A stretch of DNA of 32,000 nucleotides, from positions 840,001-872,000 of the forward strand of contig NZ_CP007536.1 of the NCBI RefSeq assembly GCF_000698785.1, given 5' to 3'. The translations under genes were made by a program, and so were the position numbers. This stretch comes from Nitrososphaera viennensis EN76 (lineage in GTDB: Archaea > Thermoproteota > Nitrososphaeria > Nitrososphaerales > Nitrososphaeraceae). Numbering within the stretch: the stretch's first letter is position 1; every line of letters starts with the position of its first letter. This document shows positions 1 through 32,000 of the stretch, in pieces. The notes below the pieces were generated by a model. The model saw only the letters and a list, made by a program, of their open reading frames with translations, did no database searches and was not told the origin of the DNA.

Positions 1-231
1 GATGTGTATGCAGATCTGGTCCGTGACAGGATAGATGAGGTTCAGGATCTTGAAGTTCTTCATGCTTCCGTCCAGCTTTTCATAAAATGCCGGCATGGGT
101 ATGCCGGTGCCTGAAAGTTTCTGGAGGTAGTCGGAAAGGTGAGGGACCTTCCGGGCTATTTCAAGCAGTTTCTTGTCAATTATAGTAGTAGCAGAAGAAG
201 AAGCGCCAGAAGTCTTTGCTGCCAACTCCAC
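1..231 (-). CDS. arlI: Partial CDS (5' end only, open to the window edge): probable archaellum ATPase ArlI/FlaI N-terminus
   Basis: Absent from the ORF track because it runs off the window. My manual minus-strand translation starts at GTG 231..229, with an in-frame stop just upstream at 264..262. It gives VELAAKTSGASSSATTIIDKKLLEIARKVPHLSDYLQKLSGTGIPMPAFYEKLDGSMKNFKILNLIYPVTDQICIHI. From memory, the xDYLxKL ... IYxVxDxxxIHI layout resembles the N-terminal domain of crenarchaeal FlaI. Only 77 codons are visible and no Walker motifs are in view. Confidence 0.4.
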   Translation of the reverse strand, partial: MELAAKTSGASSSATTIIDKKLLEIARKVPHLSDYLQKLSGTGIPMPAFYEKLDGSMKNFKILNLIYPVTDQICIHI

Positions 232-332
232 GACTGCGATGCACCTGTGAGAAAAGACCGATCAGGCGGGTTAAAACAAATAGTATGTAAAAAATCAGCC
301 ACTAAGAAGAAGCGGCCCTTGGGCAGGCACGG

Positions 333-1244
333 TCAAGCGCCACCCGTCTTGTTGAACATGAACTTGAAGGCCGCTATCAGTGACTGGTTGTTGGTGTAAA
401 AGCCGCAAGACTCTTGCTTCTTGCTTGGCGCCGGGCGGCTGTTCAGCAGGATTATCATTTCCTGGTCGTCGACTATGACAAAGTCTACAGGCGTGCTTGC
501 GCCGTCGACAACCTTCAGGCCCACTGCCCTCATGTCGGCTTCTGCCCCCTCCTCGTTTATGAATTTCGACATCTTGGAGCACGACGTGTGGAGCCTCACT
601 TTTACGCCCTTTTCCGCCAGGCCGAACAGGGCGTCGGTCATTTCAGAATAATAAAGGTCCACCATGTACCTGTCAGAAAGGAGCACGGAAGCCTCGGCTT
701 TTGCCGCAGACAGCATCCGGGCTATCTTGGCGTGCACTGGATCTTCGCCGACTATGACCTGGTAGCTTTCCTTGCCGTCCTGCTCGGGCATCACCATGCC
801 CTCGACTATGCTGTTTATCATGCTCTGGTGCTCGTCTTTGTTTTCCGACACGGCGCGCAGGGCATTCTGCTTCGCCCTGACCAGGCAGTCAACGGCCTCG
901 GTGTACGGCAGCGCATAGTATTTCTGCGGCCTGTCAAACGTGGAAAGGACGACTCCCTTTGAAAGAAGGTTTGAAAGGTAGTGGTATGTTTCCGTGCGGC
1001 CTATTCCAGTGTACTTGGACACGTCGGTCGCAGTGGAGTGCTTGCGGATCATAAGAAAGAGCAGGATCCTCGCTTCATTCAGGCTGAGATCCAGCTTTTG
1101 CAAGTCAGGCAAGAGCTTCTTCTGGACGGCAAGGAAATACTTGGCAAACGCGTAGTCAATCTTGTTGCGCCCATAGATTGAGCCGTCCTCGATTTCAGAG
1201 AAATCGAGATCGACATCGTAGACCTTTTTGATTGATGAAGCCAT
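333..1244 (-). CDS. TrmB-family transcriptional regulator (wHTH plus TrmB-like C-terminal domain)
   Basis: The ORF 333..1397 contains LSLNEARILLFLMIRKHSTATDVSKYTGIGRTETYHYLSNLLSKGVVLSTFDRPQKYYALP, a TrmB-type winged helix. I prefer the ATG at 1244 (MASSIKKVYD...). The upstream 51 codons lie in AT-rich promoter-like sequence and read as low-quality protein. It is paralogous to 10767..11618. Confidence 0.75.
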   Translation of the reverse strand: MASSIKKVYDVDLDFSEIEDGSIYGRNKIDYAFAKYFLAVQKKLLPDLQKLDLSLNEARILLFLMIRKHSTATDVSKYTGIGRTETYHYLSNLLSKGVVLSTFDRPQKYYALPYTEAVDCLVRAKQNALRAVSENKDEHQSMINSIVEGMVMPEQDGKESYQVIVGEDPVHAKIARMLSAAKAEASVLLSDRYMVDLYYSEMTDALFGLAEKGVKVRLHTSCSKMSKFINEEGAEADMRAVGLKVVDGASTPVDFVIVDDQEMIILLNSRPAPSKKQESCGFYTNNQSLIAAFKFMFNKTGGA

Positions 1245-1431
1245 TATAGAAAGCCAATCTAGAAAAAAATTATTTAATACTTTGTAAGTAGAATAGCTAC
1301 ATACACCTAAATTCGGCACATAGCGTATTTTATTCGTCATTCGGCTAATTTTTATGGCCACATCCTGCCAGTTTGCAGGTTTTTCTCTGAAAAACACGTA
1401 TGCACAAGACTTTACATGCTGGTAAACTATG

Positions 1432-1440
1432 TTTCATATA
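1432..1440 (+). promoter_or_regulatory. Candidate TATA element for arlB1
   Basis: TTCATATAA lies in the AT-rich divergent spacer, about 35 nt upstream of the TTG start at 1475. Sequence pattern only. Confidence 0.25.
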
Positions 1441-1474
1441 ACCAGAGTTAAGAAGCAGCCAATATCCTGTAGCG

Positions 1475-2131
1475 TTGGTTCAAAGGCGCGGCATCACGGG
1501 TGTAGAGTCGGCCATAGTTTTGATAGCATTCGTAATAGTCGCCGCGGCAATAGCGTACGTCGTCCTGAATTCAGGTTTCCAGACCACTGAAAAAGCCAAG
1601 AGCACAATCACGACGGGACTTTCAGAAGCCAGCTCCGGCATAGAGGTTGCCGGCGCAGCGACTGGAAAGGGCAACGTGACAAGCGCGGCGGTGGCGGCCT
1701 ACACCATACCTGTCAAGCTGGCGGCAGGCGGCTCGTCGATTGACATTGCGCAGGACAAGATGATCATCAGGTATTCCAGCAAGAGCGTGACGTACGACAA
1801 CATCTATGCGGGGATCATGAGCAACACAACGTTTGCATCCATAGACGACGCCATCCAGCAGGCCAAGGACGAAAACATGGTTTTAAGAAAGCCCGGAGAA
1901 GGGGCAGGACCAGACAAGACTGCAGCCATAGTCTACTTCACCACAAACACCAACAACAACAGAGTCCTTGACCCTGCCGAGCAGATCATGATCCTGGTGG
2001 TATTCAAGGACGCAGAAAGGCCGGCGGCGCTTGACGTTACGAGGCTTGAAGTGATCCCGGTTTCAGGCGCCCCACTGAGCGTGGAAAGGACGATACCACC
2101 TGTGGCAGATACAGTGGTAAGGCTGGATTAA
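1475..2131 (+). CDS. arlB: Archaellin (archaeal flagellin) 1 with class III signal peptide
   Basis: The N-terminus is MVQRRG|ITGVESAIVLIAFVIVAAAIAYVVLNSGF. This shows a short basic leader, Gly at -1 and the conserved hydrophobic archaellin N-terminal helix. The start is TTG. It is paralogous to 2464..3156. Confidence 0.9.
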   Translation: MVQRRGITGVESAIVLIAFVIVAAAIAYVVLNSGFQTTEKAKSTITTGLSEASSGIEVAGAATGKGNVTSAAVAAYTIPVKLAAGGSSIDIAQDKMIIRYSSKSVTYDNIYAGIMSNTTFASIDDAIQQAKDENMVLRKPGEGAGPDKTAAIVYFTTNTNNNRVLDPAEQIMILVVFKDAERPAALDVTRLEVIPVSGAPLSVERTIPPVADTVVRLD

Positions 2132-2165
2132 GCGCGCAAGTTTTTGCGCATGTGCGCGCGCATAT
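2132..2165 (+). terminator. Candidate arlB1 terminator: GC hairpin with T5 run and a (CG)n near-palindrome
   Basis: It lies directly after the TAA stop (2129..2131). GCGCGCA (2132..2138) is complementary to TGCGCGC (2153..2159). The loop carries TTTTT (2141..2145). TGCGCGCGCA (2153..2162) is a perfect palindrome. Confidence 0.3.
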
Positions 2166-2180
2166 GTTGCAGTAGTATCA

Positions 2181-2196
2181 TTGTTTGTACAAACAA
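2181..2196. repeat. Perfect 16-bp palindrome TTGTTTGTACAAACAA in the arlB1-arlB2 spacer
   Basis: The sequence is its own reverse complement. It sits in a non-coding spacer, so it is a possible dimeric regulator site. Confidence 0.5.
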
Positions 2197-2206
2197 GATG
2201 TTAAGA

Positions 2207-2276
2207 GGAAGTCCCGACCGATGAGGGATATGTGTAGTAGCATGGTGGTGTATGAACAAGTCGGTCGGGACTTTCC
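2207..2276 (+). repeat. Long inverted repeat (15-bp stem with one bulged T, 39-nt loop) in the arlB1-arlB2 spacer
   Basis: GGAAGTCCCGACCGA (2207..2221) pairs with TCGGTCGGGACTTTCC (2261..2276). It could form an RNA hairpin or a DNA cruciform. Confidence 0.55.
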
Positions 2277-2463
2277 CTGGTTGGCTGTTCAGACAATGCA
2301 GATAGATGGAGCGTATGATTAAAGGCATTTTATGTCAAAAACCTACATACAACAACAGCTGCTGGCTGCCCGGGTGCACGCAGGCGGCCTGCTACATTTC
2401 GGCGGTAGTAGTATAATGGCGAACATACTCTAGGTTTTAACATCAACCCCCTATACAGGGCTC

Positions 2464-3156
2464 ATGGAAGTCAGAAGGACTCCAAAAAACGGAAACAGAC
2501 ACAACAATAGGCGCGGAGTAGTGGGCATTGAATCTGCAATAGTTTTGATAGCATTCGTTATCGTTGCAGCAGCCCTGTCTTTCGTCGTCCTAAACATGGG
2601 ATTTTCGACAACGCAGAAGGCAAAGAGCACAATCACGTCAGGACTTGGTGAAGCAAGCAGCGCAGTAGAGATCGCAGGCCAGGTAACAGGCAAGGGCAAC
2701 ACGACTGCATCAAAGGTCGATGCATTCACGATACCCATCAAGCTGGCATCCGGCGGCTCGTCAGTCGACATCACTGCGTCAAAGACTGCAGTCAAGTACT
2801 TCAGCAAGAGCGTGACGTACGACAACATCTTCAAGGGAACGCTGACCACAGGCACATACACAGACATCAACAGCGCACTTGCTGCAGCCAAGACACAAGG
2901 ATTCATCAACGAAGTCCCGGGTGTAGGTGCTGGCTCCAACGCAACTGCCGCATTCATCTACTTCACGGCAAACGTGAACAGCAACTCCATCATTGACGCA
3001 GGAGAGCAGGCAGTTCTTGCCATAGCGTACAAGAACGGCGACAGGCCAGCGGCACTGGACACGGTCAATACCGAAATCATAGTTTCGGCAGGTGCACCGC
3101 TGACAGTGGTAAGAAGCGTGCCAACAATCACCGATGCAGTGTTGAACCTCGGTTAA
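2464..3156 (+). CDS. arlB: Archaellin (archaeal flagellin) 2 with class III signal peptide
   Basis: It reads ...NNRRG|VVGIESAIVLIAFVIVAAALSFVVLNMGFSTTQKAKSTITSGL and is collinear with archaellin 1 (shared KSVTYDNI, DRPAALD). The leader is longer (18 aa) than in copy 1. Confidence 0.9.
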   Translation: MEVRRTPKNGNRHNNRRGVVGIESAIVLIAFVIVAAALSFVVLNMGFSTTQKAKSTITSGLGEASSAVEIAGQVTGKGNTTASKVDAFTIPIKLASGGSSVDITASKTAVKYFSKSVTYDNIFKGTLTTGTYTDINSALAAAKTQGFINEVPGVGAGSNATAAFIYFTANVNSNSIIDAGEQAVLAIAYKNGDRPAALDTVNTEIIVSAGAPLTVVRSVPTITDAVLNLG

Positions 3157-3172
3157 GGGAGCGGACCACAAA

Positions 3173-4633
3173 ATGGTCTCCCCACCCAACCTTTTTTTAA
3201 AATTTAACCTATCTCAATTACCACTAAAGATATCCGGCACAGGCTTGAGAGCAGCGATTGCCGGTGCGGCTACCGGAGCGTTTTACGTTGCCGCTAACTT
3301 CATGCTTCCGGACTACTTTGCGTTCAGCAAGTTTGATCCGGCCTACATCACGGGTTCTGATAAAGCCGCTTATTCAGTACTATTGTTTTGTCCTGCAATA
3401 GCAGGCGCGGCCGGCTTTGTGCTGCCGCCGCACGTCAAAAACGTGATTCAGATCTTCTCCAAACTCAAGCCATCTCGCGGGGCTGCAAGTGCGCCAAGCC
3501 CGGCCCAGCCAGAGGCGGCGGCTCCTCCCGCTGCCGCAGGACAGGTTGAAGCCGCCGCAGCGCCGGCTCCCACGCTGTTGGCACAGGAGCAGGCGGGCAC
3601 GCAGCTGGCAGCGCCACCGCCACCGCAGCAGGCATCCAGTAGCAGCATGGAAGACATGGTGACCATGATAGAAGACATGGTGGGCAAGAAGGTCGGCGAA
3701 GTCGTGACCGACGTAACCAACATGAAGAACGAGGTGACATCTTTCAGGGACGACATAAGCAAGCTGAAAGAGGACATACGGAACCTCACGCTGTCGTTTG
3801 AATCGTCCCTGACCGACCTCAAGGCGTTCCAGGCGGAGATGGTGAACCCCTTGAATTTCATGCGCAAGTACTTTGAGACGATGGACATCAAGAACCTGTC
3901 AGATCCCATTCAGGGTCTGCCCCACGTTGAACTGCCGTCAAAGACTCAGGTCCAGCACCAAAAAAAGGAAGGACAGGCGGCAGCAGAGCAAAAACCGGAA
4001 GTTCATGATGGTGATGACAATGACGACGATAAAAAAATCGATACTATTCCGGCCGAAAGTCCCCTTGCGGACGACGATGACGGCGACGAGGATGATGCTG
4101 GCAGAACCTCGCTTGGAACGCCGCATGCAGCTGTCGAGAACGCGTTCCAGCACCTGCTCCCTCAGGCGGAAAGACTCGGAGGCGAAATGCCAGTGGTAAG
4201 CTACAAGCAGCAGGACAGCGGAAGTGGGAATGGAAATGGAAACGGGAACGGGAATGGCCACGCAAACCCGCTTTTTCAGGGCAACCTGACCCTCGGCAAA
4301 CTGATGTCGATGGTCTCGATCCTGGACAAAATGCTGCGCGACATGGGACCCGACGAGCTTGAGGCCCTTATTGAGCAGTACAGGCAGTTTGGCCTCAAGG
4401 CAGAGGACGAGGCGGCGATATACAAGGTCGTAGGCATGCTGAAGGATTTCGGCATGTCTGCCGATGAGGCCATGGTCAGGCTCTACAGGCTTGGCCAGAT
4501 AATGGGCATCAAGGACGCCCAGGCAGACCTGGAGTACGCCAAGCTGAAGGCAAGGGCAAAACCATCAAAGAGCGCATCATCCGCGGCAAGCCGCGTAGGA
4601 ACAACGGCATACAGGAGGGGCGCGGATGGTTAG
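3173..4633 (+). CDS. Archaellum accessory protein: membrane-anchored ArlX-position protein with FlaC-like coiled coil and FlaD/E-like C-terminal region
   Basis: Two hydrophobic N-terminal segments are present (LRAAIAGAATGAFYVAANFML and AAYSVLLFCPAIAGAAGFVLPP). They are followed by an Ala/Pro-rich linker. A heptad-like segment VTNMKNEVTSFRDDISKLKEDIRNLTLSFESSLTDLKAFQAEMVNPLNF resembles the FlaC_arch pattern ending in NPF. An acidic block DGDDNDDD...DDDDGDEDD and an SGSGNGNGNGNGNG repeat follow. The C-terminal helical region is MVSILDKMLRDMGPDELEALIEQYRQFGLKAEDEAAIYKVV. Its stop overlaps the arlG start (4626..4633). Confidence 0.55.
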   Translation: MVSPPNLFLKFNLSQLPLKISGTGLRAAIAGAATGAFYVAANFMLPDYFAFSKFDPAYITGSDKAAYSVLLFCPAIAGAAGFVLPPHVKNVIQIFSKLKPSRGAASAPSPAQPEAAAPPAAAGQVEAAAAPAPTLLAQEQAGTQLAAPPPPQQASSSSMEDMVTMIEDMVGKKVGEVVTDVTNMKNEVTSFRDDISKLKEDIRNLTLSFESSLTDLKAFQAEMVNPLNFMRKYFETMDIKNLSDPIQGLPHVELPSKTQVQHQKKEGQAAAEQKPEVHDGDDNDDDKKIDTIPAESPLADDDDGDEDDAGRTSLGTPHAAVENAFQHLLPQAERLGGEMPVVSYKQQDSGSGNGNGNGNGNGHANPLFQGNLTLGKLMSMVSILDKMLRDMGPDELEALIEQYRQFGLKAEDEAAIYKVVGMLKDFGMSADEAMVRLYRLGQIMGIKDAQADLEYAKLKARAKPSKSASSAASRVGTTAYRRGADG

Positions 4634-5096
4634 CGCAGGGATCACGGAGGGCATAATGCTGGTTGCTTCGGTCATCGTGGCATCCTCACTGGCGGGGATG
4701 GTCATAAGCAAGACCGGTGCCTTGAACTCGTCGTTTACAATTTCTGCCGAGGCGCAGAAGGACATGATCCTGACAAAGATCAAAATAGTGTACGTCTCTG
4801 GCAACAGCTCGTCTCCGGCGGTGACGGTGTGGGCCAAAAACATCGGCAGCACCCCAGTAAGCAACACTGACAAGCTGGACGTATACTTTGGCAAGGTGGG
4901 CTCGACGGCCCGGATACCCTACAATGCAGGGTCCGATCCAAAGTGGGTTTACAGCGCAAATGTGACGCAGTGGCAGATCAAAGACACCGTCCAGATAGAC
5001 ATCGCCAACGGAAGCAACCTCTCTCCAGGCAGCACGTACGTGGTAAGGCTGGTGGCGCCAAACGGGGTTACGGACGAGTACCTGTTCTCTACCTGA
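4626..5096 (+). CDS. arlG: Archaellum stator/accessory protein, FlaG/ArlG-like (FlaF/FlaG family)
   Basis: The archaellin-like N-terminal helix MVSAGITEGIMLVASVIVASSLAGMV is followed by a beta-rich domain (KIKIVYVSG..., VWAKNIGSTPV). The G versus F assignment rests on N-terminal resemblance and crenarchaeal G-F gene order. It is less certain than family membership. Confidence 0.6.
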   Translation: MVSAGITEGIMLVASVIVASSLAGMVISKTGALNSSFTISAEAQKDMILTKIKIVYVSGNSSSPAVTVWAKNIGSTPVSNTDKLDVYFGKVGSTARIPYNAGSDPKWVYSANVTQWQIKDTVQIDIANGSNLSPGSTYVVRLVAPNGVTDEYLFST

Positions 5097-5111
5097 TACA
5101 ATGGGGGCGGC

Positions 5112-5654
5112 TTGGAGATGGGGATAAGCAATGCGGTGTCTGGCGGGATAATAATGATCACTATGGTGTACGTCATGCTGGCCATACCCGGCATACTTGA
5201 CAGAAATACTGCGTTGAGCAGTGCCATCGCCCAGAGGGCAAGGTCAGACGATGCAGAGCTAAAGACAGAGATCAGCATCACATCTCTGTCGCTGGCACCG
5301 GGAGGCTCTACGATAAACGCAGAGCTTGCCAACGACGGCAGCACCAAGCTGTGGGAATATTCCAAGTTCACGGTGATAGCCACCTATGACGCCAACGTCA
5401 CCGGGAACAGGGTCAAGACCACCGAAGAGCTGGAGTACGGCGGCATCTCGCCCACGCCTGCGGCAGGCCAGTGGGTCATCTACTCTTTTGACCCGTCGAT
5501 CGACTCGTACGTCGACCCGCAGGTGGTGAACCCCGGCGAGCAGTTTACCATCAAGATAAAGCCGCAGAACCCCATATACACGTCAAGCCCGGTTGTTTAC
5601 GTGGCCGTGTCCACGCAGAACGGCGTGACTGCAGGCAAGGGAGGTACGCTCTAG
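5112..5654 (+). CDS. arlF: Archaellum stator/accessory protein, FlaF/ArlF-like (FlaF/FlaG family)
   Basis: The N-terminus MEMGISNAVSGGIIMITMVYVMLAIPG resembles the MGFS... type start of FlaF; the true start may be the ATG at 5118. A beta-rich C-terminal domain follows. The gene sits directly before arlH. Confidence 0.6.
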   Translation: MEMGISNAVSGGIIMITMVYVMLAIPGILDRNTALSSAIAQRARSDDAELKTEISITSLSLAPGGSTINAELANDGSTKLWEYSKFTVIATYDANVTGNRVKTTEELEYGGISPTPAAGQWVIYSFDPSIDSYVDPQVVNPGEQFTIKIKPQNPIYTSSPVVYVAVSTQNGVTAGKGGTL

Positions 5655-5660
5655 CACAAC

Positions 5661-6365
5661 ATGATAAGCACGGTCTCTACCAGCAACGAGGAGGTCGACA
5701 GGCAGTTTGGAGGAGGGCTCCCGCTTCCGTCGCTTGTGCTCATAGAGGGCGAGCACGGCACTGGCAAGAGCGCGCTCACGGCGCAGTTCATGAAGGGCAT
5801 GCTTGATTCAAGGCTGAAGGTGCTCTACATCACGACAGAGAGCAACATCAAGGACTACATCGCAAAGATGAAAAAGATAACGTTTGATTTCAGCCATCCC
5901 TTCCTGCAGAACAGGCTCTCGATATTGCAGGTGCAGGCCGACGGCATAACCTGGTCCAAAAAACTGTCAAAATATCTGCTTCCGGTGGTGAGCAGGTACA
6001 TGAGCATAAACCTGAAAAAGTACGACGTGACTGTCATTGATTCCCTGTCCGTCCTCAGCATGCACTCTGACGCAAACACCGTGATGGACTTTTTCACGCG
6101 CTGCAAGTACCTGGTCTCAAACGGCATGTCCATCGTCATGACGCTCCACCCAGGCGCCGTCAGCGAGGACGTGGCGCTGCGCATAAGGTCTACGTGCGAC
6201 GGCTATCTGAAGATCCAGAACGCCATCGTGAGCGGCAGGAGCGTCAAGGTCATGGAGGTCGTAAAGCTCATCGGCTCGTCGTCGCAGGTGACGTCGCAGT
6301 TCAGCTTTGAAGTTGACCAGAACTTCGGGATCAAGATCGTGCCGATATCGATGGCCAACGCATGA
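5661..6365 (+). CDS. arlH: Archaellum ATP-binding protein ArlH/FlaH (RecA/KaiC-like)
   Basis: Walker A GEHGTGKS lies in the context GGGLPLPSLVLIEGEHGTGKSALTAQF. The size (234 aa) is typical and the gene sits next to arlJ. Confidence 0.85.
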   Translation: MISTVSTSNEEVDRQFGGGLPLPSLVLIEGEHGTGKSALTAQFMKGMLDSRLKVLYITTESNIKDYIAKMKKITFDFSHPFLQNRLSILQVQADGITWSKKLSKYLLPVVSRYMSINLKKYDVTVIDSLSVLSMHSDANTVMDFFTRCKYLVSNGMSIVMTLHPGAVSEDVALRIRSTCDGYLKIQNAIVSGRSVKVMEVVKLIGSSSQVTSQFSFEVDQNFGIKIVPISMANA

Positions 6366-6392
6366 CAGGAGAGAGGGAGAAAAAGAGACACA

Positions 6393-7895
6393 ATGAAAAC
6401 TGCCATCGACCTGAAAAAAATCCTGCCCTTTCTCCCCGGCCAGTCCTCCAAGTCAAGCACCCTTGACGAGACGCTGGTGTACTTTGTGACATTCCTCTTC
6501 TCCCTCTCCACAGCCGAGATCTCGCCTTCAAACCTGTTAAAGACCGCCGGCTCTGTCGGGTACGGGATATATTCAAAGACAGTAATGGAGATCCACAACC
6601 TCGGCCTCAGGTGGCAGTACGGCATCGCAACGGCAGCCGGCATAGTCGCCTCGCAGGTTCCAAACGAGGAGTTCAAGCTGTTCCTCATGAAGCTTGAGCA
6701 GGTCATAAGGCTTGGAGACAGCCTGCGCGATTTCCTAAAGAGCGAGATGGCGGCCGTCGTCAACGCCTACGCGTCAGCGTACGAGAGGAGCATGGAGTCG
6801 CTCAAGCTCCTTCTCGGCATGTTCTCCACCTTGATGTCGACAGCGTCTTTCATGATAGCCGCCATGATGATAATGTCGATGATAGGCGGCGGAGACAGCT
6901 CAACCATAATCGTGGTGGCGTTTGCCACGATAGCAGGCCTCGGGGCGTTTGCCCTCATGATGTACATGATATTCCCAAAGGACAAGCTGATGAATGAAAA
7001 CGGGGAGCACCTGAAGCAGTTCAAGAAGATCTTTTTGCCGTCGGTGGGCGCCAGCGTGGCCATAGGCATTGCGCTCTTGTTTGTCCCGCAGGTTTCAAGG
7101 GAGATTATCGTAAGCGCCGTCGGGGGCCCGCTCATCTTTCCGGGATTTGTCGCCAAGAGGGTTGAAGGCAGGATCAAAAAGCTGGACGAGTCGTTTCCTT
7201 CGTTCATACGCCACCTCACAGAGATATACGCCACGGTGGGCTCGCTCGGGCAGGCGCTCAAGACGGTGATGAAGAGTGATTTTGGCGGCCTGTCGACGCA
7301 TGCAAGATCCATGCTGAACAGGGTGCTGAACAGGGTAACAATGGAGCAGGCCTTTGAACTCTTTTCTACAGACACCGGGAACGAGCTCATCACGGCAAGC
7401 AACAAGGTGATATCCATCTCGATGATCAAGGGGGCCAACATGATCGAGGTCGGAGAGACGCTGGCGCAGCTTACGTCCAGGTTCAACGACCTGAGGAAAA
7501 AGAGGCAGCAGGTGTCAAAGGCGTTTGAGACTACAGTCCTCATCCTGCACGTCCTGACCGTGGCAGTCATGAGTTTCATGAAGGGCGTCTTTCAGTTCTT
7601 TGCAGACATATTCGGCCACCTGGACAAGAGCCTTGGGGCGAGCGTCATCCAGCCCATCCCGCCGGACATGATGAACATTGTGCTTCCGCTCATGATAGTT
7701 GCCCTGGCGTGCATAAACGGGCTCGTGATCAAGATCTCCCAGGGAGGGCTGTACAAGACAATGTGGTTCAACATCGGCCTCTTGCTTGTCATAGGCGGAG
7801 TAGTATCGTTTGGCGTGCAGCAATTCGTAGGCCAGATGTTTGGCGACATCATAGGCTCAAACCCGTTTGGCGACCTTGCCACCCAGGCTCCATAA
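6393..7895 (+). CDS. arlJ: Archaellum platform membrane protein ArlJ/FlaJ (T2SS F-like)
   Basis: This is a 500-aa polytopic membrane protein with cytoplasmic helical domains between hydrophobic blocks (MFSTLMSTASFMIAAMMIMSMIGG, IIVVAFATIAGLGAFALMMYMIF, C-terminal TM cluster). It is the last gene of the arl operon. Confidence 0.85.
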   Translation: MKTAIDLKKILPFLPGQSSKSSTLDETLVYFVTFLFSLSTAEISPSNLLKTAGSVGYGIYSKTVMEIHNLGLRWQYGIATAAGIVASQVPNEEFKLFLMKLEQVIRLGDSLRDFLKSEMAAVVNAYASAYERSMESLKLLLGMFSTLMSTASFMIAAMMIMSMIGGGDSSTIIVVAFATIAGLGAFALMMYMIFPKDKLMNENGEHLKQFKKIFLPSVGASVAIGIALLFVPQVSREIIVSAVGGPLIFPGFVAKRVEGRIKKLDESFPSFIRHLTEIYATVGSLGQALKTVMKSDFGGLSTHARSMLNRVLNRVTMEQAFELFSTDTGNELITASNKVISISMIKGANMIEVGETLAQLTSRFNDLRKKRQQVSKAFETTVLILHVLTVAVMSFMKGVFQFFADIFGHLDKSLGASVIQPIPPDMMNIVLPLMIVALACINGLVIKISQGGLYKTMWFNIGLLLVIGGVVSFGVQQFVGQMFGDIIGSNPFGDLATQAP

Positions 7896-7920
7896 TGCAA
7901 AAAAAAGAAGAACAAGATAT

Positions 7921-7936
7921 CCCCGCGCTTTTTTGC
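7921..7936 (+). terminator. Candidate oligo-T terminator of the archaellum operon
   Basis: CCCCGCGCTTTTTTGC has a T6 run at 7929..7934, about 30 nt after the arlJ stop. Archaeal RNA polymerase terminates at oligo-T tracts. Confidence 0.35.
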
Positions 7937-7982
7937 GTCTCATTTGCCTCAAGTGTATGTAAATCGCTTGACTTGCTTGAGG

Positions 7983-7990
7983 ATATAAAA
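7983..7990 (+). promoter_or_regulatory. Candidate TATA box (ATATAAAA) for the 8011..10177 module
   Basis: Its centre lies about 24 nt upstream of the ATG at 8011. That spacing is typical of leaderless archaeal transcripts. Confidence 0.4.
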
Positions 7991-8010
7991 TCAGGAGTAG
8001 AATTCATGTC

Positions 8011-8295
8011 ATGAAGGAGATAATGAACGCGGTGACTGACACGTTCAGCATTTTCGGGCCTAACACGTCAAAGGTCCTGATGTTCCACCTTGAAAACCAA
8101 TTTGGCCTAAAGCCTGAGGACATCCCAGATAAGCCGGAACACTTCCACGCTATTTTGCAGCAGCTCTTTGGCAACTATGCGTCTTCACTCGAGCTAGCCA
8201 TCTGCAAGCAGGTAAGGAGTTCCAACCCATCGCACAATTCAGAATTCGTGCGGTTCTTGGAGCACCACGCGCTACAGGAGGTAAAGGCAGCTTGA
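8011..8295 (+). CDS. Small helical protein of unknown function (same family as 17975..18226)
   Basis: The 94-aa product VTDTFSIFGPNTSKVLMFHLENQFGLKPEDIPDKPEHFHAILQQLFGNYASSLELAICKQV aligns by eye with LEKALAVFGDPGKEYIMEDLVRHGIKFDSRSHYTLAQVQDALSILGEDGAALVIGRV. The stop overlaps the next start. Confidence 0.5.
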   Translation: MKEIMNAVTDTFSIFGPNTSKVLMFHLENQFGLKPEDIPDKPEHFHAILQQLFGNYASSLELAICKQVRSSNPSHNSEFVRFLEHHALQEVKAA

Positions 8296-8582
8296 GCACG
8301 TCCATAGATATAGTCAACATAATCCTGTCGTCTGTCACGACGGTCGAGCTCATGAAGCTCTTCCAAAAGAACCCAAACCTCATTGACACGATGGAAGGCG
8401 TGGCCAAGAGAATAGGGCAGACTGCGATTCAGGTAGAAAACGACGTTGACAAGCTGGTCGACCTTGGAGTCTTGATCAAGATACCATCAGGCAAGACAAC
8501 CGTGCTCGTGCTTGACAAAAAGAGGGCCCACGATATAGACACAAAGATCGAGAACATGCTGGGCCGGCAGGGAGGTGCCTGA
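8292..8582 (+). CDS. Small putative winged-helix protein
   Basis: The 96-aa product starts at TTG, which overlaps the upstream TGA. The pattern ELMKLFQKNPNLIDTMEGVAKRIGQTAIQVENDVDKLVDLGVLIKIPSGKTTVLVLD fits helix-turn-helix plus a beta wing. The call is structural inference only. Confidence 0.45.
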   Translation: MSTSIDIVNIILSSVTTVELMKLFQKNPNLIDTMEGVAKRIGQTAIQVENDVDKLVDLGVLIKIPSGKTTVLVLDKKRAHDIDTKIENMLGRQGGA

Positions 8583-8586
8583 AGAA

Positions 8587-9339
8587 ATGGCAAAAGGTCG
8601 CGCCCCGACAGGCATTTCGGAATTTGACGCCATGCTCAACGGCGGGTTCATGAAGGGAGACTGCGTCCTGGTCACAGGAGCGGCAGGAACGGGCAAGACC
8701 AACCTGGCGCTACAGTTCCTCTACAACGGCGTGGTAAAGTACGGCGAAAATGCGGTGTACGTCACGTTTGAGCAGATGCCGGACCAGATCTACCGCGACG
8801 CAAAAAACCTCGGCATGAACCTGGAAAAGCTCGAGGAAGAAAACAGGCTCAAGGTCATATCCACGTCGCCTGACGTCCTCGTCCAGAACCAGGACATGAT
8901 CTCCGAGTTTTCGTCCGAGCGGGCTGAGAGAATAGTCATAGACTCTATAAGTTACTTTGAGCTCTCGCGCAAGAATTCTGTCAGGGACGAGATATACACG
9001 CTCATAAGATATCTAAAGACAAAGGGCGCGACTTCGATGCTCCTGCACGAGGCCCAGGCAGACACTACGCACGGCTTTGGGCCCTACGACCACGGCCTCA
9101 GCTTCCTGGCAGACACGGTCGTCGTGCTCAAGTATGTGGAGATCGAGTCGGCCATCAGGCGCGCAGTTGCGATACTAAAGATGCGCGGAAGCGACCACGA
9201 AAAGACGCTCCGGGAGATCAGGATAACGTCCAAAGGGATCGAAGTCGGCGGATCGTTTGAGCAGTGGGAAGGAGTGTTGAGTGGCGCCCCGCACAAGTCC
9301 TTTGCCCTAAGAGTATCAAAGGCGTTTGGCGGGATCTAA
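8587..9339 (+). CDS. Single-domain KaiC-like / RecA-superfamily ATPase
   Basis: PTGISEFDAMLNGGFMKGDCVLVTGAAGTGKTNLALQFLYNG carries the Walker A motif. TFEQ supplies the catalytic Glu context and ERIVIDSISYFE is the Walker B. RRAVAILKMRGSDHEKTLREIRITSKGIEV is the typical KaiC-family C-terminus. I prefer the ATG at 8587, preceded by GGAGGTG; the ORF track uses GTG at 8575. Confidence 0.85.
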   Translation: MAKGRAPTGISEFDAMLNGGFMKGDCVLVTGAAGTGKTNLALQFLYNGVVKYGENAVYVTFEQMPDQIYRDAKNLGMNLEKLEEENRLKVISTSPDVLVQNQDMISEFSSERAERIVIDSISYFELSRKNSVRDEIYTLIRYLKTKGATSMLLHEAQADTTHGFGPYDHGLSFLADTVVVLKYVEIESAIRRAVAILKMRGSDHEKTLREIRITSKGIEVGGSFEQWEGVLSGAPHKSFALRVSKAFGGI

Positions 9340-9355
9340 GCACGGGTAAAATGGG

Positions 9356-10177
9356 ATGACGCCAATGCTTTCATCATCCCACCAGACCCATTCCAGAAAA
9401 TGGCAGGCGCTTGTCTTCGTGCTGGCAATAGCGTGGTCCTCTGCAGGCATCCTTATTGCAACCGCCATTACGGGCGATTTTGAGAGCCGCCATGCAAGCA
9501 GCGTGCTTTTCCTGGCCTCTGGCGCCATGAGCCTGATAGTATTCTTTCAGGAAATGTACGCGTTTTACGTCACAAATAGCAGGAGGATCCTGTGGATGTC
9601 TGCAGGGTTCTTTACGCTTGGCATAGGCATGATAGGAAATGCCATAACCACTGGCGGGAGCCTGGATGTCGCCCTTGACTCTTACGTGAGCGCTTCGGAG
9701 CTGTTCAGAGGGACAAGCGAATTTGCGGCAGCGATTTTCATCCTGCTTGGCACCTTGCGGTCAGACAAGAGCATCCGCGAGAACATGGAATTCAAGGCAT
9801 ACATCCTGGTCGCCGTGATCATGGTCACCACGGCGTCCATCATAATTTACATCTCGACGGTCCAGGAAAGCCTTTCGGTGCCACTTTACAGCAGCCAGTA
9901 CGGGTGGAGCCCCTTTTCCCTGTACATAGAATTGCACGTCCTGTTATTTTTTGCGGTAACCTGTACCGTTTATGTCAGCATCCGCAAAAAGAACAACAAC
10001 AGCCAGATCCTCTTTTGGTTCATCATCGGTTTCGTGCTTTTGACATTCTCGGAGCTGTCCTTTACCATGGACAAGGTTCTCGACCTTGGCGCGTCAAGCT
10101 CGCTGGTTTGGGTTGGAAGATTTTTCCTGCTTGCAGGCTTTATGACTTTTGTACTGGGCCTCAACAGGACTCGCTGA
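9356..10177 (+). CDS. Polytopic membrane protein (about 7-8 TM), unknown function, sensor-like
   Basis: The 273-aa product has regularly spaced hydrophobic segments (WQALVFVLAIAWSSAGILIATAI, VLFLASGAMSLIVFF, ILWMSAGFFTLGIGMIGNAI, FAAAIFILLGTL, AYILVAVIMVTTASIIIYI, IELHVLLFFAVTCTVYV, ILFWFIIGFVLLTF, VWVGRFFLLAGFMTFVLG). I recognise no soluble output domain. Confidence 0.6.
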   Translation: MTPMLSSSHQTHSRKWQALVFVLAIAWSSAGILIATAITGDFESRHASSVLFLASGAMSLIVFFQEMYAFYVTNSRRILWMSAGFFTLGIGMIGNAITTGGSLDVALDSYVSASELFRGTSEFAAAIFILLGTLRSDKSIRENMEFKAYILVAVIMVTTASIIIYISTVQESLSVPLYSSQYGWSPFSLYIELHVLLFFAVTCTVYVSIRKKNNNSQILFWFIIGFVLLTFSELSFTMDKVLDLGASSSLVWVGRFFLLAGFMTFVLGLNRTR

Positions 10178-10309
10178 CAAAGCAGAGATAAGCAGTAAAA
10201 TCAGTCAGCCAACTATCGTTACAGAGGCATTTTTCGGACTAAAAGCATTAAGCGTGCCCGCATATACTGGTATTGTTAGTTACCAGTTAATGTCATCTTT
10301 AAATGTAGA

Positions 10310-10318
10310 TTTAAATAA
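10310..10318 (+). promoter_or_regulatory. Candidate TATA element (TTTAAATAA; TTTAAAT is duplicated at 10298..10304)
   Basis: It lies about 30 nt upstream of the ATG at 10347 in an AT-rich spacer. This supports the shorter start for the next CDS. Confidence 0.3.
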
Positions 10319-10346
10319 TGGTTCGTATAATCATTTACATACAGAA

Positions 10347-10742
10347 ATGGTGGACGAGGTGCGGTTGGCGGCCTTGGTAGTTATTGTCACCGTAGCCGTA
10401 CCCGTGTTCCTCATCACAGGCGAGGCCAAGGACCTGCTATCCGGCTCTTCTTTGCCAGTCCCCCGTTCCGCTATTGCGATGTCCGGCGACAATAATTCCT
10501 TACTATCATCGTCATCTGTAGAACAACAAAATTTTGCAAAGGACAACCCGGAACAGGCGCTCTATGCCATGTATGACGCCCAGGCAGTGGAAGAACTGGA
10601 TCGCTGTTTTAGCTCTCCAGAGAAAGGAATGTGCGACGGGTCGGTGGACCTCATAGTCGATAGCTGCAAAAACTCACAAGTGGACCTGGTTGTGTGCCAT
10701 GATCCAAGGATAGAGCAGCTTGTCGCTTCCAAGAAGGCCTGA
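10347..10742 (+). CDS. Small signal-anchored or secreted Cys-containing protein, unknown function
   Basis: I trimmed the ORF 10149..10742 to the ATG at 10347, giving MVDEVRLAALVVIVTVAVPVFLITGE (N-terminal hydrophobic helix). A Ser-rich linker and a C-terminal part with four Cys follow (CFSSPEKGMCDG...DSCKNSQVDLVVCHD). The upstream 66 codons span an AT-rich, promoter-like stretch. Confidence 0.4.
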   Translation: MVDEVRLAALVVIVTVAVPVFLITGEAKDLLSGSSLPVPRSAIAMSGDNNSLLSSSSVEQQNFAKDNPEQALYAMYDAQAVEELDRCFSSPEKGMCDGSVDLIVDSCKNSQVDLVVCHDPRIEQLVASKKA

Positions 10743-10766
10743 CATGCAGAGAGGCTGCATCTCGCT

Positions 10767-11618
10767 TTACTTGGTATTTTCAAAGAATGTCTTGAAGACG
10801 CTGATGATCGGGAGGTTGTTGGTGTAAAAGCCGTGTGGTTTTGCCTTGTCGGACTTGCCGCCGCCAAGCAGCATCACTACTATGTCCTTGTTGTCGACCA
10901 GCACGAAATCCACCATCTTTTCTTCAATTCCGCTGTTCACTACAATGTTGTTGCCTCCTAGGTTTGTGCCGATGTAGTCCTGCACATTCTTGCACGAGGT
11001 TTGCAGGCGTAACGTGATGCCTTTTTTTGCCAGCCCCATCAGATCATCTACGATGCCGGTGTGGTAAAAACTGGCAAACGTCTTTTCGCTGGCAAGCAGC
11101 ATAATCTCCTCACGCGCATCAAGAATCACCCGTCTGACAGTCGAGATTATGGAATTTTCCCCGCTCAGTATCTGGTAGCTCTCTTTCTCTTCGACAGACG
11201 AGAGCGACATGCTGCAGGACAGCCTCTCCAGCATGCTGCAGTAGTCGACCTTGGATTCAGCGAGACGCTGCAATGCCCCGCGGCGTGTCTCGATCAAGTG
11301 GTCCAGGGCCTTTTCGAGCGGAAGCGCATAGTATTTCTGCGGCCTGTCAAAAGTGGAAAAGACCACTCCTTTTCGCATGAGGCCGGTTATGTAGTTGTAG
11401 ATTTCTGTGCGGCCAATGTCGTTGTAGCGCGAAATGTCAGCTGCGGTGGACTCCTTGCGGATTATAAGATAGACAAGAATCTTGGCCTCCTTCACGCTCA
11501 GGCCCAGCTCCTGGAGGCCCGCGACCACTTCATCATATATTGCGTAAATTGACGGATCACAGGCTGAAGTGCCAAATTTTTGCAGAAATCCGCTCATCTG
11601 TCCAAATATTGGCTCCAT
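10767..11618 (-). CDS. TrmB-family transcriptional regulator (paralogue of 333..1244)
   Basis: It contains LSVKEAKILVYLIIRKESTAADISRYNDIGRTEIYNYITGLMRKGVVFSTFDRPQKYYALP. It shares the C-terminal GFYTNN...F motif with the first copy. Confidence 0.75.
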   Translation of the reverse strand: MEPIFGQMSGFLQKFGTSACDPSIYAIYDEVVAGLQELGLSVKEAKILVYLIIRKESTAADISRYNDIGRTEIYNYITGLMRKGVVFSTFDRPQKYYALPLEKALDHLIETRRGALQRLAESKVDYCSMLERLSCSMSLSSVEEKESYQILSGENSIISTVRRVILDAREEIMLLASEKTFASFYHTGIVDDLMGLAKKGITLRLQTSCKNVQDYIGTNLGGNNIVVNSGIEEKMVDFVLVDNKDIVVMLLGGGKSDKAKPHGFYTNNLPIISVFKTFFENTK

Positions 11619-11736
11619 TTTTAGGAACTAATTAAGTTAAATCAAAGTATTTAAGCTTGAGCATTTCATGAGATTGAAAAGAGTGGTGCAGAAAGGCTCC
11701 TGTACGCGCCAAATATGCGGCGGGGCGGAGAAGGGA

Positions 11737-11931
11737 TCAGTTGTAGAACTCTCCAAGGACAGGCGCAGCAGTCATTTTTTCCTGCCAGCATTTGACGCAA
11801 TAGTCCAGGCCATCATAAAAGATCTCTGCGGCTTTGTCACACACGCAGCATCGCCCTTCTTCTTCCTCCATGAGGAGCCACTTGCAGCTTTGCACTACCA
11901 CTACACTGTTTGCAAGTAAAAGCAAAGACAT
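11737..11931 (-). CDS. Small putative zinc-ribbon protein
   Basis: CCVCDKAAEIFYDGLDYCVKCWQEK gives a CxxC...CxxC pair. I trimmed to the ATG at 11931 so it does not overlap the peptidase gene. It lies immediately downstream of that gene on the same strand. The opposite-strand ORF 11668..11919 looks less protein-like. Confidence 0.3.
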   Translation of the reverse strand: MSLLLLANSVVVVQSCKWLLMEEEEGRCCVCDKAAEIFYDGLDYCVKCWQEKMTAAPVLGEFYN

Positions 11932-11944
11932 GTTTGTGTGTGCG

Positions 11945-12685
11945 CTAAAAGGCCCCTGCAAAGGCAGAAAGAAAGACCCGTGCAAGGTCGCCGATGAATA
12001 CCATTGCCACTAGGCCTGCAAGCATGTACACGAGGAAGGGGATGCCAGGCATGACCCATACGCCCACACGAGATTCAAAGGGCGTATCCTCTGCAGGCTT
12101 TAGCGAAAAATCAAATTTCCTGACGCCGCCACAGTTTTTTTCCATCAAGAAAGCAAACCCGGAACCGTTCGAGTGGTGCCCAAGCATGACTGCCAGCGCC
12201 TTTCTCGCCGCCGTCTCCCCTTCCATGCCGGCAAAAAGTGCTGACGGGTGCCTTGCCCTGTATCGCGCGTTTTTCACGATGTTGATAACCAAGTGTGCAA
12301 AAGACAGCACGGCCGCATTTGAGAGAAGCGCAAGTGGCGACAGGGAGTGAGCTTCTTTTGCAGAGATGCCTTCCAGGACAAGCCTGCCGTCGTACGACGG
12401 CAGGATGGCAGCAAAGACTGCCAGCGCAAGGGCGTCGGCTCCCCCAAACAGCCCCGTTCTGTAAAGCAGATAGGAGGCCGCGCCGCCAAGGCCCATCGAG
12501 AGCGCGACAATCGGAATGTCCATCCGCGCAAAGTCAAAAAAGTAGAGCACGGCCGCGACGGCTCCAAACGCCATCCACAGGCGATCGTCCACGTGCCGCC
12601 GCTTCATGTCCATGGCCGCGGCTATTCCAAACATGCCAAAGGCTACGCAGACACGCACTAGTGCAAGGTCGGCGGCACCATACAA
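11945..12685 (-). CDS. arlK: Class III signal peptidase (preflagellin/prepilin peptidase, A24 family; FlaK/PibD type)
   Basis: It is a polytopic membrane protein with two conserved Asp contexts about 57 residues apart: AAAMDMKRRHVDDRLW and GLFGGADALALAVFAAILP (GxGD-like). Both archaellins in this window carry matching RRG| cleavage motifs. Confidence 0.8.
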   Translation of the reverse strand: MYGAADLALVRVCVAFGMFGIAAAMDMKRRHVDDRLWMAFGAVAAVLYFFDFARMDIPIVALSMGLGGAASYLLYRTGLFGGADALALAVFAAILPSYDGRLVLEGISAKEAHSLSPLALLSNAAVLSFAHLVINIVKNARYRARHPSALFAGMEGETAARKALAVMLGHHSNGSGFAFLMEKNCGGVRKFDFSLKPAEDTPFESRVGVWVMPGIPFLVYMLAGLVAMVFIGDLARVFLSAFAGAF

Positions 12686-12823
12686 TGGTGCTTTTGGTAC
12701 CGGGTCTGCTGCCTCTTAATGACCTGCATGGACTGGATTTGACGTACGCGCTATATGGCGTGTGTATTTCAAAAACGACACACGCAGTTTTCCTTATACC
12801 AGCGCAGAATCCACCATATAACG

Positions 12824-13771
12824 ATGGCAAGGGTTGCCGTAATAGGCGTCGGCGGATGGGGCAGGAACCACGCAAGGGTCATGCACGAGCTGGGCGCGCT
12901 TGCGGCAGTATGCGACATGGACGGCTCCCGTGCAAAAGAAGTCGGAGAGAGGTATGGCGCAAGGCACTATGCTTCTCTGGACGAAATGCTGTCTCTGGAA
13001 AAAGAAAAGGAGCTTGACGCGTGTCTTGTATGCACCCCGACCAAGACGCATTTCCAGGTTGCAAGAAAAGTCATGGAAAGCGGATTGCACGCGTTCGTTG
13101 AAAAACCGCTCTCTTTTTCGGCCAATGAATGCGAAGAGATGGCAGACATGGCAAGGAGGAACAAAGTCGCCCTCACGTCAGGCTACATCGAGCGGTTCAA
13201 CCCCGCAGTGCGCGAGACCAAAAAGATAATCGCAGACAGGAGGTATGGCGACCTGCTCATGATGGAATTCCACAGGGAAAACCGCATGCCGCCTCACATA
13301 AAGGACGTGGGAATCATATACGACACGTCCGTGCACGACATCGACACTGCCATGTACCTGTTTGGCTCAAGGCCGAAAGTGGTGTTTGCCCGCTCGGGAA
13401 GAAAGTTCAACCCCTACGAGGACTTTGCCACAATAATGCTAGGGTTTGACGACCAGAAGGTGGCCATAATAGCATCAAACTGGATCACCCCAAAGAAAAC
13501 AAGGACGTTTAGCGCGGTCTGCACGGACGGCATCATAGCCGGCGACTTTTTGACCCAGGAGGTCCGGATCGACGGGGGAGAATCCACCATAATACCCCGC
13601 AGGCAGTTCCAGGAGCCGCTTTTGGCTGAGCTGAGGAGTTTTGTGGACTTTATCGACGGAAGGGCAGAAGCGCCTGCAGTCTCTGCACAGGACGCGACCA
13701 GCGTCACAAGGGTCGCAGAGGCGGCCATCAGATCATGCAGCACGGGCCAGCCTGTAAGCCTCGACCTGTAA
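12824..13771 (+). CDS. Gfo/Idh/MocA-family NAD(P)-dependent oxidoreductase
   Basis: MARVAVIGVGGWGRNHARVMHELG is a Rossmann GxGxxG motif. It also has VCTPTKTHFQVARKVMESGLHAFVEKPL (the family EKP motif) and a C-terminal alpha/beta domain. I trimmed the start to the ATG at 12824. Confidence 0.8.
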   Translation: MARVAVIGVGGWGRNHARVMHELGALAAVCDMDGSRAKEVGERYGARHYASLDEMLSLEKEKELDACLVCTPTKTHFQVARKVMESGLHAFVEKPLSFSANECEEMADMARRNKVALTSGYIERFNPAVRETKKIIADRRYGDLLMMEFHRENRMPPHIKDVGIIYDTSVHDIDTAMYLFGSRPKVVFARSGRKFNPYEDFATIMLGFDDQKVAIIASNWITPKKTRTFSAVCTDGIIAGDFLTQEVRIDGGESTIIPRRQFQEPLLAELRSFVDFIDGRAEAPAVSAQDATSVTRVAEAAIRSCSTGQPVSLDL

Positions 13772-13864
13772 ATTCATTCATCCATCCATGCATGCATACG
13801 CAAGATTTTTTTTACTGTCATGCGCGGCAGCGACACAAGAGAAACCACACGCCATCGATTGTTT

Positions 13865-14251
13865 TCAAAGGATTCCCCGGGATTTCATCACAAATGGCGA
13901 TATCTTGTCCTTCATCACCGAAACAACATCTGATCCGGACTCTAGTAGCAGCAGGACAAAGAATTTTTGGTTCCCGGCAGCAACGGGCAGTGTGACCCGG
14001 GCAACGCCGTCGTGGTACGTCACCGTGTACTGTATGCTGCCCAGCCGGTTCTCAAAGTGAGCCAAAAGTATTGTGACAATGGTCATCTGTATTGCGTATT
14101 GCTTGGCCTCTTTTTCGTCAACAAAAGGCGTTTCACGGTAGGTCATGGCAACAATGTCGCCAAGGTGGTCTACTAGAGCGGAGAATATCACAGACGCATC
14201 CAGCGCGAGCATCCTTTCACAAAATTCAAGAAACCTGTCTTGGGGAACCAT
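13865..14251 (-). CDS. Hypothetical protein (possibly Roadblock/LC7-like fold)
   Basis: The 128-aa ORF has a clean alternating pattern (VIFSALVDHLGDIVAMTY ... ARVTLPVAAGNQKFFVLLLLESGSDV) reminiscent of Roadblock/MglB-like domains. The fold assignment is weak. Confidence 0.45.
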   Translation of the reverse strand: MVPQDRFLEFCERMLALDASVIFSALVDHLGDIVAMTYRETPFVDEKEAKQYAIQMTIVTILLAHFENRLGSIQYTVTYHDGVARVTLPVAAGNQKFFVLLLLESGSDVVSVMKDKISPFVMKSRGIL

Positions 14252-14453
14252 CTGATGATACCTGATCTTTCTAATTTGGCCGCTGCTGCAGCAAGGCGCG
14301 TGCAGAATGCGTGAGGAGGTTTTTTGTCACTCCAAGACAGGGCATAAGCATTTGTCGAACGTGGAGCAATGATCTTGGCGGTTAATAAATCAAGTGATGG
14401 TATAATGCATGGTGCAGCATTAATTAATTAAGGCATCAGCACCACTGCGAAAT

Positions 14454-14903
14454 GTGAGGTTTACGCTTGCCGACCCCCATGCAAGGCCGCTATCCAGAAA
14501 AGAGGTCGCGCAACTTTTTGCAAGGCCAAACCTGCTGAGGATAGCATTTCTTGACGAAAAGGGAGAGGCCATGGTCCACCCCGTCTGGTACTACTACAGC
14601 AAAGGAAGGTTCTATTTTGCCACCGACAGGGACGGCAGAAAGGCAGATGTCCTTCGCAAGAACCCCGGCGTCTATTTCCTAGTCGACGAAAACCCGGCAG
14701 GCGGGCCGCCGCAGGGCGTCCGGGGCAGGGGCATCGCAAGGGTGGTTGACGACCCGAAATACGCGACCAGAGTCACAAGGCGCAACGTGATGAGGTACCT
14801 TGGCACGACAGAGAGCAAGAGCGCCAAGGGAATAATTGCGATGGGCTCAGAGTCGTGCGTAGTAGAGGTAACGCCAAGGACGATGGCGACGTGGAAGTTC
14901 TAG
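14454..14903 (+). CDS. Pyridoxamine 5'-phosphate oxidase-family FMN-binding split-barrel protein
   Basis: LLRIAFLDEKGEAMVHPVWYYYSKGRFYFATDRDGRKADVLRKNPGVYFLVDE matches the PPOX-like split-barrel pattern. The start is GTG. Confidence 0.65.
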   Translation: MRFTLADPHARPLSRKEVAQLFARPNLLRIAFLDEKGEAMVHPVWYYYSKGRFYFATDRDGRKADVLRKNPGVYFLVDENPAGGPPQGVRGRGIARVVDDPKYATRVTRRNVMRYLGTTESKSAKGIIAMGSESCVVEVTPRTMATWKF

Positions 14904-16858
14904 CCCACTGCCTTTTTCAGCTCGTCATAGGCATGCCTCACTTCGTCTATGGCGGCCCCGTCCTCAAGCGTGGTGATGTCGCCTATCTTGTCGCCACTTG
15001 CAATCGCCTTTAGCAGCCGGCGCATTATCTTGCCCGAGCGTGTCTTTGGAAGCTTGCCGACAAAATACACTTCGTCAGGGGTCGCTATCGGCCCCACGGT
15101 CTTGCGTATGTGCTCCACTATATCCTTGCGCAGCGCGTCAGACGCTGCCACACCTTCCTTTGCGACAAGGAACGCGATTATCGACTCGCCCTTTGTCGAG
15201 TCCGGCCTGCTTGCCACCGCTGCCTCTGCTATGGCCTTGTGCGCTACAAACGCGCTTTCAAGCTCCATCGTGCCGAGCCTGTGGCCGGCCACCTTTAGCA
15301 CGTCGTCGGCCCTGCCAAGGAGCCACAGGTAGCCATCCTTGTCCACAAGCGCATAGTCTCCAGGGTAATAGACGCCTTCAAACTTGCTCCAGTAGGTTTT
15401 CCTGTATTTCTCGTCGTCGCCCCAGAGCGAAAGGAGCATCCCCGGCCAGGGCTTTCTTACCACAAGATAGCCCTTTGTCCCCGGCGGCACGGGACTGCCG
15501 CTGTCGTCGACTACCACCGCGTCGACTCCAGGCACGGGAAACGTTGCCGAGCCGGGCTTCATGGGCACAAAATCGACACCGGTGCACGCAGAGAGCATGA
15601 TGCCCCCAGTTTCAGTCTGCCACCACGTGTCGATTATCGGGCAGCGCTCCTTGCCTATTGTAGTAAAGTACCACTGCCACACCTCCGGGTTTATCGGCTC
15701 GCCCACCGTGCCAAGCAGGCGCAGAAACGAAAGGTCAAACGAGTTTGGTATCGCGTCGCCGTACTTCATGTACATGCGGAGCGCAGTCGGCGTCGTGTAC
15801 AGTATCGTTGCGCCGTGCTTTTCCGCAACAGCCCAGTACCTGTCCGGCCTCGGGTAGTCTGGCGCGCCATCGTACATGATCTCTGTGATTCCGTGCATCA
15901 GGGGCGCGTACACGATGTAGCTGTGGCCTGTTACCCAGCCGATGTCGGCGGTGCAAAAGAATATGTCGCTTTTGTTGAAATCAAAAACCCACTTGGCAGT
16001 GGCGTACAGGTGCACAAGGTAGCCAGCCGTTCCGTGCATCACGCCCTTTGGCTTGCCTGTCGTCCCAGAGGTATACAGTATGTAGAGCGGGTGCGTGCTC
16101 TCTACCATTTCCGGCGGACAGAACATTGGCGCCTTTTCAATCGCTTCGTGCCACCACACGTCCTTTGGGCCCATCCTCACGTCATTGCCTGCGCGCCGAA
16201 ACACCACTACATGCTGGACGGAGGGAGTCTGTGCAAGCGACTCGTCCACCACCCTTTTCAGGTCGACAAGTTTTCCCTTGCGAAAGCCGCCGTCTGCAGT
16301 CACTATTACCTTTGACTGCGCGTCGTTCACCCTGTCGACAAGCGCCTGCGAGCTAAAGCCCGAGAAAACCACAGAGTGAGTTGCTCCGATCCTTGCGCAC
16401 GCAAGCATCGCCACAGGGAGCTCAGGCACCATTGGCATGTATATCGTGACCCTGTCGCCTTTTTGCACGCCGAGGCCCTTGAGGACGTTTGCAAACCTGT
16501 TGACGTAGCGGTACAGCTGGAAATATGTGAGCGTCCGGGACTCGCCGCTTTCGCTCTCCCAGATGATTGCGGCCTTGTTCTTGGTCTCTGTTGTGACATG
16601 CCGGTCAAGGCAGTTGACAGAGGCGTTTAGCAGGCCGCCGGAAAACCAGCGCGCAAAGGGCGGGTTCCAGTCAAGCACGCGGTCCCACTGCCGGTGCCAG
16701 TCAAGGCCCCGGGCCTGCTCTGCCCAGAACTTTTCGGGATCTGAAAGTGCTTCTTTTGACATATCCTCCAGCGCCATGCCGGGCCGGACGGTCACCTTGA
16801 CTTCGCTTGACTCCTCGTACAGCTTTGAAGGCGGGCCTGACAAATATATATACATCAA
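14900..16858 (-). CDS. acs: Acetyl-CoA synthetase (AMP-forming acyl-CoA synthetase)
   Basis: It has FWAEQARGLDWHRQW, the AMP-binding signature YTSGTTGKPKGV, WWQTETGG, and LPKTRSGKIMRRLL near the C-terminus. At 652 aa the length is typical. The start may be later (MALEDM at 16777). Substrate beyond short-chain acyl is not certain. Confidence 0.9.
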   Translation of the reverse strand: MMYIYLSGPPSKLYEESSEVKVTVRPGMALEDMSKEALSDPEKFWAEQARGLDWHRQWDRVLDWNPPFARWFSGGLLNASVNCLDRHVTTETKNKAAIIWESESGESRTLTYFQLYRYVNRFANVLKGLGVQKGDRVTIYMPMVPELPVAMLACARIGATHSVVFSGFSSQALVDRVNDAQSKVIVTADGGFRKGKLVDLKRVVDESLAQTPSVQHVVVFRRAGNDVRMGPKDVWWHEAIEKAPMFCPPEMVESTHPLYILYTSGTTGKPKGVMHGTAGYLVHLYATAKWVFDFNKSDIFFCTADIGWVTGHSYIVYAPLMHGITEIMYDGAPDYPRPDRYWAVAEKHGATILYTTPTALRMYMKYGDAIPNSFDLSFLRLLGTVGEPINPEVWQWYFTTIGKERCPIIDTWWQTETGGIMLSACTGVDFVPMKPGSATFPVPGVDAVVVDDSGSPVPPGTKGYLVVRKPWPGMLLSLWGDDEKYRKTYWSKFEGVYYPGDYALVDKDGYLWLLGRADDVLKVAGHRLGTMELESAFVAHKAIAEAAVASRPDSTKGESIIAFLVAKEGVAASDALRKDIVEHIRKTVGPIATPDEVYFVGKLPKTRSGKIMRRLLKAIASGDKIGDITTLEDGAAIDEVRHAYDELKKAVG

Positions 16859-16876
16859 CCAGAGGCCGAATTTGTT

Positions 16877-17806
16877 TTAAAAATTGATCGCTTGTATGGC
16901 AGCCGGAGCGGCAAGGCGCGGCGCGAGCCCCCTCTTCTCCTTTCTCCTCCCACGCACGGCATTAGACGATGATGATGAGGATATTATCATCAGCTCGCGC
17001 TGGCCCGTCCGGCGCGACGCGTTGCAGTTTATCAGGCGCTCCACCCTTGCAGTTCTTATCGCAAAGTTGCAGTACAGGTCGCGTATCCTGCGCGTGTCTG
17101 AATTAGAGAGGATCACGGTGCACCCAAGGTCGTGCAGGCGCACAAATTCGCTGGCAAGCTCCACGTGGTCTTCCCAGCCAAAACTTTCACGCGTGTAATC
17201 TACAAAATTTGCAGTCTTGGTCACCGGCAGGTAGGGAGGATCAAAGTACACGACATCGCCTCTTGCACACAGCCTTGTAGATTGGGTGTAGCTTGCGTGC
17301 GCTATGCTCACGCCGTCGCGCGCAAGCACGGCAGCGGCAGAGAAAAGCGCCTCTCGGTTGCATATCGTCGGGCGCTCGTACGTGCCGTGCGGGACGTTGA
17401 ACCTGCCGGCCCGATTAACGCGAAAGAGGCCGTTGTAGCACGTCCGGTTCAGGAAGATCATCCTTGCCGCCTGCTCGACCCTGCTTCTTGCAGGCTCCAG
17501 GTCGCGTACAGAGTAATAGTATTTTTCCCGCCCTGCATAGTAATTTCGCTGGTGCTCTTCCAGTACTTGTACCAGTTCGCCAGTCCTGTCTCGAACCTGC
17601 AGGTACACGTTAATCAATTCATGGTTGGAATCTGAAAGCACCGCTTCAAAGCGCGGCCTTGACTGCGCAAGGTGGAAGAACAGCGCTCCGCTCCCAAGAA
17701 AGGGCTCAAAGTAGCGGTCAAGCCTTTCAGGGCAGAACCGGGCAAGCATGTGCACGAGACGGCGCTTGCCGCCAGCCCATTTCAGGAAAGGCCCCGCGTT
17801 TTCCAA
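16877..17806 (-). CDS. dam: DNA adenine methyltransferase, Dam/D12 class (N6-adenine)
   Basis: It has FLKWAGGKRRL, the AdoMet-binding motif EPFLGSGALFF and the catalytic motif VVYFDPPY. The start is TTG. The unusual C-terminal tail is ISSSSSSNAVRGRRKEKRGLAPRLAAPAAIQAINF. Confidence 0.85.
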   Translation of the reverse strand: MENAGPFLKWAGGKRRLVHMLARFCPERLDRYFEPFLGSGALFFHLAQSRPRFEAVLSDSNHELINVYLQVRDRTGELVQVLEEHQRNYYAGREKYYYSVRDLEPARSRVEQAARMIFLNRTCYNGLFRVNRAGRFNVPHGTYERPTICNREALFSAAAVLARDGVSIAHASYTQSTRLCARGDVVYFDPPYLPVTKTANFVDYTRESFGWEDHVELASEFVRLHDLGCTVILSNSDTRRIRDLYCNFAIRTARVERLINCNASRRTGQRELMIISSSSSSNAVRGRRKEKRGLAPRLAAPAAIQAINF

Positions 17807-17974
17807 GACATGCGGAGATGCCTTTTCAAGGTTAAAAAAAGCCGTGGTGCAAACAGTACGATCCCGGGCGATCTAAACCCTGACTTGCAGACCTGCCTGT
17901 GGCAACCCGTTCCAAAATATACTGATGAATGCTTTTATACATACAATATAGACAATCCTAGAGACTTTTAGGAT

Positions 17975-18226
17975 TTGCCAGACAGGGGCGACAACAGTGT
18001 CCAGATAAGCGGAGACAGGCTCAAGGCCCTCCTTGAAAAGGCACTTGCCGTGTTTGGCGACCCGGGCAAAGAGTACATAATGGAAGACCTTGTACGCCAC
18101 GGCATCAAGTTTGACAGCAGGTCGCATTACACGCTTGCGCAGGTACAGGACGCCCTTTCAATCCTTGGCGAGGACGGCGCGGCGCTCGTCATAGGCAGGG
18201 TGCGCAGGGAACTAGAGCGCGCCTAG
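17975..18226 (+). CDS. Small helical protein of unknown function (same family as 8011..8295)
   Basis: The 83-aa product starts at TTG. See the by-eye alignment under 8011..8295. Its 3' end overlaps the histone gene's 3' end by 4 nt (convergent). Confidence 0.45.
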   Translation: MPDRGDNSVQISGDRLKALLEKALAVFGDPGKEYIMEDLVRHGIKFDSRSHYTLAQVQDALSILGEDGAALVIGRVRRELERA

Positions 18227-18447
18227 AGCCGGATAACGTTCTTTGAAGCAAGCCGGATGTCCTCCGGTTTTATCGTCTTTCTGCCCGCGTGCATGGAGAG
18301 TTCTGCCGCCTGCTTGGCTATCCTCTCGGCCACCTCCTCCAGAACCTTCCGAAGCTCGTCTGCCGCGTCGTCGCTCACGCGCTCGGCGCCGGACTTTTTC
18401 ATTATGCGGTACATGGCCGCGAGGCCAAACTCTGGACCTGAAGACAC
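18223..18447 (-). CDS. Archaeal histone (HMf-type histone fold)
   Basis: FGLAAMYRIMKKSGAERVSDDAADELRKVLEEVAERIAKQAAELSMHAGRKTIKPEDIRLASK is near-canonical for the archaeal histone signature (AGAERVSDDA ... HAGRKTIK.EDI.LA). Confidence 0.9.
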   Translation of the reverse strand: MSSGPEFGLAAMYRIMKKSGAERVSDDAADELRKVLEEVAERIAKQAAELSMHAGRKTIKPEDIRLASKNVIRL

Positions 18448-18508
18448 AGGTCAGGGATGGCGGCCGCCTGTTAAAAGTTTTAATTCCTTTTCACAGGCAT
18501 GCAGCCGC

Positions 18509-19285
18509 ATGTTGCTGCTGTACGACGCGCATGTGCACCTGACAGACGGCGAGTACTCTGGCTACATCAGCCACGTGATTTCGTCGCTTTACGCGATGAA
18601 GATCGTCGCGTGCTCTGTCGCAGTCGACCTAGAGACCACGAAGAAGAGCTTTCGGCTGTTCAACGATCACAAAAAAGTCGTAAGGCAGTTTGTCGGCATC
18701 CACCCCGAGTTTGCCGCAAGGGAAGACCTCGACAAGTTCGTGCAGGTGGCAAGGGAGAACATGGCGTCAGTTGACGGCATCGGCGAGATAGGACTGGACG
18801 GCACGTACGAGGCTGAAAGGGGCGTCCCGTACGGGCGCCAAAAACAGGTGTTCTGCGCCATGCTTGCGCTTGCAGAATCCACAGGCAAGCCGGTGTCGAT
18901 ACACTCGCGGCGCTCCCTTGACGACATACTGGCCATCCTGCCGTCTTACCGGCTACAGGGCGCGCTCTTGCACTGGTTTGCAGGAAGCAAGAAGCAGCTT
19001 GCCAAGTCGATGGAGATGGGCCTGTACGTGTCGTACGGCCCGGCGCTTGTCTACTCTGAAGACAAGAAGGTGCTGCTAAAACACACGCAAAGAGATCGCT
19101 TTCTTGTAGAAACAGACGGGCCGGTCAGGTATTCGAGGTGCTTTGAGGGCAAGCCGGCGCTTCCCACGTCGTTTCTCCCAAGCGTCGTCGCCTCTGCGGC
19201 CGCAGTCCTCGGCGTCACGTACGGCGAGGCCGCAGAGATGACAGCCAGGAACACGGAAGCGTTCCTCGGGTCACAACAATTATAA
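18509..19285 (+). CDS. tatD: TatD-family metal-dependent hydrolase
   Basis: MLLLYDAHVHLTDGEY carries the HxH metal motif. Other matches are VGIHPEFA, IGEIGLDGTY, PVSIHSRRS, LLHWFAGS and FLVETDGP. I trimmed to the ATG at 18509. The upstream part of ORF 18257..19285 is antisense to the histone gene. Confidence 0.8.
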   Translation: MLLLYDAHVHLTDGEYSGYISHVISSLYAMKIVACSVAVDLETTKKSFRLFNDHKKVVRQFVGIHPEFAAREDLDKFVQVARENMASVDGIGEIGLDGTYEAERGVPYGRQKQVFCAMLALAESTGKPVSIHSRRSLDDILAILPSYRLQGALLHWFAGSKKQLAKSMEMGLYVSYGPALVYSEDKKVLLKHTQRDRFLVETDGPVRYSRCFEGKPALPTSFLPSVVASAAAVLGVTYGEAAEMTARNTEAFLGSQQL

Positions 19286-19313
19286 ATTATGTCGCACTCG
19301 CCTCCTCTATCCA

Positions 19314-19565
19314 ATGAACCGAATAAAGCGCATTTCCGCCGAGCTCCTGCAGAAGCACCCTGACAAGTTTGGGCTCGAATTTGACGCTAACAAGAAGGCC
19401 CTCAACGAGGTGGCCATCGTCAAGTCCAAGGTCCTGAGGAACGAGCTTGCAGGCTATATAACTTCCCACCTCCGCAAAAAGGCGGCGCAGGAAAAGGCGT
19501 CCTCCGCGATGGCTGAAGGAGAGGAAGCGGAAGAAGAAGAGACTGAAGAAGAATCGACCGAGTAA
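19314..19565 (+). CDS. rps17e: Ribosomal protein eS17 (S17e)
   Basis: RIKRISAELLQKHPDKFGLEFDANKKALNEVAIVKSKVLRNELAGYITSHLRKK matches the S17e pattern (..KF..DF..NK........SK.LRN.IAGY.T). It has an acidic Glu-rich C-terminal tail. Confidence 0.85.
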   Translation: MNRIKRISAELLQKHPDKFGLEFDANKKALNEVAIVKSKVLRNELAGYITSHLRKKAAQEKASSAMAEGEEAEEEETEEESTE

Positions 19566-19573
19566 TAACAATA

Positions 19574-20356
19574 ATGATAAGAATCAGGCTGCTGGGCGGC
19601 GCAAAAAAAGCCGTCGGCAGGCCTTCTCTCGACCTCGACAGAAAGCAGGCGTCTGTTTCCGAGGTTTTGACGTTTTTGCAAGGCATCTCGCAGGAGCCAA
19701 GGCTTTTGCAGCCAGGCAACCTCATAATAGCGGTAAACGGCGTCGACTCGCAGGCACTGTCCGGCCCTGACACCATTGTCAGGGATGGCGATACGGTGAC
19801 AATAGTCACCGTGGTGCACGGCGGGAGCAGCAAAAAGAAGTGGAACGTCCTTGTAGCAGGCGTGCGCGTGATAGACAGCAGCAACAGGGACGCAGGCAAG
19901 CTGCTTGACAGGCTGCGGGCGGAAAACCCGGGCGTGATGGTGCAGGCGGCCGATGCGGCCGCAGTCTATGGGCGGGACCACGCGCTTGGCGCCCTCGACA
20001 TCGCCCTTGAAGCGATGGCAAGAAACGTCATGATTGCAAACAGGCCGGAAACAGAGGCGCTGCTGCGCCTTGCATGCACCGACCAGATTGCAGAGGCAAT
20101 GAAAAGGGCGCGCCTCAGGGAAGGCGCGGCAGGATGCTTTATCGCCTTTTCAACTGACGCGCAGGCACTGAAAAAATTTGGCGAGCAGATCTCGCAGGAA
20201 TTTGCACTTGACGACTCGGTCATTTCCCAGAGCGACGAAAAAAAGAAGACGCTTGCAAAAACAATCGGCATCGCCTCTCCAGAAGCCGATGACGACAACA
20301 GCGAATTCCTTGACTTGCTGCTAGAGCGCGCGGCGATACTGGTAAAGAAGAGCTAG
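19574..20356 (+). CDS. cgi121: Fusion protein: MoaD/ThiS-like ubiquitin-like beta-grasp domain (ending in HGG) plus KEOPS subunit Cgi121
   Basis: Residues 1-84 (MIRIRLLGGAKK...IVRDGDTVTIVTVVHGG) have the MoaD/ThiS/SAMP layout, with a Gly-Gly at residues 83-84 (nt 19820..19825). The remainder is VQAADAAAVYGRDHALGALDIALEAMARNVMIANRPETEALLRLACTDQIAEAMKRARL...CFIAF...LLLERAAILVKK. It aligns by eye with archaeal Cgi121 (recalled pattern ILNADVV..KKHVLHAINQA...MEILVRASGQRQIHEAIK). Confidence 0.75.
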   Translation: MIRIRLLGGAKKAVGRPSLDLDRKQASVSEVLTFLQGISQEPRLLQPGNLIIAVNGVDSQALSGPDTIVRDGDTVTIVTVVHGGSSKKKWNVLVAGVRVIDSSNRDAGKLLDRLRAENPGVMVQAADAAAVYGRDHALGALDIALEAMARNVMIANRPETEALLRLACTDQIAEAMKRARLREGAAGCFIAFSTDAQALKKFGEQISQEFALDDSVISQSDEKKKTLAKTIGIASPEADDDNSEFLDLLLERAAILVKKS

Positions 20357-20364
20357 CTGGCTAG

Positions 20365-20898
20365 TCAGTCTGCCGACTCGCGCTTTGCGACAACAGAGCT
20401 AAAGAACTTGTCCGGCGTTACCACAGAGACGCCGGCGTGCCTGCCCACGATTTCAACGAGCACTATCCAGGAAGGGTTTTCAAGGTCTACCTTGCGCTTG
20501 ACCTCCTGCGCGACATAGTCGATTATTTCGCGCGAGTGCAGGTCGCTGTGGCGCTTTTCAACCATTATCTTGAACGACGCGTCTTCAGGTATCCTTGCCG
20601 CCATCGACCCCACCGCGCCAGAAATGTCCTCAAGCTCGGCAGGCACGACCTTCTCTATCGGGAGAACCCGCATCACGTAGCGGATTTCCCACGGCTCTGA
20701 GGCCACAAGCCCCTTTAGTTTTTCAACAACTGTCACCGGATGAATCGACGTCTTGGCAAGTATGATTCCCGCGACCCGGGTTACCTCCGCCTCGGCGTCA
20801 GGGTCGCCAAAGGCGTCAAGCAGGTCGAGGATCTCGCCAAAAGCGTCTTCCTCGCGGAACCTCGGACTGGAGACTAGCAGGTTGAAGTCGTTCATCAT
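20365..20898 (-). CDS. THUMP domain-containing protein (putative tRNA-modification RNA-binding protein, Tan1-like)
   Basis: The 177-aa product has an N-terminal ferredoxin-like part and a C-terminal THUMP-like part (FKIMVEKRHSDLHSREIIDYVAQEV...VDLENPSWIVLVEIVGRHAGVSVV). Its start overlaps the tsaC stop (ATGA at 20895..20898). Confidence 0.65.
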   Translation of the reverse strand: MMNDFNLLVSSPRFREEDAFGEILDLLDAFGDPDAEAEVTRVAGIILAKTSIHPVTVVEKLKGLVASEPWEIRYVMRVLPIEKVVPAELEDISGAVGSMAARIPEDASFKIMVEKRHSDLHSREIIDYVAQEVKRKVDLENPSWIVLVEIVGRHAGVSVVTPDKFFSSVVAKRESAD

Positions 20899-21509
20899 GA
20901 TGATTGTCCAAGCACCTCTTCAATTTCGCCTGCGCTTATTGCGCCCTGCCGGATGATTCTGGGCGCGCCGGCAGTCGCGATGTCAATTATCGTGGATTCC
21001 ATTCCGATGAGCGCGCTCTTGTCAACGAGAAGGGCGTCATAGCCTTCCAGCGCCACTTCCTGCGCGCTCTTGGGCGCCGGCCTGCCGGAAGGGTTTGCGC
21101 TCGTCCCGACCAGGTACTTGCACATCGACAGCAGGTCCAGCGCGCACTTGTTTGCAGGAACGCGGACTGCAAGGCTGCGCCCGCCGGCCAGGACCCTGTC
21201 AGAGATCTTGTGGTCTGCAAGCGGCGCGACGATCGTAAGCGCCCCCGGCCAGAACTTGTCTGCAAGCGCCCTGCCGGCACTGCCCAGCTTTACTATTTTC
21301 TCCGCGTCCTCGGTGCTTGCCGCAAGCACGGGAAGGGGCTTGTCCTCCTGCCGCCCCTTTATCTCGAAAATCCGCGCAACGGAAGAGTCGCTGTACGGGT
21401 CGCAACCTATCCCGTAGACGGTGTCCGTCGGGAAAACAACCACCCCGCCTTCCTTGACTATTGACGCGCACCGGACCACTCCTTCCGGGCAGTCGAGGAT
21501 CTCTGTCAC
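20895..21509 (-). CDS. tsaC: L-threonylcarbamoyladenylate synthase, short YrdC/TsaC-type (Sua5 family without the C-terminal domain)
   Basis: [45 protein letters not shown] and SANPSGRP are YrdC-domain signatures. At 204 aa it has no Sua5-specific C-terminal domain. Confidence 0.85.
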
Positions 21510-21513
21510 GCCA

Positions 21514-23643
21514 CTATTGCAGCCTCACGATTGCTGCCACGTCTTTTGCGGCCGCCTTTTTCAGCTCGTCGCGCACAGCTTTTGCGACGTGCTCTGGTGC
21601 GGTAAGGCTTGAAAAGTCCATGAGTTTTACCCCGTCCAGTATGTGCACCTGCGGCGCAAGGCCCCTGCCGCTGTCCCGGTGCTCGTGCAAGATTTCATCG
21701 ACCCTGTCTGCCACGTCGTCAGGCGCGCCGTTGAATATCGCGGCATTGTCGACAGAGAGCCTGACGCGGCCGTACTTGTCAAGGACGAGCACCGGCTGCT
21801 TTTTTGATTTCAGGAACAGCTTTTTCTTGCTCATCTCGCAGGCAAATATGTGGTAGTTCTGCATGTCAAATATTCGCTGGACGCCCTCGCTGACGCCAAA
21901 CAGCTCGCAGGCAAGAACGTGCGCCTCGCTGTCTCCTATCTCCGGCGCGTTTGCGGTGCCGATGTCAAGCGACACGTTGCCCATCGCAGTCACGCGGAGG
22001 AGAGAGCGCTCGCTTATGAACTCTGACTGTATCGTTATCGACTCTGGCAGCGCGCCCCTTTCAAGGGCTGTTTTTTTCACCTGATCGGCAAGTTCGGTGA
22101 TGTCCTCCGGCCTCGGGTCGTTCACAGTCTTTTCGACTTCTTCGTGGATCATGGCCGCCGCCACGCCTATTGATGAAATGACCTCCGCGTGCTCGGCTAT
22201 CTTGTGCGACAGCTGCATCTTGCGTGCGACGTACGGAACCAGCACCGACGCGCCGCCTCCTCCCCCTACAAAGACGACCCTCTCGCGTTTTAGCTTGTAT
22301 TCCTTTACCATCGGCTCGACTATCTCCAGCACCTTCTTTGCAGAAATGTCAAGTATCATGCCTGCCGCCTGCTCCATTGTCGTGCCAAGCCGGGACGCAA
22401 GGATGGACAGCGCTATTCTTGCTGACTCGGTATTTGCGCGGGCATAGTCGCCTTCGGGCACAAGGCCGAGCGCGTTTGCCGCGCACGTGTTTGTTATCGC
22501 AAAGCGCCTGCCTCCGGCCTCTATTGCGACATAGTCTATTGGGTCGCCTTCTTTTGGGGAAAACGTGATTATCTGCCCGCCTTCAAGCTCGTCTGGCTGC
22601 GCAAAGCAAGAGTACGGCAGGCCGGCGATGTGCGCCGAGCGCGGCCCCACGTCTGTTATCTTGCGGCCGGACCAGCGCACGAGCGAGCCTCCGGCGACGC
22701 CGGCGACCCGGACGTCAAGGGATCGTATGCATGTGGGATGCTGCGTTATCGTGACGTACCGGATCTCTGGCCGGCCGTCCTTTATCACGCAGACGTTGGT
22801 GGACGTTCCGCCCACCTCTACAAAAACGCCGTCGATTACCCGCAAATGCAAAAGCGCCCCGGCGACGCTTGCCGCCGGCCCGGACAACACGGTGATTATG
22901 GGCTTGCTCTGAAATGTGCGCATGCTAGTCACGCCCCCGTCGCCCTTCATGATGAGCACCGGCGCGGTGATGCCCTCGTTGCGGACGGCAGACTCGACGA
23001 ACTTTGCGGTGCCGGTCGCCTTTGGCAGTATGCCGGCGTTGATAGCCGCGGTAAGCGTCCTTATCTCAAGGCCGTAGATGCCGGTCAGCTCGTGGCCGGC
23101 AGTCGCCGGCACGTCTGAATTTTGCATGACAAACAGCTCGTTTGACGGGTCGTCGACCCCGTACGCCTCGCTCACCACTATGACCTGCGCGCCTTCCCCC
23201 TTTAGCTCGGCGATGGCCTGCCTGACCTGGCCGTCTTCTAGGTATTTTGACGTGTCGAGGAACCGGTAGCAGGTGTGCAGGTACTTGTTTGGCGCAAGCT
23301 CGACGTTGCGTACGTTGGTGCGCTTTATCACGTTTGATTTTTCAAGGCCGACTCCCATGCCGACGATTCCGACTTTGGCAGTGTCGCCTTCCAGCAGCGC
23401 GTTCACGGCCTGCGTCGTGCTGTGCGAGATTAACTCGATTTCCGAGTTTGTGATGGCGTGCCTCTGCATCAGCGTCTTTAGCGCCTGGACGATTCCCGTG
23501 GAGACGCCCTCGCTTGAAGAGTGCGTCGTAGGCACAGTCACCTTGCCGATGATGCTTCCCTTGGCCATGTCAATTGCAACGGCCTTGGTGAACGTGCCCC
23601 CTACGTCGATGCCAACCCTGATCCTTCTCGCTGCTGCCTGCAT
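21514..23643 (-). CDS. Hydantoinase/oxoprolinase-family (HyuA-like, ASKHA fold) protein
   Basis: [19 protein letters not shown] is an ASKHA phosphate-1 type motif. Later motifs include [28 protein letters not shown] and [13 protein letters not shown]. The product is 709 aa and ends 4 nt before the tsaC start. Confidence 0.7.
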
Positions 23644-23914
23644 AAGATGTTAGGCAAACCTAACCCCGCCTGCTTGTAATTTAAACCCTGTGCGAAGGGG
23701 TTCTGTATAGTTCTCGTCGGGTAGGCTGTGACAATCTGGCTGTAACAAATCGTCGGATGGTGGCAATTTTACTTCATAATGAAAGCAGGCGCCGCGAGAC
23801 TCTATGCCGCGATTGTAGTCTTTGCTCTGTCGTTATCGGTTGCGATGCTTTATGGTAAGACAATTGACGAGCTTACAAAGTTAATTCTAGTCGGCTTTGT
23901 AATATCTTCAGGCA

Positions 23915-24184
23915 TCAGCGTTTTCGTCTTTTTCTCGCGTCAACAAAGAAAGCTATAGCCAATAACGCTATGCCTATTGCCGCGAGTGTATTGAGAGCGT
24001 CAGAGCTATTGTTGAAAATTTTGTTAGGATTAAGGTATACTATCGCAGTGAACGCAAACATGATAATCGCATAAGCGACCCATTGTCTTGTTTCCTGTTT
24101 CTTGCTGTTTCTATAGACAGTCATCCCAAGTCCCAATACTCCCATTATCGCGCCGAAAACAGGACTCGTTATCTCGGATGACAT
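23915..24184 (-). CDS. Small membrane protein (3 predicted TM), unknown function
   Basis: The 89-aa product has the segments PVFGAIMGVLGLGMTVY, WVAYAIIMFAFTAIVYL and LAAIGIALLAIAFFV, plus a basic C-terminus RKRRKR. It lies in the AT-richer region beside the transposase. Confidence 0.4.
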   Translation of the reverse strand: MSSEITSPVFGAIMGVLGLGMTVYRNSKKQETRQWVAYAIIMFAFTAIVYLNPNKIFNNSSDALNTLAAIGIALLAIAFFVDARKRRKR

Positions 24185-24216
24185 ATGGACAGTCGCTACC
24201 GGTACAAATTACCGGG

Positions 24217-25353
24217 TTAATTATCTGCTTGCTTTGCGGCATTTTGAATCATAGTTATCCACTTGTTCTCTCCTTCGACCTTTATTCCTGCGATCTCTGC
24301 TGGTGTGTGGTTTCCTAGACTCTCATGCTCTCTAAAGTAGTTGTGGTAAATCTGATAGCCTGCCAGTACCGGCGTGTCCATCTTCTTTAATCCCCTCATG
24401 ACTTTTTCTCTGTCTCTAATCTCGCCATTCATTCTCTCCATCTTGTTATTGTTCTTGTCACCTTTCAGGTGGATATGCTGAATGTGCTTTGTGCGTGGTA
24501 CGGCATGAGTGAAATACTCTCTCATGTACGCGTTGTGAAAGTTGGGCGCTCCATCGCTAATCAGAGTCATAGGCTTTTTGCCCGCAATTTCTCGCCCCTC
24601 ATTGAATAGCGGCCGTACGTCTTGGGTGTACTTCGTGTCTGCCACCTGCTGCGCTATCCAAAAGCGCGTTTCGTCGTCCATGAGAGCATAAAGATACTTT
24701 GTGTTGCCCTTGATTTTGAGGTAAAGCTCGTCCGTTCTCCAGGTGTCAGAGACGTTTGGAGTAATCTTCTCAAGGTACTTCTCCATGAGGCCGACGTACT
24801 TCTTTATCCACCTATAGATTGCCATATGGCTAGCCTTGTAGCCTTGGAGCTTGATGAACCGCTGCACGTTCCTAAGAGATTCTCCTGAAAAGTAGAGCTG
24901 CATTGCGCCCGTTATCACCTGCGGCGGCGCTCTCATCCCCTCAAATCCTACATTGATAGTGAAATAGCGTTTACAGTCCTTGCAGTTGTACTTTTGAATG
25001 TCGCCGTACTTGTTGTGGCGTACGCCATCTCTCACGATGTTTTGAGAATTACAGAAACGGCAGTTAAGAGACGAGATAGGTGCAATGACCTTGACGCTGG
25101 CCTGTACCTCTTTGCGCAGCTCTATGCTGTACTCGACAGCCCAGATGTGCTTGCACTTGGCGCCGCGATAGTAATGATCTCTGCAAGCGCATTTCCATCC
25201 GCTTTCAGTTGCCACAATCACGTAAGCGCCGTTTCCAGATTGTGACTTGACAGAATAGGTGTGCTCGTCAATCCTTGAGACTGCGCCCTTTGTATGAACA
25301 ATCTTTTGTGCCTTTTCTTCACGGGTGAGTTGGAACGGTTGCTCGGGTGTCAT
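24217..25353 (-). mobile_element. IS6/IS240-like DDE transposase gene with N-terminal SWIM zinc finger and Zn ribbon (IS termini not identified)
   Basis: The 378-aa product has a SWIM-type finger, WKCACRDHYYRGAKCKHIWAV (CxC...CxH). A Zn ribbon follows, CRFCNSQNIVRDG...YNCKDCKRYF. The DDE core is WRTDELYLKIKG...YLYALMDDETRF (D), LISDGAPNFHNAY (D) and NNKMERMNGEIRDREK (E). I found no convincing terminal inverted repeats. Confidence 0.8.
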
Positions 25354-25354
25354 T

Positions 25355-25424
25355 TTAGGTGCCTAACTTTACTATGTATTAGGCACCTATAAATACTTTA
25401 GGCGCCTACTTTATTAGGCACCTA
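25355..25424. promoter_or_regulatory. Array of four TAGG-NN-CCTA dyad motifs in the divergent transposase/AbrB-like spacer
   Basis: The four copies are TTAGGTGCCTAA (25355..25366), TTAGGCACCTA (25379..25389), TTAGGCGCCTA (25398..25408) and TTAGGCACCTA (25414..25424). Copy 1 is the reverse complement of copies 2 and 4. Copies 2 and 4 run into TATA-like sequence (CCTATAAATA, CCTATATGCA). Confidence 0.5.
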
Positions 25425-25429
25425 TATGC

Positions 25430-25678
25430 ATGTATAGATTAATGCAGTTACAAAGAAGGCTCAACCGTGTGGTTGGCGACAAAGAATACTCGAAATGGCA
25501 GGTGGTAATTCCGCCTGAAACCGTAGAAAAACTGGGCTGGAAAGAGGGTCAGGAGCTAGACGAGCAAGTGCAAGGCCACAAGCTCATACTATCTCCTGTG
25601 CCCGATAACAAAGACATGGTTGAACTTGCGCGTCAATCTATGTTGGCGAAGCACAGAAAACCAATTGGTGAAGCATAA
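25430..25678 (+). CDS. AbrB/SpoVT/MazE-like DNA-binding protein
   Basis: WQVVIPPETVEKLGWKEGQELDEQVQGHKLILSPV fits the swapped-hairpin SpoVT-AbrB pattern (IPxxxxxxLGxxxGdxl......g.i.l.P). The stop overlaps the next start as TAATG (25676..25680). Confidence 0.55.
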   Translation: MYRLMQLQRRLNRVVGDKEYSKWQVVIPPETVEKLGWKEGQELDEQVQGHKLILSPVPDNKDMVELARQSMLAKHRKPIGEA

Positions 25679-26091
25679 TGAGAATAGACCCGCCATTTGA
25701 CAAACAACTGACTGACTGGTACGAACACTCGACCTTCAAGCTTCGCAGATCGGCTCAGGAGATGCAGATATTGATAGATGAGGAAGAAAAGAAGAAGAAA
25801 AATAATCAAGGAGACTCTTTTCGGCTTCTAGTATATCAGATACTCAAAAATGATCGCTTATGGATGGCTCACCTCTACGAGGAAATGCACCTTGTATTGT
25901 TGATGGCGAACATTCTTTCGGTAGTGGTTTCGCAACTGCCTGATAAGAAAGTCCTTGAAAAATTCAAAACGCAACAACGAGAACTTATAGAAAATGTTCA
26001 GAAGAATCGGTCAATGGATGAGTACGGCAAGAAATTCGATACGTGGCTAGAAAGAGCGTTAAAGGATCAGCAAAAAGAGGATGTGATATAA
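25678..26091 (+). CDS. Hypothetical helical protein
   Basis: The 137-aa product is Lys/Glu-rich with one hydrophobic stretch (LVLLMANILSVVVS). It is coupled at both ends by TAATG overlaps. I recognise no family. Confidence 0.5.
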   Translation: MRIDPPFDKQLTDWYEHSTFKLRRSAQEMQILIDEEEKKKKNNQGDSFRLLVYQILKNDRLWMAHLYEEMHLVLLMANILSVVVSQLPDKKVLEKFKTQQRELIENVQKNRSMDEYGKKFDTWLERALKDQQKEDVI

Positions 26092-26384
26092 TGGACGAGT
26101 TTGAGGCTTGGCAGAAAATACTTGCAGCGCGGCAGCGCGTCGCTAGGATGGAAAGACTGAACCAAGAACTGTACGATCATCTAGGCGGAGCTATAATCTA
26201 CACATTAGAACATGCAAAGAAAAATCACATACCATTGCCAAATAGAGAAGCATTGTATAGGATGATTGAGAGGGCGCACCTTCTCATGAAGGAAATAAAC
26301 GGCTCATCCGACGAATTGTTACAGCCTGAAAAAAGGAGGTCATCCGACGACAAGTATACAGAACCTTTTTGGCAAACCTTCTAA
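26091..26384 (+). CDS. Hypothetical helical protein
   Basis: I trimmed the ORF 26043..26384 to the ATG at 26091 (MDEFEAWQKIL...), which forms a TAATG overlap with the upstream stop. I recognise no family. Its 3' part overlaps the open frame of the next feature. Confidence 0.45.
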   Translation: MDEFEAWQKILAARQRVARMERLNQELYDHLGGAIIYTLEHAKKNHIPLPNREALYRMIERAHLLMKEINGSSDELLQPEKRRSSDDKYTEPFWQTF

Positions 26385-26667
26385 GAAACAAAGACAGCGT
26401 GAAGTTCTCGATGCAAACCGCAGAAGGGGTAAAGCGGGTGAAGAAGAAATTAAGGCCAAGTACGAATGGAATGGCTATGAGGTCGAGCGAACAGGCAGAG
26501 GTCATGATTTCAGAGTTAGAAAACGTGACTTTTGGACGGGTCGTGTTACAGAATCAAAAGTTGTAGAAGTAAAGACGGGAAATGCAAAACTATCACCATT
26601 GCAAAGAAAAACAAAGAAGAAGAAAAGCAATTACAAAGTAGAACATGCTGATCCTTGGTTCTACTAA
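26299..26667 (+). pseudogene. Start-less open frame encoding a PD-(D/E)xK / Holliday-junction-resolvase-like nuclease motif (frameshifted gene or recoding candidate)
   Basis: This comes from my manual translation of the +1 frame relative to 26091..26384 and is not in the ORF track. It reads ...KKQRQREVLDANRRRGKAGEEEIKAKYEWNGYEVERTGRGHDFRVRKRDFWTGRVTESKVVEVKTGNAKLSPLQRKTKKKKSNYKVEHADPWFY*. The G.gE...l...GY.V.R.....D....(n)..VEVK......L...Q layout matches small restriction-endonuclease-fold nucleases. The frame has no ATG, GTG or TTG before the motif. An A6 run at 26329..26334 lies in the overlap. Confidence 0.35.
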
Positions 26668-27185
26668 TTGTCTGCTTTTACCGCGTTTTGGATTACCGTT
26701 ATCCATTTGTTTTCTCCCTGAACGGCTATCCCTGCCGCTTCCGCTGGTGTTATCCCTTTCAACGCTTCATGCGGGCGAAAATAATTGTGATAGAGTTGGT
26801 ATCCCTTCAGTACGACGGTATCCTGCTTTTTCAACCCGCGCATGACTTTCTCACGGTCACGGATTTCACCGTTAAACCTCTCCATCTTGTTGTTGTTCAT
26901 GTCGCCCTTGAAGGGGATGTGCTTGATGTGCTGTGTACGCGGTAGTGTGTGAGTCCAGAACTCCTTTTGGTACGCGTTGTGGAAGTTGCCCGCGCCGTCA
27001 GATATGATAGTCGCTGGCTTTTTGCCTGCAATGTCTTTGCCTTCCTTGAACAATGGCCTAACATCTTGAGTGTATTTTGTATCGGCTACCTGTTGCGCTA
27101 TCCAAAAGCGTGTTTCGTCGTCCATGAGGGCATAAAGGTACTTCGTGTTTCCCTTGATTTTCAGATAAAGCTCGCTTTATCTTTG
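26664..27185 (-). pseudogene. 5'-truncated, diverged second copy of the IS6-like transposase (C-terminal DDE half only)
   Basis: The ORF 26664..27125 reads MDDETRFWIAQQVADTKYTQDVRPLFKEGKDIAGKKPATIISDGAGNFHNAY...NNKMERFNGEIRDREKVMRGLKK. It is collinear with residues ~225-378 of 24217..25353. Homology continues upstream as ELYLKIKGNTKYLYAL and is then cut by an in-frame TAA near 27174..27176. The SWIM, Zn-ribbon and HTH parts and the first catalytic-Asp context are missing. Confidence 0.75.
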
Positions 27186-27191
27186 CAGGGG

Positions 27192-27755
27192 CTAGTCGCC
27201 GGGCCTTCTCGTAAGGACAAACTCGCAGTGGTCGTCGCCTGCAGCTATGCACTTGGTTTCCAGACAGTTGTAGCCTGTTGAAAACGCCCCTTCTGCCAGC
27301 CCTGCAAGCAGCCCGGACAGGAAGAAACAGCTTGGGTTGCCGGTCTGGCTTTTGGCCGCCTTTGCAAAGAAACTATCATAGACTTTGACGGTGGCCTTGC
27401 GCGGGGGCGTCGCGTCCTTTAGTTTCAACTCGGATACCTCGAACCGGCCCCAGCCAGACATCATGACATAGTACGTAAAGAGGTCAATGGCGTTTCCTTT
27501 GGTTTTGGCCCGGGTCTTGCCCTGAAATCCCATGTCAAAGCCGCATTCCAGCCCGAGCTCGTATATCACCAGGGGCCCGGCGTCTTTTAGCAGGTCCAGG
27601 ATGGAGGACCTTATCTTGTTCCAGAACCTTTCGTTTACCAGTATTGCCCTGCAATTAAACGCGGAATCCTCAATGACTTTGGTTTTTTGGGAAAAGTGGT
27701 AGAAAGGATTTTCTGCAGAGCCTACACTAAGGGGGTCAGCGGACCCGTCCGGCAT
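27192..27755 (-). CDS. V4R (4-vinyl reductase) domain protein, putative small-molecule-binding sensor
   Basis: The C-terminal pattern is PSCFFLSGLLAGLAEGAFSTGYNCLETKCIAAGDDHCEFVL. This matches the V4R signature (C.f..G...G......... ..E..C...G...C.F). I prefer the ATG at 27755; the ORF track uses GTG at 27770. Confidence 0.7.
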   Translation of the reverse strand: MPDGSADPLSVGSAENPFYHFSQKTKVIEDSAFNCRAILVNERFWNKIRSSILDLLKDAGPLVIYELGLECGFDMGFQGKTRAKTKGNAIDLFTYYVMMSGWGRFEVSELKLKDATPPRKATVKVYDSFFAKAAKSQTGNPSCFFLSGLLAGLAEGAFSTGYNCLETKCIAAGDDHCEFVLTRRPGD

Positions 27756-27964
27756 ACGAAACTGGCGCACTATGGTACTTGCAGTACATTCTCATATAAG
27801 AACTACACTGCGTAAATTCTATTACTTTATCTGGATACAAATAATCTAAAATGCTGAAATAGCGATATATGTATAGATTTTTGAGTATTTTCGCTAATTT
27901 CCAAGATTATTACAATGATATCGCTTTAATAATAAGTTATGCCTCTCCTGTAAAGGAGATCACT

Positions 27965-28438
27965 ATGCAATCTCCTATAGCTCTAAGCGAAATAGACCGC
28001 AAGATCCTGAAAAGTCTGGTTGCCCCAAATGGCGGGGCATCCTCAAAAACAATGTCAGAGCAACTGGGGATTCCGCAAACGACCTTGCAGCGGCGAAGAA
28101 AGAGGCTGGAGGAGTTTACCAGCAAGCATTGTTTTCTCGACCTGAGCAAGTTCGGGTGGAGAAAGGTGGACTTTCTCCTTTCAACCAACAGCGGCAAGAC
28201 GATGGACATTGCCAAGATTCTGCTTCAGAGAGACGAGGTCATGTACGTAAGCAGGAACATTGGCGAGCGCACGATAGACCTGAGGGTCAAGACAATAGTC
28301 AGGACAAACGCAGAGATAGCAAGCCTTCTTGAGATGATAAAGGGCATCGAAGGGGTCAGGGACGCCGTGTGGACGGAAACCGTCCAGGTCATCGGAAAGA
28401 AAGACCAGATCCCGGATTCCATCTTGGCGCAACTATAG
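27965..28438 (+). CDS. Lrp/AsnC-family transcriptional regulator
   Basis: LSEIDRKILKSLVAPNGGASSKTMSEQLGIPQTTLQRRRKRLEE is the HTH_AsnC part. A RAM-like domain follows (VDFLLSTNSG...LLEMIKGIEGVRDAVWTE). I trimmed to the ATG at 27965, which is preceded by AAGGAG. Confidence 0.75.
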   Translation: MQSPIALSEIDRKILKSLVAPNGGASSKTMSEQLGIPQTTLQRRRKRLEEFTSKHCFLDLSKFGWRKVDFLLSTNSGKTMDIAKILLQRDEVMYVSRNIGERTIDLRVKTIVRTNAEIASLLEMIKGIEGVRDAVWTETVQVIGKKDQIPDSILAQL

Positions 28439-28487
28439 CAGTGGTGCCAAAAAAACGAATCCAGGCCGGACGTGGCCGCCCTAGCTA

Positions 28488-29375
28488 CTACAGCTCTGCA
28501 GTAGCCTTGCCCAGTTCTACCGGGGGAGCTATCGGCTTTTGGCTCAGATAGAACCTGTACTTGTGGTCGACCATCTTGGCAGCAGACACGATGCTTGAAT
28601 CCAGCGCGTTCTTGGCCACTGACAGGAACATCTCGCTGTCCTTTGGGAGGCAGTGCCCGCCAATCCCTTCCCGGGCCTCCAGGACCTTGATGTTCCACTT
28701 TGTGTTTACGGCATTCCTCAATTCGTTAAAGTCGATGCCCGCAGAGTCGCTCACCATCCTCAGCTCTTCTGCAAAGGCGATTTCCACAAAGCGGTACGCG
28801 TTTTCCACTATCTTGGACATCTCGGCCACCTCGATGGAGCTCACCTCATGGAGCGGTATGCGCAGCACCTGGCCGTAGAACTTTTTCCCTTCTGCGATGC
28901 AGCAGGGCTCGCATCCGCCCAGGACGCGCGTCTGGTTCACGCCGTGGTCCTGCTTTTCAGGGCCATAGTACCTGTGCGGCACGTGCACCACGTGCATCTT
29001 GTGGTTCAAGAGCGCAAGCACCTTTCTGGAAGTCCCCTTCGGGATGGTGCTGTCGATTCCCACGAGCGCGCCCTGCTTGCCTTCCGTCGCTATCCTGTAC
29101 GCGACTTCCATTATGCCGTCAAGGTATGGCGTGAACATGTCGTTTGGCTGGTGGGTGGAGATGCATATCAGGTAATAGTCGTAACCGGCAAAGCTGGAGG
29201 CTTTTTTGTCGATTATGCCGTCGTTGATGGCGCGCTCGACTGCCTTTTGAGAGATGTCAAAGCCGTCCACGCGCAACCCAAGCGAGTGCAGGTATTCTGC
29301 GTTGCTGTACCCTATTTGCCCAAGACCTATGACGAGTATCTTTTTGTCGTGACCGTTGTTGTTGCTCTCATGCAT
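28488..29375 (-). CDS. Nucleotide-sugar dehydrogenase family protein (UDP-glucose/GDP-mannose/UDP-ManNAc dehydrogenase-like), short form
   Basis: KKILVIGLGQIGYSNAEYL is the Rossmann motif. The central domain has IEVAEMSKIVENAYRFVEIAFAEEL, and the catalytic Cys motif is GIGGHCLPKD. Only about 45 residues follow that motif, so the usual C-terminal nucleotide-sugar-binding domain is absent. Confidence 0.75.
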   Translation of the reverse strand: MHESNNNGHDKKILVIGLGQIGYSNAEYLHSLGLRVDGFDISQKAVERAINDGIIDKKASSFAGYDYYLICISTHQPNDMFTPYLDGIMEVAYRIATEGKQGALVGIDSTIPKGTSRKVLALLNHKMHVVHVPHRYYGPEKQDHGVNQTRVLGGCEPCCIAEGKKFYGQVLRIPLHEVSSIEVAEMSKIVENAYRFVEIAFAEELRMVSDSAGIDFNELRNAVNTKWNIKVLEAREGIGGHCLPKDSEMFLSVAKNALDSSIVSAAKMVDHKYRFYLSQKPIAPPVELGKATAEL

Positions 29376-29656
29376 TGTAGCTTCGCTGCTACTAATCGAT
29401 TTCCATATGAAAGACTGATGACCGGATTTTCACACGGTGATGCTCCCAAGCAGTCAAAGGCGCCCAGACATGTGACTGTTTTTATCAGATTATTATACAG
29501 AAATCCCAGTAACACCCAGAGAAAAGGCCTACTTGACGCAAGTTCAACATCACTCTAGAATAGAAATATGAAAAAAATCAGCCTGATCATCCGCAGAAGG
29601 GCTTGAAGATCCCTTGTTGATCAGGCCGCCTGCCGAGTGTGTGTGGTGGTGGTCCT

Positions 29657-29914
29657 CTAGCCGCTGCTATCGTCGTTCAGGATCTGGCTGGCCGCCAAGG
29701 ACGCCTTGAGGAAGGCCTTGCCCTTGTCCGTCGAGACCCACCTTCTGTCTTCTTCCCGTATGAGCTTCTTTTCAAGAAGGTACTTGTGGTAGAACTGCAG
29801 TTGAGCGTAACTGAGGCGGGATTTGTACATTATCGCAGTCCTACTCTCGGGTTCGTCGAGACCGGAAAGGATCTCCATCAGTATTTCATCTCTGCTGCGG
29901 TTTTTCATGTACAT
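29657..29914 (-). CDS. Small winged-helix DNA-binding protein (archaeal HTH_45-like family)
   Basis: RSRDEILMEILSGLDEPESRTAIMYKSRLSYAQLQFYHKYLLEKKLIREEDRRWVSTDKGKAFL matches the common archaeal small wHTH pattern (R.eI...IL......K T.IMYK.NLSY.QL..YL..L...LI......y..T.KG..FL). Confidence 0.7.
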   Translation of the reverse strand: MYMKNRSRDEILMEILSGLDEPESRTAIMYKSRLSYAQLQFYHKYLLEKKLIREEDRRWVSTDKGKAFLKASLAASQILNDDSSG

Positions 29915-30598
29915 GTTTCTAATCAGATTAGAAATAGGCCGGTTCTAAGTGATATGGTCATTTTTGTCGCCAAGAATTGACGAAATAAACGCCGGCAATC
30001 CAGATAATGACTGCGGATACCATTTTTGTAGCATAATAGTGGATGCGGCTTTTGTAATTAGCATGCAGTAAAAAGAGCTGCAAGCTGCGGGGTGTTTTAC
30101 ATGCAGGACGCTCATCAACTGCCCTATTTGAGCACGGCTGCATGGCCAGAGCAAGCAGAGGCGCACTGTTTCTATCATATTGGGAATGCTGTCGAGTCCA
30201 GCGTGCACCGATTGTTCAAGCTTTTTCCCGCCAGACGGTGCCAGGGTTCAAGCTGGACAGTCACGTTTGTTATCTGCCAATACACACTACCGTAGCCTTG
30301 ATCAGCGAACTATTGCAGCTTTGTCACAATTTGCAAGTGCCATGGGTGTTGTTTTCAGATTCTTGTGATAAGCGTTAGAGCTGAAACCGCGAAATTTGAT
30401 TGAAGTTACTGGTCAAATCATGACCCAGAGCTTGACAAAAACCTCATAAAATGCCCATCCTTTCTGCCCTCGGCAGCCAGAAGGACACAAAAAGCAGCTG
30501 CATGCGAATAATCACGCAACAACAACAATAACAAGAATATAGAAAACGACAGAGGTACACGCGCGCGCGGGTAGTGCACACGCAGCAGTACTTGCCGG

Positions 30599-31354
30599 TC
30601 AGTCGGATTCAATAACGCGTTCTGCAAAATCGGTGTTTTTGCCCATCGGCTCAATAAGCTCTATCCAGAATACGTTTCCGACGCCATTTATCGACTTCAT
30701 TTTTTCCACCATGTTGAGCAGCTCGGCGTTGTTCCGGAAGATTATCTCTACCATCAGGTCGGCCGAGTTCTCGCCGAGGATGCGGTTGACGGACTTGACG
30801 CCATCTGACAGCGACAGTATCTCCTTCCCCACAGCAGCAGTCATCCCGTTCCTGGTAGAGATGAACAGGGTGGCAGTCCTCCACCCGAACCTTTCCACTT
30901 TTAGCGTGTAGGACATTTCAAGGAGGTTGGCCTCCAGCCTCTTGCGCCTGCGCTGCACCGTGCTGAGCGGTATGTCCAGCTCTTTTGAGAGTGTGAGCGA
31001 CGACACGCCGCCCGTGGACGAAAGCAGCGCTTTTAGGATTTTCTTGTCGACCGTAGAAAGTATTGGTGGGCTGCCAGGGCTGCCGCTGTGGACTTTGGGA
31101 TACCTTTGCTCAGTAGCGGCTGTTTTGATGTTTTCCAGCAGGCGTGCCAGCGTATTCGTAGGCACAGAACTGAATACGTTGTCTGTGACGCCCATTTCCC
31201 GGAATTCGGCAAGGATCTCATCCCTAGAAGTCTTTTTGAACGGCGAAGTCTCGTGTTTTATCATTTCAGCGACATCCTCCTCGCGACCCTCCAGCATACC
31301 CTGGTCCACGAAAGGGTTTTTTAGGATCGCCGACGAGTCGTTTTCACGCTTCAT
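30599..31354 (-). CDS. Lrp/AsnC-like regulator with a ~100-aa N-terminal extension (paralogue of 27965..28438)
   Basis: LSTVDKKILKALLSSTGGVSSLTLSKELDIPLSTVQRRRKRLE plus a RAM-like C-terminus (ATLFISTRNG...LLNMVEKMKSINGVGNVFWIE) is collinear with the 27965 gene. The extension (MKRENDSSAILKNPFVDQGMLEGREED...) belongs to no family I recognise. I chose the ATG at 31354. Confidence 0.65.
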   Translation of the reverse strand: MKRENDSSAILKNPFVDQGMLEGREEDVAEMIKHETSPFKKTSRDEILAEFREMGVTDNVFSSVPTNTLARLLENIKTAATEQRYPKVHSGSPGSPPILSTVDKKILKALLSSTGGVSSLTLSKELDIPLSTVQRRRKRLEANLLEMSYTLKVERFGWRTATLFISTRNGMTAAVGKEILSLSDGVKSVNRILGENSADLMVEIIFRNNAELLNMVEKMKSINGVGNVFWIELIEPMGKNTDFAERVIESD

Positions 31355-31848
31355 GTCTACCAGTAGCCGGCTGTAGATAAAAATCAAACCTCCTTTCCAG
31401 GCTGCCTAGATGAGCAAAATAGCCAATATCTTTAATGTGGATAGAGAAAAAAAACCATTTTGTATTTATTATTGTGGTTATCCAGTATGCGCCACGTTAA
31501 ATAGAATTGGCAAGTAGACGGAACTGTCCAGTGTGACACGACTTTTTGGCATTTATTGTCAAAATACCATAATATAGTGATTAATAAAAGCTTGTTCCGG
31601 AAAACACAAGCTTGTCAAGAGCCCCGGAAAACCTGTATATCTAACAGGGCGCAAGACTGGGCGAATAGTCTAACCAGATCTCCACTCAAAATTGAAGCAG
31701 ATCAGCCACAAACGTGAGGCCAGATGGGCTACAGGGGAATATACTTTCTATAGAAATACCTTCCGTAACATGATACTAGCCAATAGGTGTCAACATGATG
31801 GTGTACGCACGCAAGCACAGAGCACAACCTCAGGAGGATTTGAGCAGA

Positions 31849-32000
31849 GTTGATAGTCCAGCACGAGGCCCATGTCGAGCCAAGCTCGAGATTCGAGATA
31901 CTAGAGAACCTCGAAAAACTTGGCGTAAACCCCGAGATGCTTGACCAGTTGTCAATTCCTGCGCTGAACCACCTGCTAAAGACGCTCCAGAAGGCAGCAA
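31849..32000 (+). CDS. Possible 5' end of a CDS running off the window (unknown product)
   Basis: My manual translation starts at TTG 31849, with an in-frame stop at 31840..31842 and AGGAGG about 12 nt upstream. It gives LIVQHEAHVEPSSRFEILENLEKLGVNPEMLDQLSIPALNHLLKTLQKAA.... The sequence looks protein-like, but the opposite strand is also open here. Confidence 0.2.

Follow-up and report, generated by a model that had tools for sequence, protein, structure and literature searches.

KaiC-like ATPases and archaellum control in archaea

KaiC-like ATPases were reportedly proposed as archaeal signal transduction hubs by Makarova, Galperin and Koonin in mBio in 2017. As in the cassette described here, these modules pair a single-domain KaiC with a small helical protein, labelled DEATH-like in the literature, and with DNA-binding partners and presumed inputs. 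To our knowledge, few experiments other than those on ArlH and CirA back the proposal, and we know of nothing that has been established about motility regulation in ammonia-oxidising archaea.

Makarova, Koonin & Albers described in 2016 (PMC4858521) that some KaiC families are encoded within or close to operons for archaella and type IV pili, and they also reported KaiC genes with DEATH-like helical partners. In Haloferax volcanii the KaiC-like protein CirA, the product of an arl-cluster gene, represses arl transcription, and together with the transcription factor CsmR it controls archaellation and motility. Cassettes like the one below were already predicted for archaea in 2016–2017, so the idea is not new. 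ArlH reportedly modulates ArlI (bioRxiv 10.1101/2021.03.19.436134). Both EarA and the Sulfolobus Arn network exert transcriptional control over arl genes, as we propose for the present locus; EarA of Methanococcus and Pyrococcus has the site TACATA, and this control acts via sites upstream of BRE/TATA. A profile scan found no EarA, ArnA/B (FHA, vWA) or ArnR-type proteins in the module.

A four-gene KaiC cassette in the archaellum cluster of Nitrososphaera viennensis

The window analysed here is a 32,000-nucleotide stretch of the genome of the soil ammonia oxidiser Nitrososphaera viennensis EN76. Its archaellum cluster contains, 3' of arlJ, a cassette of four genes (g94-g96-KaiC-MASE3, 8011-10177) with archaellum genes on both flanks, arlJ on one side and TrmB2/FlaK on the other. 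The relevant genes are:

5661-6365: ArlH, the true ArlH of the locus (270.7 bits against a cutoff of 194 on NF004723; 198.5 on NF052589)
8011..8295, plus strand: g94, 94-aa all-helical protein of the NitrOD5/PH0832 family, putative adaptor
8292..8582, plus strand: g96, 96-aa winged-helix protein, KaiC partner, presumed DNA-binding output
8575..9339, plus strand: KaiC-like ATPase, single domain; probable true start ATG 8587
9356..10177, plus strand: MASE3 polytopic membrane protein, stand-alone, presumed input sensor
10347..10742, plus strand: g131, N-terminally anchored four-Cys protein of 131 aa, likeliest start ATG 10347

The five open reading frames of the original prediction are all present at or near the positions it named, as is the overlap that it saw between g96 and the preceding gene, in which the same 4 nt (8292-8295) hold both the stop codon of g94 and the TTG start codon of g96. 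The four cassette genes are co-oriented. A predicted overlap of KaiC with g96 holds for GTG 8575, the start in the NCBI annotation (254-aa form, P0001), which gives 8 nt, but not for the predicted start ATG 8587, which lies 4 nt past the g96 stop; the Met at ATG 8587 is invariant in KaiC orthologues. Sixteen nucleotides separate the KaiC stop from the MASE3 start. Values of dN/dS are 0.06-0.20 across the cassette genes (KaiC 0.06-0.08, g94 0.16-0.20) and 0.31 for g131, indicative of purifying selection, and the constraint on all five genes is far above the expectation for chance open reading frames. In this genome arlI is missing between arlH and arlJ; its 5' end is found on the minus strand at the left end of the window, where the N-terminus maps to positions 1-204.

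Our explanation takes the four genes of 8011-10177 to be one operon, under a promoter of its own, that encodes a KaiC-based signal transduction pathway; together with the recruitment to archaellum control set out below, we give it an even chance as a whole.

Components of the cassette

The KaiC-like protein matches Pfam PF06745 with 181.2 bits (cutoff 26.6, E 2.7e-53) and clock KaiC in the PDB with an E value of 2.2e-78; the 250-254-aa protein gives one alignment with the CI domain of the 518-aa KaiC and another with CII. Walker A (GAAGTGKT), Glu66 in VTFEQ, Walker B (VIDSIS, with D123) and the KMRGS arginine-finger region (K202-S206) are invariant in 13 aligned sequences, which bears out the prediction of intact Walker motifs and an intact catalytic Glu. 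A C-terminal tail ending in SKAFGGI is also conserved. The similarity to both CI and CII, the catalytic Glu, KMRGS and, in N. viennensis, a Ser equivalent to S431 are features in common with cyanobacterial KaiABC. In contrast to that system, the module protein has one domain rather than two, and we rejected it as a bona fide clock KaiC for lack of the duplicated CI-CII architecture; no KaiA or KaiB domains were detected among the window proteins scanned. The S431/T432 equivalents are Ser-Phe in N. viennensis, and the Ser is replaced by Ala in L035, P0008 and P0011, so that a phospho-switch is doubtful.

With ArlH, the locus carries two KaiC-family ATPases, as had been predicted. They have the RecA/KaiC fold and Walker motifs in common, but ArlH is without a winged-helix or sensor partner, and the module KaiC was rejected as an ArlH (NF052589), with 40 bits against a cutoff of 215 and 24-25% identity to ArlH. 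Scanned with PADLOC defence-system models, KaiC gave only weak P-loop-level matches (mad8, E 8.5e-7) and the other four proteins gave no match.

The predicted winged-helix nature of g96 is backed by its AlphaFold model (pLDDT 83.4; topology H-H-b-H-H-b-b-H), for which Foldseek returned ArsR/SmtB and MarR regulators (AntR, CadC, NolR, CzrA and MarR proteins) at TM 0.6-0.71 and probability 1.0. On this modelled fold, g96 would be an ArsR/MarR-like winged helix, presumably DNA-binding. It was rejected as a member of Pfam HVO_A0114 (PF25212; 17.1 bits against a cutoff of 27.6). Weak matches to PF25212 were found for 6 of 9 g96-family members (best E 2.6e-4), and g96 appears by sequence to be related to the HVO_A0114 family, below the Pfam threshold for membership. 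The g96 family comprises 140 cluster representatives, one member of which has a weak KaiB-like match. All six of the long family members tested are fusions with a KaiC domain, and such fusions occur in L025, L027, L028 and L031.

For g94, the helical character noted in the original prediction stands and a family name can be added, NitrOD5 (PF11537; 28.9 bits, cutoff 27, E 1.2e-6), for which its orthologues fall under the cutoff. The g94 family profile matches PDB 2p9x (E 3.6e-4), which is also the best Foldseek match (TM 0.68, probability 1.0) of the AlphaFold model (pLDDT 87.5). PMC5847659, citing the 2017 mBio paper, places NitrOD5 in an archaeal DEATH-domain-like family. Searched with Foldseek for a DEATH fold, the g94 model predicted from a single sequence matched only ASC pyrin domains, at TM 0.22-0.27 and E ~4.

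The fourth protein, predicted as polytopic and devoid of an output domain, has 6 strong and ~2 weaker hydrophobic segments, and its domain can now be named as MASE3 (PF17159; 43.2 bits, cutoff 31, E 4.4e-11, covering 201 of 226 profile positions). Bacterial MASE3 kinases and cyclases have the same polytopic domain; here no kinase, PAS or GGDEF output is fused to it. The protein stops right after the last membrane segment, and it was rejected as a MASE3 sensor kinase (NF047874; 16 bits against a cutoff of 560). The transmitter for this stand-alone MASE3 would be the separately encoded KaiC. The literature library that we searched contained no paper linking MASE3 to archaea.

Compared by description, the cassette resembles CirA/CsmR in having a single-domain KaiC-like ATPase inside the arl cluster and a helix-turn-helix factor encoded nearby. 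Unlike the module KaiC, CirA is transcribed alone and opposite to the arl genes; CsmR differs from g96 in being Lrp/AsnC-like and in having no translational coupling to CirA. Descriptions of CirA/CsmR, which comes from an organism of a different phylum, mention neither a MASE3 nor a NitrOD5 partner.

Promoter signals

The predicted oligo-T tract and TATA-like box are both found upstream of g94, and a 9-mer occurs near three genes of the window:

7929..7934, plus strand: T6 tract after arlJ, possible archaeal terminator
7955..7963, plus strand: GTATGTAAA copy 1, 48-56 nt 5' of the g94 ATG and ~20 nt 5' of the TATA box, candidate regulator site
7983..7990, plus strand: TATA box ATATAAAA, 21-28 nt 5' of the g94 ATG, function inferred from position
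283..291, plus strand: GTATGTAAA copy 2, in the arlI promoter region, reading TTTTACATAC toward arlI (minus strand)
10334..10342, minus strand: GTATGTAAA copy 3, 5 nt 5' of the g131 ATG, reading ATTTACATAC toward g131

Neither L001 nor L018 retains the T6 tract; termination is therefore uncertain, and read-through from arlJ may occur. A TATA consensus of ATAT(T/A)A(A/G)A is kept in all module promoters of the clade, and the position of the box suggests that the g94 transcript is leaderless or has a very short leader.

The three copies of GTATGTAAA in the window compare with 0.11 expected, a number reached in 0 of 100 shuffles. Across 43 related loci (~500 kb), the element is found in module promoters and arlI promoters only. 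In the cassette promoter it is invariant in five arl-linked lineages, is exact in the arl-less L042/L043 and has one mismatch in L039. The block TTTTACATACTA...GTTTTAACCGC of the arlI promoter does not vary between the window, L001 and L020, and the TACATAC core of the copy near g131 is kept in L001 and L020. The arlB1 promoter does not contain the element. Candidates for the protein that would bind it are g96, TrmB1 and TrmB2. The EarA site TACATA is contained in TTTACATAC, a hexamer match that may be coincidence, and the element in the arlI promoter could merely be a TATA-box variant.

Distribution across lineages

A gene-neighbourhood survey of the kind that the original prediction called for recovered the g96, KaiC and MASE3 genes as a conserved KaiC-centred unit in nine lineages, in which the order g94-g96-KaiC-MASE3 is retained and the MASE3 gene adjoins KaiC. 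The close association with arl genes that had been predicted is true in part. The full cassette lies 3' of arlJ and before TrmB2/FlaK in six lineages (ArlJ 62-100% identity), and this linkage holds down to 62% identity for ArlJ, 38% for ArlF and 41% for ArlX, with KaiC meanwhile at 78-90%. In three others (L004/L005, L012-14 and L042/43) it is present on recovered DNA without an arl gene, which for L042/43 covers ~1.2 kb upstream only. Conversely, three thaumarchaeal, deeper-branching arl loci (ArlJ ~47% identity) lack the cassette. Between close species, conserved gene order runs on into unrelated neighbours (GFO oxidoreductase, acetyl-CoA synthetase), and adjacency by itself is therefore a weak argument.

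Of the 34 loci surveyed, 30 have the gene for g96 directly 5' of KaiC, and so do L035, L039, L042 and L043; the pair is present at every locus with a close g96 homologue. In other Nitrososphaeria, on Nitrosomirales-type contigs, it occurs in a pentose-phosphate gene cluster, between transketolase and transaldolase genes. The distant archaeon L027, which is without arl genes, encodes a wHTH-iKaiC, a KaiC, a polytopic protein of 263 aa and a 114-aa protein that resembles g94, which is a set of four equivalent parts in a different order. The winged-helix/KaiC pair is the ancient core of the cassette, whose components, like those of a KaiC-hub cassette, are conserved together and, for this pair, joined by gene fusion.

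Possible functions of the cassette

We hypothesize that the stand-alone MASE3 protein senses a membrane or envelope cue and that its signal alters the single-domain KaiC in its nucleotide state or its oligomerisation. KaiC would in turn act on g96, its obligate winged-helix partner, with g94, of the NitrOD5/PH0832 type, as an adaptor, and g96 would then change transcription. In the Nitrososphaera clade the cassette may have been recruited into the archaellum supercluster, where the likeliest targets would be its own promoter and that of the relocated arlI (motor ATPase), both with TTTACATAC. Given these likely targets and their common element, the cassette would switch archaellation on or off. 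That a KaiC sensor-to-transcription pathway was recruited to archaellum control, by analogy with Haloferax CirA/CsmR, is in our judgement evenly balanced; we infer the contacts among the parts, the direction of signal flow and any effect on motility. A link between the cassette and motility is plausible, and the predicted motility-linked regulatory system is partly sustained: the conserved KaiC unit at an arl locus and the 9-mer common to the arlI promoter favour it, but the unit is not arl-specific. A more specific version, an uncharacterised pathway of ammonia-oxidising archaea that runs from MASE3 through KaiC and NitrOD5 to a KaiC-only winged-helix family binding TTTACATAC, autoregulates and gates arlI, is, taken in full, rather unlikely.

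The cassette might instead be a general-purpose KaiC/winged-helix unit with non-motility targets, which landed by arlJ at a breakpoint of arlI/che relocation and was kept by inertia. We regard this as possible, if somewhat doubtful. It would account for the cassette or its core pair in non-arl contexts, for its absence where arlI is still beside arlJ, and for whole-region synteny in close relatives, housekeeping genes included; furthermore, the 9-mer is present in the promoter of the arl-less L042 and thus belongs in the first place to the cassette rather than to arl genes. However, arl linkage persists to ArlJ 62% and ArlX 41% with archaellum genes on both flanks, the cassette 9-mer has conserved copies in the arlI promoter but in no other place across ~500 kb, and the arl-linked CirA provides a precedent.

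Another reading, which we consider improbable, has KaiC acting post-translationally on the motor, through mixed ArlH assemblies or gating of ArlI, with MASE3 as a tether and g96 confined to autoregulation. ArlH is itself KaiC-like and modulates ArlI, both ATPases are encoded at the locus, and the conserved SKAFGGI tail could be a docking peptide; yet the low identity of KaiC to ArlH (24-25%) and its score of 40 bits, where the cutoff for an ArlH is 215, speak against such a role, as do an obligate partner with a DNA-binding fold that is fused to KaiC domains elsewhere and the existence of the cassette in contexts without arl genes. The least probable reading, a timer or oscillator of the KaiC type in which g94 takes the place of KaiB and control is temporal rather than sensory, has against it the absence of a CI-CII duplication, the Phe at T432, the Ala that replaces Ser in several orthologues, the failure to find KaiA and KaiB in the window and a membrane sensor domain that points to signal input. 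In its favour are the best PDB matches, to clock KaiC (E 2.2e-78), the S431-equivalent Ser of N. viennensis, the suggestion in PMC4858521 that DEATH-like proteins may stand in for KaiB and the weak KaiB-like match in one g96-family member.

The locus offers a compact and conserved test case, with a catalytically complete KaiC, a winged-helix partner tied to it by fusions and a membrane sensor whose MASE3 domain is otherwise known from bacterial kinases. The candidate 9-bp target in just two promoter classes provides a concrete handle. If the link to arlI is true, it would explain the separation of arlI from arlHJ in the clade and extend the Haloferax logic of KaiC plus transcription factor to a second archaeal phylum. 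A true MASE3-KaiC-g96-TTTACATAC pathway would give Thaumarchaeota their first known archaellum regulator and, with its defined DNA target, would make the KaiC-hub hypothesis tractable in vitro.

The fifth gene

The original prediction included g131 in the module. Its open reading frame and N-terminal anchor stand, but its membership is doubtful: a homologue adjoins arlI at the module-less locus L040 (28% identity, E 1.7e-11). The L001 orthologue has 121 aa and 47% identity, and there is none in L035. From these sequence comparisons, g131 is probably an accessory gene of the arl locus rather than a cassette member, and a conserved AT-rich block of its own lies upstream of it.

Gene content of the archaellum locus

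The soil ammonia oxidiser Nitrososphaera viennensis EN76 carries archaella (PMC4129164). The original prediction placed a KaiC/winged-helix/membrane module at the 3' end of its archaellum (arl) operon, and all of the open reading frames, overlaps and motifs described for it are found in the window sequence. The locus is arranged as follows.

Features of the arl locus (window positions)
333-1397, minus strand: TrmB1, a TrmB-like protein
between TrmB1 and the ArlX-like gene: two archaellins (arlB1, arlB2)
3173-4633: ArlX-like protein, 486 aa (weak ArlX match, E 1e-4)
between the ArlX-like gene and ArlH: archaellin-fold protein, 156 aa, and ArlF, 180 aa
5661-6365: ArlH
6393-7895: ArlJ
between ArlJ and TrmB2: the five genes studied here, namely g94 (8011-8295), g96 (8292-8582), KaiC (8575/8587-9339) and MASE3 (9356-10177), all on the plus strand and together called the cassette, and g131 (10347-10742)
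10767-11618, minus strand: TrmB2, a paralogue of TrmB1
11945-12685, minus strand: FlaK-type peptidase

No arlI lies between arlH and arlJ. The minus strand at 1-204 carries its first ~70 codons, which are divergent from TrmB1.

Identities of the cassette proteins

The 94-aa helical protein g94 is assigned to the Pfam family NitrOD5 (28.9 bits against a cutoff of 27), a thaumarchaeal output domain of the DEATH-like family that is stand-alone or fused to REC (Galperin et al. 2018, PMC5847659). Its family profile matches the solved PH0832 structure 2p9x (E 3.6e-4), and a single-sequence AlphaFold model (pLDDT 87.5) gave a good match to 2p9x only (TM 0.68); DEATH-fold likeness was not reproduced in the fold search with this model. 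For the 96-aa protein g96, a PDB sequence search with the family profile returned nothing significant (best E 0.18), so the fold assignment needed an AlphaFold model. This model (15 sequences, pLDDT 83.4) has a helix-helix-strand-helix-helix-hairpin-helix topology and resembles ArsR/SmtB and MarR regulators (TM 0.6-0.7), which bears out the winged-helix guess made from sequence.

The ATPase matches Pfam KaiC (E 2.7e-53) and aligns to both halves of clock KaiC (E 2.2e-78), an alignment by which identity with two-domain clock KaiC was rejected. An ArlH paralogue at equivalog level was rejected by the ArlH model scan, and a defence-system reading by a defence-model search. Walker A, Glu66, Walker B Asp123 and the KMRGS motif are invariant in 13 sequences. 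The serine equivalent to S431 is present in N. viennensis and replaced by Ala in three orthologues, and the T432 position is Phe, which leaves autophosphorylation uncertain. The polytopic membrane protein is MASE3 (43.2 bits against a cutoff of 31). All four cassette genes are under purifying selection (dN/dS 0.06-0.20, with dS near-saturated), and constraint on g131 is weaker (dN/dS 0.31).

The fifth gene, g131, exists as first read and encodes a small anchored four-Cys protein, but its membership of the cassette is doubtful. A homologue adjoins arlI in the cassette-less arl locus L040 (6152-6565, minus strand; 28% identity, E 1.7e-11), and g131 is missing from the cassette-bearing locus L035. 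It probably belongs to the archaellum genes rather than to the KaiC cassette.

Genomic context of the cassette

A genome scan with a five-sequence g96 alignment yielded four genome and 13 metagenome loci, not among them N. viennensis, N. gargensis and N. evergladensis. The order arlH-arlJ-g94-g96-KaiC-MASE3 is kept in six lineages (N. viennensis; L001/L019 with L002 and L003; L018; L020; L035; L039), with TrmB2 and FlaK next wherever the contig reaches far enough. Identity among these lineages goes down to 62% for ArlJ, 41% for ArlX and 38% for ArlF, with KaiC still at 78-90% and g96 at 59-83%.

The N. viennensis clade has arlI apart from arlH-arlJ: it lies upstream beyond TrmB1, adjoining cheR (window 1-240, minus strand; L001 267-1943), which follows arlI in relatives. 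It stays beside arlJ in loci where ArlJ is ~47% identical (H-I-J in L036; H-J-I in L038 and L040), and these arl operons (ArlJ 47-48% identical) are without the cassette; that of L038 runs on into a che cluster. Among the arl loci recovered here, arlI relocation coincides with the presence of the cassette after arlJ. The TrmB gene of the L036 operon has two small helical neighbours, one of 94 aa (2151-2435) and one of 96 aa (2537-2827), both on the minus strand; neither is recognisable as a g94 or g96 homologue, with no Pfam match and only marginal g94 profile scores (E 0.04-0.11).

The same four genes also occur in three lineages whose recovered DNA shows no arl gene; KaiC there is 56-67% identical to that of the window, and GC content is 41-46% (L004, L012, L042). 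No arl gene lies within ~7-10 kb of the cassette in L004/L005, a 564-aa TrmB-like gene is directly upstream in L012-14, and the visible upstream DNA in L042/43 is just ~1.2 kb, with an 87-aa minus-strand ORF. Immediately upstream of non-arl g96/KaiC cassettes, long regulators of the TrmB family (464-564 aa) turn up repeatedly (L012 1047-2741; L004 3284-4951; L025 6763-8169; L031 8212-9606), a parallel to TrmB1 and TrmB2 around the arl-linked cassette.

Other arrangements are found elsewhere. Loci L015-17 have the order 131-aa protein, g96, KaiC, 114-aa membrane protein. On Nitrosomirales-type contigs, g96-KaiC stands alone between transketolase and transaldolase genes, and this placement in a non-oxidative pentose-phosphate cluster is conserved (L006-L011, L021-L024; e.g. 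L006 9693-10756), a hint that the core pair may regulate carbon metabolism. Old and portable as a unit, the winged-helix/KaiC pair was joined by NitrOD5 and MASE3 within Nitrososphaerales.

Evidence for a partnership of g96 and KaiC

The g96 profile finds just 140 cluster representatives in 1.84 billion proteins, mostly 75-135 aa in length. All six long members tested (327-346 aa) combine an N-terminal g96 domain with a C-terminal KaiC domain (E 1e-17 to 1e-34). Such fusions, encoded on L025, L027, L028 and L031, have a degenerate P-loop (DPGAGDEN), and an intact 249-aa KaiC comes after the fusion gene in L027 and L028. Next in L027 come a polytopic protein (263 aa) and one of 114 aa that matches the g94 profile. 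A PAS-PAS-GAF-DUF835 protein follows the g96 homologue of L032 and L033, and DUF835 also has weak matches to scanned KaiC-domain proteins. Gene fusion, translational coupling and a distant lineage with the same four roles all argue that the parts work as a single system. In it, g96 would be the output specific to KaiC, with a membrane element or a PAS/GAF element as input.

Cassette promoter and a shared 9-mer

The arlJ-g94 spacer is variable in length and sequence save for the block GTATGTAAA-N10-CTTGCTT-N4-ATAT(T/A)A(A/G)A-N20-ATG, which is (near-)invariant in five arl-linked lineages, carries a single difference in L039 and matches exactly in the arl-less L042/43. Its TATA box is 21-28 nt ahead of the g94 ATG; at this distance, general archaeal promoter geometry implies that the cassette has its own promoter and a transcript that is leaderless or nearly so. 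An oligo-T tract and a TATA box had been read after arlJ, and both are present, but only the TATA box is conserved; the oligo-T tract is not kept in relatives. A sigma-70 and terminator scan stayed at background level, its models being bacterial and inapplicable to the archaeal host.

The 9-mer at the head of this block (GTATGTAAA, also given as TTTACATAC) has three copies in the 32-kb window, where 0.11 would be expected, and none of 100 shuffles reached that number. Across the 43 fetched loci, exact copies are confined to cassette promoters and arlI promoters, plus the g131 start region in the window.

Copies of the 9-mer
Window 283-291: arlI promoter region
Window 7955-7963: cassette promoter
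Window 10334-10342: 5 nt upstream of g131
Relatives: L001 1986 and 9384; L020 1482 and 9628; L042 1116

Three species share TTTTACATACTA...GTTTTAACCGC without change in the arlI promoter region. Within the 9-mer is TACATA, the hexamer to which the euryarchaeal archaellum activator EarA binds, a match that may be coincidental. When the arlB1 and arlB2 promoters were examined for a TACATA-type element, a near-match appeared at 1411-1420 that neither L001 nor L020 keeps; the element is not conserved in the arlB1 promoter, and co-regulation of the archaellin promoter is therefore not supported. This candidate element is the strongest sequence-level tie of the cassette to the archaellum. It could be bound by g96, TrmB1 or TrmB2, and the copy in the arlI promoter might itself be a TATA variant.

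Proposed function and alternatives

We consider it probable that the four genes make up a single regulatory unit built on KaiC. MASE3 would serve as input, the KaiC ATPase as switch, g94 as adaptor and g96 as DNA-binding output; in the N. viennensis clade, the pathway would target its own promoter and arlI. The chances that the archaellum is its physiological target appear about even to us. The predicted link to motility is partly supported: it agrees with a conserved arl-linked unit and with a 9-mer common to the arlI promoter; against it stand the cassettes in lineages without arl genes on recovered DNA and the operons with more divergent ArlJ that have none.

The main alternative, that adjacency to arl genes is historical and the cassette targets elsewhere, draws on these same absences and has the conserved linkage and shared 9-mer against it; we hold it possible, though doubtful. 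Direct action of the module KaiC on the archaellum motor is less likely than this and in our view improbable, and a role of the cassette as a timer, also less likely than the main alternative, seems very improbable.

In a 2017 paper on KaiC as a hub, Makarova et al. are reported to have predicted that inputs, adaptors and outputs surround it. Genes of KaiC families often lie within or beside operons for archaella and other type IV pili, and a pair of KaiC and a DEATH-like helical protein might substitute for KaiB (Makarova, Koonin & Albers 2016, PMC4858521). The KaiC-like CirA of Haloferax volcanii, encoded in the arl cluster like the module KaiC of N. viennensis, represses arl transcription and works with the transcription factor CsmR. 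Given the KaiC reports of 2016-2018 and CirA/CsmR, cassettes of this kind are already known, largely from prediction. Judging by the searchable literature, the particular features of this one are the stand-alone MASE3 input, a dedicated g96 family with KaiC fusions and the candidate DNA element. The most useful outputs of the analysis are a corrected part list, fusion evidence for the g96-KaiC partnership and a specific, testable cis-element tying the cassette to arlI.

Other features of the window

The ArlX-like protein (3173-4633) contains a (GN)6 repeat and long stretches of low complexity (Ala/Pro-rich and acidic), and its identity among close relatives is just 41-58%. Between arlB1 and arlB2 lies a conserved inverted repeat, AAGTCCCGACCGA ... 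TCGGTCGGGACTT (window 2208-2272, with equivalents in L001 and L020), followed directly upstream of arlB2 by a ~60-nt block near-identical across species; together they could be an intergenic terminator/attenuator or an arlB2 promoter/leader. A conserved 41-44-aa protein is encoded between TrmB2 and FlaK (window 11737-11871, minus strand; L001 13040-13165; L035 ~8240-8400); it has a CCxC...CxxCW pattern, possibly a zinc ribbon, and no Pfam match. The remaining features concern window 16877-17806 and 24217-27125: synteny with the closest relatives stops beyond the acetyl-CoA synthetase gene, a D12 adenine methyltransferase occupies the relatives' cdvA place in N. viennensis, and farther downstream are IS240-type transposase genes, one complete and one fragmentary.

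Follow-up and report, generated by a model that had tools for sequence, protein, structure and literature searches.

The window analysed here (32,000 nucleotides of the genome of Nitrososphaera viennensis EN76, a cultured, soil ammonia-oxidising archaeon) contains a run of closely spaced genes on the forward strand. A TatD-family hydrolase (18509..19285, +; PF01026, E 7e-47, residues 90–337 of a longer listed ORF), the start of which is approximate as it was placed at the first methionine ahead of the domain, is followed by the gene for ribosomal protein eS17 (19314..19565, +; PF00833, E 5e-15). The eS17 stop is separated by 8 nt from the ATG of a single uninterrupted frame of 260 amino acids (19574..20356, +), as seen in the ORF listing and its translation. 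The encoded protein consists of an N-terminal ubiquitin-like (Ubl) domain (residues 1–84, 19574..19825, +) and a C-terminal Cgi121 domain (residues 90–260 and the TAG stop, 19841..20356, +) joined by the linker SSKKK (residues 85–89, 19826..19840, +). The Ubl domain ends ...VTIVTVVHGG, and its last three residues, His82-Gly83-Gly84, are encoded by CAC GGC GGG (19817..19825, +) and form the proposed cleavage and activation site. The two glycine codons (GGC GGG, 19820..19825) are then followed by SSKKK-WNVLVAGV, in which the first Cgi121 strand comes after the linker.

Two genes converge on this frame from the opposite strand. The first encodes a THUMP-domain protein (20365..20898, −; PF02926, E 8e-10), and its stop lies 8 nt from that of Cgi121. 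The second encodes Sua5/TsaC, the threonylcarbamoyl-AMP synthase (20895..21509, −; PF01300, E 2e-48), and its stop and the start of THUMP overlap in the ATGA at 20895..20898. The first-pass annotation had placed the fused gene 8 nt behind eS17 and had described a t6A/tRNA-modification island formed with convergent TsaC/Sua5 and THUMP genes; the spacer, read directly, and the two Pfam matches bear out both statements. A 709-residue hydantoinase/oxoprolinase-like gene ends 4 nt before Sua5/TsaC (window positions 20895–23643, −), so that it, Sua5/TsaC and THUMP form a string of three tightly coupled genes that faces Cgi121. The order TatD-eS17-Ubl recurs at six other loci (L042, L049, L050, L046, L068 and L072), and a THUMP gene adjacent to Cgi121 at five (L042, L043, L049, L051 and L070). 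Upstream of TatD lies an archaeal histone-like gene of 74 residues (18223–18447, −). As a similar histone-like ORF adjoins TatD-eS17-Ubl in two distant relatives (L050 and L046), the conserved block is larger than the fusion and eS17.

Both the Ubl–Cgi121 fusion and its linkage to eS17 have been known since 2010. Makarova and Koonin (2010; Archaea 2010:710303, PMC2948915) found the fusion in all thaumarchaeal genomes then available, noted that in Nitrosopumilus maritimus the gene apparently shares a transcript with S17, recorded a Ubl–E1 fusion in the same organisms and also gave an eS17 linkage for the Urm1 of Sulfolobales. The window gene has the same architecture, lineage and eS17 neighbour and is a member of this family with no structural difference from it. 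The 2010 study drew on few genomes and was without split forms, conservation of the Gly-Gly or a proposal of proteolytic release; what is added here is the likeness to Urm1, the invariance of the HGG, the split genes, the approximately five changes of state and the inventory of enzymes. Literature searches for the fusion, its cleavage and any proteomic or biochemical evidence returned nothing beyond that paper.

The N-terminal domain matches the Pfam ThiS family (PF02597) over residues 5–84 (E 7e-10 to 2e-9, 38–40 bits against a cut-off of 22.5), and the match reaches the last position of the profile exactly at Gly84. The isolated domain just clears the cut-off of the Urm1 profile (PF09138; 22.5 bits against 21.8), which the whole protein, with 18.8 bits, does not reach; the NCBIfam Urm1_like model (NF053661) gives 22 bits, far short of its cut-off of 70. 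A profile built from 22 free-standing orthologues and the window's own Ubl domain, searched against the PDB, ranks Urm1 structures first (E 3e-6 to 4e-4), its top matches being Trypanosoma brucei 2k9x, 4idi, Sulfolobus 4wwm and the yeast and mouse Urm1 proteins; bacterial MoaD (1fm0) scores about 0.03 with the same profile. On these profile comparisons the Ubl is provisionally classed as Urm1-like, being probably nearer to Urm1 than to either MoaD or ThiS in the strict sense, and the ...HGG end that it has in common with Urm1 fits this assignment. The description of a MoaD/ThiS-type Ubl in the first-pass annotation thus stands as regards the superfamily, which PF02597 covers, and gives way to Urm1 as the probable nearest relative. 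The Urm1 proteins of Sulfolobus (4wwm) and of eukaryotes (2k9x, 2pko/2qjl, 1xo3) similarly have a beta-grasp fold ending ...HGG; however, they are free-standing whereas the Ubl is fused here, and the similarity is modest.

The C-terminal domain is recognized by the NCBIfam Cgi121 equivalog model (NF011465, E 1e-22 to 3.5e-22, 79–81 bits against a cut-off of 40) and by Pfam CGI-121 (PF08617, residues 106–252, E 4e-9 to 1e-8, 35.7–37.2 bits against a cut-off of 25). As a single-sequence search of the PDB with this half gave only a weak match (1zd0, E 0.02), a fold search was needed to confirm the domain. Foldseek aligns it with archaeal, yeast and human Cgi121, the leading match being 7kjt_H (E 1.5e-8, TM 0.75), together with 8up5, 3enh, 4xah and 3enp. 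The C-terminal 170 residues therefore share the fold of archaeal Cgi121 (Methanocaldococcus jannaschii; 7kjt, 8up5, 3enh; TM about 0.75), with the difference that the latter starts directly at its first strand and has no N-terminal Ubl.

An AlphaFold2 model calculated from an alignment of 100 fused homologues (mean pLDDT 93.6) contains a confident beta-grasp domain (residues 1–80) and a confident alpha/beta domain (residues 91–260), with pLDDT values of 93–98 for the Ubl domain and of about 96 for the second. Foldseek comparison of the N-terminal domain with MoaD, Urm1 and SAMP1 gives TM values of 0.63–0.82. The two halves thus both have the folds that had been ascribed to them from the letters of the sequence, namely a complete beta-grasp Ubl closing at Gly-Gly in residues 1–84 and, reached through SSKKK, a full-length Cgi121 domain, an agreement far beyond chance. 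The only block of low confidence in the model is formed by residues 81–90 (mean pLDDT 62), which comprise the HGG tail and the linker. The pTM of 0.70 suggests that the two domains, as modelled, are not rigidly packed against each other.

Conservation is concentrated at the end of the Ubl domain. His82-Gly83-Gly84 is invariant in all 118 full-length close homologues, while positions 85–91, the linker included, are highly variable. Across 100 fused proteins with identities down to 24%, only 7 of the 260 positions are invariant (G8, N55, D73, H82, G83, G84 and E251). After clustering at 50% identity the HGG is found in 43 of 44 fused representatives, the sole one without it being P0173 (244 aa), which reads ...LSTLHCS; judging from this sequence, the Ubl of that lineage may have turned into a permanent, non-activatable domain. 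Some 20 further representatives are free proteins of 83–85 residues that end exactly at the HGG, and the Ubl residues G8, N55, D73 and HGG are conserved in the free and fused sets alike.

In a 251-genome sample of the class, all 146 genomes sampled from the sister family carry the two-domain frame, which the closest relatives have as well; the 146 include two unpublished genomes (G231 and G132), without which the sister family is fused in 144 of 144. In 17 related genomes, by contrast with the fused arrangement, Ubl and Cgi121 are separate genes, and neither G231 nor G132 contributes to this evidence. The split Ubls stop exactly at the HGG in 13 of the 17 and 1, 2, 4 or 5 residues later in the other four. 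Four species of the same genus share a common junction, ...CAC GGT GGC TGA, with Cgi121 in the +1 frame and its GTG start overlapping the Gly codons. The genus also contains other breaks, one species reading HGG-SRRQQ-stop and another HGG-stop. Other genera of the family have HGG-stop or HGGS-stop, and other families HGG-stop, HGGCL-stop, a four-residue tail or a gene of 198 residues between the two halves. The last arrangement is found in a deep-branching genome (G005), where the intervening gene (L050:1739-2335, +) lies between a free Ubl (ITHGG-stop) and Cgi121; the search for JAMM genes found none there, the genome being 94% complete.

In one genus (genome G120, L046 and L051) the locus is broken exactly between the halves, leaving TatD-eS17-Ubl and Cgi121-THUMP-Sua5 185 kb apart, which shows that the locus is made up of two separately conserved gene groups. 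In the rest of the phylum the Ubl orthologue is free and ends HGG-stop, and it frequently follows TatD and eS17 in that order or has Sua5 as a neighbour; Sua5/TsaC adjoins the free Ubl at several loci of other Thermoproteota (L078-L083 and L085). The survey of domain architecture thus gives a fused form in the sister family, a split form in 17 genomes and a free form elsewhere in the phylum. Because the free HGG-terminated Ubl is the outgroup state, the free form is, on this sequence comparison, ancestral. A maximum-likelihood gene tree was built from 34 loci, 13 others being left out as tblastn missed their divergent Cgi121 half. Mapping the fused or split label onto this tree needs five changes (bootstrap 5–95% range 4–5), of which the supported branches force at least three. 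This repeated fusion and fission at one Gly-Gly represents a clean natural case of genes toggling between an operon and a fusion state.

The genome itself is one contig of 2.53 Mb, 99.9% complete, and was searched for the partners that either half would require. Profiles for ThiS, Urm1, archaeal MoaD, ubiquitin and the orthologue set itself detect two Ubls, both of which are N-terminal fusions with an internal Gly-Gly. These five profiles gave no free Ubl in the complete genome, although a very divergent one could escape them. In the second fusion, ...AVAGG joins the Ubl to the sole E1 of the genome, a UbaA/MoeB-like protein (443 aa). The Ubl–E1 gene lies outside the window (L003:1177-2508, −; about 1,739,300–1,740,630 of contig C1); its Ubl is of the MoaD/SAMP1 type and its end, ...ILPAVAGG, runs straight into the E1. 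A ThrC-like PLP enzyme (373 aa) is encoded directly upstream, and the pair suggests an amino-acid or cofactor pathway that depends on a Ubl thiocarboxylate and for which processing at Gly-Gly would again be required.

The Cgi121 of the fusion is the sole Cgi121 match in the genome, and its KEOPS partners Kae1 and Pcc1 are present. A role of the Ubl as MoaD was rejected, since a search of the complete genome yielded no MoaE. One PP-loop protein of 311 residues, the candidate tRNA thiolase, resembles NcsA/TtuA: it aligns with the whole of the NcsA model NF047749 (E 5e-60, though short of the strict equivalog cut-off) and also carries the TtuA LIM N-domain. Finally, alongside the single E1, the search for processing enzymes yielded two JAMM/MPN+ genes with intact HxHx7SxxD motifs, at about 296.8 kb and 250.4 kb of the genome, which are candidates for that role. 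The nearest match of one is the JAMM1 chain of PDB 5lda/5ld9 (E 1e-14), of which 5lda also holds SAMP2, and that of the other is AfJAMM. Neither gene (L005:1537-1872, +; L006:1423-1881, −) has Ubl-related neighbours; one is flanked by the genes for a large cupredoxin-like membrane protein and for aspartyl-tRNA synthetase, and the other adjoins a transposase-like gene. JAMM genes occur in all 186 sampled genomes of the order, G231 and G132 included. Since they are universal in fused and split genomes alike, JAMM presence was rejected as a marker of the fused state.

Taken as a whole, the sequence evidence makes it probable, with considerable room for doubt, that the fusion is a precursor that is cut after Gly84. 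The chain of 27.8 kDa would be translated, probably from a co-transcript with eS17, as a product in which the Ubl C-terminus is blocked. A Gly-Gly-specific protease, most likely one of the two JAMM/MPN+ metalloproteases, would then cut after Gly84 and so release an Urm1-like Ubl of 8.8 kDa, its ...HGG carboxyl end now free, together with a 19.0-kDa Cgi121 of normal size. The latter product would have 176 residues, matching the Cgi121 frames of about 175 residues in the split species. Freed Cgi121 would join Kae1, Bud32 and Pcc1 in KEOPS for the synthesis of t6A37, while the freed Ubl would be adenylated and thiocarboxylated by the single UbaA/MoeB-type E1. From what is known of the family, the Ubl may then serve the NcsA-like enzyme in 2-thiolation of the tRNA wobble uridine and, possibly, be conjugated to proteins. 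The fusion would ensure an equimolar, co-regulated supply for two pathways of anticodon-loop modification.

The first-pass annotation left two fates open, cleavage and an intact chain, and the comparative evidence favours the former. Several observations argue for cleavage. An invariant HGG is followed by seven freely varying residues, the same Ubl has a free HGG end in sister species, and the model loses confidence only in the HGG tail and linker that connect its two well-predicted domains. In addition, as both Ubls are fused with an internal Gly-Gly, the E1 would have no free-ended substrate unless one of the fusions is cut. If the chain is a precursor, fused and separate genes give rise to identical pairs of mature proteins, which would explain how the junction could be made or broken some five times at one and the same Gly-Gly. 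Experimental precedent is provided by HvJAMM1 of Haloferax, which cleaves SAMP1-MoaE, a linear fusion, to give active parts (PMC4443979), and by DRJAMM of Deinococcus, which cuts a natural MoaD-MoaE fusion (PMC8832034). These fusions similarly consist of an N-terminal Ubl joined via Gly-Gly to a partner, and JAMM releases two functional proteins from them. Their partner is the large subunit of molybdopterin synthase, however, in place of the Cgi121 seen here, and cleavage that was demonstrated in those systems is for the present chain a prediction.

Other points count against cleavage. The fusion is stable throughout the 146 genomes of one family, and the covalent link could itself be useful. 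With a linker of five residues, access of the protease has to be assumed, and the universal occurrence of JAMM in fused and split lineages is compatible with processing yet does not discriminate. Some NcsA/TtuA-type enzymes use sulfide directly, and if the thiolase does so here a free Ubl may not be strictly required. P0173, with HCS for HGG, indicates that a non-cleavable fusion can persist.

The same facts bear on the alternative that the fusion is permanent and the Ubl a built-in module of Cgi121 and KEOPS, for example a docking surface for the E1, NcsA or another partner, which would physically link the t6A and s2U machineries and leave no free carboxyl end. Regulation of KEOPS or coordinated functioning was raised as a possibility by Makarova and Koonin (2010; PMC2948915), and the short linker, the fusion in every sampled genome of one large family and the one representative that keeps the fusion though the Gly-Gly is lost are all in keeping with it. 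No reason is known, however, why a domain that stays attached should require an invariant His-Gly-Gly at its end, and the model shows no rigid interdomain packing. The free Ubls of sister species end exactly at the HGG, in one genus 185 kb from Cgi121, and with both Ubls blocked the conserved E1 would be left without a substrate. A permanent module is consequently regarded as unlikely, albeit a serious competitor.

A partial or regulated processing, in which the intact chain and the cut products have separate roles and JAMM activity sets their ratio, as has been proposed for Haloferax SAMP1-MoaE, is considerably less probable as a separate explanation. It draws on the observation that HvJAMM1 reactivates an inactive covalent form of SAMP1-MoaE (PMC4443979), and on the retention of two different JAMM paralogues in nearly all genomes of the order. 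Sequence data cannot tell it apart from constitutive cleavage, however, and it is better seen as a refinement of the precursor reading than as a true alternative to it. Least of all is the frame likely to be an artefact in which a sequencing or assembly error merged two genes by losing a stop or adding a frameshift after the Gly-Gly: although relatives of the same genus do have a stop or frame change exactly there, the identical 260-residue protein occurs on 41 contigs, the closest relatives (83–85% identity) have the same fusion, the assembly consists of one finished contig, homopolymers at the junction go no further than AAAAA, and 100 other fused proteins can be aligned with the frame in register.

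For the precursor reading, an analogy is offered by eukaryotes, where UBA52 and RPS27A encode ubiquitin in frame ahead of a ribosomal protein from which it is released at Gly-Gly. The comparison is apt in that here too a Ubl precedes a translation-related protein in frame. It differs in that the partner is a tRNA-modification subunit, eS17 being only the upstream gene, and in that neither the modifier nor the processing enzymes are of the same family as in eukaryotes. It is somewhat more probable than its opposite that the Urm1-like half is released by JAMM and that the gene is a prokaryotic counterpart of the eukaryotic ubiquitin-fusion genes, a single product coupling the sulfur carrier of wobble-uridine thiolation to the tRNA-recruiting subunit of t6A37 synthesis. 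Were the chain cut, the ammonia-oxidising archaea would make their only Urm1-type modifier by processing of a fusion protein, as eukaryotes do for ubiquitin, and a defined housekeeping substrate would be at hand for the JAMM enzymes of organisms that are abundant worldwide. As read from the sequence, the junction-spanning peptide of the fused chain is DGDTVTIVTVVHGGSSK, and the C-terminal peptide of the Ubl expected if the chain is cut after Gly84 is DGDTVTIVTVVHGG.
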